Below, piece after piece: positions 1 through 64,000 of a stretch of 64,000 bases of DNA. The position numbers and the translations under genes are program-made. The stretch lies in assembly GCA_965219685.1 (NCBI GenBank), contig CBDCOH010000002.1, forward strand, positions 3,456,001 through 3,520,000, in the 5' to 3' direction. The notes beneath the pieces are model-generated. The model was not told the DNA's origin and made no database searches. It saw only the letters and a program-made list of their open reading frames with translations. This DNA comes from Candidatus Spongiisociaceae bacterium. GTDB lineage: Bacteria > Actinomycetota > Acidimicrobiia > Spongiisociales > Spongiisociaceae. The stretch's first letter is position 1, and each line of letters opens with the position of its first letter.

Positions 1-417
1 GCCGGAAATCACAGGCACCTCTTCGTAGACGGTGAACTCCACCCCTCCGACCAGTTCCGCCAGCAGGTTGTAAAGGACCGAGGCGAGGGTGAGCCCGGCA
101 GTGGCGCTCATCATCCAAGTGCCTGCCAGCAGGACGATGCCCCGCAGGTATTCGCCGCCCGTCTTGAAGAGCGACTCGTCCGGTTCGATGAGAGCCACCC
201 GCTGCGCCGCCGAATCGAAGGCGCTGGTAAAGCCCAAGCGGCTTATCACCGCCCAACCGATCACCGACAGCAGCACCAAGGCCAGGGCGGCCAGCCCCGT
301 CAGCACCGCCGACACCTTCAGAACGGTCCAGGGGTCGAACTTGCGCACGATCCGGCGGACCCGCCGCCTCGTGGTCGCCGGCCCGGGTGCGGCAGCGGCG
401 GCTCCGTCGCCGATCAT
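1..417 (-). CDS. DUF3566-family membrane protein (runs off window edge)
   Basis: Manual translation from ATG 417: MIGDG...RRIVRKFDPWTVLKVS...LYNLLAELVGGVEFT; this is the usual gene downstream of gyrA in Actinobacteria. Confidence 0.8.
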   Translation of the reverse strand, partial: MIGDGAAAAAPGPATTRRRVRRIVRKFDPWTVLKVSAVLTGLAALALVLLSVIGWAVISRLGFTSAFDSAAQRVALIEPDESLFKTGGEYLRGIVLLAGTWMMSATAGLTLASVLYNLLAELVGGVEFTVYEEVPVISG

Positions 418-454
418 GCGAGCCGCGCCCCTGTGATGCCGCCTTGCCGGTGGC

Positions 455-2896
455 TCAATCCCTGTCCTTAGGCACAGGAGCGAACGAACTGACCCGGGCG
501 CCCTCCGGCAGATCCATTACCTTCACCCCGCTCGCGTAGCGTCCCTGGCGGCTTATATCGTCCGTCCTCATCCTGATCGCGACCCCCTCCGATGAGACCA
601 CGAACGCTTCGCTCCCTTCCGTCACCGCCTGTGCCCCGACCAACTCCCCCGGGACCCGGGTCAGATGGATAGCCTTCAGACCCCGGCCGCCTCTCTTCTG
701 GGGTCTGAACAAGGCGACCCTCACCCGCTTGCCGAGGCCACTCGACGTCAGCAGCAGGACCTCGTCGCCATCCAGCGTCACCGTACCGCCGACGACCTCG
801 TCCTCCTCGCCGAGCCTGATGCCCTTGACACCGCGCGTGGCTCGACCCGTCGGGCGGATGTCGTCCTCGGCGAAGCGGATTCCGAAGCCTTGGCGCGTGA
901 AGAGCAGGATGTCGCTCTTCCCATCAGTCGACCGGACCGCGACCACTTCGTCGTCACCCACCAGGCTGATGGCCACGAGCCTCGAAACCCGGCTGTCGTA
1001 CTCCCGGAAGGCGGTCCGCTTGACCTGACCCTTCCTGGTGATCATGACCATGTACTTGAAGGACTCGTAGTCACGCGTGTCCACCAGCGCCTCTATCCGC
1101 TCGTCCGGCTCCAGGGGAAGCACCGCCTGTGCGAGTACCCCCTTGGCGGTCCGGGCCTTGCGTGGGATCTCGTGCGCCCGGATACGGTAGACCCGGCCCC
1201 GGTTGGTGAAGAAGAGCAGGTATGCCAGCGCCGTCGTGTGGATCACGTGGGTGAGGTAGTCGCCGCCGCGGAGAGCCGCCGCCTTGACTCCTCTCCCCCC
1301 GCGACCCTGCGACCGGTAGCTGCCGGCCTTGACAGACTTGACATAGCCCTTCTCGGACACGGTAACGATCAACTCGTCGTCGGCTATCAGATCCTCCAGC
1401 GAGAGTTCGGCCTCCGCCGGGAGGATGCGTGTGCGGCGGACATCCCCGTGCGCGTCCCGCACCGCCACGAGCTCATCGGCGATTATCTCCCGGCGCCGGG
1501 CCGGGTCGGCCAGGATCGCCCCCAACTCGCCGATCAGGGTCTGCAGGGCGGCGTGCTCGTCCCGGAGCTTGGTGGTCTCGAGCGAGGTGAGGCGCCGGAG
1601 GGGCATGTCCAGGATGGCCCGGGCCTGTATCTCGGACAGGGAGAACCGCTCCACCAGCGCCGATCTCGCCGCGCCGACATCCGGGCTCCTACGGATGATC
1701 ATGATCACCTCGTCGATGTTGTCGACCGCGGTGATCAGGCCCTCGAGGATGTGGGCCCGGGCCAGCGCTCGGTCGAGGCGGAAGCGGGTGCGTCTTTCGA
1801 TCACTTCCATCTGGTGGTCGAGGAAGTACTGGACCATCTCGGCCACGTTCAGGGTGCGCGGTACGCCGTCCACCAGGGCCACTGCGTTGACACCGAAGCT
1901 CTCCTGCAGCTTCGTGTGCTTGAACAGCTGGTTCAGTACCACGCGCGGGTAGGCGTCCTTCTTCAACTCGATCACCAGGCGGACGCCGACCCGGGAGGAC
2001 GACTCGTTACGGAGGTCCGCGATGCCGGTCACCGTCTTGCGCTGCACGAGCAGGGCGATCCGCTCCATCACCCGATCCTGGCTCACCTGGTAGGGCAGTT
2101 CCGTCACGACGATCGCCGTGCGCCGCTTGCGTGTCTGCTCTATGTCGGTGACCGCACGCATCTTGATGGAGCCGCGGCCGGAGACGAGAGCCTGCTTGAT
2201 CTCCTTGGTTCCGATCACGTAACCACCCGTGGGGAAATCGGGGCCCTTGACGATGGAGAGGTAGTCCTCGGCGCCGGCGTCGGGATGTTCGAGCCCGAAC
2301 AGGCAGGCCTCCACGATCTCGTCCAGGTTGTGGGGAGGGATGTTGGTCGCCATACCCACCGCGATCCCCTGGCACCCATTGACGAGAAGGTTCGGGAACC
2401 GGGCAGGAAGCACGACCGGCTCCGACTCCGATCCGTCGAAGTTGTCCGCGAAGTCGACGGTGTCCTCGTCGATCCCGTCGAGCAATACGGACGCCAACTC
2501 CGCCAGCCGGCACTCCGTGTACCGCATCGCCGCGGCCGGATCGTCGGTCGTACCGAAGTTGCCCTGCGGGTGGACGAGTGGGTACCGCAGTGAGAAGGGT
2601 TGGCCCATCCGCACCAGCGCGTCGTATATCGAGTCGTTGGAGTGCGGGTGGTACTTGCCGATCACTTCCCCGACCACCGTGGCCGACTTGCGGTGGGCGG
2701 ATCTAGGACCGACCCCCATGTCGTCCATTGCGTAGATGATCCTGCGCTGCACCGGTTTCAGCCCGTCCCGCACATCCGGTAGCGCTCGCGAGACGATCAC
2801 CGACATGGCGTACTCGACGAAGGACTTGGCCATCTCGTCGTTTATGTCGACCGCTCTCGGCATCTCGGACCTGCTGTCGGTGGTCCGGTCGGTCAC
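455..2896 (-). CDS. gyrA: DNA gyrase subunit A
   Basis: RALPDVRDGLKPVQRR, AAAMRYTE catalytic Tyr, GyrA-box QGRGGRG, C-terminal pinwheel repeats. Confidence 0.98.
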   Translation of the reverse strand: MTDRTTDSRSEMPRAVDINDEMAKSFVEYAMSVIVSRALPDVRDGLKPVQRRIIYAMDDMGVGPRSAHRKSATVVGEVIGKYHPHSNDSIYDALVRMGQPFSLRYPLVHPQGNFGTTDDPAAAMRYTECRLAELASVLLDGIDEDTVDFADNFDGSESEPVVLPARFPNLLVNGCQGIAVGMATNIPPHNLDEIVEACLFGLEHPDAGAEDYLSIVKGPDFPTGGYVIGTKEIKQALVSGRGSIKMRAVTDIEQTRKRRTAIVVTELPYQVSQDRVMERIALLVQRKTVTGIADLRNESSSRVGVRLVIELKKDAYPRVVLNQLFKHTKLQESFGVNAVALVDGVPRTLNVAEMVQYFLDHQMEVIERRTRFRLDRALARAHILEGLITAVDNIDEVIMIIRRSPDVGAARSALVERFSLSEIQARAILDMPLRRLTSLETTKLRDEHAALQTLIGELGAILADPARRREIIADELVAVRDAHGDVRRTRILPAEAELSLEDLIADDELIVTVSEKGYVKSVKAGSYRSQGRGGRGVKAAALRGGDYLTHVIHTTALAYLLFFTNRGRVYRIRAHEIPRKARTAKGVLAQAVLPLEPDERIEALVDTRDYESFKYMVMITRKGQVKRTAFREYDSRVSRLVAISLVGDDEVVAVRSTDGKSDILLFTRQGFGIRFAEDDIRPTGRATRGVKGIRLGEEDEVVGGTVTLDGDEVLLLTSSGLGKRVRVALFRPQKRGGRGLKAIHLTRVPGELVGAQAVTEGSEAFVVSSEGVAIRMRTDDISRQGRYASGVKVMDLPEGARVSSFAPVPKDRD

Positions 2897-2914
2897 GGGC
2901 TGTCTCCTTCCCGC

Positions 2915-4822
2915 TCAGATGTCCAGGAACCGGACGTCTCCGGCGTTCTGCTGGATGAAGCTCTTGCGGGCGGCCACGTCTCCGCCCATGAGCGTCGAGA
3001 AGATCTGGTCGGCTTCGGCCGCGTCGACCATATCCACCTGCACGAGGGTACGGGTATCCGGATCAAGCGCGGTCTCGCCCAACTCGCCGTCGTTCATCTC
3101 ACCCAGACCCTTGAAACGGGTGGGCCGGGCCTTTCGGTGGCGTGTCTTGAAGGCCTCGAGGGCTGCATCGTCAGCCAGGTAGTGGACCTTCCTCCCGATC
3201 TTCACCCTGTACAGGGGCGGTACGGATATGTACACGAAGCCCGCCTCTATCAACGGACGCATGTGCCGGAAGAAGAAGGTGAGCAACAGCGTCCGGATGT
3301 GGGCCCCGTCCACATCGGCGTCCGTGAGCAGGATCACCTTGTGGTAGCGGGCCTTGCCTATCTCGAACTCCTCGCCGATCCCGGTACCGATCGCCGTTAT
3401 CAGCGCCTGGATCTCGTTGTTCTGGAGAGCCCGTGCAAGGCGTGCCTTCTCGACGTTCAGGATCTTCCCCCGGATCGGCAACACCGCCTGGAAACTCGAG
3501 TCCCGCCCGTTCTTCGCCGGACCCGCGGCCGAGTCACCCTCGACGATGAACAGTTCAGCGCGCTCGGGATCCCGCGACGAGCAGTCCACCAGCTTGCCCG
3601 GAAGCCGGGAGGAGTCGAGCAGCGACTTGCGGCGGATCACGTCCCGCACCTTGCGGGCGGCCTCCCTCGCGTGCTGCGCCTGGCGGGCCTTCTCCACGAC
3701 CCGGCGGGAGTCCTTCGAATGCCTCTCCAGCCACTCGGGGAGCATCCGGTTGAGGGTCTTCTGGACGTAACTCCTTATCTCGGTATTCCCCAACTTGGTC
3801 TTGGTCTGACCCTCGAACTGCGGGTTCCGCACCTTGATCGAGATCACCGCGGTCAGGCCCTCGCGCACGTCCTCCCCGCTCAGGTTGGCGTCCTTCTCCT
3901 TCAGCAGGTTCTTGGATCGCGCGAACTCGTTGATCGCCTTGGTCACCGCGGTCCGGAAGCCTTCCTCGTGGGTGCCGCCTTCGTGGGTATTGATGTTGTT
4001 GGCGAAGCTCAACACGTTCTCGCTGAACGAAGCCGTCCATTGCATTGCCACTTCCAACTCGGCCTCGGCGCTCTCGTTGTGCAGATACATCACGCGGCCG
4101 TGGAGAGGCTCCCTGGGGGCGTTGAGATGCAGGATGAAGTCCCGTATCCCACCCTTGTAACGGAACACGTCCGACTTTCCGCCATCGCGGTGGTCGGTCA
4201 GCCTTACCTCAAGGCCACGGTTGAGGAAGGCGAGCTCGCGCAGGCGTTGGGAGATAGTGTTGTAGCTGAAGGCGACGGTATCGGTGAATATCTCGGGGTC
4301 GGGCCAGAATGTGATGGTCGTCCTGGTGCGCCGGGCGGCGGGTCCCTTCTTCACCCGGGTCTCCGGCTTGCCCCGCTCGAAGGCCTGGGACCATCTGAAG
4401 CCATCCCGTACCACCTCAGCCTCGAGGCGTTGGGACAGCGCGTTGACGACCGACACCCCCACGCCGTGGAGCCCTCCGGAGACGGTGTAGGCACCTTCCT
4501 CGAACTTTCCCCCCGCGTGGAGGGTGGTGAGAACGGTGGTAAGGGCGGACCTGCGGGTTCGAGCATGCCTGGCCACCGGGATGCCACGCCCGTTGTCGGT
4601 GACCCGGCATCCCCCGTCGGCCTGCAGTTCCACATCGATGTGGCTGGCAAAGCCGGCCATCGCCTCGTCCACGGAGTTGTCCACCACCTCCCAGACGAGA
4701 TGGTGCAGGCCGCGCGGGCCTGTGGTGCCTATGTACATGCCCGGACGGCGCCGGACGGCCTCCAGACCTGGGAGGACCTTTATGTCCTTGGCGCCATAGC
4801 TCGACGCTTGCTTCGAAGTCAC
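2915..4822 (-). CDS. gyrB: DNA gyrase subunit B
   Basis: EVVDNSVDE, GLHGVGVSVVNALS, EGDSA, TDADVDG, RFKGLGEM. Confidence 0.98.
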   Translation of the reverse strand: MTSKQASSYGAKDIKVLPGLEAVRRRPGMYIGTTGPRGLHHLVWEVVDNSVDEAMAGFASHIDVELQADGGCRVTDNGRGIPVARHARTRRSALTTVLTTLHAGGKFEEGAYTVSGGLHGVGVSVVNALSQRLEAEVVRDGFRWSQAFERGKPETRVKKGPAARRTRTTITFWPDPEIFTDTVAFSYNTISQRLRELAFLNRGLEVRLTDHRDGGKSDVFRYKGGIRDFILHLNAPREPLHGRVMYLHNESAEAELEVAMQWTASFSENVLSFANNINTHEGGTHEEGFRTAVTKAINEFARSKNLLKEKDANLSGEDVREGLTAVISIKVRNPQFEGQTKTKLGNTEIRSYVQKTLNRMLPEWLERHSKDSRRVVEKARQAQHAREAARKVRDVIRRKSLLDSSRLPGKLVDCSSRDPERAELFIVEGDSAAGPAKNGRDSSFQAVLPIRGKILNVEKARLARALQNNEIQALITAIGTGIGEEFEIGKARYHKVILLTDADVDGAHIRTLLLTFFFRHMRPLIEAGFVYISVPPLYRVKIGRKVHYLADDAALEAFKTRHRKARPTRFKGLGEMNDGELGETALDPDTRTLVQVDMVDAAEADQIFSTLMGGDVAARKSFIQQNAGDVRFLDI

Positions 4823-4928
4823 GTCTCCCCTCGGTGATCCGCTCCGGCGGCCGGACTCTCCGCTGTTCCGACCGGGCCGGTAGCGCCGCCGCGCGGTGTT
4901 GTCCAGCCCGGAACGGCGGGTCGCTCCA

Positions 4929-4957
4929 ATTGTACTTCAAGGCCGTGACTTATCCAA
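4929..4957 (-). promoter_or_regulatory. Sigma70-type promoter upstream of gyrB
   Basis: Minus strand TTGGAT-17 nt-TACAAT. Confidence 0.6.
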
Positions 4958-5025
4958 GGTTCTCCGTCAGGAGAGCCCCCCGGAAAAGCCCGTTGACCTG
5001 GCCTTTTACTCACGTTGTAAGGTTG

Positions 5026-5454
5026 CTACCAACCTTTTCTCCCCGTGGGGCCGACGACCCGTACCCTCGTCACGAACCCGTGACCGAAGTATCCGGCGAG
5101 GCGCTCCACGAGTTGGTCCGTGTCGTGCTGCAACCACCGGACGATTCGCCGATCGGCAGCCTCGACGAGCAACTCACCATGTCTTACCACGATCGGGGAC
5201 GCCCTGGAACCCCATCGGGCTCCGGCGAGTTCGGGCCAACGCTCGTTCAATTCCTCCAGCAAGGCGATCGGGGGCAGGCCGAGGCTGGAGGCAACTCGCT
5301 GGACGCCCTCGGCGACCGGAAACAATCCATCCTCCTCGTCCTCGGTCTCCTGGCCTTCTTCCCATATGAGCCGGACCACGCGTGCGGACAGGTCGTCCAA
5401 TCCCGCCAGCATCGCCTCCAGCTGCTCCGGCGACACCTGGCGGGTCACCGCCAC
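5026..5454 (-). CDS. DciA/DUF721 family protein
   Basis: Lies between recF and gyrB; W.EL.G...P..VR.GELLV pattern. Confidence 0.7.
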   Translation of the reverse strand: MAVTRQVSPEQLEAMLAGLDDLSARVVRLIWEEGQETEDEEDGLFPVAEGVQRVASSLGLPPIALLEELNERWPELAGARWGSRASPIVVRHGELLVEAADRRIVRWLQHDTDQLVERLAGYFGHGFVTRVRVVGPTGRKGW

Positions 5455-6536
5455 ACTCCCCCGGTCAGCCGCCAGTTCCGTCCTTCGACCGGCACGTCCT
5501 CCTCGCGCGCGGTCGTGATGAACGTCTGGGTGGCCGGCAGGAACCTCGCCAGTGCCCTCGCCCGGTGGCGGTCGAGCTCGGAGAAGACATCATCGAGTAA
5601 CAGGAGGGGCTCCTCTGAGGTTGCATCCCGCACCGCCCTGTGGGCCGCCAACCGCAGCGCGAGAGTCAGGGTCCGCTGCTCTCCCTGGCTCGCCCTCAGC
5701 CGGGCGTCCCGCTCATCCAGCATCAGGACCACATCATCCCGGTGCGGTCCCACCGTCGACACCCGTCGTTCCAGATCCTTAGGTCGCGCTGCTTGCAGGG
5801 CCCCCCTGAGGGCACTTTCCCAGCCGGGCACGTCCCCCTCCAGTTCGGCGCCCCAACCGGAGCGGTACGCGACCGTCACCCGCGTCGCCTCCCCGGCCAG
5901 GTCCTGGTAGAACGCGCCCGCCCGCGGCTCGGTGGCGGCGACGGCCGCTTGGCGCCGCGCCATCATCCGCGCCCCGGCCGCCGCCACTCGCTCGTCCCAG
6001 ACATCCAAGGAGACCGGATCCGCCCGCCGGCCCATCTGCTTCAACAGGACGTTGCGCTGCCTGAGGGCCCGTTCGTATTCCTTCTGATCCCCGTACGCGC
6101 CCGGCCACAGTTGCACCGCGATCGCGTCCAGGAGATCCCGCCGGTGTGCCGGCCCCCGCTTCACCAGATCCAGGTCGTCGGGCAGGAACACGACGCTTCG
6201 CACCTTGCCCAGAAGGTCGGCCAGCCGAGTGAGGCGGGCACGATTCACCTGAGCCCGCCGCCTCCGTCCCGAAGGCAACTCGACCTCTATCAGCGTGGAC
6301 GTGTTCGCCGAGGCAACCTCCCCCCGTACCACCGCACGTTCCGCTCCCATCCTGATCAGGACCGCGTCCGGGACCTTCCGGAAGGAGCGGAGCGACGACA
6401 GGTACCCGATCGCCTCGAGCAGGTTGGTCTTGCCCGCCGCGTTCCTGGCGACCAGCACGTTGGTTCCGGGCGACGGCTCCCAGTGCAGCCGGCTGTAGCT
6501 ACGGAAGTCCGCCAGTTCTATCCACTTCAACTTCAT
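5445..6536 (-). CDS. recF: DNA replication/repair protein RecF
   Basis: FRSY, NAAGKTNLLEAI, GPHRDD, SQGEQR, LLLDDVFSELD. Confidence 0.97.
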   Translation of the reverse strand: MKLKWIELADFRSYSRLHWEPSPGTNVLVARNAAGKTNLLEAIGYLSSLRSFRKVPDAVLIRMGAERAVVRGEVASANTSTLIEVELPSGRRRRAQVNRARLTRLADLLGKVRSVVFLPDDLDLVKRGPAHRRDLLDAIAVQLWPGAYGDQKEYERALRQRNVLLKQMGRRADPVSLDVWDERVAAAGARMMARRQAAVAATEPRAGAFYQDLAGEATRVTVAYRSGWGAELEGDVPGWESALRGALQAARPKDLERRVSTVGPHRDDVVLMLDERDARLRASQGEQRTLTLALRLAAHRAVRDATSEEPLLLLDDVFSELDRHRARALARFLPATQTFITTAREEDVPVEGRNWRLTGGVWR

Positions 6537-6696
6537 CGGGTCGTCGTCCCGAAAGGAGATCCCCGCATCCCGCCCACCAGGCCACCCGATCCCCCGGGTG
6601 CTCCCGTTGAGTTGGACATACGCCTCGTGGCCGGCAGGGGGTGGCTCCGCCTACCCCGTCGTCGAACCGACCGGCACCAGGGGTGAGCGCGCCTGG

Positions 6697-7782
6697 TCAA
6701 ACACGTACCGGCATCAACAGGTAGAGGAAGTCCTCATGTCCCTCCGACCTGATGATGCTCGGCTTGAAGCTGTCCACCACCTCGACCTTCACCTCGTCCC
6801 CCTCCAAGGCCGAGACCCCGTCGCTCAGATAACGGGAGTTGAACGCGATGTCGACCTCGGCCGCCTCTCCGCGGTACTCCCCCGGGATTAGTTCGCTCTC
6901 CCCACCCACATCTCGCCGGCTGACCGCTATTTGGACCCCACCCTCGGTGAGCTTCAAGCGGATCGGTATGTGATCCTCCGCGACGAGGGAGGCTCTACCG
7001 ACGGCCTCCAGCAACCGGTCCCTCCGGAGGACGACCTCATTCGGGTAACTCTGTGGGAGGAGTTGGCGGTAGTTCGGAAAACTGCCTTCGATCAGCCGGA
7101 TGCTCAACGAGCCCCGCTCGGAGACAAAGACGACCTCGCGTTCGTGGATGGCCACGCTGATGACATCGGCGGCGACTGTACGGCCCAACTCTCGCAGGCC
7201 GCGCGCAGGCACCAGGCCGGACCCGCCCACCTCCGTATCGGCCAGGTCGCGCACGGCCAACCGGTAGCTGTCGGTCGCCACCAGCCGCAGACCACGGTCC
7301 CCGTCCTCTATCAGCACTCCCGTCAGGATTGGCCGGGCCGAGTCGTTGGAGGCAGCCACGGTCACCTGGCCAACGGCCGCCACCAGTGACTTCCCATCCA
7401 CCTCGACGGCCCCACCGAGATCCGGCTCCGCCAGATCCGGGTAGTCCTCCAAGGCCAGTTGCCGGATCGTGAATCGCGGACCGTTCCCGGATAGTTCGAC
7501 CTCACCGTCGTCCGAGCGGATGGTGATCGCACCCTCCGGCATCCGCCGGATCGCATCCGTCATCAGCCGACCCGGCACCACGAAGCTGCCCTCCTCCACC
7601 ACCTCGACTTCAACCGACGTCCTCACGGTGATCTCGGTGTCGCTTCCTGTCACTCGAAGCTTGCTACCGCCCGCCTGGCAGAGAACACCCCGTAGGATCG
7701 GCAGAGCCGTTTTGACGCCCACCGCTCGGTTGGCGCGACCGAAGGCCTCGGCCAGGTCATCACGATCAGCTCGGATATGCAC
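6697..7782 (-). CDS. dnaN: DNA polymerase III beta clamp
   Basis: LVATDSYRLA, GSFPNYRQL, IAFNSRYL, YLLMPVR. Start moved to GTG 7782 (AAAGGA upstream); the longer ORF runs through oriC. Confidence 0.95.
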   Translation of the reverse strand: MHIRADRDDLAEAFGRANRAVGVKTALPILRGVLCQAGGSKLRVTGSDTEITVRTSVEVEVVEEGSFVVPGRLMTDAIRRMPEGAITIRSDDGEVELSGNGPRFTIRQLALEDYPDLAEPDLGGAVEVDGKSLVAAVGQVTVAASNDSARPILTGVLIEDGDRGLRLVATDSYRLAVRDLADTEVGGSGLVPARGLRELGRTVAADVISVAIHEREVVFVSERGSLSIRLIEGSFPNYRQLLPQSYPNEVVLRRDRLLEAVGRASLVAEDHIPIRLKLTEGGVQIAVSRRDVGGESELIPGEYRGEAAEVDIAFNSRYLSDGVSALEGDEVKVEVVDSFKPSIIRSEGHEDFLYLLMPVRV

Positions 7783-7804
7783 GGCTTGTCCGGTTCCTTT
7801 CTCG

Positions 7805-7975
7805 ACATTGGTTTCTTGTTTTAAATCTAGTTGTAGTGGTAGGGGCTGTGGATTGGGGATAGAGAGGGTGTTCTCCCTGGTCGACGGTGGTTCTGGTTTC
7901 ACCGGTCGGTGTGGAGAAGAACGGGTGCCCTGCGGATGGCGTGACGCGGGGCTGGGGGCGGCTGGGGAAAAGACC
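7805..7975. other. oriC unwinding region (DnaA boxes, DnaA-trios, AT-rich segment)
   Basis: dnaA-dnaN intergenic region. DnaA-box-like TGTGGATTG 7847-7855, TGTGGAGAA 7910-7918, TGGGGAAAA 7963-7971; TAG TTG TAG TGG TAG trios 7828-7842; AT-rich 7812-7826. Confidence 0.85.
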
Positions 7976-7977
7976 CG

Positions 7978-9336
7978 TCATGGTGCCCAGAGTTTTTCCG
8001 ACAGCCGGGCGATAGCCCCGGCCGTTTCCGGCTCGGACGTGATCAGTTTTCCGATCTTGTCGATAGCGTGGCTCACGGTTGAATGGTCTCGGCCGCCGAA
8101 GAGCTTGCCGATCTTGGGTAGTGACAGGTCCGTGAGGCTGCGGCAAAGGTACATGGCGGAGTGACGGGCCAGTACTACCGGCCCGCGCCGGCTGGGACCT
8201 TGCAGATCCGCAACCGAGAATCCGTGTGTGGCCGCGGTCATGGCGAGGATCTCGGGGCCGGTCGGTGGCCGGCCGGGATTAGCGGGGATGAGATCGCGGA
8301 GTTGATCCTTCGCCAGGTCCAGTGTTATCCGCTGGTCGGTGAGTGCTGCGTAAGCGGTTACGCGCGTGAGCGCTCCTTCGAGTTCGCGAATGTTGTCCGT
8401 GACGTGCTGTGCAATGAACTCGAGCACCATCGCGGGAACCGGAGTGGGGGCGTAGTCGGCGTTTCGCTGCAGGATCGCGAGCCGGGTCTCGACATCCGGC
8501 GGCCCGATGTCGGCGAGCAGTCCCCATTGGAAACGCGACCGGAGGCGATCCTCGATGCCCAGATCCTTGGGTGGCCTGTCGCAGGAGAGGACGATCTGGC
8601 GGTCCAGATCGTAGAGGGTGTTGAAGGTATGGAAGACCTCCTCGAGTACCTGCTCCTTGCCCTGGAAGAACTGGACGTCGTCCAGCAACAGCAGATCGAT
8701 GGAACGGTAGCGTTGCTTGAACGCATCCATACGTTTACGACGGATCCCGTCGACGAATTCGTTGAAGAAGTTCTCCGAGTTTATGTAGCGCACGGAGGCT
8801 GACGGTCGGTGGGTTCGAGCATGGTGCCCTATGGCATGGAGCAGGTGTGTCTTGCCGAGGCCGGCGCCTCCGTAGATGAACAGCGGGTTGTAGTGCTGTC
8901 CGGGCTTGTCCGCGACCGCCTTGGCGGCCGCCCGGGCGAGGCGGTTCGACTGGCCTACCACGTAGGTGTCGAAGACGTATTTTCTCTCGAACCGGGAAGT
9001 GGAGGTCGGTCCGGCCTCGGTCCGGTCCGTCAAGTCTGTCTGGACGGCCGGTACAGGCTCGCCGCGGGGTGACTCGGTCGGCGCCGGTTCGTCGACGGCG
9101 TAATGGACGACCACCTCAGGTCCGAGGTGGTCGGCAGCCAGGGACTCGATCACATCCCGGTAGTGGTCCTGAAGCCAGTGCAGATGGAAGTCCGAGGGAG
9201 CGACCACCTGAAGGGTCTGATCGGTGAACTCTATCCGGACGGCCGAGAACCAGGTTGTCCACTTGCTGGGAGCGACGATGGATCTCAGATTGGCTACGAA
9301 TCGAGCATTGCCGGTGACGCTATGTGCTTCTGTCAC
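7978..9336 (-). CDS. dnaA: Chromosomal replication initiator DnaA
   Basis: YNPLFIYGGAGLGKTHLL, LLLDDVQF, NIRELEGAL, GGRDHSTV. Confidence 0.98.
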   Translation of the reverse strand: MTEAHSVTGNARFVANLRSIVAPSKWTTWFSAVRIEFTDQTLQVVAPSDFHLHWLQDHYRDVIESLAADHLGPEVVVHYAVDEPAPTESPRGEPVPAVQTDLTDRTEAGPTSTSRFERKYVFDTYVVGQSNRLARAAAKAVADKPGQHYNPLFIYGGAGLGKTHLLHAIGHHARTHRPSASVRYINSENFFNEFVDGIRRKRMDAFKQRYRSIDLLLLDDVQFFQGKEQVLEEVFHTFNTLYDLDRQIVLSCDRPPKDLGIEDRLRSRFQWGLLADIGPPDVETRLAILQRNADYAPTPVPAMVLEFIAQHVTDNIRELEGALTRVTAYAALTDQRITLDLAKDQLRDLIPANPGRPPTGPEILAMTAATHGFSVADLQGPSRRGPVVLARHSAMYLCRSLTDLSLPKIGKLFGGRDHSTVSHAIDKIGKLITSEPETAGAIARLSEKLWAP

Positions 9337-9372
9337 GTCTCGCGGCCCCTCCTGCAGCCTAAGGGTAAGGTG

Positions 9373-9404
9373 TTATCCACGTAGATATCCACGGTTGTGG
9401 ATAA
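9373..9404. promoter_or_regulatory. DnaA-box cluster upstream of dnaA
   Basis: TTATCCACG 9373-9381, ATATCCACG 9385-9393, perfect TGTGGATAA 9396-9404. Confidence 0.85.
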
Positions 9405-9939
9405 AGCCCTCACCTGACTATCTACTCCGCCCCGCCGACCCTGCTCTCACTCCGTGACTTGCCTCAGTGCCGGGTGCTCCCTCACCCGCGCCCCTGGGAA
9501 ATTATCGGGTGCCGACTGGGTACGTTTCCAATCATACGCGGTCGGACAGGGCTGCCCGGGACACGCGGAGTTGCCATGCTGAACTTCGAGTCCTTGTCTA
9601 CCCGGAGGTAAACCCCCAGGTAAACAGCCCTTTCATGAGTGCCGCCGGCCATGGCTCCGAATGTGGTGGTGATCGCTGGGTCAAGGATTTTCTTCGCGTT
9701 CCGGGTAGTCGGGACCGTCTCCCGACGAGTCACGCAACGGTGAGGGCGGGCCACCGGTTGCGGCGACGCACGGCCATGGGAGGGTGGCGGAGAGTGGCAC
9801 CCTTGCAAATCGTCGGCCAGAGCCGTATTGTGGATTGCTGCCGCGCGACCCTTGAGGGTGTCCCGCAATCGAACCGGTCGTAACCGGCGCTCGCGGGGGT
9901 CGCCCCAACCTCTGGGTTCCCCGAGTAGAAGAATTCCCC

Positions 9940-10074
9940 ATGAAGCGTACTTACCAACCCAACAACCGCCGCAGGAAGCGCAAGCACGGGTTCCGCCGCC
10001 GGGCGAGTACCCGTCAGGGACGAGCCATTCTGAAGCGACGCCGCAGGAAAGGACGTCGTCGGCTGGCCGCGTGA
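9940..10074 (+). CDS. rpmH: 50S ribosomal protein L34
   Basis: Manual translation [44 protein letters not shown] (44 aa, below the ORF-track cutoff). Confidence 0.97.
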
Positions 10075-10237
10075 CCCGGCCTGTCCGCTCGGCCCGCTAA
10101 ACGATGACGACGAGGTGCCATGCGGCGCTGCGCCGGCTCCTTCCCGCTCGTGCGGGGTGGCCCAAATCGCCGGCCGGGCTTCCGACGTGGACGGCGTCGG
10201 AAGCGGAAGAACGCTTCCCGAGGGCCGGAGGTGGCTC

Positions 10238-10570
10238 GTGTTCGCCAGCTTGAGCGGCTCGCGCGCCTTCGATCGTGTCCTACGAAGCGGGGTCCGGTGC
10301 CGCCGCGGGGGTATTACGGTAGTGGGGCTGGAACGGGGATCCGGCCCGGCCCGGGTGGGGCTGGTGGTCGGACGTCGGGTGGGCAAGGCCGTGGAACGGA
10401 ACCGAGTGAAACGCCGTCTCCGGGCCGGTTTGCGGGAGAGCGGTTTGGAGGATGGCATCGATTACGTCGTGATAGGTAGGGCGGCGGTCGCCGGTGTACC
10501 GTTTCGTACGTTGCGCGCGTGGCTGCGGGAGGCGGTCGCGGTGATCGGCTCGGGAAAGAAAGGCCAGTGA
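10238..10570 (+). CDS. rnpA: Ribonuclease P protein component
   Basis: RVGLVVGRRVGKAVERNRVKRRLR motif; start placed at GTG 10238 (approximate). Confidence 0.9.
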   Translation: MFASLSGSRAFDRVLRSGVRCRRGGITVVGLERGSGPARVGLVVGRRVGKAVERNRVKRRLRAGLRESGLEDGIDYVVIGRAAVAGVPFRTLRAWLREAVAVIGSGKKGQ

Positions 10571-10833
10571 TGGAAGTCCGATCATCAGCACGGATACCGA
10601 GCCCGCTGGCGCTCGTGGGGAGGTCGCTGATCGTGCTGTACCAGCACACGGTGGGTCCCATGATCCCGAGTTCGTGCCGCTTCGTGCCGTCGTGCTCACG
10701 CTACGCGCATGACGCGCTGGGGACACATGGGTTCTTCAAGGGCACGTGGCTCGCCACCAAGAGAATCGGCCGCTGCCACCCCTTCGCGGGTGGAGGTTTC
10801 GATCCGGTTCCCGAGCGTGAGGCCGGGTCGTGA
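10570..10833 (+). CDS. yidD: Membrane protein insertion efficiency factor YidD
   Basis: CRFVPSCSRY...RIGRCHPF..GGFDPVP. Confidence 0.93.
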   Translation: MEVRSSARIPSPLALVGRSLIVLYQHTVGPMIPSSCRFVPSCSRYAHDALGTHGFFKGTWLATKRIGRCHPFAGGGFDPVPEREAGS

Positions 10834-11669
10834 GCGAACTGTGGAACGGCCTCCAAGCTGGCTTGGGCGGCGTCCTTTCGTTCTTCTATGACCTTGTACC
10901 CAACTATGGTATAGCCATCATCCTGTTAACTATCGTAGTTAACTTATTAGTATTTCCGCTCACGTTGAAGCAGGTGCGCTCGACCCGTGCCATGCAGGAG
11001 CTGCAACCCGAGATGGAGCGTATCCGGCGCGAGCATCAGGGTGATCAGCAGGCGATGAACGAGAAGGTGATGGAGCTCTACAAGCAGAGGGGTGTGAGCC
11101 CGTTCGGCTGCTTTCTCCCCTTGCTGGTGCAGATGCCCATCTGGTTCGCGCTGTTCCGGGTTCTGAGAGAGCCCGCGAGTAGCCTGCCGTCCGGGTCGAC
11201 GTTGCTGGAGGCGGCGGGAGAGGGGACCCTGCGATTCTTGACGATGGACCTGGACTTGGCTCCGTCGGAGGTCGTAGGCACGGAGGGCCTGTTCTCGCTC
11301 ACCACCATTCCGTACCTCTTGCTGGTTGGGGTCGTTGTGGCGACCGGTTTCCTGCAGCAGAAGCTGCTCAGTCCCCCAGGCCAGGCTCAGAGCACGAACC
11401 CACAGGCCGAGACCGTTCAGCGGGTTACGAAGATCCTGCCGTTCGTGTTCGGTGCGATTTCCTATGTGTGGCCGTCCGGTCTGAACCTCTACTTCGCTAC
11501 CAGCAACTTGTTTCGCACTGCCCAGCAACTGCTCATATTCAAGATCGATGGCAGGCCGGGCACGACGAGCGGTGAGATAAGGCCGGCCCCGGAGCCGCCA
11601 GAAGACGGCAGCAAGCCGTCGAAACCCCAGGGCTCGCGGAAGAAGCGGCGCCGACGGAGGAGAAGGTAA
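10830..11669 (+). CDS. yidC: Membrane protein insertase YidC
   Basis: YGIAIILLT, MQELQPEM, GCFLPLLVQMPIW, PSGLNLY. Confidence 0.95.
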   Translation: MSELWNGLQAGLGGVLSFFYDLVPNYGIAIILLTIVVNLLVFPLTLKQVRSTRAMQELQPEMERIRREHQGDQQAMNEKVMELYKQRGVSPFGCFLPLLVQMPIWFALFRVLREPASSLPSGSTLLEAAGEGTLRFLTMDLDLAPSEVVGTEGLFSLTTIPYLLLVGVVVATGFLQQKLLSPPGQAQSTNPQAETVQRVTKILPFVFGAISYVWPSGLNLYFATSNLFRTAQQLLIFKIDGRPGTTSGEIRPAPEPPEDGSKPSKPQGSRKKRRRRRRR

Positions 11670-11674
11670 GAAAG

Positions 11675-12565
11675 ATGGTCGAGTGGGTCGAGGTAAAGGG
11701 CATATCGGTCGAGGTTGCGGTCAAGGCAGCGCTTGAAGAACTCGGGATAGAGGACGAGTCACGCGCCGAAGTGAAGGTGCTGCAGGAGCCGCAGCGCGGC
11801 TTCCTCGGCATCGGACGGCAGGACGCGATAGTGCGGGTGAAGCCGGGCCGGAAGCGGAAACGCTCGCGTAAGGGCTCGAAGTCCACGAAGAAGAAGCGCC
11901 CGTCCGGGCAATCGACTCCGAAGAAGAAGCACCCGCCCCAGAAGAAGTCCGGCGGTAAGGCGGCGCCGAAGGCTAAGAAACCTGCGGGCGGCCATGAACG
12001 GAGCAAGGCGCGTGGTGGCCGGCGATCAGGGCCCGGGCGCAAGGCAGGCGGTGATCGAGTTGCGGAAAGAGAGGTCAAAACCATGGTTGGCGATGAGCGG
12101 ACGGCACAGGTCGTAGGAGATGAGCAGGCCGCTGTGGTGAAGGACTTTCTCAGCGGGCTGCTGAACGAGTTCGGACTAGAAGGGCAAGTGGAGACGAGGT
12201 TCGATGGCCGGATCCTCCACGCCAACGTTATCGGCGACCAGACCGAAGCCCTCATAGGTCCCAAGGCATCCGTCATGCAGTCGGTGCACGAGTTGACGAA
12301 GACGGTGGTCCAGCGACGGACAGCTAGGAACTGCCGGTTGCGGCTCGATATCGCGGGCTACGGAGAGAGGCGGCGCCGGGCGCTGGCAATCTACGCTGGT
12401 CAACTAGCTGAACAGGTTCTTGGCGAAGGCGGGGAAATCATGCTGGAGCCCATGAACGCTGCTGATCGCAAGGTGGTCCACGACGCGGTCGCTGGAGTTG
12501 ACGGGGTCAGATCCTACTCGGAAGGGGTCGAGCCGCGCCGTTCGGTAGTCATCTCGCTGGAGTAG
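11675..12565 (+). CDS. jag: Jag/EloR (KhpB) RNA-binding protein
   Basis: Jag_N (VLQEPQRGFLGIG), KH domain, R3H (LEPMNAADRKVVH). Confidence 0.9.
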   Translation: MVEWVEVKGISVEVAVKAALEELGIEDESRAEVKVLQEPQRGFLGIGRQDAIVRVKPGRKRKRSRKGSKSTKKKRPSGQSTPKKKHPPQKKSGGKAAPKAKKPAGGHERSKARGGRRSGPGRKAGGDRVAEREVKTMVGDERTAQVVGDEQAAVVKDFLSGLLNEFGLEGQVETRFDGRILHANVIGDQTEALIGPKASVMQSVHELTKTVVQRRTARNCRLRLDIAGYGERRRRALAIYAGQLAEQVLGEGGEIMLEPMNAADRKVVHDAVAGVDGVRSYSEGVEPRRSVVISLE

Positions 12566-12624
12566 CCAGCGCGAAGGCAGGGATCCGTCCGGCTGTGGGT
12601 GCTCTACACCTGCTCTAGAAGTTT

Positions 12625-12644
12625 GAGGTTTCACGTGAAACCTC
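12625..12644. promoter_or_regulatory. parS site
   Basis: GTTTCACGTGAAAC (12628-12641) inside the 20-bp perfect palindrome GAGGTTTCACGTGAAACCTC, just upstream of parA. Confidence 0.92.
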
Positions 12645-12668
12645 CGGGCAGTGGACGGGCCGGGTTCG

Positions 12669-12696
12669 TTGCACCTGGATCCCGCATCGGTATGAT
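12669..12696 (+). promoter_or_regulatory. Promoter for parAB
   Basis: TTGCAC-16 nt-TATGAT, ending 9 nt before ATG 12706. Confidence 0.55.
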
Positions 12697-12705
12697 GGCG
12701 ACAGT

Positions 12706-13512
12706 ATGGTCGCAGCGACGGAGCAGCTCGGTTCGGAGGACGCTCGGGTAGTTGCCGTCGCCAACCAGAAGGGCGGCGTAGGGAAGACCACATCAGCCAC
12801 GAACCTGGGCGCGGCTCTCGCTCTCCTAGGCGAGAAGGTATTGCTTGTCGACTTCGACCCCCAGGCAAACGCCAGCGCGGGCCTGGGTGTGCCCGTGTTC
12901 GAGGTCAAGAAGTCCATCTACGACGTGCTGGTCGGCGGCAAGGCCCTTCTGGATGTGGTGATTCCTACCGCTGTGGGAGGTCTGTCGATCGCTCCTGCGA
13001 ACATCGACCTGGCAGGCGCCGAGCTCGAGTTGGTGTCGATGCTCAGCAGGGAGATGCGACTAGCCAGCGGTCTCCGGCCTGCCCTGGGAGCCTTCGACTT
13101 CGTATTGATCGACTGCCCACCGAGCCTCGGCCTACTCACGGTCAACGCCCTGGCAGCGGCAGACGAGGTGCTGATCCCCGTTCAGTGCGAATACTATGCC
13201 CTTGAGGGTCTCGGTCAACTAATGCAGAACATCGACCGGGTTCGTAATAGCTTGAACCCACGGCTCCATATCGGTGGTGTGCTTCTGACGATGTTCGATG
13301 GCCGGACGCGGCTGTCGAGCGACGTGGCAACACAGATCAGGGAGTACTTCGGGGATTCTGCGTACCGGACGGTGGTCCCCCGATCCGTGAGGCTGTCCGA
13401 AGCCCCCTCCTACGGCGAGCCCATCGAACTCTATGACGCTATGAGCGCGGGCGCTGTGGCTTACAGATACTTGGCAAGGGAATTCCGTCAACGGCATCAA
13501 CGGCAGGAGTGA
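12706..13512 (+). CDS. parA: ParA/Soj ATPase
   Basis: NQKGGVGKTT, DFDPQANAS, IDCPPSLG, QCEYYALEG. Confidence 0.96.
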   Translation: MVAATEQLGSEDARVVAVANQKGGVGKTTSATNLGAALALLGEKVLLVDFDPQANASAGLGVPVFEVKKSIYDVLVGGKALLDVVIPTAVGGLSIAPANIDLAGAELELVSMLSREMRLASGLRPALGAFDFVLIDCPPSLGLLTVNALAAADEVLIPVQCEYYALEGLGQLMQNIDRVRNSLNPRLHIGGVLLTMFDGRTRLSSDVATQIREYFGDSAYRTVVPRSVRLSEAPSYGEPIELYDAMSAGAVAYRYLAREFRQRHQRQE

Positions 13513-13515
13513 ACC

Positions 13516-14364
13516 ATGGCAGCTCGACGTTCCGGACTGGGCAAAGGCCTGGAGGCCCTGATTCCGCTGAGCAGGGTGGGCAATCTCCAGAGTATCTCTG
13601 TGGCGCGGGTTCGCCCTAACCCGAACCAGCCTAGGAAGTCCTTCGATCCCACCGCGATGGAGGCCCTCACCGCATCCATCCGTACGGTCGGGCTCCTGCA
13701 ACCGGTAGTCGTCCGGCCCGAGGGGCTCGACTACGTGCTGATTGCCGGCGAGAGAAGGTGGCGGGCTGCTCAGGGAGCCGGGCTCGAGGAGATCCCGGCC
13801 TTGATCCGGCAAACCGACGAACTGGGTTCCCTCACCGAAGCGCTGATAGAGAACCTCCAGCGGGAGGACCTGACTCCGCTGGAGGAGGCAGCCGCGTTCC
13901 AGCAACTGGAAGAAGACTTCGGGATGACCCATGCGGAGATCGGAGAGCGGGTGGGGCGTAGCAGGTCGGCGGTTTCCAACACGCTACGGCTGTTGAACCT
14001 GAGCGCTCCCATACAGGAGGCCCTAGAGGCGGGCGACCTGTCGGCGGGCCACGCGCGTGCACTGCTGGGAGTCGAGGATACAGCCCTGGCGGAGCATCTG
14101 GCCGAGCGAACCGTGGCCGAGGGATGGTCTGTACGTCGCCTCGAGGAGGCTGTACGGGCGGGGAGGCCCGCGGAGGACAAGGAGTCGCCGGGAAGAGAAG
14201 TCCCGCCGCGTCCCGCTGCGATCATCGAACTGGAACACCGCTTGGCCGAGCAACTGGGCACGAAGGTCCGTATCAACTACCGGAACAACAAGGGTCAGGT
14301 CGTCCTGGGGTTTGCCGGACTCGACCAACTGGAGCAGATCTACCGGAGGTTTTTCACTTCCTGA
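13516..14364 (+). CDS. parB: ParB/Spo0J partition protein
   Basis: GLGKGL, NPNQPRK, IAGERRWRA, ENLQREDL, HTH. Confidence 0.96.
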   Translation: MAARRSGLGKGLEALIPLSRVGNLQSISVARVRPNPNQPRKSFDPTAMEALTASIRTVGLLQPVVVRPEGLDYVLIAGERRWRAAQGAGLEEIPALIRQTDELGSLTEALIENLQREDLTPLEEAAAFQQLEEDFGMTHAEIGERVGRSRSAVSNTLRLLNLSAPIQEALEAGDLSAGHARALLGVEDTALAEHLAERTVAEGWSVRRLEEAVRAGRPAEDKESPGREVPPRPAAIIELEHRLAEQLGTKVRINYRNNKGQVVLGFAGLDQLEQIYRRFFTS

Positions 14365-14438
14365 CGCCGCCGGTACGGGAACGGAAACCGCCCGGTAGAG
14401 CGGTGACGACCGATCACCAACTACCGACTAGAAACCAG

Positions 14439-14762
14439 TCAGTTGATCCACTCGGTCAGTTGGGCGAGGAGGGCCGCCTTGGGCCGGGCTCCGACGATCC
14501 GCTTCTTCTCGACCCCGTCCTGGAACACCACCATGGTGGGGATGCTCATCACGTCGTACGAGAACGGAGTCTGCTGGTTCTCGTCGATGTTCAGCTTGGC
14601 AACGGTGATCTTGTCGGCGTGCTCGTCCGCGATCTCGGCGAGCACGGGCGCCACCAGCCGGCAGGGCCCGCACCACTCGGCCCAGAAGTCGACAAGTACC
14701 GGCTTGCTACCGGCGACTGCCTGGGCGAAGGTGGCATCGGTGAGGGTCAATAGATCTGCCAT
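14439..14762 (-). CDS. trxA: Thioredoxin
   Basis: WAEWCGPC. Confidence 0.96.
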   Translation of the reverse strand: MADLLTLTDATFAQAVAGSKPVLVDFWAEWCGPCRLVAPVLAEIADEHADKITVAKLNIDENQQTPFSYDVMSIPTMVVFQDGVEKKRIVGARPKAALLAQLTEWIN

Positions 14763-14866
14763 TGTTCGATTCCTTCCTGGCTTATAGATAGTTACGTTGG
14801 TGAATACACGGTTCCGGAGTCGCGATCAGCATCCGGCTTGGGGACCTACCCCGTGGCGGGGCCACC

Positions 14867-15808
14867 TCATCCGCCGGTGGGCGCGCCGGCGTGCTGCGAC
14901 TCCAGCCACCGTTCGGCATCGATCGCGGCTGCGCAGCCGGTACCGGCCGCAGTTACGGCCTGACGGTACACGGTGTCGGCTACGTCGCCTGAAGCGAAGA
15001 CCCCCTCGACGCTGGTCCTCGTGCCGGGCCCTGGCACGAGGACGTATCCCTGGGCGTCGAGGTCGAGTTGGCCCTTGAAGAGGCCCGTGTTGGGATCGTG
15101 ACCTATGGCGATGAACACGCCGTCGGTCGGGTGCTCCCGCGTACGGCCGGTCGGTACATCTCGGAGTACGACCCCGGTGACGCTGTCGCGGCCCAGGATC
15201 TCCTCGACCGTCGTATCCCACAGAACGTCGATCTTGTCGTTGGCGAGAGCGCGGTTCGCCATGATCCGCGAGGCGCGGAACTGGTCACGGCGGTGGACGA
15301 TCGTGACCCGTGAGGCGAACTTGGTGAGGAAGAGCGACTCCTCCATGGCCGAGTCCCCGCCGCCCACCACGAGGATGTCCTTGCCGCGGAAGAAGAACCC
15401 GTCGCAGGTCGCGCAGGCCGAGACGCCGCGACCGACGAGCCGTTCCTCGCCCGGGATGCCGAGAAAGCGGGCAGTGGCACCCGTGGCGATGATGACGGAC
15501 CGGGCCCGGTGGCGCTCGTCCCCGACGTACACCTCGAAGGGGCGGCGGGAAAGGTCGACCGATGTCACGTCGGTGGCCACGAGGCGGGCGCCGAACCGGG
15601 CAGCCTGCTTGCGGAACAGATCCATGAGCTCGGGACCCATTATCCCGTCCGGGAATCCGGGATAGTTCTCGACGTCTGTGGTGATCATCAACTGGCCACC
15701 CGCTTGGATTCCCTCGAACACCAAAGGCCGGAGGTCGGCCCGCGCCGCGTAGAGCGCCGCGGTCAGGCCGGCCGGACCTGACCCGATGATTATTACGTTC
15801 TCAGGCAC
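14867..15808 (-). CDS. trxB: Thioredoxin reductase
   Basis: [30 protein letters not shown]. Confidence 0.97.
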
Positions 15809-16094
15809 TCGACTCCTCTGATGCCGGGGTACGTCTCCTCCAGGTCAACCATCCGGCCGCCAGAAAAAGTCCACCGAGTATCGCGTAGGCCGCCGTCGTG
15901 CCCACGCCCACGGCCAAGAGCCTGAAGATGCCCACGCAAGCAAGCACCAGGGCCGCCACAACCAGCAGCACGACCCCCATCCCGAGGGCCGTGAAGGTGA
16001 TCGCGGTGGCCAACCGCTCCACGGTGAGCGCCCGAACCCTGCGGGCGATCCCTTCGACGAGGTCGGCAAAGCGAGCGGAATAGCTCTGGTCCAC
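15801..16094 (-). CDS. Small two-TM membrane protein
   Basis: Hydrophobic segments, overlaps the trxB start; TATTCT 6 nt upstream suggests a leaderless transcript. Confidence 0.65.
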
Positions 16095-16136
16095 GGCTTC
16101 AGAATAGCTGGCGAGGGGAGTACCGCCGGGCCCGGA

Positions 16137-17195
16137 TCACCCGGTCCGGAAGTCGACGGGGCGGCACTCCGGATAGACGAACAGGAGGATTGCAGCACCC
16201 TCCCCGTCGTCGCCTTCCGGTGAGCGCGTGGGGCCGGGTTCGATGCGGTAGGCCTCCCCCTCCTCCCCGTCTACGAGCCCGTAGCCGAAGAAGGACACAC
16301 TGTCGTCCGCACGGGCCGCTTCGGCCACGTATTCCCAGCACACCAGTCCCCCCGTGGCGGCCCTATCGGCGAACTGGGCCACCGGGATAGCCGGTTCCCC
16401 GCCCTCGGCGATGACCGCATCCGTGAACAGGAGAGCGTCGTCCCTCCGGTCGGTCGAGAACGCGAAGGCGAGGTCGGGCCGGCTCTCAGCCGCTAAGGGC
16501 TCCGTTGTGTCCGCCACGCCGGCGTGGTCCGTCTCCCGGGTCGCGACCGCCGCGGTCGTAGGCGGTGCGTGGTCGGCTGCCGCTTCTTCGGCAAAGGCCT
16601 CAGCTTCCTCCATTGCAGCCTCTGCCTCGTCAACGGCAACCGCGGCAACGGCGGCCGCGGCCACTTCGGCCTGCGCTTCCTCAAGCATCGGTTCCTCTGC
16701 CATGGCGGTCGTCGTGGTCGCTTCGACAACGGCGAGGGTGCCGGCGGCTGCCGTGGTGGCCGGTGCGGCGGTGGGCGCCGGGGCCTCAGAGGCTGCCGCT
16801 GCGGCCGTGGTCGCTGCCGCCTCGTCCTCGCTCAACCGGCCGTCGGTCAGGTTCACGGCGATGGCTACCACGGCGACCAGCGAAGCGGCCGCCGCCAGGG
16901 CGGGCAGCGCTCTGGCGAACCACCGCCGGGGCAGGCGTTGCGATCGGGCTGCATACATGTGGCCGGGATCCAGGCCGAGTTCCAGGCGTACGGCCGAGCG
17001 CAGGCGTCGGCTCTCCTCCGGACTCATCGCCGGCCGCCGGAGCTCGCCGAGCGCGGCGAGCGCGGCCCGCTGGGCCGCCAGTTCGGCGCGCGCCTCGGGA
17101 CCCAGTCGCGACTCGATCCGCGCGGCCTCCTCGTGCGGCAACTCCCCGCCCGCCAGGGCGATGATGAGTTCCATATCGGGGTGATGCTCAGTCAT
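16137..17195 (-). CDS. Anti-sigma-factor-like membrane protein with Ala/Thr/Glu-rich linker
   Basis: Directly follows the ECF sigma; N-terminal HPD.ELI..L.GGEL, single TM (LAAAASLVAVVAI). Start ATG 17195. Confidence 0.7.
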   Translation of the reverse strand: MTEHHPDMELIIALAGGELPHEEAARIESRLGPEARAELAAQRAALAALGELRRPAMSPEESRRLRSAVRLELGLDPGHMYAARSQRLPRRWFARALPALAAAASLVAVVAIAVNLTDGRLSEDEAAATTAAAAASEAPAPTAAPATTAAAGTLAVVEATTTTAMAEEPMLEEAQAEVAAAAVAAVAVDEAEAAMEEAEAFAEEAAADHAPPTTAAVATRETDHAGVADTTEPLAAESRPDLAFAFSTDRRDDALLFTDAVIAEGGEPAIPVAQFADRAATGGLVCWEYVAEAARADDSVSFFGYGLVDGEEGEAYRIEPGPTRSPEGDDGEGAAILLFVYPECRPVDFRTG

Positions 17196-17778
17196 GTCCG
17201 TCACCCTTCGGATAGTCGGGGGGGTCGAAAAGGTTCCCGAGCTTCGCGGCCAGCAGCTTGCGGCCCCTGAACACGCGGGACTTGACCGTCCCGAGCGGTA
17301 CGTCGAGGATCTCCGCCACCTGCTTGAGCGGCAGGCCCTCGACATCGCTTAGAACCACCGCCGCGCCGAACTCCTCGGGCAATTCAGCCAGGGCTTCCTC
17401 GATGGCAGGGCGAAGCTCGACGGCTTCGAGACTTCCGTTGACGGAGGTGTCGCGGGGGTCGTACCCCTCAGGTAGGCGGCCGGCGCGCCGGCGTTTCTTC
17501 TTCCGCAACTGGTCGTAGCATGTATTCACGGCGACGCGGTACAGCCAGGTGGAGAATGCCGCCCTGCCCTGGAAGCTGCCGGCCTTGCGAAGGACGGTTA
17601 TGAATGTCTCCTGGGTTGCGTCGAGTGCCTCCTCCCGATCCCGGAGGATCCTGAGGCAGACGGCGAAAACCCGACGCTCGTGTGCCTCCATGAGCAAGTC
17701 GAAGGCGTGCGCGTCGCCGGCCAGGTATCGGCCGATCAACAGATCGTCAGGACTACGGCCGGTGCGTCGAAGGTTCAA
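17188..17778 (-). CDS. ECF RNA polymerase sigma factor (SigM-like position)
   Basis: DATQETF, FSTWLYRVAVN, VAEILDVPLGTVKSRVFRGR; TTG start overlaps the upstream stop. Confidence 0.9.
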   Translation of the reverse strand: MNLRRTGRSPDDLLIGRYLAGDAHAFDLLMEAHERRVFAVCLRILRDREEALDATQETFITVLRKAGSFQGRAAFSTWLYRVAVNTCYDQLRKKKRRRAGRLPEGYDPRDTSVNGSLEAVELRPAIEEALAELPEEFGAAVVLSDVEGLPLKQVAEILDVPLGTVKSRVFRGRKLLAAKLGNLFDPPDYPKGDGHD

Positions 17779-19094
17779 TCGTGGAATTGTACTTCGGCGA
17801 CGCGCGTCAGGTAGCCATCGTCCTCCGCCGGCAGGTCGGTAAGCCACACGAGCCAGATGCCGTCGCTCCGGTCGGGGAGCGGGATGCTCACGGCCGTGCT
17901 CCCGGCCAGTTCCTCGGCCAGAACGTCCCACCCTTCGTCCTCGATGTCCAGCAGGGAGCCCGCCCACATGACTCGGAAGGTCGTGCCCACCGAGACGCCC
18001 AACAGTTCGACGGAGGACGGAGAGCCAGTCACTTCGAAGGCCAGGCCCACCCCCTCCTTGAGCAGCGGGAGGGGATCGAAGTAGCGCTCGGTCCGCCAGG
18101 TAGTGGCCGGATCGCCGTCAATCAGGCGACCGACGGTTCCCGAGTGTTCCTGGCCGTCGCCGAGAGGGTCGAACGCGGCGACGCTCCTGACCTCGACGGG
18201 CTCGGGTGGAGCGGGCGCCACGGCGAACTCGACCGTGGGCTCGGTGGTGCTGGTTGTGGTAGGGATCGGTCTGGTGACCGTCGGTCCGGGGATGGCCGGG
18301 GCCAGTACCCGGGATGTCGGGCTGACATCGAGCAGGCTTCCCCACCAGACCAGGCCGATCGCCGCGGCGGCGAGCAGGGCCGCCGGTGTCAGCCATCGCC
18401 AAGACCAGCGCGAGGCTCGTCTGAGCGGGGGTGAGTAGGGGGTCGACACTATCAACTCGGCGAGCCTCCGGGCGTCGATCCTTCCCTCCTGGGAGAGCCT
18501 CAGCGCTTCGTCGACGCTCGGAGGCAGGGCGTCGATCACCTGCGAGGGAGCCAGGATCCCGGCCGGCCGTCCGGTCAGGGCGGTCTCGAGGGCGGAGCCC
18601 AGAGCCCGGACATCCGCTTCGGCCGTGTCGGTGCGGCCGGGCCTTCCGAAGCCGGCGAGCTTGGCCGGGTGGGCCCCCGAGTAGAGGATGGCGCCGGGAT
18701 CGATGGCGCCGTGTATGACGTTCTCCTCGTGGAGCGCGGCGAGACCGTCGGCGAGACCGGCGGCATTCGACAGGAACTCCGCTATCGGCGGGATGCTCCC
18801 AGCGCTGATGCGGTTGGCGAGGGTTATGCCTCCGGTCCACTCGGTTGCCGCGTAAGCGGAACCATCCAACTCCGCGGCTGCGAAAACACCCGCCACATGG
18901 TTGTGGCTGACCCGCGAGGCCATCTGAACCGCCTCCAAGAAGGACCCCCTCCGCGAGGTCGGAGCTTCGGGACCTACCACCCGTATGAGGACCGGACGGT
19001 TGAGTTCCAGATCGGTGGCGAGCCACTCCTCGACATCCTCATCGCGGCCGAGACGTATCTCGCGCCGGTAGCGGGGCGGCAGAGGGGGCGGCAT
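17775..19094 (-). CDS. Ser/Thr pseudokinase with TM and extracellular domain (like the MurJ/MviN C-terminal module)
   Basis: Kinase fold with degenerate motifs (VLIR, IHGAID, LAGFG), one TM, then DGDPATTWRTERY. Confidence 0.75.
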   Translation of the reverse strand: MPPPLPPRYRREIRLGRDEDVEEWLATDLELNRPVLIRVVGPEAPTSRRGSFLEAVQMASRVSHNHVAGVFAAAELDGSAYAATEWTGGITLANRISAGSIPPIAEFLSNAAGLADGLAALHEENVIHGAIDPGAILYSGAHPAKLAGFGRPGRTDTAEADVRALGSALETALTGRPAGILAPSQVIDALPPSVDEALRLSQEGRIDARRLAELIVSTPYSPPLRRASRWSWRWLTPAALLAAAAIGLVWWGSLLDVSPTSRVLAPAIPGPTVTRPIPTTTSTTEPTVEFAVAPAPPEPVEVRSVAAFDPLGDGQEHSGTVGRLIDGDPATTWRTERYFDPLPLLKEGVGLAFEVTGSPSSVELLGVSVGTTFRVMWAGSLLDIEDEGWDVLAEELAGSTAVSIPLPDRSDGIWLVWLTDLPAEDDGYLTRVAEVQFHD

Positions 19095-19095
19095 A

Positions 19096-19130
19096 TGTCA
19101 GGTGCCGGGTGTCAGGTGCCGGGTGTCAGT
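19096..19130 (+). repeat. Alternating heptamers TGTCAGG/TGCCGGG, 5 units
   Basis: Read directly from the sequence. Confidence 0.85.
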
Positions 19131-19355
19131 GGGCGACCTAGCGGTGCTCTTGGGGTGCATGGGAGCCTTTTGGCTGTGGTCGGTAGTCGCTTAGGCCTGA
19201 TGGTACTTAGTCACTGACCGCCCGTCGCCCTCCGGTCGCCGGTGGCTGGTGAAAACATTGGGTGGGCACCCAGGGCGACAATCAGGGGTGGGGTCGCTAG
19301 TGGCAACCGACGACGGCGAAGGCCCGATCCACCCAAGCCCGCCCAACAGGCCGCC

Positions 19356-19383
19356 TCACCATTCACCATTCACCATTCACCAT
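19356..19383 (+). repeat. (TCACCAT)x4
   Basis: Read directly; overlaps the stop of the small ORF. Confidence 0.95.
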
Positions 19384-19541
19384 CTCATGGCCGCGACGAT
19401 GACAGCGGCGACGGCGATGCCTGTTCCGACGATCCACCGGGTCTGCTCGGCAAACCGTCGCTCTACCTCGGCAAACCGTCGCTCCATCTCGGCAAGCACC
19501 TGCGAGATCGCGGCGTCGAGGCGGTCCTGGGTGACGGCCAT
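19377..19541 (-). CDS. 54-aa coiled-coil protein with C-terminal TM (DUF1640/CCDC90-like tail), paralog 1
   Basis: Manual translation MAVTQDRLDAAISQVLAEMERRFAEVERRFAEQTRWIVGTGIAVAAVIVAAMRW; paralog at 31350-31520. Confidence 0.75.
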   Translation of the reverse strand: MAVTQDRLDAAISQVLAEMERRFAEVERRFAEQTRWIVGTGIAVAAVIVAAMRW

Positions 19542-19744
19542 TCAGTTACCCCACATCCGCCCGAGGCGCCACACCCCGGCGTTGTTGCTCGGTCGGTTCA
19601 CTTCACACCCCTTGGTTTGCTAACTCCTATTCTAGGCTATCTCCAACCGTTACATGCTAACTATTGCAACTGCTGATCCCGTCCGGACGCCGGCGGACAG
19701 TCCGAACCCAGCGGAGAAACCGGGAACTCCCAGGCGCTAGGCAC

Positions 19745-20446
19745 CTACCCATACCGCAGCACGGAGAGTCGGTCGGGGAGGCGGCGGAACCCGGTTCCTA
19801 GATACATTGCGGCTGCGGCCTCGTTGTTCGGTGCTGTATTCAGCAACATGGCCGCCGCCCCGTGGCGGGCTGCCCAGCGGATGGCAGCACACGTCAGCCG
19901 GGTGCCCCAACCTCGCCTCCTGTGCGAAGGCGATACGGCGATCCTCTGTAGGTAGGCAGTGATCCCGGAACATCCGACGATGGCGAAGCCCTCGGGCGGG
20001 GATGCGTCGGAGGTCACGATGACGGTTCGGCGGATGGTCGACACGTAGGACTCCCGCAGGGCGGTCTGCCCATTCCTCCAGAGTGGACCGAACGATCTCC
20101 GATCGACTTCGGCGAGCATCTCGAAGTCGGGCGGCGCTTCCCGGACTCCGGGCTCCTCCGGCGGTATCGAGCCGATGAGGCTGCGGCGGTACATATGAAG
20201 CTTGAGGAAGGGCTGGTAGCCCACCTGCAGCCAGGGGTCGGCAGCGCTGTCCAGCAACGGCTGGGACGCAACCTGCTCTACCCCGTAGCCGAGCACATGG
20301 CCGGTGGCCGCCTGCAGGAACCGGGCTCCCCCGCGCTCGAGACGTAGGTATCCGTAGGGGAGGTCGGAGTTCCAGGGCCGGGCGGTCGCCTTGGCCCACC
20401 CCTGCCGGATGGTTACCGGGCCCGGCCAGTCACCGCCGATCTTCAT
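19745..20446 (-). CDS. GNAT family acetyltransferase
   Basis: YLQRIAVSPSHRRRGWG, N.AA..MY...GF. Confidence 0.88.
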   Translation of the reverse strand: MKIGGDWPGPVTIRQGWAKATARPWNSDLPYGYLRLERGGARFLQAATGHVLGYGVEQVASQPLLDSAADPWLQVGYQPFLKLHMYRRSLIGSIPPEEPGVREAPPDFEMLAEVDRRSFGPLWRNGQTALRESYVSTIRRTVIVTSDASPPEGFAIVGCSGITAYLQRIAVSPSHRRRGWGTRLTCAAIRWAARHGAAAMLLNTAPNNEAAAAMYLGTGFRRLPDRLSVLRYG

Positions 20447-20860
20447 AAACCAAGGGCCTTGCTCACCACTTCTCGCTCGGCGGGGTAGGTGAGCTTGCCG
20501 ATGGCGGCTAGCGGCTCGAGGATCACCACCTCGTCGACCTCGTCATCGTGGAGCGCCGGATCACCACCGGTCACTGTGAACCTGAAGAAGTCCACCCGCT
20601 TCTTCACCCTCACACGATCGCGTACGAACCAGTATTCGACGACGCCGGCCCGGGCACGGTCGGCGGCTCGAACCTCGAGCCCGGTCTCCTCGGTCACCTC
20701 CCGGCGGGCGGCCTCGATAGCTTGCTCTCCGGCTTCCAGCAGCCCCTTTGGCAGCGTGACCACGGGCCGGCCCGCCAGGTTCCTGGCCTGCACGACCACC
20801 AGCCTCCCGTCGGCCGTCAGCACGACCCCGCCGGCCGAGTGCTCGAATACCGTCCTGATG
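20443..20860 (-). CDS. NUDIX hydrolase (start uncertain)
   Basis: SAGGVV, LPKGLLEAGE..IEAARREVTEETG Nudix box. Confidence 0.85.
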
Positions 20861-20961
20861 ACTCCCCCGATCCCCGGGCGTAGCCCGATCCTGGTCGGCG
20901 GGAACCCCGTCCGGCGGGTGGGCAGAGCGAATCCTAATTCGGGGGGGAGTAGCCTCAGGAC

Positions 20962-21981
20962 ATGGACGTCCTGCTCGTCACCCATCCGGTGTTCGGTGAG
21001 CATGACACCGGGCACGGCCATCCGGAGCGCCCGGCTCGCTTACCGGCGGCGCTGGCAGGCGTACGGGAGTCACCGGCCACGGTCGCCGAGGAGAGCGCCC
21101 CCGAGATCGACAGAGACCTCCTCGGGTTGGTTCACTCTCCCGGCTACGTGAACCGTATCGAACGATTCTGCGCAGCAGGCGGGGGCGCGCTGGATCCGGA
21201 CACGCGAGCGGTCCCCGCCTCGTGGGAGGCTGCCTTGAGAGCGGCGGGAGCGGGCCCTCTGGCCGTCCGGAGGCTGGAGGATGGCAGTGCTGACGCGGCC
21301 TTCTTGGCGGTTCGCCCCCCCGGTCACCACGCCCGGCGGTCGACCGCTATGGGTTTCTGCCTCTTCAACAGCGTCGCGGTGACGGCGGCCATGCTCGCCG
21401 AACGAGGCGAACGTGTGGCGATCATCGACTGGGACGTACATCACGGCAACGCCACGGAGGAGATGTTCCGCTCCCGGGAGGACATCCTCTACGTCTCGCT
21501 TCACCAGTATCCGTTCTACCCGGGGACGGGAGGCCTGGTCGACATGACCGCGGACCGGGCGGCGGCCACAACCCTGGATTTGCCCCTTCCCGCGGCTACG
21601 GCCGGAGACCTGTACCGCGTGGCCTTTCCCGGACTGGTCGCGCCGGTGGTCGCCGGGTTCCGTCCGGACTGGTTGCTTGTCAGCACCGGCTACGACGCCC
21701 ATGCCCACGATCCCTTGGCCGAGCTCCGCCTGCTGGCCTCCGACTACGCGTTCATGGCCGGGGCGCTGGCGGCGGTGACGCCGCCGGGACGCACCATCTT
21801 CTTCTTGGAGGGCGGCTACGACCTCGATGCGATCAGGGAGTCGGCCTCGGCGACCATCTCCGGGGCGGCGGGGATCGCAGTGCCCGACGAGGAGAGCCGT
21901 TTCCGGTCACCGGAGGTCGCCTTCCGGATACTCGAGGCGGTGGTCGATGAAGCGCGAAAGGCCTGGGACCTACCGTGGTGA
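20962..21981 (+). CDS. Histone deacetylase family protein
   Basis: HPERPAR, RPPGHHA, GFCLFN, DWDVHHGN, LEGGY. Confidence 0.95.
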   Translation: MDVLLVTHPVFGEHDTGHGHPERPARLPAALAGVRESPATVAEESAPEIDRDLLGLVHSPGYVNRIERFCAAGGGALDPDTRAVPASWEAALRAAGAGPLAVRRLEDGSADAAFLAVRPPGHHARRSTAMGFCLFNSVAVTAAMLAERGERVAIIDWDVHHGNATEEMFRSREDILYVSLHQYPFYPGTGGLVDMTADRAAATTLDLPLPAATAGDLYRVAFPGLVAPVVAGFRPDWLLVSTGYDAHAHDPLAELRLLASDYAFMAGALAAVTPPGRTIFFLEGGYDLDAIRESASATISGAAGIAVPDEESRFRSPEVAFRILEAVVDEARKAWDLPW

Positions 21982-22045
21982 GTGGTGAGCGGACACTGGT
22001 TACTGACTAACGTCCAGCAACCACCAACCACCAACCACCAACCAC
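21975..22045 (+). repeat. (GTGGTGA)x2 ... (CAACCAC)x4
   Basis: G/T heptamers 21975-21988 include the stop codon; A/C heptamers 22018-22045 precede the next ATG. Confidence 0.85.
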
Positions 22046-22049
22046 CACC

Positions 22050-23453
22050 ATGATTCCTGAACGCCTGAAATGGCTGGATAGCGGCCCCACGCGTGCCCTG
22101 GCCGAGTTGTTCACTCGTGCAGGGCACGAGATCTATCTCGTCGGCGGCTCGGTTCGCGATGCTCTACTCGAAAGACCGGCCGACGACCTGGACCTCGCCA
22201 CCGACGCCCGACCCGACCGTCTCAAGGCGCTCCTGCGCGACTGGGCGGATTACCTGTACCTCATGGGCGAGCGGTTCGGGACCGTCGGTGCCCTCCGGCA
22301 GGGGACACGTTACGAGATAACCACGTTCCGGGCCGAGGCGTACGTATCGGACAGCCGCCAGCCGGTCGTGACGTTTGGGAACTCCATCGCGGCCGATCTC
22401 GAGCGGCGCGACTTCACGGTCAACGCCATGGCCCTGAAACTTGGGGAGGGCACTCCCTCCCTCGTGGACCCGTTCGGCGGCTTGACCGACCTCGCCGCCA
22501 GGACCCTCCGCACCCCGATCGGTCCGTCGGTCTCCTTTTCGGATGACCCGCTCCGGATGGTCCGCCTGTTCAGGTTCATGGCCGAACTCGGCTTCCATCC
22601 CAACCCCGAGGAAGTGGAGGCCGTGGCCGACATGAAGGAGCGCCTGGACATCGTGAGCGCCGAGCGGATCCGGGACGAGTTCTCGAAGCTGGTGCTGGGG
22701 GAGTGGGCGTCGCCTGCCCTGTCCCTGATGATCGAGTCGGGGCTGGCCGCCGGGTTCATCCCGGAGGTCCCGGCGCTGGCGATGACCGAGGATCCCGACC
22801 ACCGGCACAAGGATGTGCTGGCCCACTCGCTGGCCGTGATGGCCAAGACCGAGCGCGACCTGGTGCTCCGCCTGGCCGCCCTGTTCCACGACGTCGGCAA
22901 GCCGGACACCCGAAGGTTCGACGGTCCGAAGGTGACCTTCCACCATCACGAGGTGGTGGGGGCCGTCATGACCCGCAAACGCCTGCGCCGACTCCGCTAT
23001 CCGAAGGCCATAGTGGACCAAGTCGCCGAGTTGGTCTTCCTGCACATGAGGGCCCACACCTTCAAGATGGGATGGACGGACTCGGCCGTACGGCGCTACG
23101 TGCGCGACGCGGGGGAGTTGCTGCCGAAACTCAACCAACTCGCCAGATGCGACGTCACCACCCGGAGCGACCGGCGGGCACGGCGGATCCAGCGCCAACT
23201 GGACGAGTTGGACGAACGGATAGAGCAGCTACGAGCCCAGGAGGAGATCGATTCTCTGCGCCCGCCCATCGACGGGCATGATGTGATGGCCTACCTCGGG
23301 ATCGGTCCCGGTCCGATGGTGGGTTCCATGCTCCGGATGCTCCTCGCCAAGCGGATCGACGACGGCCCCTACGAGCGCTCGGAGGCCTTCGCTCTGGTAC
23401 GGGAGTTGGCCCTCGCGGAAGGCATGGACGATCCGGGCCCTGTGCCGTCGTAG
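22050..23453 (+). CDS. CCA tRNA nucleotidyltransferase with HD domain
   Basis: LVGGSVRD, DLDLAT, RRDFTVNAMA, DDPLRM, FHDVGK. Confidence 0.93.
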   Translation: MIPERLKWLDSGPTRALAELFTRAGHEIYLVGGSVRDALLERPADDLDLATDARPDRLKALLRDWADYLYLMGERFGTVGALRQGTRYEITTFRAEAYVSDSRQPVVTFGNSIAADLERRDFTVNAMALKLGEGTPSLVDPFGGLTDLAARTLRTPIGPSVSFSDDPLRMVRLFRFMAELGFHPNPEEVEAVADMKERLDIVSAERIRDEFSKLVLGEWASPALSLMIESGLAAGFIPEVPALAMTEDPDHRHKDVLAHSLAVMAKTERDLVLRLAALFHDVGKPDTRRFDGPKVTFHHHEVVGAVMTRKRLRRLRYPKAIVDQVAELVFLHMRAHTFKMGWTDSAVRRYVRDAGELLPKLNQLARCDVTTRSDRRARRIQRQLDELDERIEQLRAQEEIDSLRPPIDGHDVMAYLGIGPGPMVGSMLRMLLAKRIDDGPYERSEAFALVRELALAEGMDDPGPVPS

Positions 23454-23561
23454 GAGGAGCTGGCTCTTGACGGCTGCTTGGGGACCGCCGCCACCGCTCG
23501 TCGGCGTCCGTGACCCCATCCCGGAACCGGACCGACGCCCGCGTGAACCGGGGGCGACGGC

Positions 23562-25046
23562 ATGAGGCGGGAGTGGAGGGTTCTGGTCGCCTGCACTCCG
23601 GCCATTATCATCCAGGGGTTGGACATCACGATGATCAACCTGGCCCTTCCTTCGATCGGTGAGGGGCTCTCGGCCGAACTAGCCGACCTTCAATGGGTCG
23701 TGGCAGCGTTCGCTCTCGCCATGGTCTCGCTGCTTCCCACATCGGCGGCCATAGGCGACCTCTACGGCCGGCGCCGAGCGCTGCTCCTCGGATACGGCAT
23801 CATGGCTGCCGGGGCGCTGCTCGCGTGGTCGGCGGCTTCGATACCTGTGCTGGTCATCGGGCGGATCGCCCAGGGGATCGGGCTGGCCCTCGGCGCGCCC
23901 AACTCCTTCGCGATAGTGGCGCTCTCCTTTCCGCCGGAGGAACGCGGTAGAGCGCTGGGACTGTGGACCGCCATCTCGGCGGTTGCGTTCACGCTGAGCC
24001 CGATAGTGGCGGGTTGGCTGGTGGAGTCGTACGGGTTCAACGCGGTATTCGTCCCACTGCTCATGTTCGCGGTGATCGGGGGTGCGGGCAGCTCGATTTG
24101 GTTGCCAGCGGACCCGCCCACGCACCGCGGCCGCCTCGACCTTGGAGGGATGGCGGTCGCAACCGGGGCGCTGGCCATGCTGAGCTACGGCTTGATCGAG
24201 GGCGGTCGCGACGGGTTCGGGCGTCCGCTCATCGTGGGATCCCTCCTCCTCGGCCTGGCGTGCGCAGGATGGTTCACCCGCCACGAACTCCAGGTCGAGC
24301 ACCCGATGCTCGACCTGCGCCTGATCGGCCGCCCACCGTTCGGGCAGGTGGTGCTGGCGTCCTTCGCCCTGCACACGGCCAGCGGGGCACTGGTCTTCTT
24401 CCTGACCATCTATCTCCAGGCCCTGCTCGGCTACTCCGCGTGGGACACCGCCTACGTGATGCTGGCCTACTCGGTGATGGCGCTGATCGGATCGCCGGTC
24501 GCCGGATACCTGACGGATCGAAGAGGTTTCTGGCTGCCTGTCGCGGTGGCGGCTCCCACCATAGGGCTGAGCGCGCTCCTCATGAGCCTCGCCGGCCTGG
24601 TATCGCCGGCCGTCGCGTATCTCGTGGTCGCCATGGCGCTGGCGGGGGCCGTGCACGGAGGATTCTTCGTGGGGGCCGGCGCGGCCGCCTCCACCAGGGT
24701 CCCCGAGGACCGGACCTCGACTGCGGGTGCCTCCCTATCGGTTTCCCGCCATCTCGGCAGCGGGTTCGGGATAGCGGTGTTCGGTGCCCTCGCCACGATG
24801 GTGACCAGAGCGAGGATCCGTTCGGCAATCGCCGACGACGCGGACGCCGAGGCGTTGGTCGCCTCGATGAGCTTCGGCGCGCCCCCCGAAGGCATCGAAG
24901 CAGCGGTGGCGGCCGCCCATACTGAGGCTTCGCTCACCGCCTTCGGAGTGGTGATGGTGGTGATCGGCGTCTGCTCCCTGGCGGTCGGAGCCCTGGTCGC
25001 GCGGCTGTTGCTGACCAAGGGTGGCTGGAGGAAAGCGCGGCGGTGA
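23562..25046 (+). CDS. MFS transporter, DHA2 (14-TM) type
   Basis: LDITMINLALP, GDLYGRRR, GRIAQGIG, PMLDLRL. Confidence 0.9.
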   Translation: MRREWRVLVACTPAIIIQGLDITMINLALPSIGEGLSAELADLQWVVAAFALAMVSLLPTSAAIGDLYGRRRALLLGYGIMAAGALLAWSAASIPVLVIGRIAQGIGLALGAPNSFAIVALSFPPEERGRALGLWTAISAVAFTLSPIVAGWLVESYGFNAVFVPLLMFAVIGGAGSSIWLPADPPTHRGRLDLGGMAVATGALAMLSYGLIEGGRDGFGRPLIVGSLLLGLACAGWFTRHELQVEHPMLDLRLIGRPPFGQVVLASFALHTASGALVFFLTIYLQALLGYSAWDTAYVMLAYSVMALIGSPVAGYLTDRRGFWLPVAVAAPTIGLSALLMSLAGLVSPAVAYLVVAMALAGAVHGGFFVGAGAAASTRVPEDRTSTAGASLSVSRHLGSGFGIAVFGALATMVTRARIRSAIADDADAEALVASMSFGAPPEGIEAAVAAAHTEASLTAFGVVMVVIGVCSLAVGALVARLLLTKGGWRKARR

Positions 25047-25164
25047 GTGGTGAGTGGTGAGTGGTGAGTGGTGAGTGGTGAGTGGTGAGTGGTGAGTGGT
25101 GAGTGGTGAGTGGTGAGTGGTGAGTGGTGAGTGGTGAATGGTGAATGGTGAATGGTGAATGGTG
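25040..25164 (+). repeat. GCGGTGA + (GTGGTGA)x13 + (ATGGTGA)x3 + partial unit
   Basis: Counted directly; begins at the MFS stop codon. Confidence 0.97.
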
Positions 25165-25329
25165 TTAACTCTGGGAGGGTACTCGACTACCGGGCTAGGA
25201 CCGACCACGATGAGCCAGCTAGAAGTGGTGGACCCCCATTAGGTGGGGTAGTCGTTCACGGGCAACCGGCAACCACAGGTAGCCTTGTGACCCTATGGAG
25301 AGGGCGTCCGACGAGGAAGGAACACGAGG

Positions 25330-25815
25330 ATGGCGGCGGTGACCGAAGAACTTCGGGAACTCGTGGGGCGGCGCGCTGTCTACACGGCCCCCGACGAAGT
25401 AGGCAGATCCGCGATCCGCTACTTTGCCCGGGCTGTCGGCGATCCGTGCCGGCTTTACGTCGACGCCGACTATGCCCGCGAGCACGGCTACGAGGACGTG
25501 ATCGCACCGCCCACCTTCGTGTGCGAAACCAACCAGTACATGCCGGGCGAACCCGATCGGGACGGCTACCCCGGACATTCGTGGGGTATCGAGTTGGAGG
25601 GTACCCGCATGATCCGGGGGGGTCACGAGTACGAGTTCCACCGGCCGCTATACCCCTCGGACGTCATCACGGCGACCTGGACCATCACCGACGTCTTCGC
25701 GAAGGAGGGTTCATCCGGTAGCTTGACCTTCCTCGTGTCGGAGGCCCGGTACACGAACCAGCGAGCCGAGCTGATCGCGGTGAACCGCGAGACGCTCATC
25801 TTCCAGGAGATCTGA
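25330..25815 (+). CDS. MaoC-like dehydratase, N-terminal (HadA/FAS1-like) type
   Basis: IRYFARAVGD..YVD, IAPPTF, YEFHRPL. Confidence 0.85.
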   Translation: MAAVTEELRELVGRRAVYTAPDEVGRSAIRYFARAVGDPCRLYVDADYAREHGYEDVIAPPTFVCETNQYMPGEPDRDGYPGHSWGIELEGTRMIRGGHEYEFHRPLYPSDVITATWTITDVFAKEGSSGSLTFLVSEARYTNQRAELIAVNRETLIFQEI

Positions 25816-25816
25816 T

Positions 25817-26224
25817 ATGCCGATGCAGGTCGAGGTGGGTGACCCGCTCCCCGGGTTCGGCCGGAACCTGGATCAGGCCCGGCTCGTGATGTACGCCGGC
25901 GCCACCTGGGACTGGCACCGCCTCCACTACGACACTGAGTACGTGAGGGAGCACAAGCTGGCTGCGCCCCTGGTCGACGGCCAGATGCTGGGAGCCCTGT
26001 TCGCCGAGCAGGTGTATCGTCACTTCGATCCCGGGGCCCGCATCACCGCCATGAAGCTCCGGTTCCGGTCGATGGTCTATGCCGGTGAGCGGGTCGAGAT
26101 CAGCGGCGAAGTCAGTTCTGTCGGGCATGCCGACGGTGGTCGGACAGTGGTCTGCAACCAGGCGGCCGCCGTTGGATCCCGGACCACCACCATCTGCCTC
26201 ACCGAGGTTCTCCTACCGGGGTAG
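25817..26224 (+). CDS. MaoC family dehydratase
   Basis: YAGATWDWHRLHYD, LVDGQML hot-dog fold. Confidence 0.85.
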   Translation: MPMQVEVGDPLPGFGRNLDQARLVMYAGATWDWHRLHYDTEYVREHKLAAPLVDGQMLGALFAEQVYRHFDPGARITAMKLRFRSMVYAGERVEISGEVSSVGHADGGRTVVCNQAAAVGSRTTTICLTEVLLPG

Positions 26225-26571
26225 GCGGGGCGGGACCACCCCGTCCCGACGCCAGGAGTCCGGAGCTCGCGAAAAACCGCGACCTCCGCTCAGCTCGATG
26301 GGCCCCTCCCCCGCGGCCACCACCGTCGTCCTGGAAGGCAGGTGTGCGCGGAGCTCCCCGTGTGGCCCCGGGGCCCTGCCTCTCCAGCCCCCGACAGGGC
26401 CAGAACATCATGGATGACCGCCGCGTCCGGACCGGCGTTGCTTGTGCTTCGGCAGGATCCATCATGCACGAGGGGTGTGACACGTTCAACCCCCTTGTGG
26501 CAGAGGGCGTCCTGAGGGGCGCTTTGCGGAGGGTGTCGAGCGGAATGCCGGTGGCCCTGGACGGTCGGCCG

Positions 26572-27270
26572 TCAGCCGCGCCTTCGCTCGATTGCCTTCA
26601 GAGCCTCCCGCCTGCTGAGAGTCGACAGGCGGTGGCGGTTCGCGGCCACGAAGTCGATCACGACCTCAGGGCCGGTCTTCGAGTACTCCCTCAGGGCCCA
26701 GCCGATCGCCTTCCGCAGGAAGAACTGCTTCTCGGCGATGGACGGTTCGATCAGGGCGAAGAGAAGGCCGGGGTCGGTGTCGGCCTTGAAGCGGAGCTGG
26801 GCGAGGATGGCCGTCCGGCGCCTCCAGATGTCGGCGTCCTCGGCCCACGACAGCAGTACCGGCCGGATGTCCGCGGGGTACGAAGCGAGGAGGTGACCCA
26901 TGTGCTTGCCCGCCAGTTGATCGACGTAGTCCCACCAGGCGCCGGTGACGATCATCTCCTCCAGCATCGGCAGGCAGGCGGGCCGCAGCCACGTCCGGTA
27001 GCGCGGCGCGTACGCCATTTCGATCGCTCCGTAGCGCTCCTCCCTGCGAGTAGCCGAACGCCATGTCTCAAGGATGACGTCCTCCCAGGAGGCCGGGTCC
27101 GGGATCGGGTGGGCCTTGATCACGGCTCGGGCAATGCGCCGGACCTCCGGAACCCTGACACCGTGAAAGGGCAGATCCGACTTCATGTACCGCTGCTGGC
27201 CCTTGGCACGCTCCGGGTCACCGGCGGCGGACAGGCGGGCGATCAGGTCGGCCCGCAGGGATAGGGTCAT
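26572..27270 (-). CDS. DNA alkylation repair protein (AlkD-like)
   Basis: YMKS..PFHGV, WWDYVD, FFLRKAIGWALREY, LSRREAL. Confidence 0.9.
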   Translation of the reverse strand: MTLSLRADLIARLSAAGDPERAKGQQRYMKSDLPFHGVRVPEVRRIARAVIKAHPIPDPASWEDVILETWRSATRREERYGAIEMAYAPRYRTWLRPACLPMLEEMIVTGAWWDYVDQLAGKHMGHLLASYPADIRPVLLSWAEDADIWRRRTAILAQLRFKADTDPGLLFALIEPSIAEKQFFLRKAIGWALREYSKTGPEVVIDFVAANRHRLSTLSRREALKAIERRRG

Positions 27271-27332
27271 CCAGGATCGGAGCGGTACTTCGGGCAGCGC
27301 CGGGGGGCACGGATCACGTGTCAGCCCACCGC

Positions 27333-27692
27333 CTAGTCGTCCAGAAAGCTCGCCACGCGGGTCTTGGGTCGTCCCACGATGGCGCGATCTCCACGAACTA
27401 CCACCGGTCTCTGCAGGAGTGCCTTGCGTCGCTCAAGCAGATCCACCACCGCAGCGGGGTTACCAACGTAGTCGCCGGCGACCAGGCCGAGCTTCCTGAA
27501 GTTGTAGTCCTTCCTCACCAGGTCCTCCACGGGATCCTCGAGGATCTGCGCCAGCCACTGGAGGGTGGCGCGGTCCGGGGGCGTCTTCATATACAGCACC
27601 AACTCCACGTCGAGCCCTCGCTCCTCGGCGACCGCCAAGGCGTTTCGCGACGAGCTTCAGTGGGGGTTGTGGAAGATCGTGACGTCAGCCAT
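27333..27692 (-). CDS. ArsC/Spx-family reductase, probable selenoprotein (UGA at codon 12)
   Basis: ATG 27692: MADVTIFHNPH-TGA-SSSRNALAVAEERG...LLQRPVVV..DRAIVGRP. The TGA (27657-27659) aligns with the catalytic Cys of HNPxCSxSR. Confidence 0.85.
27613..27656 (-). promoter_or_regulatory. SECIS-like hairpin
   Basis: After the UGA: upper stem CCUUGGC/GCCGAGG with GGUC loop 23 nt from the UGA; lower pairing AGCUC/GGGCU and UCGC/GCGA. Confidence 0.7.
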
Positions 27693-27766
27693 CGGGAGCC
27701 CCTTCCGTTGCAGCAGGATCGAAATCCACCAATTCTCGGGCGGAGGCTAATACCGTCCCACCCCTG

Positions 27767-28612
27767 ATGACTTCCCGACCGGTCGCGGTGGGCGTCCTAG
27801 CGACTGTGCTCACCCTTTTCCTCGTGGCCGACCAGGCCGCGATCGCCACGCCCGACCAGTACCTGCCCGCCAATCCCGTGCTCCAGCCGGGCGAGTCGCT
27901 CGCGCCCGGCCAGGCGGTGGCGTCGTCCAACGGCCGTTTCCGGCTCGTCTTCCAGCGTGACGGGAACCTCGTCCTCCTCGGGGACGGTTCGGTCCAGTGG
28001 ACGTCGGGCACGGCGGGACTGGGTGCGGACAGAGTGGTCCTGCGCAACGGCGTGCTCGAGATGTCCCGGTCCCTTCAGTGGGGATCCGAGATGGTATGGA
28101 AGTCGAGAAGCGTCGGCGCTGGCGGGGCCGTACTCTCCGTCAGGGACGAGGGCGGGGTCGTCATCCGGCGCGAGGGCAGCCCGATATTCTGGTCGGCGGC
28201 ACTCCCGGCTCCCGACGTGGGCCTTGCGGGGATCAAGCACGTCGTCTACGCGCGGGGTGATCAGATGGTGTGGCTGGTGGGCGCCGACGGCACCCTCTTC
28301 GACTCCTATCCCGTGAGCGGCCGTGCCACCTGGCCGGTACCCGGGCGCTACAAGGTGTTGTCCAAGTCACCGCGGTCGCAGGCCCTGGCCGGACATGTGT
28401 GGATGGAGCACATGGTGCGTTTCATCCAACCGAAAGGCCGGGCGGCCACGGGCTTCCACTCCATCCCGGTCACGTGGAGCGGGAGACCGATCCAGACCGA
28501 GGAGCAACTGGGTACGTTCCGTTCCTTGGGCTGCGTGCGCCAGCGGAACGACAAGGCCGAACAGCTATACGACTGGGCACCCCTCGGCACGCCGGTCATC
28601 GTGGTCGCCTGA
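27767..28612 (+). CDS. Secreted bulb-type (B-)lectin plus L,D-transpeptidase, paralog 1
   Basis: Signal peptide; L.PGQ..SSNGRFRLVFQRDGNLVL..W; YkuD motif GFHSIP...SLGCVR. Confidence 0.85.
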   Translation: MTSRPVAVGVLATVLTLFLVADQAAIATPDQYLPANPVLQPGESLAPGQAVASSNGRFRLVFQRDGNLVLLGDGSVQWTSGTAGLGADRVVLRNGVLEMSRSLQWGSEMVWKSRSVGAGGAVLSVRDEGGVVIRREGSPIFWSAALPAPDVGLAGIKHVVYARGDQMVWLVGADGTLFDSYPVSGRATWPVPGRYKVLSKSPRSQALAGHVWMEHMVRFIQPKGRAATGFHSIPVTWSGRPIQTEEQLGTFRSLGCVRQRNDKAEQLYDWAPLGTPVIVVA

Positions 28613-28751
28613 CACCACTATCGGGTCCCGGTCGGTAGGGAGAGGGTTTCTCAAGCGGTAACCCCGCCGTAGAGCGCGAAAAATAGGGCGTGAAAATACC
28701 CTCATATAGAGGGCGCGCGGGTACCGCGAACCGATACGATTTCGCACTCTC

Positions 28752-29609
28752 ATGTCTTTTACGCGAGTGCGCGCGATGGCGATCAGCGCCCTGGCGGCAG
28801 CGGTGGCGCTGGCCTCAACGGTCGGTCCGGCGGCTTCCGCCCTACATCAAGCCGCACTGCCCGATAGATGGGTGCTGGAGGCAGGCGAGGTTCTGACCCC
28901 CGGTCAGGCGCTGGTCTCCCCGAACGGCCGCACGAAGCTCCGATTGGATCATGACGGGGATCTGGTCCTCTACCGGGATGGCGCGCCCACGTGGTCGTCC
29001 GGCACCACGGGCACCGGCGCCGACAGAGTGATCATGCAGGCCGACGGCGAATTGGCACTCTACGGGCCGCTTGCCTACGGCGCCCAGCCCGTCTGGAGGT
29101 CGAACAGCGGAGGATTCCCGGGGGCGGTTCTGTCGGTGCAGGACGAGGGTGGGGCGGTGGTTCGCGGGCCGGAAACCCCGATCCTCTGGTCGGCAGCCCT
29201 TCCGGCCCCCGACGTGGGCCTTGCGGGCGTGAGGCACATCGTCTACGGGCGGGGTGATCAGATGGTGTGGTTGGTGGCGGCCGACGGCACGCTGTTCGAC
29301 TCCTATCCGGTCAGCGGTAGGGCCACCTACCCGCGACCGGGCCGCTACAACGTGTTCTCAAAGTCACGGTACACGCAATCTCGAACGGGAACCGTCCTGA
29401 TGGAATACATGGTGCGCTTCCTGAAACACTTGCCGGCCAGGTCGGTGGGTTTCCACACCATCCCCGTGACTCGTTCGGGAAGGCCCGTCCAGACGGTCGA
29501 CGAGCTGGGACAGTTCCGTTCGGCGGGATGCGTGCGCCAGCGGACCGACAAGGCCGAGCAGCTCTTCCACTGGACGCCGGTCGGGACGCCCGTGGTGGTA
29601 CTCGCCTGA
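28752..29609 (+). CDS. Secreted bulb-type lectin plus L,D-transpeptidase, paralog 2
   Basis: LVSPNGR..L..DGDLVLY..WSSGT, MQADGEL.LY; GFHTIP...SAGCVR. Confidence 0.85.
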   Translation: MSFTRVRAMAISALAAAVALASTVGPAASALHQAALPDRWVLEAGEVLTPGQALVSPNGRTKLRLDHDGDLVLYRDGAPTWSSGTTGTGADRVIMQADGELALYGPLAYGAQPVWRSNSGGFPGAVLSVQDEGGAVVRGPETPILWSAALPAPDVGLAGVRHIVYGRGDQMVWLVAADGTLFDSYPVSGRATYPRPGRYNVFSKSRYTQSRTGTVLMEYMVRFLKHLPARSVGFHTIPVTRSGRPVQTVDELGQFRSAGCVRQRTDKAEQLFHWTPVGTPVVVLA

Positions 29610-29690
29610 GGCCGTCCGAGGCTTGCGGTTGCCGGTAGCCCCTGTCCACTGATCTATTGTCTGGGGCCGAGCTAGTACGTAGGAGTTGCC

Positions 29691-30215
29691 ATGCCGTACA
29701 AGGAGACCTGGTTCGGGCGTTACTACGAGGACTTCGAGGTCGGTGACGTGTACCGCTCGCCGATCGGTCGCACCATCACCGAGGCGGACAACGTCTGGAT
29801 GACGTTGCTCACCATGAACACCAACCAGTCCCACTTCAACGACCATTACGCGGAGACCACCCCGTTCGGCAAACCGATCGTCAACTCGGGCGTGACGCTG
29901 GCCATCGTGCTGGGCATGAGCGTGATCGACACGTCACAGAAGGCTTTCGCCAACCTGGGCTGGGACCGGATCAAGCTGACCTATCCGGTGATGGTGGGCG
30001 ACACCCTCTACGTCGAGTCGCAGGTCCTCGACAAGCGGGAGTCGAAGTCCCGACCCTACGGCGGGATCGTGAAGGTCCGGACCCGAGGCCTCAACCAGGC
30101 GGGCAAGACGGTGCTGGTCTACGAGCGTTCGATCTTCATCTACAAACGGACCGCCACCCAGGACAAGGGCTACTGGCCGGAACCGGACGTTCCCATCGAG
30201 GAATTGGGCGTCTGA
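29691..30215 (+). CDS. MaoC family dehydratase
   Basis: GRYYEDFEVG, GRTITEADN, MNTNQSHF, ANLGW. Confidence 0.9.
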   Translation: MPYKETWFGRYYEDFEVGDVYRSPIGRTITEADNVWMTLLTMNTNQSHFNDHYAETTPFGKPIVNSGVTLAIVLGMSVIDTSQKAFANLGWDRIKLTYPVMVGDTLYVESQVLDKRESKSRPYGGIVKVRTRGLNQAGKTVLVYERSIFIYKRTATQDKGYWPEPDVPIEELGV

Positions 30216-31225
30216 TGGACCTCGATCTGTACATCTGGTCCGACTCCTTCCCCGAGTTGGAACAGGTGGCTGCATCGGCGGAGCGGGCCGGTTTCCGTAC
30301 GCTGTGGTCGGCGGAGTTGGACCGTTCCGCCTTCATCCCCGTGGCGGTGATGGCCCGGGCGACCTCCGAGATTCGTCTCGGTACTGGAATCGCGTGGGCG
30401 TTCCCCCGCAGCCCGATGGTCACAGCCCTGACGGCGCTGGATCTCGACGAGTTGTGCGGCGGGAGGCTGGTGCTCGGCCTGGGAAGCGGGGTCCGTCGCC
30501 TCAACGAAGCATGGCTGGACGTTGAATGGGACCGTCCCGTCCTGCGCCTGGACGACACCGTCCGCATCGTGCGCGCCTTGGTGGCCGGAGCGCATGAAGG
30601 CCGGCCGATCCGCCACGACGGGGCCGCATCGATCGACCTGCGCGGCTACCGGCGCGCCTTCCATCCGGCGCGCACGGAGATCCCCGTGTATCTGGCGGCG
30701 GTGGGGGAGCAGATGACCCGGCTCGCGGGCCGCACCGCCGACGGATGGCTGGCCCACGAACTCGGCTCTCCCGAGTACGTCCGGCGGCGGATCCTGCCCA
30801 ACATCCTGGACGGTCTGGCCCGGGCAGGTCGAGAGCGTGACCGGATCGACCTGGTGGCGTCGGCCTGCGGCATGGTCCTACCCGACGGTAGGGAAGCCCT
30901 GCGCAACACAGCCGGGCTGGTGGCCTTCTACGCGTCGGTGAAGACCTACACCGCGTTCTTCGCCTTCCATGGATTCGAGCATGAGGCGCGACGCATCCAG
31001 GCTTTGTTCAGGCAGGGTGACATCCGGGGGATGATCGAAGCGGTCCCCGACGAGATGGTCGACACGCTCACGATCTCGGGAACGCCCGACCGTGCCAGGG
31101 AAAAACTCGCCGCCTACGAAGGCCTGGTAGACACGGTCAAGCTCAGCCCCCCCACGCACTTCGTATCGAAGGAAGTCACCCGAGCCGCCCAGCAGTCTCT
31201 GATAGATACGTTCGGTAGTCGGTAG
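30215..31225 (+). CDS. LLM-class (probably F420-dependent) oxidoreductase
   Basis: LGTGIAWAFPRSP, GRLVLGLGSG, PVYLAAVG..M.RLAG..ADG. Confidence 0.88.
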   Translation: MDLDLYIWSDSFPELEQVAASAERAGFRTLWSAELDRSAFIPVAVMARATSEIRLGTGIAWAFPRSPMVTALTALDLDELCGGRLVLGLGSGVRRLNEAWLDVEWDRPVLRLDDTVRIVRALVAGAHEGRPIRHDGAASIDLRGYRRAFHPARTEIPVYLAAVGEQMTRLAGRTADGWLAHELGSPEYVRRRILPNILDGLARAGRERDRIDLVASACGMVLPDGREALRNTAGLVAFYASVKTYTAFFAFHGFEHEARRIQALFRQGDIRGMIEAVPDEMVDTLTISGTPDRAREKLAAYEGLVDTVKLSPPTHFVSKEVTRAAQQSLIDTFGSR

Positions 31226-31349
31226 TCGGTCGCACCGGTTGATCAGTGGGGCTGCAAGGAGAGGATGTTGCTCGCTGGCCAAGCGCAAAGTACGACCCCT
31301 CGCTTGAGCCTGTCAGTGGCCAGTGACCTGAATCCCTCCGCGACCCGAG

Positions 31350-31520
31350 TCACCTCAGCACCGCGATGATGATCGCCGCTGCGCTTGCCACTAGCCCGGT
31401 CATCCATCCGACGATCCACCGGGTCTGCTCGGCGAAGCGCTTCTCGATATCGGCGCGGAGGCCGGAGATGGCGGCGTCGAGCCGGTCCTGGCTCACGTAC
31501 CGATCAGTAGCGGTGGACAC
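31350..31520 (-). CDS. 56-aa coiled-coil protein with C-terminal TM, paralog 2
   Basis: GTG start after a purine-rich RBS (GAGGGAGGGAG); MSTATDRYVSQDRLDAAISGLRADIEKRFAEQTRWIVGWMTGLVASAAAIIIAVLR. Confidence 0.78.
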   Translation of the reverse strand: MSTATDRYVSQDRLDAAISGLRADIEKRFAEQTRWIVGWMTGLVASAAAIIIAVLR

Positions 31521-31585
31521 AGACTCTCCCTCCCTCTCTTCCCCACCCTACCTAGCTACCAGCAGTAGTCAAAAGGAGTTATCAT

Positions 31586-31627
31586 TCACCATTCACCATT
31601 CACCATTCACCATTCACCATTCACCAC
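31586..31627 (+). repeat. (TCACCAT)x5 + TCACCAC
   Basis: Counted directly; abuts the acyl-CoA dehydrogenase stop. Confidence 0.95.
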
Positions 31628-32791
31628 TCAATCAATCACCGCTCGCTCCGACACCAGGCCCTTGGCGATCACCATCTTCATGATGTCGTTGGTGCCCTCG
31701 CCTATCACCATGAGGGGCGCATCGCGGTAGAGACGCTCGATGTCCAGTTCCTGGGAGTAGCCCATCCCGCCGTGGATCCGCATCGAGTCGAGGGAGTTCT
31801 CGACGCCGGCCTCGGATGCGAAGTACTTGGCCATTCCCGCCTCGATGTCGACCCGCTTGCCCTTGTCCGCCTCGGCGGCCGCCCACCAGGTGAGCAGCCG
31901 CGCCGCCTGCACCTTCGTGGCCATCTCGGCGAGCTTGAGCTGGATGGCCTGGAACCCGGAGATGGGCTTGCCGAACGCGTGCCGCTCCTTGCTGTACGCG
32001 AGGGCCTGGCTGTAGGCCTCCTGGGCTATGCCGACGCCCCGCGCGGCGATGTTGATGCGCCCGATCTCGAGGCCGCTCAGCACCTGCTGCAGGCCGCGGC
32101 CCTCCACGCCACCCAACAGGTTCGCCGAGGGAACCCTCACGTCGTCGAGCCGCACCTCGCAACTCTCGGTCCCCTTGTATCCGAGCTTGGGAAGATCGCG
32201 CGACACCTCGAAGCCCGGCGTGCCGCCGTCGACGAGGAGCACGCTCATGCCCCGATGGGCCGGCACGGCTCCGGGATCGGTCTTCACGAGCACCGGTAGC
32301 GGGTCGGCGAAGCGGGCGTTGGTGATCCACATCTTGGTACCGCTGATGATGTAGTCGTCACCGTCGCGGACCGCCCGGGTCTTGATCCCCTGCAGGTCGG
32401 TTCCGGCATCGGGCTCGGTGAGGGCGAGCCCCGTACGCCTTTCCCCGGTCGCGAGGTCCGGCAGGTACGTCGCCCGTTGTTGCTCGGTCCCGTGCTTGGC
32501 GATCATGAAGCACGAAAGGCTGTGGCTTCCCAGGATCCCGGCTATCCCCATCCACCCGCGGCTGATCTCCTCGAACACGATGGCCAGGGTGATCAGGTCG
32601 GCGCCCAGGCCGCCGTACTCCTCGGGAACGGTGAGCCCGAACAGGCCCAGTTGCTTCATAGTCGCGACTATCTCGGTGGGGTAGCGGCCGCTGTGCTCCC
32701 ACTCGATGGCAACGGGCCGTATCTCGCGGTTGACGAAGTCGCGAACGGTGGAGCGAAACAGCGCGTGCTCCTCGCTCAGGCTGAAGTCCAT
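31628..32791 (-). CDS. Acyl-CoA dehydrogenase
   Basis: ALTEPDAGTD, GTKMWITN, FQAIQLKLA, HGGMGY, IGEGTN; start ATG 32791. Confidence 0.95.
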   Translation of the reverse strand: MDFSLSEEHALFRSTVRDFVNREIRPVAIEWEHSGRYPTEIVATMKQLGLFGLTVPEEYGGLGADLITLAIVFEEISRGWMGIAGILGSHSLSCFMIAKHGTEQQRATYLPDLATGERRTGLALTEPDAGTDLQGIKTRAVRDGDDYIISGTKMWITNARFADPLPVLVKTDPGAVPAHRGMSVLLVDGGTPGFEVSRDLPKLGYKGTESCEVRLDDVRVPSANLLGGVEGRGLQQVLSGLEIGRINIAARGVGIAQEAYSQALAYSKERHAFGKPISGFQAIQLKLAEMATKVQAARLLTWWAAAEADKGKRVDIEAGMAKYFASEAGVENSLDSMRIHGGMGYSQELDIERLYRDAPLMVIGEGTNDIMKMVIAKGLVSERAVID

Positions 32792-33180
32792 CAGTTCACC
32801 TCCGGGTCGGTTTCGAAAACGGGAAGGTTCCGGCCATCGGCCAGCGGTGTCCACGCCAGCCGGACCGGCGCGTCACAGCGTACGCCGGTTCCGGTCACGG
32901 TAGCCAGGATACGGGGTCCCTCGTCGAGGGTAACGATGGCGATCGTGTAGGGCGGCTCGAACGTGGCGGGATCCGGTGACCGGTGGCTGTGAGTGAACGA
33001 GTAGATGGTGCCGAGGCCCGCCGCTTCCACCCATCCCAGGTCTGTCCCTCCGCAGCGCACGCACATCGCTCGCGGGTAGTGCTGCCTGTGCCCGCACGAT
33101 CCGCAGCATTGGACCAGCAGGCGGCGTTCCCGGGTGGCCTCCCACCATTGCCGCGCTTCGGGGGAGACATCGGGCATCAT
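32791..33180 (-). CDS. DUF35/ChsH2-like Zn-ribbon OB-fold protein
   Basis: QCC..CG....YPR..C..CG, GTIYSFT, V.LDEGPR; partner of the adjacent thiolase. Confidence 0.9.
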   Translation of the reverse strand: MMPDVSPEARQWWEATRERRLLVQCCGSCGHRQHYPRAMCVRCGGTDLGWVEAAGLGTIYSFTHSHRSPDPATFEPPYTIAIVTLDEGPRILATVTGTGVRCDAPVRLAWTPLADGRNLPVFETDPEVN

Positions 33181-34328
33181 CGGTCCACTCCCAGGATCAC
33201 CGTCCCGTGGGTGGAGAGCAGGCCACCGGTGCCGTGGGCCAGGGCCAGTTCCGCGCCCGGCGCCTGCCGGTCGCCCGCATCGCCCCTCAACTGGCGGACC
33301 GCCTCGACCAGCAGCAGCACCCCGTACATGCCGGGATGGCAATAGGACAGGCCACCCCCGTTGGTGTTCATCGGAAAGGTCCCGCCAGGCCGGGTGCGGC
33401 CGTCCGCCACGAATGCCCCTCCCTCGCCGCGCCCGCAGAAGCCGAGGGCTTCGAGGGTGAGGAGGACCGTGATGGTGAAGCTGTCGTACAACTCGACGAC
33501 ATCGACGTCCTGCGGTCCCACACCGGCCTCGGCGAAGGCCCGGGCGCCGGCCTCCACCGCTCCGGTCCGGGTCAGGTCCGGGATCTGTGACATCGATATG
33601 TGGGTCGTGCTCTGGCCGCACCCGAGGACCCTGACCGGCGGCATCGGCATGTCCCGGGCCCGGTCCAGGGAGGTGAGCACCACGGCGCCTCCCCCGTCGA
33701 CCACCAGGCAGCAGTCCAACCTGTGGAGCGGCGTGGAGATCATGGGGGAGGCCATCACGTCGTCCACCGTGATGGAACCGGCCCCGTAGCGGTAGGCCTT
33801 CGGGTTGAGCAGTGCCCACTCGCGGGCGGCAACGGCGATCTCCGCCAGTTGCTCGCCGGTCGTTCCGTACTCGTGGAAGTGCCGCTGGGCTGCCATGGCG
33901 TACAGCGACAGGGGGCTCAGCACCCCGTAAGGCGCCTCGTACTGGGTGCTCGGCGTGTGGGCCTCGGCCACCCCTCCGAGCCGGCGGCTGGCCGCCGAAC
34001 GCTGGTTGGAGCCGTAGGAGATGAGCACCGCTTCGCATCGTCCGGAGCGGATCGCGTCGACAGCCGCCCCCACCATGAACTCGAAGGAGGACCCGCCCTC
34101 CATCGTCGAGGAGACCCATGCCGGTTGCAGCCCCCAGTACTCGGCCATCGCCGTGGCGCTGAAGCGTTCCACCCCGGTGGTGGCGAGCCCGTCCACGTCG
34201 GAGAAGCCCAAGCCGGCTTCGCCCAGGGCGGCCCGCGCCGCCTGGGTCTGGAGTTGGTAGATGGACAGTCCCGTGACGCCGAGATCGGACTCGCCGACGC
34301 CCACCGCCGCAACCTCCCGGTCAGGCAC
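33177..34328 (-). CDS. SCP-x/Ltp-type thiolase family protein
   Basis: LDCCLVVDGG, VELYDSFT, NTNGGGLSYCHPG. Confidence 0.9.
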   Translation of the reverse strand: MPDREVAAVGVGESDLGVTGLSIYQLQTQAARAALGEAGLGFSDVDGLATTGVERFSATAMAEYWGLQPAWVSSTMEGGSSFEFMVGAAVDAIRSGRCEAVLISYGSNQRSAASRRLGGVAEAHTPSTQYEAPYGVLSPLSLYAMAAQRHFHEYGTTGEQLAEIAVAAREWALLNPKAYRYGAGSITVDDVMASPMISTPLHRLDCCLVVDGGGAVVLTSLDRARDMPMPPVRVLGCGQSTTHISMSQIPDLTRTGAVEAGARAFAEAGVGPQDVDVVELYDSFTITVLLTLEALGFCGRGEGGAFVADGRTRPGGTFPMNTNGGGLSYCHPGMYGVLLLVEAVRQLRGDAGDRQAPGAELALAHGTGGLLSTHGTVILGVDR

Positions 34329-34340
34329 CGTCGCTACCGC

Positions 34341-35534
34341 CTAGGAGGGGAGAGCCATGGCCAGAGGGTCGATCTCGATTAGGAACTCCTTCCTCAGCAG
34401 CGAGTGGCACAGGGCGCCGGTCGACGCCGGCCACGGCTCGGCGAGGAGCCTCCTGCGCACCCCTGCCACCCCCCGGTATCCCCTCAGGCCCTCCGGCGTC
34501 ACGTACTCGATGGTCTTGATCAGGTTGCGGGGCCCCATCCCGGCCGCCTCGAGGACCTTCAGAATGTTGGAGTAGGTGTACTCGGCCTGGGCGGCCACGT
34601 CCCCCGGAAACAGCGCCCGGCCGGTCTCAGGGTCGAGAGCGGCCTGGCCGGACATGAACAGCATGTCGCCGGCCCGCACGGCGGGGGAGTAGGTGAGGCG
34701 CTGGTAGCGGTCCCATCCAGGGTTGACCGCCGCAGCCTCGGCGCGGGAGGCGGTGAAATCGTACGAGATCAGGACCCGGTCGTCGCTCGCCACCCTTTCC
34801 TGGAGTATCCCGGCCGCGCCCGGATACACCGGTCCCAGGAACTCCCGGCGGGGGCGGCCCGTGTACCGGTAACCCTCCAGCGCTTCGGGACGGATCATCT
34901 CCAGGGTCTTCACGACGTTGCTCATGCCGAGCCCACAGGCCCCGAGTACCCGCTCGGCGTTGCGGAAGATCTGGCGGACCTGCGCTTCGGGGTCGCCCTC
35001 ACCTACCAGGTCGCCGGCATCGTCGTAAGGCAGGACGGTGCTCAGATACACGACGTCCCCGGCGGCGCGGGCCGGCGCCCAAGCCTCTCTCCCCCCGGTT
35101 CCCCCACCGCATGCCCGGCCGCCTCCCCGGTCGGCGGTCACTTCGATCTCGATCAGCGCAGCCGGCCTGAGCAGGCGATGGACGACCACTGTGTTCACCG
35201 CCGGTCGGCGCGGACCGAACACCTCCCCCCGGACGGCTTCGGCCGCGGCGTAGTGGTCCACTCCGGCGACGGTGACGTTCTCGACCACCCGTGTCACGTC
35301 CTCGAAGCCCAGGCCTGCGGCCCGCAGGATCGTTCCGATCTTGCGGTAGGCGGTGCGGGTCTGGTCGGCCATGTCCCCGTTGACCACGATCCGGGACCGC
35401 TCCGGGTCGTACTCCGAGGCCGAGTGGCCAGAGAGGGTGGCCCGGTCCGGCCCCAGCGATAGGCCAAGGGAGAAGGAATAGCGCGAGTAGTCGAACCACG
35501 GGAAGCTGTCGGGCCTGATCGCGGCGGGGGTCAT
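34341..35534 (-). CDS. Rid (YjgF/RidA) family protein with three tandem domains
   Basis: Three repeats of G..A...GD..AQ....NI..VL.AAG....V.K...EI; start ATG 35534 overlaps the upstream stop. Confidence 0.8.
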   Translation of the reverse strand: MTPAAIRPDSFPWFDYSRYSFSLGLSLGPDRATLSGHSASEYDPERSRIVVNGDMADQTRTAYRKIGTILRAAGLGFEDVTRVVENVTVAGVDHYAAAEAVRGEVFGPRRPAVNTVVVHRLLRPAALIEIEVTADRGGGRACGGGTGGREAWAPARAAGDVVYLSTVLPYDDAGDLVGEGDPEAQVRQIFRNAERVLGACGLGMSNVVKTLEMIRPEALEGYRYTGRPRREFLGPVYPGAAGILQERVASDDRVLISYDFTASRAEAAAVNPGWDRYQRLTYSPAVRAGDMLFMSGQAALDPETGRALFPGDVAAQAEYTYSNILKVLEAAGMGPRNLIKTIEYVTPEGLRGYRGVAGVRRRLLAEPWPASTGALCHSLLRKEFLIEIDPLAMALPS

Positions 35535-36892
35535 GGACGGCTGGTCATGGACATGAGTTCCCCCACCGGCAGCGCGGCGTCCTCGATCACCAGCTTGGCG
35601 ATGCCCTCGGGGTTCTCGACCGAGCCCGCCACGTTCGACAGGAACTTGTCGAGCAGGGCGCCCTCGTCGACGGGTTGGCCGGGGGTGGCTGAACCCGTGG
35701 TCACGGTCCGGGAGATGGTTGTCCCGTCGTCGAGGGTGATGGTCACGTCTCCGGGCGCCTCCGCAAGCGACCCGTCGAAGGCTCGGCGATGCACGAACAC
35801 CTTGGCGGCCAGGCGGCGCACGTCCTCCCTCCCGAGTTGCTCCTCCGTGAAGTGGTCGACGCTTAGGTACCCGTCGAGGAGCATCGTGGCGACGTTCCAC
35901 TGCACGCTGAACTTGGCTTCGTGGGTCGTGCGGGGCCTGAGCCGGGACTCCCTGGGCTCGGCTACCACCACCAGGGAGTCCCTGGGCAGACCGATGTCGA
36001 TACGGCCGATGCGGCCCGGGTCCAGGTCGTCGGGTAGCAGGCCGAGGGTGTCGAGGGTGGCGTGGGAGTACTGGCAGACGGGATACGGCTTGGTGGTCAT
36101 CTGCGTCGCTTCCCAGGACTCTCCCAACCCGGTGGTGACCCCGCCGGTGTCCACCGTGGTGTCGGCATAGGCGCGGTACACCCCCCACCCGCCTTCGAGG
36201 ATGCTGGAGGGCCCGGTCGCGCCGCGGGCGGCCATGCGGGCGGCCATCACCGCCGAGAGTCCGGCCCAGCCGGGGTGGAGCGGCTTCGTCAAGGATGCGG
36301 TGGAGAGGAACTCGAGCGAGCCGGCAGCCTGGCTTCCGGCTATCCCGAGAGCGTTGACGGTCGCGCCCTCGTCGAGCCGGAGAAGGCGGGATGCGGCGAG
36401 GGTCGCTCCGAAGATGCCGACCACGCTGGTGGCGTGGAACCCCCGGTTGTGGAACTTCCGGGTGGCGGCCGCTCCGACCCGCACGGCCATCTCGACGCCG
36501 ACCACGTAGGCGTCGACCGCGGTGTCCAGAGTCGCGTCGACCACCTCGGAGACCGCCAGCACCGACGGGAGCACCGCGGCCGAGCCGTGGAGTATCGCCG
36601 CGGCGTGGGTGTCGTCGAAGTCGAGGGCATGGATGAGGGTGCCGTTGGCGAGCGCGGCCATCGGCGCCGGATGGAGGGTGCCATCTCCGAGGATGCTCGC
36701 CTCGGCGGGCGCCGTGTAGCTCATCGCCTCGGCAACGGCGAAGTTGACGGCCCCCAGCCGGGCCGCTGCCAGCCCGGTTCCCAAGGCGTCGAGCACATGC
36801 CACCTGGCGGCCCTCCTCACGTCGTCGGGGACGGCATGCAGCCGGGCGCTCCAGTCGGCGAATCGTTCGGTCAGGGTGGCTGGATCGGGCAT
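35531..36892 (-). CDS. MmgE/PrpD family protein
   Basis: NGTLIHALDFDDTH, GFHATS, KPLHPG, KPYPVC. Confidence 0.92.
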   Translation of the reverse strand: MPDPATLTERFADWSARLHAVPDDVRRAARWHVLDALGTGLAAARLGAVNFAVAEAMSYTAPAEASILGDGTLHPAPMAALANGTLIHALDFDDTHAAAILHGSAAVLPSVLAVSEVVDATLDTAVDAYVVGVEMAVRVGAAATRKFHNRGFHATSVVGIFGATLAASRLLRLDEGATVNALGIAGSQAAGSLEFLSTASLTKPLHPGWAGLSAVMAARMAARGATGPSSILEGGWGVYRAYADTTVDTGGVTTGLGESWEATQMTTKPYPVCQYSHATLDTLGLLPDDLDPGRIGRIDIGLPRDSLVVVAEPRESRLRPRTTHEAKFSVQWNVATMLLDGYLSVDHFTEEQLGREDVRRLAAKVFVHRRAFDGSLAEAPGDVTITLDDGTTISRTVTTGSATPGQPVDEGALLDKFLSNVAGSVENPEGIAKLVIEDAALPVGELMSMTSRP

Positions 36893-36897
36893 GGCGG

Positions 36898-38097
36898 CTA
36901 ACCGAGGGCGCCGCTGTCGCCGAGAGAGCGGATAGTGTCGCCGTCGTAGCCGAGCAGTCCTCCCAGTATCTCGTCCGCGTGCTCGTTGCGGCGGGGCGCT
37001 CTGGCGTAGGAGATGTCGTCCGGGTCGCCTACCCGGACCGGGCTGGCCACCGAGCCCACCGGCCCCAACACTTCGTTCGGCGTCTCCATCAGCAGCTTGC
37101 GGGCGGCGGTATGGGGATGGTTCAACGCCGCGGGCACGTCCTGGACAGGTCCGGTGGGGACACCTACCTCCTTCAGGCGGGCGATCCAGTACTCGGCGGG
37201 TTGGCGGGCGAACAACTCGTCGAGGATGGCGATGAGGGCGTCGCGATGCTCACCCCGGTCGGCGAAGGTCGCGTAGTCCGGATGATCGGCCAGTTCGGGG
37301 CGGCCCACCGTCTCCGCAACCCGGTCGAAGAACTTTTCCTTGGCGCAGCCGACCAGGAACCACTGCCCGTCGCTCCCCTGGAACAGCTGGAAGGGGACCA
37401 GAGACGGATGGGCAGACCGGGTGGTGCGGGAGGGAAGCCAACCCCGGCTGAGATGCCACGTCGCCGGGTAGGTGAGAAGCGACACGGCCACGTCGTACAG
37501 GCTGATATCGCAGTCCATCCCCTTGCCGTCGCGCCGGGCGGCGTGCACGCCGGTCAGGAGCGCGATCGCTGCGACGAACCCTCCCGAGTAGTCCACGAGG
37601 GAGATGCCGGTCTTGGTCGGCGGTCCGTCGGGTTCCCCGGTCAGGCTCATCCAGCCGGCCAGCCCCTGCAGGATGTAGTCGTAGCCGGGCTCGGCCGATA
37701 GCGGCCCGGTCATGCCGAATCCGCTCACCGACACGCAGACGATGCGCGGGTTGATCCCGCACAGATCGTCATAGCGGATCCGGAGCTTGGCCGGTACGTC
37801 CCCCCGCAGGTTCGACAGGACCGCGTCGCTCTTGGCCACCAGGTCCTCGAACACGCGGCGGCCCTCCGGGGTGGACAGGTTGAGGGAGAGGCTCTTCTTG
37901 TTCCGGTTGAAGGTCTCGAAGAACAGGCTGTCCTCGCCCTCCTGGAAGGGAGGGATGTAGCGGCCGACGTCGCCGCCGAACCGCGGGTCCTCGATCTTGA
38001 TGATCTCCGCACCCAGATCGGCGAGGTGGAGCGTGCTGAACGGACCCGCGCCGTACTGCTCGACGGCGACGACCCGTATGTCCTCCAGCGGTCTCAT
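36898..38097 (-). CDS. CaiB/BaiF family III CoA transferase
   Basis: AGPF, LADLGAEIIKIE, NRNKKS, GYD. Confidence 0.93.
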   Translation of the reverse strand: MRPLEDIRVVAVEQYGAGPFSTLHLADLGAEIIKIEDPRFGGDVGRYIPPFQEGEDSLFFETFNRNKKSLSLNLSTPEGRRVFEDLVAKSDAVLSNLRGDVPAKLRIRYDDLCGINPRIVCVSVSGFGMTGPLSAEPGYDYILQGLAGWMSLTGEPDGPPTKTGISLVDYSGGFVAAIALLTGVHAARRDGKGMDCDISLYDVAVSLLTYPATWHLSRGWLPSRTTRSAHPSLVPFQLFQGSDGQWFLVGCAKEKFFDRVAETVGRPELADHPDYATFADRGEHRDALIAILDELFARQPAEYWIARLKEVGVPTGPVQDVPAALNHPHTAARKLLMETPNEVLGPVGSVASPVRVGDPDDISYARAPRRNEHADEILGGLLGYDGDTIRSLGDSGALG

Positions 38098-38245
38098 ACT
38101 GCGTGGATCCTAGTTTGGTTGCCGGCGGCTGGTGGCTGCTCCCGGACACCGCGGGCGGGGCCGGTCCAGGCCCGGGGACTCGATGTGGGCGGGAGCTTAC
38201 GGAACATATGGGGCCACCGGCGGCCGCACCTTCAGGGAACCATGT

Positions 38246-39826
38246 TCAGCGGCGCAGCACCCGTCCGCTTCTCGAACCGGTCTCCAGACCGTCGACCACG
38301 GTGGGTCCCCCGTTCACCAGCACGTGGCGGACGCCGGTCGCCGGACGGTTGGGTGCGTCCAGGGTCCCCCGATCCGAGAATCCATCAGGGTCGAAGACCA
38401 CCACGTCGGCCTGCTTGCCCTCGTCCAGGCGACCCCGGTCGGTGAGGCCGATCCGGTCCGCCGGCTGCGCGGTCAGCTTGTGGACGGCCTCTTCGAGGGT
38501 CAGCTCCCGCCGTTCCCTGACCATGGACCGGAAGAAGGATCCCGCCCATGTGTAGGCGCCGAGGAAGGTGGTCCCGGCCAGAGGGCCATCGGTGCACAGG
38601 GCGGTGGCGTCCGACTCGGTGGTGCACAGGGGGTGGCGGAAGGCGTGGGCGAGCATGTCGTCGTCGTAGGAATGGACGATGAGCAGGGCCCCATGGGGAT
38701 CGTCACCCTCGGCCAGCAGCAGGTCGTACATGGTGTCGAAGGGATCGCCGCTGGAGGGGGTCAGTTCCGCGATGCTGCGGCCGACCTTCCCCGGGGAGCC
38801 CTCGCTGCAGAACAGCGCGACCCGGTCCCATCCGCCCAGCCCGAACGAGGAGATGATGCTCTCGTAGCGCTTCAGGCGTTCCCTGGTGGACCGGTCGCTC
38901 AGGTAGCGCCGCAGCCGACCCGGACCTCCGTCGACCGCCCAAGAGGGTAGAACCGCGCTGAGGTTGGTGATTCCGTGCAGCCTGGTGTGGGCGTCGAACT
39001 CGACGTCCATCCCTCCGTCGTGGGCGGCCTCGACCAGTTCGATGCAACGCTCGAGGGAGTCCGGTGGACCGCCCCGCCGGGGGATGATATGCGACAGTTG
39101 CAGGCGCACTCCCGTCTCGGCGGCCGCCCGCAACCCCTCCTCGACCGCCTCGATCGCCAGCACCTCCCGGTTGCGTTCGTGCGTCGCATAGAGCCCGCCA
39201 CGGCGGGCCGTCACCCGGCACAACTCGACCAGCTCCTCCTCCGACGCTTCACGCTCGGCGGGATACTCGAGCCCGGTGGAGAACCCGAACCCTCCCGCAT
39301 CGAGTCCCTCCTCGAGCAGCCGGCCCATCCGGACGGTCTCGTCTCGGGTTGCCGGCCGAGTCACGTCCTCGACCACTGCCAGCCGCAGGTTCCCGTTCGG
39401 CACCAGGGTCGCCACGTTCAGGGCCGGTCGGGCTTCCTCCAACCGGGCCAGGTAGCCCTCCATCGTCGTCCAGTCGATCGGCAGGACATCCTGGTAGCCG
39501 TAGATGTTGCCGGTGAAGGCCTCGACATTCGGCCCCACCGGCGCGCAGCCGTGGCCGCAGTTGCCCACCAACTCGGTGGTCACCCCCTGGTATATCTGGC
39601 TGTGGGCCCGGGGATCGATCAGCAGCGTGAAGTCCGAATGGCTGTGGATGTCGATGAAGCCGGGCGCCACCACCGACCCGGCGGCGTCGAGCGACTCCCG
39701 GGCGCCCGCTCGGCTCAGGTCGCCGATCGCGCTGATCCGGTCCCCGGCTACTCCGATGTCGGCGTGGAAGGCGTCCGCGCCGGTTCCGTCCACCACGCGG
39801 CCTCCCCGGATAGCCAGGTCGAACAT
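38246..39826 (-). CDS. N-acyl-D-amino-acid deacylase (amidohydrolase)
   Basis: VVDGTG, APGFIDIHSHSD, GVTT..GNCG, RGRL..G..AD.VVFDP. Confidence 0.9.
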   Translation of the reverse strand: MFDLAIRGGRVVDGTGADAFHADIGVAGDRISAIGDLSRAGARESLDAAGSVVAPGFIDIHSHSDFTLLIDPRAHSQIYQGVTTELVGNCGHGCAPVGPNVEAFTGNIYGYQDVLPIDWTTMEGYLARLEEARPALNVATLVPNGNLRLAVVEDVTRPATRDETVRMGRLLEEGLDAGGFGFSTGLEYPAEREASEEELVELCRVTARRGGLYATHERNREVLAIEAVEEGLRAAAETGVRLQLSHIIPRRGGPPDSLERCIELVEAAHDGGMDVEFDAHTRLHGITNLSAVLPSWAVDGGPGRLRRYLSDRSTRERLKRYESIISSFGLGGWDRVALFCSEGSPGKVGRSIAELTPSSGDPFDTMYDLLLAEGDDPHGALLIVHSYDDDMLAHAFRHPLCTTESDATALCTDGPLAGTTFLGAYTWAGSFFRSMVRERRELTLEEAVHKLTAQPADRIGLTDRGRLDEGKQADVVVFDPDGFSDRGTLDAPNRPATGVRHVLVNGGPTVVDGLETGSRSGRVLRR

Positions 39827-39994
39827 CGGCGACCTCCCTTGCTCCGTTCACGCCGACGGCTCCACGGTGAACGGTAACCGCTATTGCCCGCTGCCGTCCC
39901 GGCCTAGACTTCGTCGGACACAACACCCGGTCATCCTGGGAGGGGTCCGCAGCGGGCGGCCCGGTTACCGGGACCCGAAGCAAGGACGGACCCG

Positions 39995-40363
39995 ATGAAG
40001 CACCTGCGCATTCCGATGATCATCCTGGCTGCTATCCATGTCGCTTTCACCGTCTTCACCGCGATGGTGGGGGCCTTCGCCGACGGCGGCTCGATCCCCG
40101 AGCGGATCCTCGTGAGCCTTGTCCACCCGGTCGCGGCGATCCTGCTCCTCGTGGCGGTCTCCTCCTCCAAGCCGCTCGCGAGGAAACTGCGGCGGGCAAC
40201 CCTCGCGGTGGTGCTGATAGCGGTCGCGGCGGACATCGTGCTGGCTGTTCTGATCGGCCAGGGTGCGGTGAAGGGTGATTGGAGCCTGCCGCTGGTTTTC
40301 GCAATCGTTCCGGTGTTGGGCCTCGCCTACATGTCGACCACGGCCGGAGAGAGTGGTGAGTAG
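39995..40363 (+). CDS. Hypothetical four-TM membrane protein
   Basis: Four hydrophobic segments; the last codons are encoded by the heptamer array. Confidence 0.75.
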   Translation: MKHLRIPMIILAAIHVAFTVFTAMVGAFADGGSIPERILVSLVHPVAAILLLVAVSSSKPLARKLRRATLAVVLIAVAADIVLAVLIGQGAVKGDWSLPLVFAIVPVLGLAYMSTTAGESGE

Positions 40364-40399
40364 TGAGTGGTGAGTAGTGAGTGGTGAGTGGTGAGTGGT
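40353..40399 (+). repeat. (GTRGTGA)x6 + partial unit
   Basis: Read directly; followed by A/C-rich CCATTCACCACCCACC. Confidence 0.93.
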
Positions 40400-40422
40400 C
40401 GTCCATTCACCACCCACCAGGG

Positions 40423-40508
40423 TGGGCGAGAGAGGACTCGAACCTCCACGAGCTAAAATGCTCACTGGGTCCTGAACCCAGCGCGTCTACCAATTCCGCC
40501 ACTCGCCC
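40423..40508 (-). tRNA. tRNA-Leu(CAG)
   Basis: GGGCGAG/CTCGCCC acceptor stem, CTGGG-TTCAGGA-CCCAG anticodon arm, long variable arm, GGTTCGAGTCC; no encoded CCA. Confidence 0.96.
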
Positions 40509-40569
40509 GGACCCCGCATAGTACCGGGCGGCGTACCGGCTAGCCACATCACAGGCGTAGGCTGGTGGG

Positions 40570-40761
40570 GTGAGAACGGATGAAGGGACGACACCCGAAG
40601 ACCTCGCGGCCGCGCTGAACTCCGAGCCGGTAGCGCTGGACGCCTTCCGCCGGCTACCGCCCAGCCACCGGCGCGAGTATCTGGACTGGATCGGCGAGGC
40701 CAAGCGGCGGGACACCCGGCGCCGCCGCATCGAGAAGACGATCAGGATGTTGCATGGCTAG
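40570..40761 (+). CDS. YdeI/OmpD-associated family protein
   Basis: PEDLAAAL, F..LPPSHRREY..WI.EAKR..TR.RRI. Confidence 0.85.
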   Translation: MRTDEGTTPEDLAAALNSEPVALDAFRRLPPSHRREYLDWIGEAKRRDTRRRRIEKTIRMLHG

Positions 40762-40815
40762 CTCCCGAGCGGCCCCGGTCGTTTCGAGGCGCCATGAGCC
40801 ATCGGGTGGACGGGC

Positions 40816-41802
40816 GTGAAGCGTTTCACGCTCCTGGCCCTGGCAGGGCTTCTGATCCTTGCTCTCGCCACGGGCCTCGTCGCCCAAGGGCTGGGGACCA
40901 TCTGGTCCAGGGCCGCGACGATCGCTCACGGTCTCGTGGGCCTGTCCTTCCTGCTGCTGGTTCCCTGGAAGTCGCCGATAGTCGGTTCGAGTCTGCGCCG
41001 CCGGCGGAGAGGGGCCGTCTGGTCCATCGCACTCCTGGTCGCCGTCGTCGTGACCATTGCGTCGGGCCTGCTCCAGATGACCGGCACCGTCCGGTCGATC
41101 GGTCCCCTGACCACCATGCAGGTCCACATAGGGGCCGCGGTGCTTGCGGCGGGCCTGGGAGTCTGGCACTACCGGAGCCGCCCGGTCCGGCCCCGCCCGG
41201 CGGATCTGCAGAGGCGCAACCTGGTCCGGGTGGCCGTCCTCACCGCTGGCGCCGGCGTCTTGCTCGCCGGGTGGGAGACCACGGTCGGCGCTACCGGCTG
41301 GCCGGGCGGCAGGCGCCGGTTCACCGGGTCGCACGAACGGGGGAGCGGCAACCCGGCCGCGATGCCGGTCACCCAGTGGTTCACCGACAAGGTGCCCCGC
41401 CTCGACCGGACCGAGGTGACCGTCGCCGGCCGGGTTTTCGGGGCGGACGACTTCGCCAGGCTGCCCCACGACACGTTGGAGGCCACGCTCGACTGCACGA
41501 GCGGCTGGTACTCCACCCAGGAGTGGCGGGGGGTGCGCCTCGACCGGCTCCTGGGGGATGTCCAAGGGGAGAGCATCGCGGTCCGCTCGGCGACCGGCTA
41601 CATCCGCCGGTTCCCGGCCGACGAGGCCGATCGGCTATGGCTGGCGTTCGAGTTGGGGGGTGCGCCACTCAGTGCCGGGCACGGATTCCCGGCCAGGATC
41701 GTGGCGCCCGGCCGGCGCGGCTTCTGGTGGGTCAAGTGGGTCGACTCGATCGAGGTCTCCGGAGTCCCGGCCTGGTTCCAGGTCCCGTTCCCGCTCACGT
41801 AA
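40816..41802 (+). CDS. Membrane-anchored molybdopterin oxidoreductase (sulfite oxidase family)
   Basis: N-terminal TMs; LDCTSGW, W.GV.L, HGFPARIVAPG.RG..WVKW. Confidence 0.85.
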   Translation: MKRFTLLALAGLLILALATGLVAQGLGTIWSRAATIAHGLVGLSFLLLVPWKSPIVGSSLRRRRRGAVWSIALLVAVVVTIASGLLQMTGTVRSIGPLTTMQVHIGAAVLAAGLGVWHYRSRPVRPRPADLQRRNLVRVAVLTAGAGVLLAGWETTVGATGWPGGRRRFTGSHERGSGNPAAMPVTQWFTDKVPRLDRTEVTVAGRVFGADDFARLPHDTLEATLDCTSGWYSTQEWRGVRLDRLLGDVQGESIAVRSATGYIRRFPADEADRLWLAFELGGAPLSAGHGFPARIVAPGRRGFWWVKWVDSIEVSGVPAWFQVPFPLT

Positions 41803-42809
41803 TGCGGCCCTACCCGTACCGCCGCCGCCGCAACGTGTGGTGGTGGATCCTTCTCGTATGCCTGCTGGTCGTCGCCGCGGCACTGGTGGTCAACAGCCGG
41901 GAGACCGAGATCCGTCGCGAGGCATCCTTCTTCGACGCGACCAGAGCCCTGGCGCAGGAGGTGGACCAGGTTGCCGCCGGGTACCGCCGCCTGGTCACCA
42001 CCGAGTTGCGGGGAATCACGCGAGACGACTTCGAGGCCCTGATGGACCGGTTGAGCAAGCAGATGGCGCAGCACTCGGCCGGACTGAAGGAGGTCGACGC
42101 ACCCGGCTCGGCGCGAGCCGCCCGGGAGATGCTGGACATAGCGTTCGAGTCGTGGGCGGCCGGCCTCGACGAGTTCCGGATCGCAGTGACGGAAGTGGTC
42201 GACGAGCCGACCAGCACGGCTCCGGTGGCCCGGCTCGGTGGGGCCATCGTCCAGCTCCGGGTGGGGGACCTGATGTATGGCCGCTACCTGGGCGCCGCCG
42301 ATGCGATGATCGAGGAGTCCGACGTGAGGCTCGGCGAGGTCCCGACGATCGTCTTCGTCAGCGACCATCGGGTACTGCTGGATGCGGCGGGGCTGGCCCG
42401 GACGATCCGAAGCAGCACGCAGATGGGGGTCCGGCGTGATGTCGTGATACTGCAGGTGGTCTTCGAGCCGCTGCCGAGCGGAGGACTGGGCGAGGACGGA
42501 GAGCGGATCTTCCCGGTAACCGACCAGTTGCAGTTCAGCGCGGTGATCGGCAACCGGGGAAACGTGGACCAGAAGGGCCTCAAGGTCACCGCCCGGGTGA
42601 TCTCCGAGGCAGGGGAGGTCCTCACCACGCTCGACAGCCACACGGTCGACCTGGCGCCCGGCGATGTCGGATCGGTCCTGTTCCCTCCCACCGCGGTCGA
42701 TCCCGGCGCCGAGTACATGCTGCGATTCAACCTCACCGTCTTGGAGGACGAGGTCGAGACGCAGGACAACGTGTGGGAATCCCAGATACGGATCAATCCA
42801 CCGGGGTAG
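41802..42809 (+). CDS. Membrane-anchored hypothetical protein with C-terminal CARDB/Ig-like domain
   Basis: ATG overlaps the upstream TAA; N-terminal TM; IGNRGN...LAPG...EVETQDN. Confidence 0.7.
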   Translation: MRPYPYRRRRNVWWWILLVCLLVVAAALVVNSRETEIRREASFFDATRALAQEVDQVAAGYRRLVTTELRGITRDDFEALMDRLSKQMAQHSAGLKEVDAPGSARAAREMLDIAFESWAAGLDEFRIAVTEVVDEPTSTAPVARLGGAIVQLRVGDLMYGRYLGAADAMIEESDVRLGEVPTIVFVSDHRVLLDAAGLARTIRSSTQMGVRRDVVILQVVFEPLPSGGLGEDGERIFPVTDQLQFSAVIGNRGNVDQKGLKVTARVISEAGEVLTTLDSHTVDLAPGDVGSVLFPPTAVDPGAEYMLRFNLTVLEDEVETQDNVWESQIRINPPG

Positions 42810-42841
42810 TTGCTAGTTGCTAGTTGCTAGTTGCTAGTGGT
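42807..42841 (+). repeat. (TAGTTGC)x4 + TAGTGGT
   Basis: The first TAG is the stop of the preceding CDS. Confidence 0.93.
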
Positions 42842-42931
42842 GATGGATACCGGTTGTGTTCCGGGCCCAAACGGTATGCACCACCGAGGACGGGCTACCA
42901 ACTGCCGGCAGCCGGGGCGTAGAATCGGCGC

Positions 42932-44185
42932 ATGATCGACATCTCTGTTCTGAGGCAGGAGCCTGAGAACCTCAAGGCTGCCCTGGCCAGGCGGGGTCTG
43001 GATCTGGACGTTGACGCCATGGTGCTGCTTGACGAGGCCCGCCGGAACACCCGCGTGGCGGCAGAGCAGATGCGGGCCGAGCAGAGGAACCTCGGCCGCC
43101 GGATCGCTCGTCTCGAAGGCGACTCCAAGCGGGCCGCGATCGCTCGGGCCGGGAAGCTCGCCGCCGACTACCGGAGTACCTTGTCCAGAGCGGATGAGAT
43201 GGACGAGGAGTTCCGGGAACTCTGGATCAAGGTTCCGAACGTAGCACATGCCAGCGCGGCCGACGGCTTCGCGGAGGAGGACAGCCTCGAGTTCAAGCGA
43301 TGGGGCGACATACCGGAGCGTGGCTTCCCCTCCAAGGACCACCGGGAGTTGGGTGCTGCCCTAGGGATGATCGACATCGAGCGGGCAGCCAAGGTGTCGG
43401 GAAGCCGCTTCGGCTACCTGACCGGCCCGGCTGTGATCATCGAGTTCGGCCTGGTGCGCATGGCGCTCGACCTGTTGGGGCAAGAGGGGTTCACACCGGT
43501 CGTCCCTCCCGTCCTGGTTCGCGAGCGGGCGCTCTTCGGCACCGGTTTCTTCCCGGATGACGACCAGCAGGTCTACGAACTGCCACGCGACGACCTGTTC
43601 CTCGTGGGGACCTCGGAGGTGGCGCTGGCCGCCTACCACACCGACGAGATCCTCCCGGAGGACGACCTGCCGCTGCGCTACGCGGGATTCTCGAGTTGCT
43701 TCCGGAGGGAGGCCGGCGCCGCCGGCAAGGACACCTCCGGCATCTTCCGGGTCCACCAGTTCGACAAAGTGGAGATGTTCTCCTTCTGCCATCCCGACCG
43801 CTCGTGGGAGGAGCACGAGTTCCTGCTGTCCCTGGAGGAGGCGATAGTCCAATCCCTCGAGATCCCGTACCGCGTCGTCAACGTGGCGGCCGGCGACCTG
43901 GGCTCGTCCGCCGCCAAGAAGTACGACATAGAAGCGTGGATCCCCTCGCAGGGACGCTACCGGGAGATCACCTCGTGCTCGAACACCACCGACTTCCAGA
44001 GCCGCCGCCTCCGGATACGCTTCCGCTCGGAGGCCGGAAACCGGCTGGTGCACACCCTCAACGGGACGGCGGTGGCGGTGGGACGCCTCCTCATCGCCCT
44101 GCTGGAGAACCACCAGCAGGCCGACGGTTCCGTCGTCGTACCCGCGGCCCTGGGTCCCTACGTCGGCTTCGACAGGGTCGGATGA
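42932..44185 (+). CDS. serS: Serine--tRNA ligase
   Basis: LVGTSEV, CFRREAG, GIFRVHQFDKVE, EITSCSN, HTLNGT; TAGAAT 6 nt upstream. Confidence 0.97.
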   Translation: MIDISVLRQEPENLKAALARRGLDLDVDAMVLLDEARRNTRVAAEQMRAEQRNLGRRIARLEGDSKRAAIARAGKLAADYRSTLSRADEMDEEFRELWIKVPNVAHASAADGFAEEDSLEFKRWGDIPERGFPSKDHRELGAALGMIDIERAAKVSGSRFGYLTGPAVIIEFGLVRMALDLLGQEGFTPVVPPVLVRERALFGTGFFPDDDQQVYELPRDDLFLVGTSEVALAAYHTDEILPEDDLPLRYAGFSSCFRREAGAAGKDTSGIFRVHQFDKVEMFSFCHPDRSWEEHEFLLSLEEAIVQSLEIPYRVVNVAAGDLGSSAAKKYDIEAWIPSQGRYREITSCSNTTDFQSRRLRIRFRSEAGNRLVHTLNGTAVAVGRLLIALLENHQQADGSVVVPAALGPYVGFDRVG

Positions 44186-44201
44186 CAGGCGGGCGGGGTT
44201 G

Positions 44202-44843
44202 GTGACATCCCGCCGGCCGGACGCGGTCTTTGCCAAGATCGCCCGCCGGTACGACCTGGTCAACCGGGCGCTCTCCCTCGGGCGGGAGCAGGCCTGGCGC
44301 AGATCGGTGATCGACCGCCTCCCCCCCGGCCGCCTGCTCGACCTCGGCGCAGGCACCGGCACAGCCGGACCCCTGTTCGGCGAGCGGCCCGTGATCGCAC
44401 TGGATCCGGTCTCCCAGATGCTGGCGCTCAACGGCTCGGAGACGAAGGTGGTCGGGATGGGCGAGGCATTGCCCTTCGCGGACGGAGCCTTCGACGCGGT
44501 GTTCTCGGCCTACGTATTCCGCAACCTCGACTCGGTGGATGCCACGCTGGCTGAGATCTCCCGGGTCCTGCGGCCCGGCGGCGTGGCGGGTGTCGTCGAC
44601 CTCGGCCGCCCGAGGAACAGGCTCGCGGCAGCCGCCCATCGGGCCGGATCGGCGTTAGTGGTCCCGCTGGCCGGTGCTCTGGCCGGTGCTCTGGCCGAGT
44701 ACAGGTACCTCAACCGGTCGCTGGACAAGCTGCCCCCACCCGAGCAACTCTTCATGGACTCGCCACTCCGGGTCCAGGAACTCTGGAGGATGGGACCGCT
44801 GGGCTTCGTCTACGGCGCGATCCTGGTGAGTGGTGAGTGGTGA
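44202..44843 (+). CDS. UbiE/MenG-type SAM methyltransferase
   Basis: F..IA.RYD..N..LS.G....WR, LDLGAGTG, LPFAD..FD, RVLRPGG. Confidence 0.85.
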   Translation: MTSRRPDAVFAKIARRYDLVNRALSLGREQAWRRSVIDRLPPGRLLDLGAGTGTAGPLFGERPVIALDPVSQMLALNGSETKVVGMGEALPFADGAFDAVFSAYVFRNLDSVDATLAEISRVLRPGGVAGVVDLGRPRNRLAAAAHRAGSALVVPLAGALAGALAEYRYLNRSLDKLPPPEQLFMDSPLRVQELWRMGPLGFVYGAILVSGEW

Positions 44844-44864
44844 GTGGTGAGTGGTGAGTGGTTG
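44823..44864 (+). repeat. Heptamer array (GTGGTGA), about 6 units
   Basis: Encodes the last residues (VSGEW*) of the methyltransferase. Confidence 0.93.
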
Positions 44865-44929
44865 TTGTTAGGTAGTCGTCGGGGGTTAGGGGTAGCTCGG
44901 GGCGCGCTCCAGATCAGCGGAGCGACGGG

Positions 44930-46168
44930 CTAGCGGGAGAGGGTGGCGCGCAGTCGGGGAGTCGACAGCACCACCAGGATTATGACCAGGGCGGGACCCG
45001 CAGCCACCAGGTTGAGCAGGGCGTACCCGACAGCGCTCAGCAGCAGTCCGGCGCTCAGGCTCCCGAGCATCACCATGGTCCAGATGGCCGAATCCGCCCA
45101 TCCCTCCACCACTTGGCGAACCTGCGACGGGGAGGAGGCGAACAGCATGGAACTGCCCGCCACGAAACTGAAACTCCATCCCAGCCCCAGCAGGAACAGA
45201 CCGGCTCCCAGTAGCCAGTTGCTCTCGTACGGGGCGGTTCCGGACACGAGCAGGGAGGCCCAGGTCACCACCGCTCCGATGCCGAGGGAAGGCAGGTATC
45301 CGATGCGGTCCACCAGCCTTCCCACCAGGGGAGCGAAGGCGAACATCCCCAATGCGTGGACGGAGAGCACCAGGCCCACGCTGTCGAGACCGTAGCCCGC
45401 ATCCTCGATGCGGAGCGGAGTGGTCGTCATTACCAGGACCATCGCCCCCTGTGCCGAAAGCAAGGCCAGGATCGACAGCTGTACCGCCGGAAGCCGCAGC
45501 GCCGGGCCGGCGGAACGCGTGGAGGTTGCCGCCTGATGCGCTGTGACGGCCACACGGGAAGGATCGGGTCGGAGAGCCGTCAGGAAGAGCAGCCAGCAGA
45601 GCAGGAACGCAACCACCGCGAGCAGGAAGGCGCCTCCGTAAGGGGTACCCAACCAGTCCTCTGTCACCCGACCCACGCTGTCCACGAGGTTGGCGCCGAC
45701 CAGGGATCCGATCGTGCCCGACCAGACCAGGATCCCCACAGCCCGGCCCCGCCGGTGGTCCTCGGCGAGTTCGGCTGCCGCATACCGGGTCAGATGGATG
45801 GCTCCCAGGCCCCCTCCCACGAACACGGCTCCGCCCACCAGCAGCCAGTACCATCCGAGCACCACCCCGAGGAGTTCCAGGGTGGCTCCCAGTGCCGAAA
45901 CCGGCGGGCCCACAAGCATGATGAAACGGCGCCCACGGCGAGCGCTCAACCTCCCCAGGAGATTGGTCCCGAGAGCCTGACCCAGCGCGCCGGCCGCCAG
46001 GGGGAAGCCGGCGATCACGGTCGACCCGGTCAGGGAGCGGGCCGCCACAGTGGCAACCGTCAGCGTCGCTACGAAAGCGGTCCAGCCCAGCACCGCACCA
46101 GAGAAGAGAACATAGACCAGCCGACGACGAATGGAGGCGAGACGGGTGTCGGGAGTCTGAGATACCAC
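44930..46168 (-). CDS. MFS transporter
   Basis: LSARRGRR, RYAAAEL..RGRA, GRLVDRIG; start GTG 46168 is approximate. Confidence 0.88.
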   Translation of the reverse strand: MVSQTPDTRLASIRRRLVYVLFSGAVLGWTAFVATLTVATVAARSLTGSTVIAGFPLAAGALGQALGTNLLGRLSARRGRRFIMLVGPPVSALGATLELLGVVLGWYWLLVGGAVFVGGGLGAIHLTRYAAAELAEDHRRGRAVGILVWSGTIGSLVGANLVDSVGRVTEDWLGTPYGGAFLLAVVAFLLCWLLFLTALRPDPSRVAVTAHQAATSTRSAGPALRLPAVQLSILALLSAQGAMVLVMTTTPLRIEDAGYGLDSVGLVLSVHALGMFAFAPLVGRLVDRIGYLPSLGIGAVVTWASLLVSGTAPYESNWLLGAGLFLLGLGWSFSFVAGSSMLFASSPSQVRQVVEGWADSAIWTMVMLGSLSAGLLLSAVGYALLNLVAAGPALVIILVVLSTPRLRATLSR

Positions 46169-46306
46169 TCGACACCGGAGTGTATTACGTACGCATCGCG
46201 GCCGGAAACGGCGACGAGGACGCCGAAGTCGGCGGAGGGAGCCACTGCCGCTTCTCGAATCCAATACGATCTCGTAGGGCCTCACTCAGGTTCTGTATCC
46301 CTGGTC

Positions 46307-46581
46307 AACCCGGCCGGGGACGCTATCACCGCCGCGCTTCCCAGCAACAACACACGCCGCGAGCACCACCCCGCCCTGCCACATGCAGACGTAGCGGCCA
46401 GCATCGCCACCATCCGAGCCTCAGCCGCCCACCCAACCACCGTCCTCGCGTTCGAGTTCCTGGTACCCACAGCCTGCCGCTCCGGTGAGTACGAGGCGCC
46501 CATTGGGACGGGATGGACCTAGACACAGCCACATGGACGATCCTTTCCTCCCGCATCAAATCCGCCCGCGAACATCGCGTT
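46307..46581 (+). pseudogene. P4-like tyrosine integrase fragment, frameshifted
   Basis: NPAGDAITAALP...HHPALP...LAFEFLVPTACRSGE, then after a 1-nt shift at 46489, VRGAHWDGMDLDTATWTI...KSAREHRV. Confidence 0.85.
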
Positions 46582-46607
46582 CGGTCGGGAGTGCGTCTCC
46601 TGTGGGT

Positions 46608-47633
46608 TCAGTTCTGTTCGTTCCACAGCCGTGCTCGGGTCATGAACACAGTCGGGTCGTTCCGCCAATCGATGAAGTCGATACGGTTGCCGTCGGTGAC
46701 CCAGTCGATTCTGCTGTCCAGACAGCGGACAAGATCAACGTCGCCGGCAGCGGCCGCGAAGCCGCCCCGCTCCTCGCTGCTGGTGTCCACCGCTGTGACC
46801 ACCAAGCCACCACCCGACGCGTCGGCTGTGTCGCTGTTGCCGATAACACCGCGTGCTATCCCGTCGATCCGGCCTTCGGCCAGAGCGGTGATCAACTCGG
46901 CCTCGCCCCCGCTGTCGCCCATGTACCGGACCTGGGGCATCTCCCCCGACGCGGGATACAGATACGAACGCTGTTCGAGGCCGGGAGAAGCCCCCGCCGC
47001 GTGGATGAAGAAGGCATCAGAACCGTCAGCCGTCACCGTCCCGGCGGGTGTGGCTATCCGAACGCCCTCTGCCAGCACCCCTTCTTCGTTCGTGATGCCA
47101 GCCAAGACCAGTAGACGGGCCTCGCCGGTCGTGGCCCGCAGAACGCCGATCACCACGTCGGAACTCAGATCCGAATGGGTCGCGAACCGCTCCGCGTCCC
47201 CGGCCCGGACGAGGAGGGATTGGCTGAACGTGATGTGGCCCTTCGTGAAGCTCACCACCACGTTGCCTGCGTCGTCGCGGGTTCGGGACTCGAGGATCGT
47301 TATACCCCCGCCCACGATGTCAAAGTCCGCTTCGGCGGGCCGAAGCCAGATATCGTCCCAGCGCTGGAGCCCGTGACGCTCGAACGTCAGACCAGTGTCG
47401 TCCATGGCCTCGACCGCGGTCAACAAGTCGGCTTCGTAGCCCAGATGGACGTCGAACCCGCCATCGTCGGGACCTGCGGCAGCGCTGTAGCTCACCGGCT
47501 TGAAGTAGGCGTAGAACCCCACATCGAGAACCCGCCCCGTGCTCGGACATCCCGACACATCCGCGGTACCACAACCAGACACCACGACCACCACCAAGAC
47601 CAACGCGAGCACCGCCGCCCTGCGGGACTTCAC
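46608..47633 (-). CDS. ABC transporter substrate-binding lipoprotein (family 3-like)
   Basis: Lipobox VVSGC; GFYAYFKPVSY, GYEADLL, GITI...R, GV...TTGE, L..G.IDG. Confidence 0.8.
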   Translation of the reverse strand: MKSRRAAVLALVLVVVVVSGCGTADVSGCPSTGRVLDVGFYAYFKPVSYSAAAGPDDGGFDVHLGYEADLLTAVEAMDDTGLTFERHGLQRWDDIWLRPAEADFDIVGGGITILESRTRDDAGNVVVSFTKGHITFSQSLLVRAGDAERFATHSDLSSDVVIGVLRATTGEARLLVLAGITNEEGVLAEGVRIATPAGTVTADGSDAFFIHAAGASPGLEQRSYLYPASGEMPQVRYMGDSGGEAELITALAEGRIDGIARGVIGNSDTADASGGGLVVTAVDTSSEERGGFAAAAGDVDLVRCLDSRIDWVTDGNRIDFIDWRNDPTVFMTRARLWNEQN

Positions 47634-48145
47634 GAACGAAAGGCCAGAACCGGGCACCGCACCCCTAACCACACCGATCGGGACACATCGTATCGGACAG
47701 CCCCACCCGGCTGGCACACGGCAAGCCCTCGCCGGGGATGAACCGGATCACAAGACCACGAAGACGTTGCCGCCCCCCAAAGCTAAGGAACCCGACTGGA
47801 CGCTGATCTCAACCCGCACCCCCCCAACGTTCTGGAACGACTCGCCCCCAGCAATCACATGCCGGAACTCCGTTCGCGACCGGTTCGGAACCCGAACCTA
47901 CCGGCTGACCCGGCGGAAAACCTCAAGGAATCGACACCGATGGTCCATGTCCGTGTCGACGCGGATCCAAGCCCGACGGTGGTGTTCTGACGGATCAGCT
48001 AGCCCCCGCCACCGAACGGCGGATCAAGGGCCGGGACGGGGAGTAGCCGGAGGCCACAGAATGTCAATCGGTACCCGGGAGGGCCCTATCCCTCGTACCA
48101 CTTCCCTACCCTCGTCGTTCTGGGAGGGACAACGGACGCTACAGG

Positions 48146-48235
48146 CGGAGGGAGTGGGATTCGAACCCACGAGGCGCGGTACGCGCCAACACGCTTTCCA
48201 GGCGTGCGCACTAGGCCAGACTATGCGATCCCTCC
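48146..48235 (-). tRNA. tRNA-Ser(GGA)
   Basis: GGAGGGA/TCCCTCC, CACGC-CTGGAAA-GCGTG, long variable arm. Confidence 0.96.
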
Positions 48236-48363
48236 CGGGGCGGTCCCGCCGCGCCACCTGTACCTCCCGGAACAGGAGCACCGCCGACCCGGAGGCGGAA
48301 CCCCGCCAACGGATTCTATAGCGTACCGGAGGCATGCAGTCCGGCCCGCGTCTACACTCTCCG

Positions 48364-48643
48364 GGCGGCCGTGCTACGTGGGGCGCTAGGGGTGTCCTGT
48401 AGCCCGAAACCCTCTACATGCGGGGCGGAATGCCCGCCGAAGGGTGGCGGGGTCCCGTGGTGAGCGGCCGGCACGCGGCGTTGACGGCCAGGTCCTACGC
48501 AGCGGAACGTTCGTGAACCGGGTCAGGTCCGGGAGGAAGCAGCCCTAAGCGAGGCGCTCCGGGTGCCGTGGGAGTGCCGGGCCCGAGTTGGCGACCGGCT
48601 CGCGCCATCGGATCCACATTCGACGGCGGGCTGCTCGGCCGCC
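48364..48643 (+). ncRNA. ffs: SRP RNA, long (Alu-containing) form
   Basis: S-domain TCAGGTCCGGGAGGAAGCAGC at about 48522-48544; terminal stem GGCGGCCG/CGGCCGCC; 5' GCCGTGCTA..GGGG..TAG..GTG.CCTGTA resembles Bacillus scRNA; -10 TACACT at 48353-48358. Confidence 0.85.
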
Positions 48644-48673
48644 TTAAGGCTGTATTACCCGGGTGGTTGGATC

Positions 48674-49138
48674 ATGCTCTGGAACGTTTGGATGGCGGCC
48701 GCCTTGAACGAGGCGTCGAAAGCACCCGAACATGATGACGTACCCGTGGGTGCGGTGCTCGTGGACGCCGGCGGGAAACTGGTGGCGGCCGACCACAACC
48801 GGCGCGAGGAGAGCCAGGACCCCACCGCCCACGCCGAGATACTCGTGCTGTCGGGGGCTGCCCGCCGGGCCGGCTCCTGGCGCCTCGACGGGCATACCCT
48901 CGTCGTCACGCTGGAGCCGTGCGCGATGTGTGCCGGCGCGTCAGTCCAGGCTCGCCTGGAGCGGATCGTCTACGGAGCGCCCGACCTCAAGGCGGGAGCG
49001 GCGTGGAGCCTCTACAACATCCCCCAGGACCGGCGGCTCAACCACCGGCTCGACCTCGTCGCCGGAGTGCTGGAGGACGAGTGCGCCTCCATCCTCACCG
49101 AGTTCTTCTCGGATCTGCGCGGCGGGCGCCAGGCTTGA
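48674..49138 (+). CDS. tadA: tRNA adenosine deaminase
   Basis: DVPVGAV, DPTAHAE, VTLEPCAMC, D.RLNH. Confidence 0.93.
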   Translation: MLWNVWMAAALNEASKAPEHDDVPVGAVLVDAGGKLVAADHNRREESQDPTAHAEILVLSGAARRAGSWRLDGHTLVVTLEPCAMCAGASVQARLERIVYGAPDLKAGAAWSLYNIPQDRRLNHRLDLVAGVLEDECASILTEFFSDLRGGRQA

Positions 49139-49217
49139 TTCGCCGGGCGCGGGGTTCGCCCCGCAAGATGCTCGGCCCGCCCGTCGACCTTCCCCCGCGG
49201 TACAATCCGGCACCCTT

Positions 49218-49307
49218 GGAGGGGTCGCATAGTCTGGCCTAGTGCGCGGCACTCGAAATGCCGTAGGGGGTTACACCTCCTCGTGGGTTCGAATCCCACC
49301 CCCTCCG
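49218..49307 (+). tRNA. tRNA-Ser(CGA)
   Basis: GGAGGGG/CCCCTCC, CGGCA-CTCGAAA-TGCCG; TACAAT at 49201-49206. Confidence 0.96.
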
Positions 49308-49398
49308 CAGCGCAGTGTGCATGGCCGAGGGGCCGTCGTGCGCATAGATCTTGCACGCCCTCGAGTCCAGCCCGGCGGGTCGCCGGCCCGAACCCTTC

Positions 49399-50397
49399 TC
49401 AGGCGCAGATGGGCTGGCGGGCGTTGTCCTCCCACCGGGCGTTCAGCTGCATCGGGGTCACCCCGTCGGCGATGCGGTCCCGGGCGTCCCACCACAGGTT
49501 CGCCCAGTCGTCGGGGTCGGTGAGGACCCGTTCGGGGTGGTCCTTGCTGCGGGCTACGAAGCCCGGGAAGACGGAGCGGCCCGTGGGTTGTCCGATCGGT
49601 TGGTAGCGGAGGTCGAAGCTCCAGCGGATGTCGTCGCTGTGGTTGTCCAGCGACCCGTGCTCGGTCAGCTTGTGGAGCAGGACCGCGCCGCCGGCCGGCA
49701 CCTCCATCGGAATGACCCGGCCGTCGTCGATGATCGACTCGGGAATGTAGATCTCGGCGGGGAAGACCTTGCCAGGACAGTGCAGGGTCATCTTCTCCCG
49801 ATGGCTACCACGCTCGACGATCAGGCAGCCGTTCTCGAGGGTGGCGTCGGTCACGGCGAGCCACACGGTCAGCATGTCGGTGCCATCGGCCTCAGCGTCG
49901 ATGACGGCGGAGTCCTGGTGCCACAGCGTCGCGGCGATGTTGGCGTCGAGGGCCGCCTCCGGCAGACAATGGGCGGGTGGCTTGATGCGGGTGTGCTGGA
50001 CGGGGTTCGAGTAGATCTCCGGCCCGATGACCGACTCCACGATGTCGAGCAGTCGCGGGTTGGTCAGGAGGCCGAACACCGCGGGCCCGGCGTTCATCGT
50101 GTGGGTGTGATCGAGCCCGTCGAACAGCGGCAGCGAGATGTCGAGGTGCTGGTACAGGTCGTACATGTCGTCGAGTTGCTGCATCGCCTCGACGTACTGC
50201 TCGGAGAAGGTTGCCCTTTCGAGCGGGCGGAGCTTGCCTTCGGCGACCAGGTCGGGTGAGACCCGATCCATGATGCCGCAGTACTCGTCCTCGAGGGCCG
50301 CCAGATCAGCTTCGGCGAGTACGTCCTCGACGATCAGGTACCCGTCCTCGCGGAACTGTTCGAGTTGGGTGGCTGTCAATCCGGCCATCGGGGACAC
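49399..50397 (-). CDS. PhyH-family Fe(II)/2OG dioxygenase, paralog 1
   Basis: F.EDGYL, WHQD, VWLA.TDAT.ENGCL, HGS..N.SD.IRWS.D.RY. Confidence 0.9.
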   Translation of the reverse strand: MSPMAGLTATQLEQFREDGYLIVEDVLAEADLAALEDEYCGIMDRVSPDLVAEGKLRPLERATFSEQYVEAMQQLDDMYDLYQHLDISLPLFDGLDHTHTMNAGPAVFGLLTNPRLLDIVESVIGPEIYSNPVQHTRIKPPAHCLPEAALDANIAATLWHQDSAVIDAEADGTDMLTVWLAVTDATLENGCLIVERGSHREKMTLHCPGKVFPAEIYIPESIIDDGRVIPMEVPAGGAVLLHKLTEHGSLDNHSDDIRWSFDLRYQPIGQPTGRSVFPGFVARSKDHPERVLTDPDDWANLWWDARDRIADGVTPMQLNARWEDNARQPICA

Positions 50398-50475
50398 CTC
50401 CTCACCTGTTTGTGCGCGCGACTCTATATCTGTGGGAGCGGAAACAGGGGGTGTATCGCGAAGAAGTCGCCCCGT

Positions 50476-51465
50476 TCAGGCGCAGACGGGGAGCCCGGCA
50501 TTGACGTCCCATCTGGCGTTGAACTGCCAGGGAACCCGGCCGCCTACGATGCGGTCCCTGGCCTGCCACCACAGGGAGGCCCACTCGTCGGCATCGGTGA
50601 GCACCTGCTCAGGATGTGCCGCGCTGCGGGCAATGAACCCGGGGAACACGGAGCGGCCCGTCGGCTGGCCGATCGGTTGGTAGCGGAGGTCGAAACTCCA
50701 GCGTATGTCGTCGCTGCGGTTGTCAAGAGAACCGTGCTCGGTCAGCTTGTGGAGCAGGACGAGCCCACCCGCACCCACCTCTAGCGGGACGACCCGATCG
50801 AAGTCGATGATCGCCTCGGGGATGTAGGTGGTGGCGGAGGCGGCGGTTCCGGGACAGTGCATCGTGAGGTCCTCCCGGTGGCTGGCCCGCTCCGCGATCA
50901 GGCACCCGTTCTCGACGGTGGCGTCCGTGATAGCCAGCCACACGGTCAGCATGTGCGTCTCGTCCGCCTCGGGGTTGATGACGCCCGCGTCCTGGTGCCA
51001 GGTCGTAGCGGCGATGTTGGAGTCGGTGACGGCGTCTGGCAGGGCGTGGACAGGCGGCTTGATCCGGGTGTGCTGGACCGGGTTCGAGTAGATCTCGGGC
51101 CCGATGACAGACTCCGCTATGTCGAGCAGCCGCGGGTTGGTGAGCAGGTCGAACACGGCCGGACCGGCGTTCATGGTGCGGGAGAGGTCGAGTTCCTTCA
51201 CCATCGGCAGGCAGATGTCGAGATGCTGGTAGATGGCGTACATGTCGTCCACCTGCTGCATCGCCTCGACGTAGCGCTCGGAGAAGGTGGCGCCTCGCAG
51301 CGGCGGGATCCGCCCCTGGGCGACCAGACCGGCGGTCACCCGGTCGAGGATCTCCAGGTACTCGTCCTCGATGGCGGCCAGTTCATGCTCGGTGAGCACG
51401 TCTTCCACTACGAGGTACCCGTCCTCGTCGAACCGCTCGAGTTGCCCGACGGTGAGGCCCGCCAT
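50476..51465 (-). CDS. PhyH-family Fe(II)/2OG dioxygenase, paralog 2
   Basis: Same motifs; clearly homologous to paralog 1 along its full length. Confidence 0.9.
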   Translation of the reverse strand: MAGLTVGQLERFDEDGYLVVEDVLTEHELAAIEDEYLEILDRVTAGLVAQGRIPPLRGATFSERYVEAMQQVDDMYAIYQHLDICLPMVKELDLSRTMNAGPAVFDLLTNPRLLDIAESVIGPEIYSNPVQHTRIKPPVHALPDAVTDSNIAATTWHQDAGVINPEADETHMLTVWLAITDATVENGCLIAERASHREDLTMHCPGTAASATTYIPEAIIDFDRVVPLEVGAGGLVLLHKLTEHGSLDNRSDDIRWSFDLRYQPIGQPTGRSVFPGFIARSAAHPEQVLTDADEWASLWWQARDRIVGGRVPWQFNARWDVNAGLPVCA

Positions 51466-51599
51466 CCGCCACCTCCGTTCGTACCGCTCACAAGCAGGCT
51501 ATACAAGGCGCGGCCCGGCTGGGCGCGATTCTCGAGAGTCCCCATCCGGCCGGTGCGTCGATTCAGGTCACCTATCGGCCGTCTGCGATACTCACGACG

Positions 51600-51688
51600 G
51601 GAGGGATGGCCGAGCGGACGAAGGCGTCGGTCTTGAAAACCGATGGGCCCGGTGACGGGTCTCGTGGGTTCGAATCCCACTCCCTCCG
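51600..51688 (+). tRNA. tRNA-Ser(TGA)
   Basis: GGAGGGA/TCCCTCC, TCGGT-CTTGAAA-ACCGA. Confidence 0.96.
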
Positions 51689-51954
51689 CCTGTTATTGCC
51701 GGCACGCCCATCCAGACCGCCATCTCCCCATCTTTGGGTTCACTCGTAGTTCCTGGGGTCCATGAGTTCGGCTGCTCGACCGTCAACGACAGCGGCGCTG
51801 CCAGCGAGCGTGTGCGCCGCGGCCGGAGTTCGGGTCGAGTCCGGCGGAGGGTGGTCGGGCGAAGGTGAGACGACCACCGCTTGTGGCGCGCCGGAAAGGC
51901 TTTCTGCGTGTCGATGGCTGACGGGGCTTGCCGGCGCTGGGGCGGGCCTCGGCT

Positions 51955-52473
51955 TCAACCGAGTTTCGCCAGCAGCTTCTCCAGAGTGTGTCGTTGGCGG
52001 TCGGTCAGTGCGGACAGGAAGTGTTCGCGTTCGGCGGTGCGAGCGATCACGGTCCGTTCCACGCACGCTGCTCCCTCCTCTGTGATCGCGACATGCACCG
52101 AACGGCGGTCATTGGGATGCGGCTCCCGACGGACGTAACCGAGCGCTTCGAGGCGGTCGATCCGGTTGACCACTGTTGCGGTGGACGATTCGAGCCGTGT
52201 CGCCAGTGCCGTGGAGGTCATGGGGCCTGTCGCGACCCGGAGCGCGGAGAGCACTTGATAGTCGTCCTGGTTGGAGAGACCCTCGCGCTTGGCTATCCGG
52301 TCCATCGACTTGGTCAACTCGGCACCGAGCTGCACGATGCGGGCTGCCGGGCCGATCCGGTCGAACCGGGATCCTGGGAGTATCTGCTCCCACTGGTGGA
52401 TCCGCCACTTGACCGGGTCACTCCGGCCCGGTCCGGCAGGAGGCGTCCGTGGTACCCGTGGTGGGGTCGCCAT
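51955..52473 (-). CDS. MarR family transcriptional regulator
   Basis: YQVLSAL, RIDRLE..GYVRR...PNDRRSV.V.IT.EG. Confidence 0.9.
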   Translation of the reverse strand: MATPPRVPRTPPAGPGRSDPVKWRIHQWEQILPGSRFDRIGPAARIVQLGAELTKSMDRIAKREGLSNQDDYQVLSALRVATGPMTSTALATRLESSTATVVNRIDRLEALGYVRREPHPNDRRSVHVAITEEGAACVERTVIARTAEREHFLSALTDRQRHTLEKLLAKLG

Positions 52474-52865
52474 CAGGACGCGGCAACCAGGTAGAACACC
52501 GCGAGCGAAGCCGAGATGACGACACCGGCTTCCGCGCCGTTCGCCAACTGCAGTATCTCGGTGGTCAGACAGAACGCCGCCAAGGCGATGGCGATGGAGG
52601 TGAGGACGGTGGCCTCGACCCGGCGGGTCCGCAAAGTATCCCAGTAGCTGATCACATACCCCAGGTACAGAACGACCATCAGCAGCGCCGCCGGGCTAAG
52701 CCCTCTCCCGTCGACATGCGTGCTGACGAACCCCAACGAAGCGACGACGACAATCCGCCCCATCCAGAGCAGGGATCGCTCTATCGACTCAGCCGGGGTC
52801 CGGACCACCACCTTTCGCCGGACCGACCGGCGATGTCCTGTCATGCTACGCGCAACCATCAGCAT
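52473..52865 (-). CDS. Hypothetical four-TM membrane protein
   Basis: Hydrophobic segments; stop overlaps the MarR start. Confidence 0.6.
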   Translation of the reverse strand: MLMVARSMTGHRRSVRRKVVVRTPAESIERSLLWMGRIVVVASLGFVSTHVDGRGLSPAALLMVVLYLGYVISYWDTLRTRRVEATVLTSIAIALAAFCLTTEILQLANGAEAGVVISASLAVFYLVAAS

Positions 52866-53043
52866 TTCCCAACGTTTTACTAATAGCCATACTACCTAAC
52901 ACGGTGGCGAGATGCCAACCGGCCCGGGGACCGGGATGGGGTGGCCGGTGGCGGAGTCCCAGGAGATACCGCGTTTAGGCTCGCCGCGGGCCTAGGCTAT
53001 GCACAGGAGCCGCGCTTCCCCCTCCTTGGAAGGGGATGCTGGT

Positions 53044-53298
53044 ATGGAAGAAGGAGAGGGTAGACGCCGCCGACTGATGGAGGAGCGGCTGAAACTCGAC
53101 TGGGAGCGGTTCGACCGTGACCAACGCCGTTCCTTTGACCGTCAACTCCTCCGCGCACGGCTTGACACACCGACATCACGTACTGCGACGCCGGCGCCGC
53201 GGGTGAGCGTCACAACCAGACGGATACGCGAATCGCGGGCCGCTGCTCCTGGAGGCAAGCCCTCGGACTCCTGGGGGCGGGGCCGCGAAACCTCATAG
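53044..53298 (+). CDS. Hypothetical small protein
   Basis: AAGGGG before the ATG; charged helical N-half; no recognisable motif. Confidence 0.3.
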   Translation: MEEGEGRRRRLMEERLKLDWERFDRDQRRSFDRQLLRARLDTPTSRTATPAPRVSVTTRRIRESRAAAPGGKPSDSWGRGRETS

Positions 53299-53409
53299 CT
53301 AGCCGCACTCCCCCCTATCGGGGTTTGGGGTCGGCTCCGGGGAGGTATCCGAGCCCCGTCGCCGGAAAGGCTCTGCGTTCGCATCTCGGATGCTTAAAGT
53401 GCTTTCGGG

Positions 53410-55287
53410 ATGCGCCAAGTGTTGTTACATCTTTGTATGGTTGTGATGGCGATCATTGCTTTCTTCCCGGCCGACTCCTTATCGACGGAAGACGCGGCTG
53501 AAACAGACACCGGGCAGCCTGCACCAACGCTCGCTACGTCACCGGCGGCGCTACCGACCGGCATTCCACTCATAACGGACTTGGTGCGAGAAGCGGGGCT
53601 GCCCCCCGTGTTTGCGGCTATTGCCAGATGCGAATCGAACCTCGACCCCGCAGCCGTCCATCTGAACCCGAACGGGTCGAGAGACCATGGCCTGTGGCAG
53701 ATAAACGACCGCTGGTGGGCGCCCCTGTTCGAAGACCTGCACCCATACGACCCGGTGGACAACGCCGCGATGGCAGCAGCGGTGTATGCCGAACAAGGGT
53801 TTTCGGCATGGGAACCCTCGCGATCCTGCTGGGATCAGACTACGACGGCCGTGCAAACGCCGCGCGACTGCGCCCCCTCGATACCGTCCGGATTCCGCCC
53901 GGCACCGACCGATCCGGCGACAGCCTCGCTGGAGCTGTCCGCAGCGGTCTACCGTTGCGCCCGCGAGGTGGGGCTCGCGCCGGTAGAAGATCCCCAGGCT
54001 GCGGTCACTCTGGCGGCTGCGGGTATCGACGGACCTTTGCTGCTGGTCGGCAACCAGTTGACGCTTGGTGTGGTTGCTGAACTCGAACGGCTGGAACCCG
54101 CCACGGTGCTGCTCGCAGGTGTGAGCCAGGACATCGAGCGCTCGCTGGTCGGATACGACCCGCGTGTCCTGGAGGTCGACCGCGGGGCGGTTCTCACCTT
54201 CCCAGCGACGGTGTCCGGAAAACTGATGCTGGTCGGATGGGAGGTCGTGCACCTTCCCGCACCCGCCTCGAATCCGGCGGAGGTCTGGCTGATCAGCCCT
54301 GACATTGCGGCACCGTCGTTAGCCGTCACGGCCGCCAACCTGGGAGCGGTCTTGGTGGTCGCCGATTCCGACCTGCGGACCCTCCCCGGCGAGACCCGCC
54401 GACTGATTGCCCGAGCCGAGACGCTGAGGCTCATGTCCGACCTCGGGCCTGAAGCCGCCTGGCAACTAGACGTCGTCCTGCGAAACGCGGAAATACCCGG
54501 CGGGGGCCTGGTCATGTTCGACGAGACAGACCCGAGACGGCTCGTAGCCCTATACGGGCATCCCACCACCCCTACGCTCGGCGTCCTCGGAGAACAAGAC
54601 CCGGAGGAAGGCATCGAACGGCTCGCCGCGATCACCGCGGGATACGGCGCGGACGATGCCCGGATCCTTCCCACCTTCGAGATCATCGCCACAGTCGCCT
54701 CCGCTGAGGCCGGGGGGGACGGCGACTACTCCGCCGCTACCAGCCGGGAAGTGATCCGCCCCTGGATACGAACAGCCGCCGACAACGGAATCTACGTGGT
54801 GCTCGACCTCCAGCCGGGCCGGACCGACTTCCTAACCCAGGCCAAACTCTACGAAGAGTTCCTACGCCTCCCGCACGTCGGCCTGGCCCTAGATCCCGAG
54901 TGGCGGCTGAAACCGCACCAGGTCCACCTGCAGCAGATAGGCACGGTGGACGCGGAGGAGATCAACAGGGTGGTTTCCTGGCTCGCCGCGATCGTGAGAG
55001 AAGAAGCCCTGCCCCAGAAGCTGCTGATAGTCCACCAGTTCCGACTCTCGATGATCACCAACCGGGCCAGAATCGACACACCCCCCGAACTGGCCGTCGT
55101 CATCCAGATGGACGGGCAAGGAGCTCTGGATCTCAAACACAACACCTGGAACGCACTGACCAGAGACATCGAGAACCCCAGCTTCCGCTGGGGATGGAAG
55201 AACTTCTACGACGAGGACGACCCCAGGGCCACACCCGCGCAAGTCCTGGAACTCACCCCCGTTCCCGTATTCGTCTCCTACCAGTGA
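53410..55287 (+). CDS. Secreted cell-wall protein: lysozyme/transglycosylase-like domain, degenerate wall-binding repeat, conserved C-terminal domain
   Basis: IARCES..D..A...N.NGS.D.GLWQIN..WW; GPLLLV...L....AEL.RL.P; LDLQPGR, GLALDPEW, LIVHQF, GWKNFYDED. Confidence 0.8.
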   Translation: MRQVLLHLCMVVMAIIAFFPADSLSTEDAAETDTGQPAPTLATSPAALPTGIPLITDLVREAGLPPVFAAIARCESNLDPAAVHLNPNGSRDHGLWQINDRWWAPLFEDLHPYDPVDNAAMAAAVYAEQGFSAWEPSRSCWDQTTTAVQTPRDCAPSIPSGFRPAPTDPATASLELSAAVYRCAREVGLAPVEDPQAAVTLAAAGIDGPLLLVGNQLTLGVVAELERLEPATVLLAGVSQDIERSLVGYDPRVLEVDRGAVLTFPATVSGKLMLVGWEVVHLPAPASNPAEVWLISPDIAAPSLAVTAANLGAVLVVADSDLRTLPGETRRLIARAETLRLMSDLGPEAAWQLDVVLRNAEIPGGGLVMFDETDPRRLVALYGHPTTPTLGVLGEQDPEEGIERLAAITAGYGADDARILPTFEIIATVASAEAGGDGDYSAATSREVIRPWIRTAADNGIYVVLDLQPGRTDFLTQAKLYEEFLRLPHVGLALDPEWRLKPHQVHLQQIGTVDAEEINRVVSWLAAIVREEALPQKLLIVHQFRLSMITNRARIDTPPELAVVIQMDGQGALDLKHNTWNALTRDIENPSFRWGWKNFYDEDDPRATPAQVLELTPVPVFVSYQ

Positions 55288-55705
55288 GCCCCTGGGATGG
55301 TGCGAAGGATCGGTTCGGACTCGGACCTGTTCAGTCCGGCCACAGGAGCAAGGCAGTCACCATGGTGAGGCCGACGAGTAGCCAGTGGGTCGGGGCCGGC
55401 CGTACGGTTCGCGTGGGCCACAGATCCCGCACCAGATAGCCGAGGGCGAAGCCGGCGCTGAACGTTCGGAACGCGAGACCGACATACTCCTTTCAGCGAT
55501 CCCACCGAGGGACGACTGGCGGGCCCGCTCGCGCATTCGGCATTGAAGGCCGCGGCCGTGCTGACGCCGGGGAGCGGCGGTCCCTGGTGTTGCTCGGCCC
55601 GGTCCCGCTGCCATGCGCGGCTGCGCACCCGGACCCGCCCCGTCTGGAGCCGTAGTTCGGGGTTCCCCTGGTGCGGTCGCCCGGCTATTCTGAGGCCCCC
55701 TGAAG

Positions 55706-55795
<90 letters not shown>

Positions 55796-56123
55796 GAACG
55801 CCTCGCTGACGGTCCGGTTGCGCCCGGTCCCCGAGGGCCGGCACACGGAACCGACTGTTGGACCCGATTCGAGATCTCCCGAAGGGCAAGCAGAGTCCCT
55901 GTCGTCTTGAGCGGCTTCCAGCCCGTCGGATTGCCTAGGTGGATCTGGCCGGATCAACCATACGTCACGCTGTGGCCCACCTAGCATTGGCTTTCAGCCC
56001 GATCAGGAAGGCCCCGGGATCCGGGGCAGGCACCCTCCGCGGCGAATCGGGCGTCCTGGTCCGGCTGGGGAGGGAAGAGTGCTGTATTGGTCGGTGAGGC
56101 GACGACGGGAAGAGCAGCAAGAG

Positions 56124-56594
56124 ATGTTCGGTCACGCGGCACGCCGGAGGGGTCTACTGGTCTTGCTGGCCATCGTTTCCTCCGGTTGGCTGGTGGGGTG
56201 CGGCGAAGGCGAGGATGACGGCTACTCGACCGCCGATGCGGCGGAGTCTCCGGGGATTTCGGTCAGTGTTCCCGACCTCTCGGACACCGCACTCGACGGC
56301 GCGGAGTTGTTCGGCGCCAACTGCTCGGAGTGCCATGGCGCCAGCGCCGGAGGAACGTCGCAGGGTCCTCCTTTGGTGGACAAGATCTACGAGCCGGGTC
56401 ACCACGCCGACTTCAGTTTTGTCCGCGCCGTCGAGGTGGGATCGCCCCAGCATCACTGGCAGTTCGGCGATATGGATCCCGTCCCCGGTCTGTCACCCGA
56501 GGAGGTGAACAAGATCATCTGCTACGTCCGGGAACTTCAGTACGCCAACGGCATTTTCTCCGATCCGGCGGGTCTGGTCGCCTGCCAGGGCTGA
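56124..56594 (+). CDS. Lipoprotein c-type cytochrome
   Basis: Lipobox LVGC; CSECH; GPPLV..IYEP.HH.D..F, HHW.FG.M. Confidence 0.88.
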   Translation: MFGHAARRRGLLVLLAIVSSGWLVGCGEGEDDGYSTADAAESPGISVSVPDLSDTALDGAELFGANCSECHGASAGGTSQGPPLVDKIYEPGHHADFSFVRAVEVGSPQHHWQFGDMDPVPGLSPEEVNKIICYVRELQYANGIFSDPAGLVACQG

Positions 56595-56674
56595 GATCCG
56601 ATGCGGCATGGGCCGCAGCGAGCTCGAACCCGGACGATAAGATCCCTTGCCCCATCGCTCTGGGAGGAAAAGGC

Positions 56675-57508
56675 ATGCGAAGGAACCGTTTGCGGGAGTT
56701 GCTCGACGCCGACCAGCCTACGTTGGGGACCCACATTCTCAGTTCGTGGCCGTCCATCGTGGAGTTGGTGGGGCTGTCCGGCATGTTCGACTACGTGGAG
56801 TTCGTGGCCGAGTACGGACCCTACGACCTGTACTCGCTGGAAAACCTGGGGCGGGCCGTCGATCTCTTCGACCACATGTCCTCGATGATGAAGATCGAGC
56901 AGGAGCCGCGCACGTACCTGGCCGTGAGGGCGCTCGGTTCCGGGATCCAGAACGTCCTCTTCTCCGATCCCAGGACGGTCGAGGACGTGGAGGAGTGCGT
57001 GAGCGCGGTCCGGGCCGAAGCCCCGGGCTCGGGCGGGCGGCACGGGGTCGGGATGCGCCGCGACGTGGGGCTGGTGCTGGAGGCCGGCACCCCGGCCTTC
57101 GTCGAGGCGCTCGACAGGGCGGTAGTGGCCCTCATGATCGAGAAGGACGACGCGGTGGAGAACCTGGAGGCGCTGCTCTCGGTCGGAGGGGTCGACATGG
57201 TCCAGTTCGGACCCGCCGACTACTCGATGAGCGTCGGACTCGCCGGGCAGTTCGACCACCCCCGGGTCCGCGAGGCGGAGGAGCACGTGATCGCCACCGC
57301 CCTGCGGATGGGGATCGCCCCCCGAGCCGAACTCAGGGGCAGGGAGGGTATGGAACGGTACCTGGATCTCGGCGTCAAGCACTTCTGCATCGGCACCGAC
57401 GTGAAGATCCTGTTCGACTGGCTAACCGGCACGGGCGGGAGGATCATCGAGCTCCTGGGCCGGGAGCCGCCCGGTTCGGTCCGCACATCGGGACGTTATT
57501 CACGTTGA
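56675..57508 (+). CDS. HpcH/HpaI aldolase family protein
   Basis: GFDYV..AEY-like motif, ALMIE, FGPADYS; GGAGG RBS. Confidence 0.88.
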   Translation: MRRNRLRELLDADQPTLGTHILSSWPSIVELVGLSGMFDYVEFVAEYGPYDLYSLENLGRAVDLFDHMSSMMKIEQEPRTYLAVRALGSGIQNVLFSDPRTVEDVEECVSAVRAEAPGSGGRHGVGMRRDVGLVLEAGTPAFVEALDRAVVALMIEKDDAVENLEALLSVGGVDMVQFGPADYSMSVGLAGQFDHPRVREAEEHVIATALRMGIAPRAELRGREGMERYLDLGVKHFCIGTDVKILFDWLTGTGGRIIELLGREPPGSVRTSGRYSR

Positions 57509-57582
57509 GGCCCGCCCGCCCGGCGGCACCTAACGGCCGACCCTCGGCATTGGAACCACTGCTCCAAGGTCGCGAAAAGTGG

Positions 57583-57659
57583 CAGACAACGGACACCCGA
57601 CAATGGCCCACGGCCCACGGCTAACGGCCAACCGACAACCGACAACGGCCAACCGACAA
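57583..57659 (+). repeat. Degenerate heptamers (C[C/G]G[A/C]CAA), about 11 units
   Basis: CAGACAA CGGACAC CCGACAA TGGCCCA CGGCCCA CGGCTAA CGGCCAA CCGACAA... Confidence 0.85.
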
Positions 57660-57734
57660 CGGAAGGTTCCGGGTTTCGGTTCCCGTGTACCGCGACTACC
57701 GTTGTCATTACATATAGGTCCGACCTGAGACTGT

Positions 57735-57811
57735 GCGGCCGTAGCTCAAATGGACAGAGCGTCTGACTACGGATCAGAAGGTTGGGGGTTCGAGTCCTCC
57801 CGGCCGCGCCA
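57735..57811 (+). tRNA. tRNA-Arg(ACG)
   Basis: GCGGCCG/CGGCCGC, TCTGA-CTACGGA-TCAGA, encoded CCA. Confidence 0.97.
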
Positions 57812-57838
57812 TGCCGAGCCCGCTTGCGGGTTCTCTCA

Positions 57839-57867
57839 TTGACGGCTCCGCACAGATCCCATATACT
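57839..57867 (+). promoter_or_regulatory. Sigma70-type promoter of the str operon
   Basis: TTGACG-17 nt-TATACT. Confidence 0.8.
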
Positions 57868-58115
57868 GCCGGTTTGTGCATATGCACGTCTGTTTTCCCG
57901 TGTCCTGACGGGCTACCGGTCTGATCCCATGCCGGTGACGAGTCCGGGCATGGGTCGGCACAAGTAAGGGTTCGCTCGATCGCGGGCCGCCGGTCGCGGC
58001 GGCGCCGTGATGCGCGGACCGGTAGACGAACGGATGCGAGTCCCACCCGGTCGGTTCCTCATGCATCGAGGGTCGACGCGGGCCGGGTTTCGCCTGCGTA
58101 TCCGAGGAGCAGGAT

Positions 58116-58487
58116 TTGCCGACCATCCAGCAGTTGGTGCGCCAGGGTCGCAAGCCCAAGGCGCGGAAGGAGAAGACGCCGGGTCTCGCCGGGTCGCCCC
58201 AGCGGCGCGGTGTGTGTACCCGCGTCTACACGATCACCCCGAAGAAGCCCAACTCGGCGCTTCGAAAGGTGTGCAGGGTGCGCCTCACTTCGGGGATGGA
58301 GGTCACCGCCTACATCCCGGGAGAGGGGCACAACCTCCAGGAGCACTCCATCGTGCTGGTGCGCGGCGGGCGGGTCAAGGACCTGCCGGGTGTGCGCTAC
58401 AAGGTGATAAGAGGCACGCTTGACGCCGCGGGCGTCGAAGGACGCCGCCAAGCGCGGTCCCGCTACGGATCCAAGAAGGGCCGCTGA
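58116..58487 (+). CDS. rpsL: 30S ribosomal protein S12
   Basis: [29 protein letters not shown]; TTG start after GAGGAG. Confidence 0.98.
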
Positions 58488-58954
58488 TGCGCAGGGCACC
58501 CGCCGAGAAACGGCCTGTCGAGCCCGATCCGGTATTCCGCAACATCATGGTGGGCCAGGTCATCAACCAGGTCCTTCTGAAGGGCAAGAAGGAGAAGGCC
58601 CGCAAGATCGTCTACCGGTCTCTCGAGATCGTCTCCCGCCGGAGCGGCCAGGACTCATTGGTCGTGCTGAAGCGGGCGATCGACAACCTCCGACCCCAGG
58701 TCGAGGTGCGCTCCCGGCGCGTGGGCGGCACCTCATACCAGGTACCTGTCGACGTACGGCCCCGGCGGGCGTCGACGCTGGCGGTGCGGTGGCTGGTCGG
58801 CTACGCCCGGGGTCGTCGTGAGAAGACCATGGCCGAGCGCCTCGCCTACGAGATCCTGGACGCCTCCAACCACACGGGGACCGCCATAAAGCGCAAGGAA
58901 GATCTCCACAAGATGGCGGAGTCCAACAAGGCCTTCGCCCACTACCGGTGGTAG
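58487..58954 (+). CDS. rpsG: 30S ribosomal protein S7
   Basis: [29 protein letters not shown]. Confidence 0.98.
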
Positions 58955-59011
58955 CACCGGCAGAACGGCAGAAACAGGGAACCAGAACGATTCGGTGTAA
59001 GAGACAAAGCG

Positions 59012-61132
59012 ATGACCACCCCCAACACCTTGACGCATCTGCGCCAGTACCCGCTGAGCCGGACACGGAACATCGGGATCATGGCTCATATCGACGCGGG
59101 CAAGACCACCCTCACCGAGCGCATCCTCTACTACACGGGCCGGACCTACAAGCTGGGCGAGGTCCACGAGGGCGCCGCGGTCATGGACTGGATGGAGCAG
59201 GAGCAGGAACGGGGCATCACCATCACCTCCGCCGCCACGACCTGCGAGTGGTACGGCCACTGGATCAACATCATCGACACGCCCGGCCATGTGGACTTCA
59301 CCGTCGAGGTGGAGCGTTCCCTCCGGGTACTGGACGGCGCGGTGGCGGTCTTCGACGCGGTGGCAGGAGTGGAGCCCCAGTCCGAGACCGTATGGCGCCA
59401 GGCCGACCGATACAGCGTGCCCCGCATCTGCTTCATCAACAAGATGGACCGGGTCGGGGCCGATTTCTTCGCGGCGGTTGATTCGATCGAGGAGCGCCTC
59501 GGCGCCGTACCGATGATCATGCAACTCCCCATCGGGGAGGAGACCGGCTTCACGGGTGTCATAGACCTGATCGAGATGGTCGCCCACACCTGGAAGGGCG
59601 ACGACGGGCGCACCTGGAACACCGGCCGGATCCCCCCCGAGTACGCGGTCCTCGCCGACGAGTACCGCGGGCAACTGGTCGAGCAGGTGGCCGAGATCGA
59701 CGAGAAGCTACTCGAGAAGTACATAGAGGACCTCGACATCTCCCCGGGCGAGATCACCAGCGCCGTCCGGGCCGGCACCCTCCAGCATCTGTTCACCCCG
59801 GTGTTCTGCGGCTCGGCCTTCCGCAACAAGGGCGTGCAGTTGCTGCTGGACGCGGTGGTCGCGTACCTCCCCAGTCCGGTGGACGTCTCCGCCATCCAGG
59901 GGTTCCTGCCGGACGACTGCCGGGGGCCCGTCACGCGTGCACCTGACGACAGCGAGCCATTCGCCGCGCTCGCCTTCAAGATCGTCAGCGATCCCCACGT
60001 CGGCAAGCTCACCTACTTCCGGGTCTATTCCGGCCACGCCCCCAAGGGCGGGAGGGTCATGAACTGCACCAAGGGCCGCAAGGAGCGCTTGGGCCGCCTG
60101 CTCCGGATGCACGCCAACCACCGGGAGGACCGCGACGACGTCTTCGCCGGCGACATCGTGGCGGCGGTCGGACTCAAGCACACCGCCACCGGGGACACCC
60201 TCTCCGCGATGGGCCATCCCGTCCTGCTCGAGGCCATGAGCTTCCCGGCCCCCGTCATCTCGGTGGCCATCGAGCCGCGGTCCAAGGCCGACCAGGAGAA
60301 GCTGTCGGAGTCGCTCGCGCGGCTGGCCGAGGAGGATCCCACCTTCCTGGTGCGCATCGACCAGGAGACCGGCCAGACGATCATCTCCGGCATGGGGGAG
60401 CTCCACCTCGACATCCTGGTCGACCGCCTGGTCCGGGAGTTCAGGGTCGATGCCAACGTGGGCCGTCCCCAGGTGGCCTACCGGGAGACGATCAGGGGTC
60501 CGGTCCGACGCGTGCAGTACCGCCACGTCAAGCAGACGGGCGGCAAGGGCCAGTTCGCGGTGGTCAAGGTGGATCTCGAGCCCACGGGCCCGGGAGGCGG
60601 CTACGAGTTCGTGGACGAGATCAAGAGCGGGGCGGTCCCCCGCGAGTTCATCCCCTCGGTCGATGCGGGCATCGAGTCGGCGCTGGACCAGGGAGTGCTG
60701 GCGGGCTACCCGCTGGTCGACGTGCGGGCCCGCCTCGTGGACGGCCAGTCCCACGATGTGGACTCCTCCGAGATGGCGTTCCGCATCGCCGGTTCGATGG
60801 TGCTCAGGGAGGCCGCCCGCCGGGCCGGCGTGAAGCTCCTGGAGCCGGTGATGGAGGTCGAGGTGGTCACGCCCGAGCAGTACATGGGCGAGGTGATCGG
60901 CGACCTGTCGTCGCGGAGGGGACGCATAGGCGAGATGGGTCAGCGTGGGAACAACCGGGTCATCAACGCCCGGGTTCCCCTATCGGAGATGTTCGGCTAT
61001 GTTACCGATCTGCGGTCCAACACCCAGGGCCGTGCCACGTCGAGCATGCAGTTCCACTCGTACAACGACGTACCGGATCAGGTTTCCCAGCGCATCGTCG
61101 CCTCGGTGCGCGGCGAGTACATAGGAGGTTGA
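59012..61132 (+). CDS. fusA: Elongation factor G
   Basis: [29 protein letters not shown]. Confidence 0.98.
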
Positions 61133-61138
61133 CACACC

Positions 61139-62326
61139 ATGGCTAAGGCGAGGTTTGAGCGGGTTAAGCCGCATGTGAATGTTGGGACTATGGGTCATAT
61201 TGATCATGGTAAGACGACGTTGACTGCTGCGATTACTCGGGTGTTGTCTGAGCGGGTGGCTGGGAATACGTTTACGGTGTTTGATGAGATTGATAAGGCG
61301 CCGGAGGAGCGTGAGCGGGGTATTACGATTGCTATTGCGCATGTGGAGTATGAGACTGTGGGTCGTCATTATGCGCATGTGGATATGCCGGGGCATGCGG
61401 ATTATATCAAGAATATGATTACGGGTGCTGCTCAGGTGGATGGTGCGGTGTTGGTGGTGTCGGCGGCTGATGGTCCGATGCCTCAGACGCGGGAGCATGT
61501 GTTGTTGGCGCGTCAGGTGGGGGTGCCTTGTATTGTTGTGGCGTTGAATAAGGTTGATTTGGTGGATGATGAGGAGTTGTTGGAGTTGGTGGAGTTGGAG
61601 GTTCGGGAGTTGTTGGATGATTATGGGTTTCCGGGGGATGACGTGCCGGTGGTGCCGGTGTCGGCGTTGGCGGCTTTGGAGGGGGATGAGGCTGCTGCGG
61701 GGGGTGTGCTGGAGTTGATGGATGCGGTGGATTCGTATGTTCCGGTTCCGGACCGTCCGGTGGATCGGCCGTTTTTGATGCCGATCGAGGATGTGTTTTC
61801 GATTACTGGTCGGGGGACGGTGGTGACTGGGAAGGTTGAGGCTGGGGTGGTTCATGTGGGTGATCCGGTTGAGGTGGTGGGGATTCGGGAGACTCGTCGT
61901 ACGGTGGCGACGGGGGTGGAGATGTTCCGTAAGTTGTTGGATGAGGGTCGGGCTGGTGACAATGTGGGGGTGTTGTTGAGGGGGGTGCGCAAGACGGAGG
62001 TGGAGCGGGGTCAGGTGTTGGCTGCTCCGGGGTCGATCACGCCGCATACTGGGTTCGAGGCTCAGGTGTATGTGTTGACTAAGGATGAGGGTGGTCGGCA
62101 TAATCCGTTTTTTGCTGGGTATCAGCCGCAGTTTTATTTCCGTACGACGGATGTGACTGGTCGGGTTGCGTTGCCTGATGGGGTGGAGATGGTGATGCCG
62201 GGTGATAACACTCGTATGTCGGTGGAGTTGGGTTCGGCTATTGCTATGGATGAGGGGTTGCGGTTTGCGATTCGTGAGGGTGGTCGTACTGTGGGTGCGG
62301 GCACTGTCACCAAAATCACAAAATAA
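61139..62326 (+). CDS. tuf: Elongation factor Tu
   Basis: [31 protein letters not shown]. Confidence 0.98.
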
Positions 62327-62376
62327 CCGGAAGAACACAGGGCCGTCGAGCACTCAGGAACCAGCGAGAAAGCGTC

Positions 62377-62685
62377 ATGAAAGAACCAAGGATCCGGATC
62401 AAACTAAAGGCGTACGACCACCAAGTGGTGGACGAGTCTGCGCGCAAGATAGCCGAGACCGTGATCCGCACCCAGGCGATAGTCCACGGTCCGGTCCCGC
62501 TTCCCACCAGGGTCCATAGGTACTGCGTGATCCGTTCGCCTCATGTCTACAAGGACTCTCGCGAACACTTCGAGATTCGTACCCACAAGCGGCTTATCGA
62601 CATCCTCCGCCCCACGCACAACACAATCGAGTCGCTGATGCGGCTCGACCTTCCGGCGGGGGTGGAAGTGGAGATCGAGACATGA
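62377..62685 (+). CDS. rpsJ: 30S ribosomal protein S10
   Basis: [29 protein letters not shown]. Confidence 0.98.
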
Positions 62686-63323
62686 GCCCGGCCGCGATCC
62701 TCGGCGAGAAGGTGGGCATGACCCGCATCTTCGACGACCAGGCGCGTGCCATCCCCGTGACCGTCATCAAGGCCGGCCCCTGCCACGTGACCCAGATCCG
62801 CACCGAGGAGACCGACGGGTACGCCGCCGTGCAACTCGCCTACGGCAGCATCAAGCCCCGCGGGGCCAACAAACCGGCTGCCGGGCACTACGCCAAGGCG
62901 GGGGTCGAGCCGGCGCGCCACCTTCTCGAGGTTCGGGTGGACGACGTCGACGGGTTCGAGCTAGGCCAGAAGCTGCGGGTCGGCGACCTGTTCGTCGCCG
63001 GCGGCAGGGCGGACGTGACCGGCGTCTCCAAGGGCAAGGGTTTCCAGGGAGTCATGAAGCGTCACAACTTCCACGGCCAAGCCGCCAGCCACGGCGCCCA
63101 CAAGGTCCACCGGGCACCCGGCGCCATCGGCGCGTGCGCCACGCCGGCCCGGGTCTTCAAGGGCACCAAGCTGCCCGGCCGCATGGGCGGCGAACGAACC
63201 ACCGTCCTGAACCTCGTGGTGGTCGGGGTGGACACCGAGCGCGACCTCCTGGTGCTCCAGGGCGCGGTGCCCGGGCCCAAGGGCGGCCTGGTCTTCGTGC
63301 GGGAGGCGGTGAAGAGTGGCTGA
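62682..63323 (+). CDS. rplC: 50S ribosomal protein L3
   Basis: [25 protein letters not shown]. Confidence 0.98.
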
Positions 63324-64000
63324 GCAGACGGCCCGTCCGGTGGCCTCCATGTACGACTCGCTGGGCGCCCACCGCGGTGAGGTGGTGCTGGATCCCGCCT
63401 TGTTCGGCGTCGAGCCCAACCTGGACGTGATGCACCAGGTGGTGGTGGCGCACCTGGCCGCCCGCCGCGCCGGAACGGCCAACACCAAGACCAGGGCCGA
63501 GGTGCGGGGCGGGGGGCGCAAGCCCTGGCGCCAGAAGGGGCTCGGGCGAGCCCGGCACGGCTCGATCCGCTCCCCCATCTGGGTCGGCGGAGGCGTGGCT
63601 CACGGGCCCAAGCCCAGGAGTTACGCGCAGCGCACCCCGCGCAAGATGCGAGGCGTGGCCCTGCGGAGCGCGTTGTCGGCGCGGGCGTCCGAAGGAGCCG
63701 TGAAGGTCGTGGCCGAGTTCGACTGGGGGTCGCCCAAGACCAAGCTGGCCCACTCGCTGCTCGACGAGATCGGCGTGGACGGCAAGGCCCTCGTCGTGCT
63801 GGACCGCTCCGAGGCCACCGCGGCCCGCTCCTTCCGCAACCTTCCGACCGTGGTGCTCGGGCGGGCGGGGCGTCTCAACACCTACGACATCCTGTGGTCC
63901 GACACCGTCGTCTTCTCGGGCCGGGCCCTGGAGGAGACCACCGGCCTGCCGGTGGAGACCCTGCCCGGACCGTACGACGTGTCGGATGACGACTTCGTAA
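63316..64000 (+). CDS. rplD: 50S ribosomal protein L4 (runs off window edge)
   Basis: Manual translation from GTG 63316: [29 protein letters not shown]; the frame is open to the window end. Confidence 0.95.

Follow-up and report, generated by a model that had tools for sequence, protein, structure and literature searches.

Why should one essential gene, set in an operon of ordinary codon usage, end nearly all of its codons in G or T? The question is raised by tuf in a 64,000-nt stretch of the genome of a Candidatus Spongiisociaceae bacterium (the whole stretch analysed, hereafter the window). The gene (copy A; 61139-62326, forward strand) encodes a 395-aa protein with all three EF-Tu domains (Pfam GTP_EFTU, GTP_EFTU_D2 and GTP_EFTU_D3), and the gene order rpsL-rpsG-fusA-tuf-rpsJ-rplC, obtained from translations, places it in the str operon 3' of fusA. 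The third positions of its 395 sense codons comprise 226 G, 151 T, 15 C and 3 A, that is, 377 codons end in G or T (G+T fraction at third positions, GT3, 0.954). At the first and second codon positions the fraction is 0.635 (GT1) and 0.496 (GT2), both above the values of unskewed relatives. With a genome-wide mean GT3 of 0.468 and an SD of 0.057 (a crude set of 3443 genes), tuf lies about 8.5 SD away. Its GC content is lowered from about 0.66 to 0.56, the flanks being at 0.66-0.68.

The skew covers almost the whole gene. As an earlier reading made from the letters alone (the sequence-only reading) had pointed out, the first 89 codons all end in G or T, the first codon ending in C or A being codon 90, ATC; the chance of such a run is about 0.468^89, roughly 1e-29, by arithmetic from the mean GT3. 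The G/T-rich body (codons 1-387; 61139-62299, forward strand) has leading-strand polarity and a GT3 of 0.90-1.00 in every 30-codon bin. The inversion seen by the same reading at the end of the gene is also present: the last nine codons (62300-62326, forward strand; GGCACTGTCACCAAAATCACAAAATAA), eight sense codons and the stop, switch to A or C endings in seven of the eight, and this inverted tail is longer in partially skewed relatives. The statement that leucine is always TTG nearly holds, with 26 TTG codons against a single CTN. Each four-fold family contains G-ending as well as T-ending codons. The neighbours in the operon are normal, again as had been claimed, with a GT3 of 0.52 in rpsL, 0.47 in rpsG, 0.44 in fusA (59012-61132, forward strand), 0.48 and 0.38 in rpsJ and rplC (together 62377-63323, forward strand) and 0.48 in rplD (range 0.38-0.52); among the first 20 codons of rplC, 12 are C-ending and T-ending ones are absent.

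The protein sequence is affected as well. Compared with the consensus of five unskewed relatives (of the comparators, L028, from G039, and L029, from G028, belong to unpublished genomes), 33 amino-acid replacements are found, including K>R (4), I>V (4) and T>V (2), and of these, 19 raise the number of G/T at codon positions 1 and 2, 7 lower it and 7 leave it as it was. The common direction of change that had been read from the sequence was thus recovered, except for Y>C, which was not seen among these replacements. A 457-aa open reading frame antisense to tuf (60980-62353, reverse strand) was rejected as a gene, having no Pfam family; it is open because tuf contains no TTA, CTA or TCA codons.

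Contrary to the first impression that tuf alone is skewed, strong skew is shared by an identical second copy, by other repeats and by some mobile genes. The second tuf (copy B; C2:2697919-2699103, reverse strand, C2 being the contig that holds the window) lies 0.8 Mb from copy A, with tRNA-Tyr, tRNA-Thr and tRNA-Met upstream. The duplicated segment (61134-62331) is 1198 bp long and matches C2:2697911-2699108, on the opposite strand, at 1197 positions (blastn), and its identity ends 5 nt 5' of the ATG and 5 nt 3' of the stop. The skew is restricted to these 1.2 kb common to both copies, and no clear skew was found past the homology borders in the flanks of either copy. Both copies are co-oriented with replication and have the same skew whichever chromosome strand holds the copy.

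Across the Acidimicrobiia, the skew goes with the state of the copies. Tuf pairs of the class were aligned at the DNA level, except that in family f1 genomes other than the present one pair identity was deduced only from equal protein E-values, and the single-copy set was taken from assemblies of at most 10 contigs. Where pair identity is 98% or higher, GT3 is at least 0.64 in 30 of 31 genomes (range 0.56-1.00); it is 0.42-0.53 in all four genomes with diverged pairs (87-93% identical) and 0.42-0.51 in 15 of 16 single-copy genomes, the exception (G343) having one tuf copy in 8 contigs with a GT3 of 0.75. On the tuf tree, all five well-supported independent contrasts run in the same direction (p = 0.0625), and the two diverged copies of G054 fall within its own genus, among skewed members. 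In aligned pairs the skew ends at the homology borders, 1-37 nt from the CDS start, and of the few differences between near-identical copies, about 20, 2 lie in the gene's first third. In one member of the Acidimicrobiales only (G031), the copies are identical and almost unskewed, with skew in the first 40 codons only. An intact tuf is missing from 102 of 201 assemblies in an order-level sample, probably because identical copies break short-read assemblies. This comparison supports the proposed link to a near-identical second tuf and to recombination between the copies.

The orientation of the skew follows replication. Judged from skew only, the replication origin would lie near 7700-7900 of the window, where cumulative GC and G+T skew reach their minima (C2:3463802 and C2:3463767, window about 7802 and 7767), with copy A co-oriented and 53 kb away. 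The strand rich in G/T is the one with leading-strand polarity in seven of seven cases (both tuf copies and five tandem-repeat genes), so that the skewed strand of the repeats tracks replication and not transcription. In three co-oriented binding-protein genes, GT3 inside and outside the repeats is 0.73/0.50, 0.76/0.55 and 0.76/0.63, and in two head-on genes, whose reading frames are backed by Pfam, it is 0.06 inside near-identical tandem repeats versus 0.44 outside (a fasciclin gene) and 0.30 versus 0.50 (a binding-protein gene at 938467). Within each repeat unit the skew is maximal at the origin-near end, declines and inverts at the far end, and in both head-on genes this gradient runs with replication and against transcription. 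A relative (G022) has the same sawtooth over three tandem fasciclin repeats, falling from 1.00 to 0.40 per unit; fasciclin orthologues were found in 3 of 10 relatives, the match in G007 covering the first 48 residues only. A transcription route, or the cDNA route offered by the sequence-only reading, is contradicted, because skew and gradient in the head-on genes follow replication. Ordinary replication skew of the chromosome has the same sign, its leading-strand-polarity strand being G/T-rich, but it amounts to a GT3 difference of 0.484 versus 0.450 in this genome, whereas values in the repeats reach 0.95-1.00, are bounded by homology and invert at the far end of the unit.

Not every repeat behaves in this way. 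Many IS copies and four of the nine tandem-repeat genes of this genome are without skew, near 0.5, and the idea that all multicopy sequences share it was dropped. IS and HNH elements have an A/C-rich coding strand in either orientation, so a rule that all repeated genes follow replication is also false. A plasmid-wide skew was rejected, the skew on C1 being local (4.2-6.6 kb).

The substitutions do not match the C>T and A>G spectrum that had been read from the sequence. At four-fold sites where unskewed relatives have C, the present tuf shows 32 G, 24 T and a single C; of 67 two-fold pyrimidine sites, C has given way to T at 57. Differences between the tuf genes of close skewed relatives are mostly G<->T (e.g. 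40 of 44 and 42 of 54), likewise those between strains in metagenome contigs. The pattern is thus one of G+T versus A+C, with C>G and free exchange between G and T, which leaves deamination unsupported as its cause. Taken together, the skew process is linked to the homogenisation of copies, is oriented by replication and acts on G+T versus A+C.

Nor is the system undescribed, as had been suggested, since the class was named GRINS in 2021, for genetic repeats with intense nucleotide skews, with the mechanism left open (PMC8256042). GRINS are duplications longer than 500 bp whose GC and TA skews are intense and correlated, peak at third codon positions and take both signs on one strand within an element; they shift amino-acid composition and are linked to gene conversion. 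They were described in Streptomyces polyketide synthase genes, a wider survey adding transposases and endonucleases and, at a threshold of 0.15, further phyla (PMC8256042, section 10 for the phyla). The tuf pair is a GRINS: 1197 of 1198 bp are identical (duplication above 500 bp and 80% identity), and in 150-nt windows with a 30-nt step the mean absolute GC and TA skews are 0.48 and 0.31, both above 0.15, against 0.08 and 0.13 in the fusA control. Both skew thresholds are passed by 78 of 2000 random 1200-bp segments. The GC and TA skews of tuf are correlated (r = 0.39) with a maximum at third positions, and its amino-acid composition is shifted towards G/T-rich codons. Unlike the genes treated in the GRINS main text, where tuf, NucS and mismatch repair are not mentioned, tuf is essential and universal. 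Also absent from that main text are the replication orientation, the within-unit sawtooth, the contrast by copy state (single, diverged or identical) and the correlation with NucS (PMC8256042). A literature search that covered the main text of the GRINS paper found no paper tying tuf or NucS to GRINS.

Two further systems invite comparison. The tufA/tufB pairs of Salmonella and E. coli reportedly evolve in concert by gene conversion (as cited in PMC11276520), and the likeness extends to the arrangement: one copy follows fusA, the other (here copy B) a tRNA cluster, and identity is confined to the coding region, here with 5 nt on each side. Five proteobacterial pairs that are 99.3-100% identical nevertheless have a GT3 of 0.43-0.65 and no gradient; MutS is present and NucS absent in these genomes. 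GC-biased gene conversion, said to be the subject of Lassalle et al. 2015 (as cited in PMC13061034), resembles the present case in that a heteroduplex repair bias mimics selection and can override codon preference, but it favours G+C on both strands, and the present bias favours G+T on a single one.

What could bias conversion along this axis? The genome encodes NucS (NucS_N and NucS_C at C2:3185006-3185662), and no MutS_V or DNA_mis_repair (MutL) match was found in this 96.7% complete assembly. NucS prefers G-T, G-G and T-T substrates and leaves A-C uncut (PMC8228993, PMC6159521). In M. smegmatis, oligonucleotide recombination on the lagging-strand template rejects dG-dT and dG-dG and accepts dC-dC, dA-dA, dC-dA, dA-dC, dG-dA and dA-dG, with a 5-6 bp repair patch (PMC11551744). 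Loss of NucS increases homeologous recombination (PMC8228993), and deletion of nucS in Haloferax causes a severe gene-conversion defect (PMC11276520).

We hypothesise, on correlative support, that the direction of conversion may be set by mismatch class and nucS. Hosts without MutS/MutL would rely on NucS/EndoMS, which acts on the mismatches G-T, G-G and T-T but spares A-C, A-A and C-C. If heteroduplexes between copies form mostly with one resident strand, assumed to be the lagging-strand template (which carries the coding sequence where a gene is co-oriented with replication), a resident G or T opposite a donor-derived G or T would be recognised and the incoming strand corrected, giving no conversion, and a resident C or A would form an unrecognised mismatch at which a donor G or T could take over. 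Exchange between G and T would pass through G-A or T-C mismatches, which would be tolerated. By these recognition rules {G,T} would therefore be an absorbing set on the resident strand, so that the G+T versus A+C axis is predicted from NucS specificity; as NucS would see only mismatches formed by G and T, each recombination between repeats would drive the resident strand to G+T. Such a drive would beat codon selection and could even alter the EF-Tu protein.

We put at roughly one in two the probability that the tuf pair, a GRINS kept identical by gene conversion, owes its skew to NucS-biased conversion. The wider proposal that keto-biased gene conversion by NucS causes GRINS in bacteria with NucS and without MutS is more tentative, at somewhat less than even odds, and such conversion may also underlie part of the replication skew that these genomes ordinarily show. 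The gradient and the inverted tail are observations and not derivations from the model, and it leaves the A/C-rich coding strands of IS and HNH elements unexplained. To our knowledge, some phyla with reported GRINS lack NucS. The survey that reports GRINS in these phyla used a far lower threshold, 0.15 (PMC8256042).

NucS is present in 17 genomes with near-identical tuf pairs, and their median GT3 is 0.72 (at least 0.64 in 16); the 27 such genomes with no full NucS match have a median of 0.44 and none above 0.65. The raw p of this association is 3.7e-7, uncorrected for kinship, and the association has only 2-3 independent phylogenetic contrasts. The two groups touch at their edges, NucS-less G427 and Humitalea reaching 0.65 and the weakest NucS carriers, G252 and G337, 0.64 and 0.66. 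G478 has NucS and tuf copies that are 99.5% identical, yet a GT3 of 0.43; its relatives are single-copy, and its duplication may be recent. No nucS was detected in the almost unskewed G031 (85% complete), which may reflect loss or an assembly gap; a synteny comparison of the expected nucS region showed an ABC-FtsX gene pair alone in common with G090.

A mutational origin appears unlikely, though it accounts for part of the data. The lagging-strand template would remain single-stranded for longer during recombination or replication of repeats, C>T and A>G deamination would build the skew and conversion would spread it, a scheme close to that of the sequence-only reading. In all seven cases it is the lagging-strand template that is skewed, the C to T changes at two-fold sites agree with deamination, and the need for near-identical copies suits any recombination-linked process. 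C>T followed by T>G over long times could mimic C>G, but C>G is at least as frequent as C>T at four-fold sites, and the turnover among close relatives is mostly G<->T. The absence of C and A from the third positions of 392 aligned tuf codons in G182 would, in an essential gene, require a bias of more than 100:1, an inverted tail on the same strand is unexpected, and the contrast between genomes with and without NucS has no reason under this explanation. A signature of single-strand or transcription-linked deamination, expected to comprise transitions alone on the non-transcribed strand along the entire transcription unit, was rejected on the counts of C>G (32) and C>T (24), the normal fusA and the opposite coding-strand sign of the head-on genes. 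Such deamination and fungal RIP share with the present case a strand- or repeat-specific loss of C; here, by contrast, the sign follows replication, C>G is common, the genes are intact and one strand is affected.

Rather improbable is the order of events put forward in the Discussion of the GRINS paper, in which an error-prone or tautomer-linked polymerase makes skewed stretches and the low-complexity DNA then converts homologues more often (PMC8256042). G343 is possibly a skewed single copy, and the identical, nearly unskewed copies of G031 mean that identity and skew are separable. Against skew coming first, 15 of 16 single-copy tufs and all four diverged pairs are unskewed, the skew halts at homology borders, and five Proteobacteria and 22 Actinomycetota that lack NucS keep identical unskewed copies, so that conversion does not require skew.

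Selection on the mRNA or translation of a highly expressed gene, for example through G/U endings that lower mRNA structure or match the tRNA pool, is very improbable. EF-Tu is among the most abundant proteins, and the skew peaks at third positions and keeps to the CDS; translation genes of the same operon and single-copy tufs are nevertheless normal, G- and T-ending codons are both used within four-fold families, the fasciclin and 938467 genes have the opposite coding-strand skew with a gradient against translation, and in some genomes the skew enters a shared 3' untranslated stretch (e.g. G182, GT 0.08).

That the locus is a misassembled chimera, or that tuf came from a donor with G/T-ending codons, as its lower GC content might suggest, can be practically dismissed, since assembled contigs (four runs; they break inside tuf, as expected of a repeat) span the fusA-tuf junction in three studies and the tuf-rpsJ junction in two, more than 40 genomes of the class share the pattern in the same gene context, the tuf tree largely matches family and genus, the flanks of skewed tufs are normal, and none of 80 loci from taxa outside Acidimicrobiia has a comparable GT3.

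GRINS are reported to recode proteins and to speed the evolution of polyketide synthases (PMC8256042), and tuf is a much cleaner test case, being universal, essential and of fixed length, with natural states of one, identical or diverged copies in genomes with or without NucS. NucS is thereby named as a candidate enzyme, and its known substrate range predicts the G+T versus A+C pattern exactly. If NucS-biased conversion is true, the blind spot of a repair enzyme would be a directional force that overrides codon selection and changes a core protein, which would bear on codon-usage studies, tuf phylogeny and the engineering of repeats in actinobacteria.

The tuf gene of the window (copy A; 61139-62326, plus strand), which follows fusA in the str operon and encodes a normal EF-Tu with three domains, ends 226 of its 395 sense codons in G, 151 in T, 15 in C and 3 in A. 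All third positions of codons 1-89 are G or T, leucine is encoded 26 times by TTG and once by CTN, and the last eight sense codons end mostly in A or C. GC skew in 300-nt windows is 0.38-0.57 within tuf and returns to about 0 outside, and GT3, the share of codons with a G or T ending, is 0.38-0.52 in the adjoining translation genes. GT3 has a mean of 0.468 (SD 0.057) over 3443 genes, a crude set, which leaves tuf about 8.5 SD off. The skew is real and far beyond chance, and the G/T endings described in the sequence-only reading are borne out over the 395 codons, with normal flanking genes. A misassembled chimera, raised there as a possibility, is excluded, because contigs from three independent studies bridge the junction from fusA into tuf. 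Sequences near-identical to window positions 60500-63000 are present in sponge, coral and marine metagenome contigs from 12 studies.

The view that tuf alone is skewed is not correct, since other repeats of the source genome (G000) are skewed too and a second tuf (copy B), preceded by tRNA-Tyr, tRNA-Thr and tRNA-Met, is present on the same contig, C2, at 2697919-2699103 (minus strand). Copies A and B are identical at 1197 of 1198 bases, over a stretch that opens 5 nt ahead of the ATG and closes 5 nt past the stop codon. By cumulative skew the origin falls near C2:3.464 Mb (window about 7800), with the terminus near 1.15-1.27 Mb, so that both copies are co-oriented with replication and their G/T-rich strand has leading-strand polarity. 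The minimum of the cumulative GC and G+T skews, at C2:3463767-3463802 (window about 7700-7900) and 53 kb upstream of tuf, suggests that the replication origin probably lies inside the window.

Five unskewed relatives supplied the consensus with which tuf was compared to read its substitutions. Fourfold sites with C in the reference now carry G (32), T (24) or C (1), those with G carry G (15) or T (2), and twofold sites with C carry T (57) or C (10). Between closely related skewed tufs, G<->T accounts for 40 of 44, 42 of 54 and 58 of 77 differences at synonymous third positions in the examples compared, and for most strain differences in the tuf metagenome contigs; among unskewed relatives the differences are C<->G and C<->T. 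Third positions thus turn over yet remain within {G,T}. The deamination spectrum proposed earlier is therefore not correct, as fourfold C went to G more often than to T and relatives differ mainly by G<->T. Codon positions 1 and 2 also hold more G/T than in unskewed relatives, and 19 of the 33 EF-Tu replacements raise this count.

The skew is old and widespread. Within the class Acidimicrobiia, GT3 of tuf in 40 relatives is mostly 0.85-0.98 with normal flanks, some genes being intermediate and some normal. Both copies were aligned as DNA wherever coordinates were listed, and in family f1 genomes except G000 pair identity was inferred only from equal E-values. Pairs at least 98% identical were found in 31 genomes, with GT3 of 0.56-1.00 (at least 0.64 in 30), pairs only 87-93% identical in four (G054, G351, G309 and G212; GT3 0.42-0.53), and one copy in 16 genomes assembled into at most 10 contigs (0.42-0.51 in 15, and 0.75 in G343). 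Lowest of these near-identical pairs is that of G031, whose copies are 99.4% identical; its GT3 is 0.56 and reaches 0.85 in the first 40 codons only. In a tree of 106 tuf proteins, the 71 rows of known state comprise 46 identical and skewed, 23 single or diverged and normal, and one exception each way; all five well-supported independent contrasts agree (p = 0.0625, the lowest value that five contrasts allow). Recombination between tuf copies, the core of the earlier idea, is thus supported, as skew tracks near-identical copies. Both G054 copies nest within their own genus among skewed relatives, so this lineage lost the skew where the copies diverged and imported no foreign gene.

Other placements in the tree concern gene history. 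The copies of each diverged pair of G212 (L233/L234) and G351 (L212/L213) fall in different parts of the tree, and one copy in each genome may be foreign. The two most extreme tufs (L135/L153 of G182 and G170, family f4; GT3 0.99-1.00) branch inside family f1, which could reflect either transfer or attraction through shared amino-acid bias.

Skewed repeats are also present elsewhere in G000. Nine genes, mostly encoding "double" ABC-transporter substrate-binding proteins and in one case a fasciclin protein, contain in-frame tandem duplications of 0.44-1.2 kb with halves 98-100% identical in eight and 91.8% in one (C2:428611-430986, 938467-940710, 1822985-1825234, 2360761-2363259, 2508210-2510279, 3242918-3245374, 3866688-3868919, 4304561-4306810 and 4380011-4381372). 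Skew is limited to the repeat in five, the remaining four having none. GT3 inside versus outside the repeat is 0.06 versus 0.44 in the fasciclin gene and 0.30 versus 0.50 in gene 938467, both head-on to replication, and 0.73 versus 0.50, 0.76 versus 0.55 and 0.76 versus 0.63 in the co-oriented genes 2508210, 3242918 and 2360761, respectively. In all seven cases, both tufs included, it is the G/T-rich strand that has leading-strand polarity. Within a unit, skew is maximal at the origin-near end and falls or inverts at the far end, so that in the two head-on genes the gradient runs opposite to transcription. G022, of another genus, has a fasciclin homologue with three tandem repeats (GT3 0.29 inside and 0.51 outside them) and the same sawtooth, from 1.00 to about 0.40 per unit. 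Repeat-confined skew that follows replication in other genes counts against explanations by translation, mRNA or transcription.

The tuf pair belongs to a known class, the GRINS (genetic repeats that have intense nucleotide skews), of which it is an unusually clean new case. GRINS are duplicated regions above 500 bp whose mean absolute skew exceeds 0.15 for GC and for TA alike; these skews correlate with each other and peak at third positions, both signs occur on one strand, amino-acid composition is altered, and gene conversion is implicated (PMC8256042). Polyketide synthases of Streptomyces commonly contain them, as do some transposases and endonucleases; their mechanism is stated there as unknown, with tautomer-linked polymerase errors suggested and an association with RuvA reported (PMC8256042). 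The main text of that paper mentions neither tuf, elongation factor, NucS, EndoMS nor mismatch, and other literature using the term, as far as its accessible parts go, concerns polyketide or peptide synthases only. The tuf pair spans 1198 bp at 99.9% identity, with GC skew of 0.48 and TA skew of 0.31, and so falls within the published limits on every count. Of the duplicated regions above 500 bp in G000, 61 of 113 exceed the skew thresholds versus 78 of 2000 random segments; both tuf copies and the repeat in the fasciclin gene are the three most intense.

Further skewed sequences were observed in G000. HNH-endonuclease elements (about 452 aa) and IS4/5 transposases (for example C2:468643-470001, 1412534-1413898, 4118711-4120069 and 171487-172284) have A/C-rich coding strands (GT3 0.25-0.30) in either replication orientation and are not explained by a replication-oriented model. 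Strong third-position skew also occurs in patches within very long, internally repetitive open frames (6600-7900 codons) at C2:151705-171546, 172316-196114 and 2993780-3016453. The start of contig C1 (30.5 kb), about 10.3 kb, recurs at its far end (1-10410 and 20186-30458); the contig probably represents a circular plasmid of about 20.2 kb whose assembly ran on beyond its starting point. On it, a 402-aa ORF (C1:4663-5871; GT3 0.12) matching no Pfam family adjoins a gene on the same strand for a small HTH protein (C1:6037-6408; GT3 0.89); these opposite extremes switch near 5.9 kb, and the skew is local and not plasmid-wide.

The mismatch endonuclease NucS/EndoMS is proposed here as a candidate cause that would bias gene conversion between repeats. 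G000 encodes a NucS with both domains, and no match to MutS or MutL was found in this genome. NucS prefers G-T, G-G and T-T, does not act on A-C, and has a recognition pocket favouring G or T (PMC8228993; PMC6159521). In Mycobacterium smegmatis, oligonucleotides on the lagging-strand template are rejected if they create dG-dT or dG-dG and accepted with dC-dC, dA-dA, dC-dA, dA-dC, dG-dA or dA-dG, with a repair patch of 5-6 bp in oligonucleotide recombination (PMC11551744). Homeologous recombination rises on NucS loss (PMC8228993), and gene conversion is defective in a Haloferax nucS deletion (PMC11276520). If one resident strand is preferred in heteroduplex between repeat copies, conversion of a resident G or T to C or A would be blocked, as the mismatch would be recognised and correction would fall on the incoming strand; a C or A on the resident strand could become any base, and G<->T exchange would escape correction. 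Such rules would make {G,T} absorbing on the resident strand, which is the pattern observed, and the sign of the skew would also be right if the lagging-strand template were the main partner of incoming strands.

The prediction put to test was that homogenised tuf pairs are skewed only where NucS is present. Five Proteobacteria (MutS in 5/5, NucS over the cut-off in 0/5; pairs 99.3-100% identical) have GT3 of 0.43-0.65. Among other Actinomycetota with near-identical pairs, GT3 is 0.68-0.79 in G476, G463, G629, G423, G759 and G529 with a full NucS match, 0.43 in G478 (full match, pair 99.5% identical), and 0.36-0.65 in 21 genomes with no full match. NucS is present in all Acidimicrobiia genomes tested except G031 (assembly 85% complete), where neither the Pfam model nor the G000 protein found nucS and identical tuf copies show almost no skew. 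In the same genome, an ABC-ATPase orthologue (G031:C8:34785-35458; L326 8786-9459) matches as two overlapping pieces in different frames and may carry a frameshift. Median GT3 is 0.72 in 17 genomes with NucS versus 0.44 in 27 without, a contrast seriously limited by about three changes of NucS state on the tuf tree, that is, 2-3 independent contrasts. In addition, the GRINS survey reports elements in phyla without NucS (PMC8256042), though at a threshold that 3.9% of the random G000 segments pass.

With a probability of about 0.8, the skew arises as a side effect when repeats are homogenised and takes its orientation from replication; the odds are even for the full explanation that includes NucS-biased conversion. 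The gradient along the unit and its inverted tail are unexplained in detail. In partly skewed tufs, GT3 is 1.0 over the first 100 or so codons and falls to 0.1-0.4 at the 3' end, where A-ending codons reach 13-18%. The most extreme tuf, that of G182, has no third-position C or A in 392 aligned codons, after which the sequence changes abruptly to a shared 3' stretch made up almost wholly of A and C (GT 0.08).

In drafts such as G001, G003 and G013, tuf is often present only as pieces at contig ends or is missing in intact form, and intact tuf is absent from 102 of 201 assemblies in an order-level sample, an outcome to be expected where identical copies disrupt short-read assembly. The loss of intact tuf from drafts is probably caused in this way, and such broken genes bear on marker-gene completeness and tuf-based typing.
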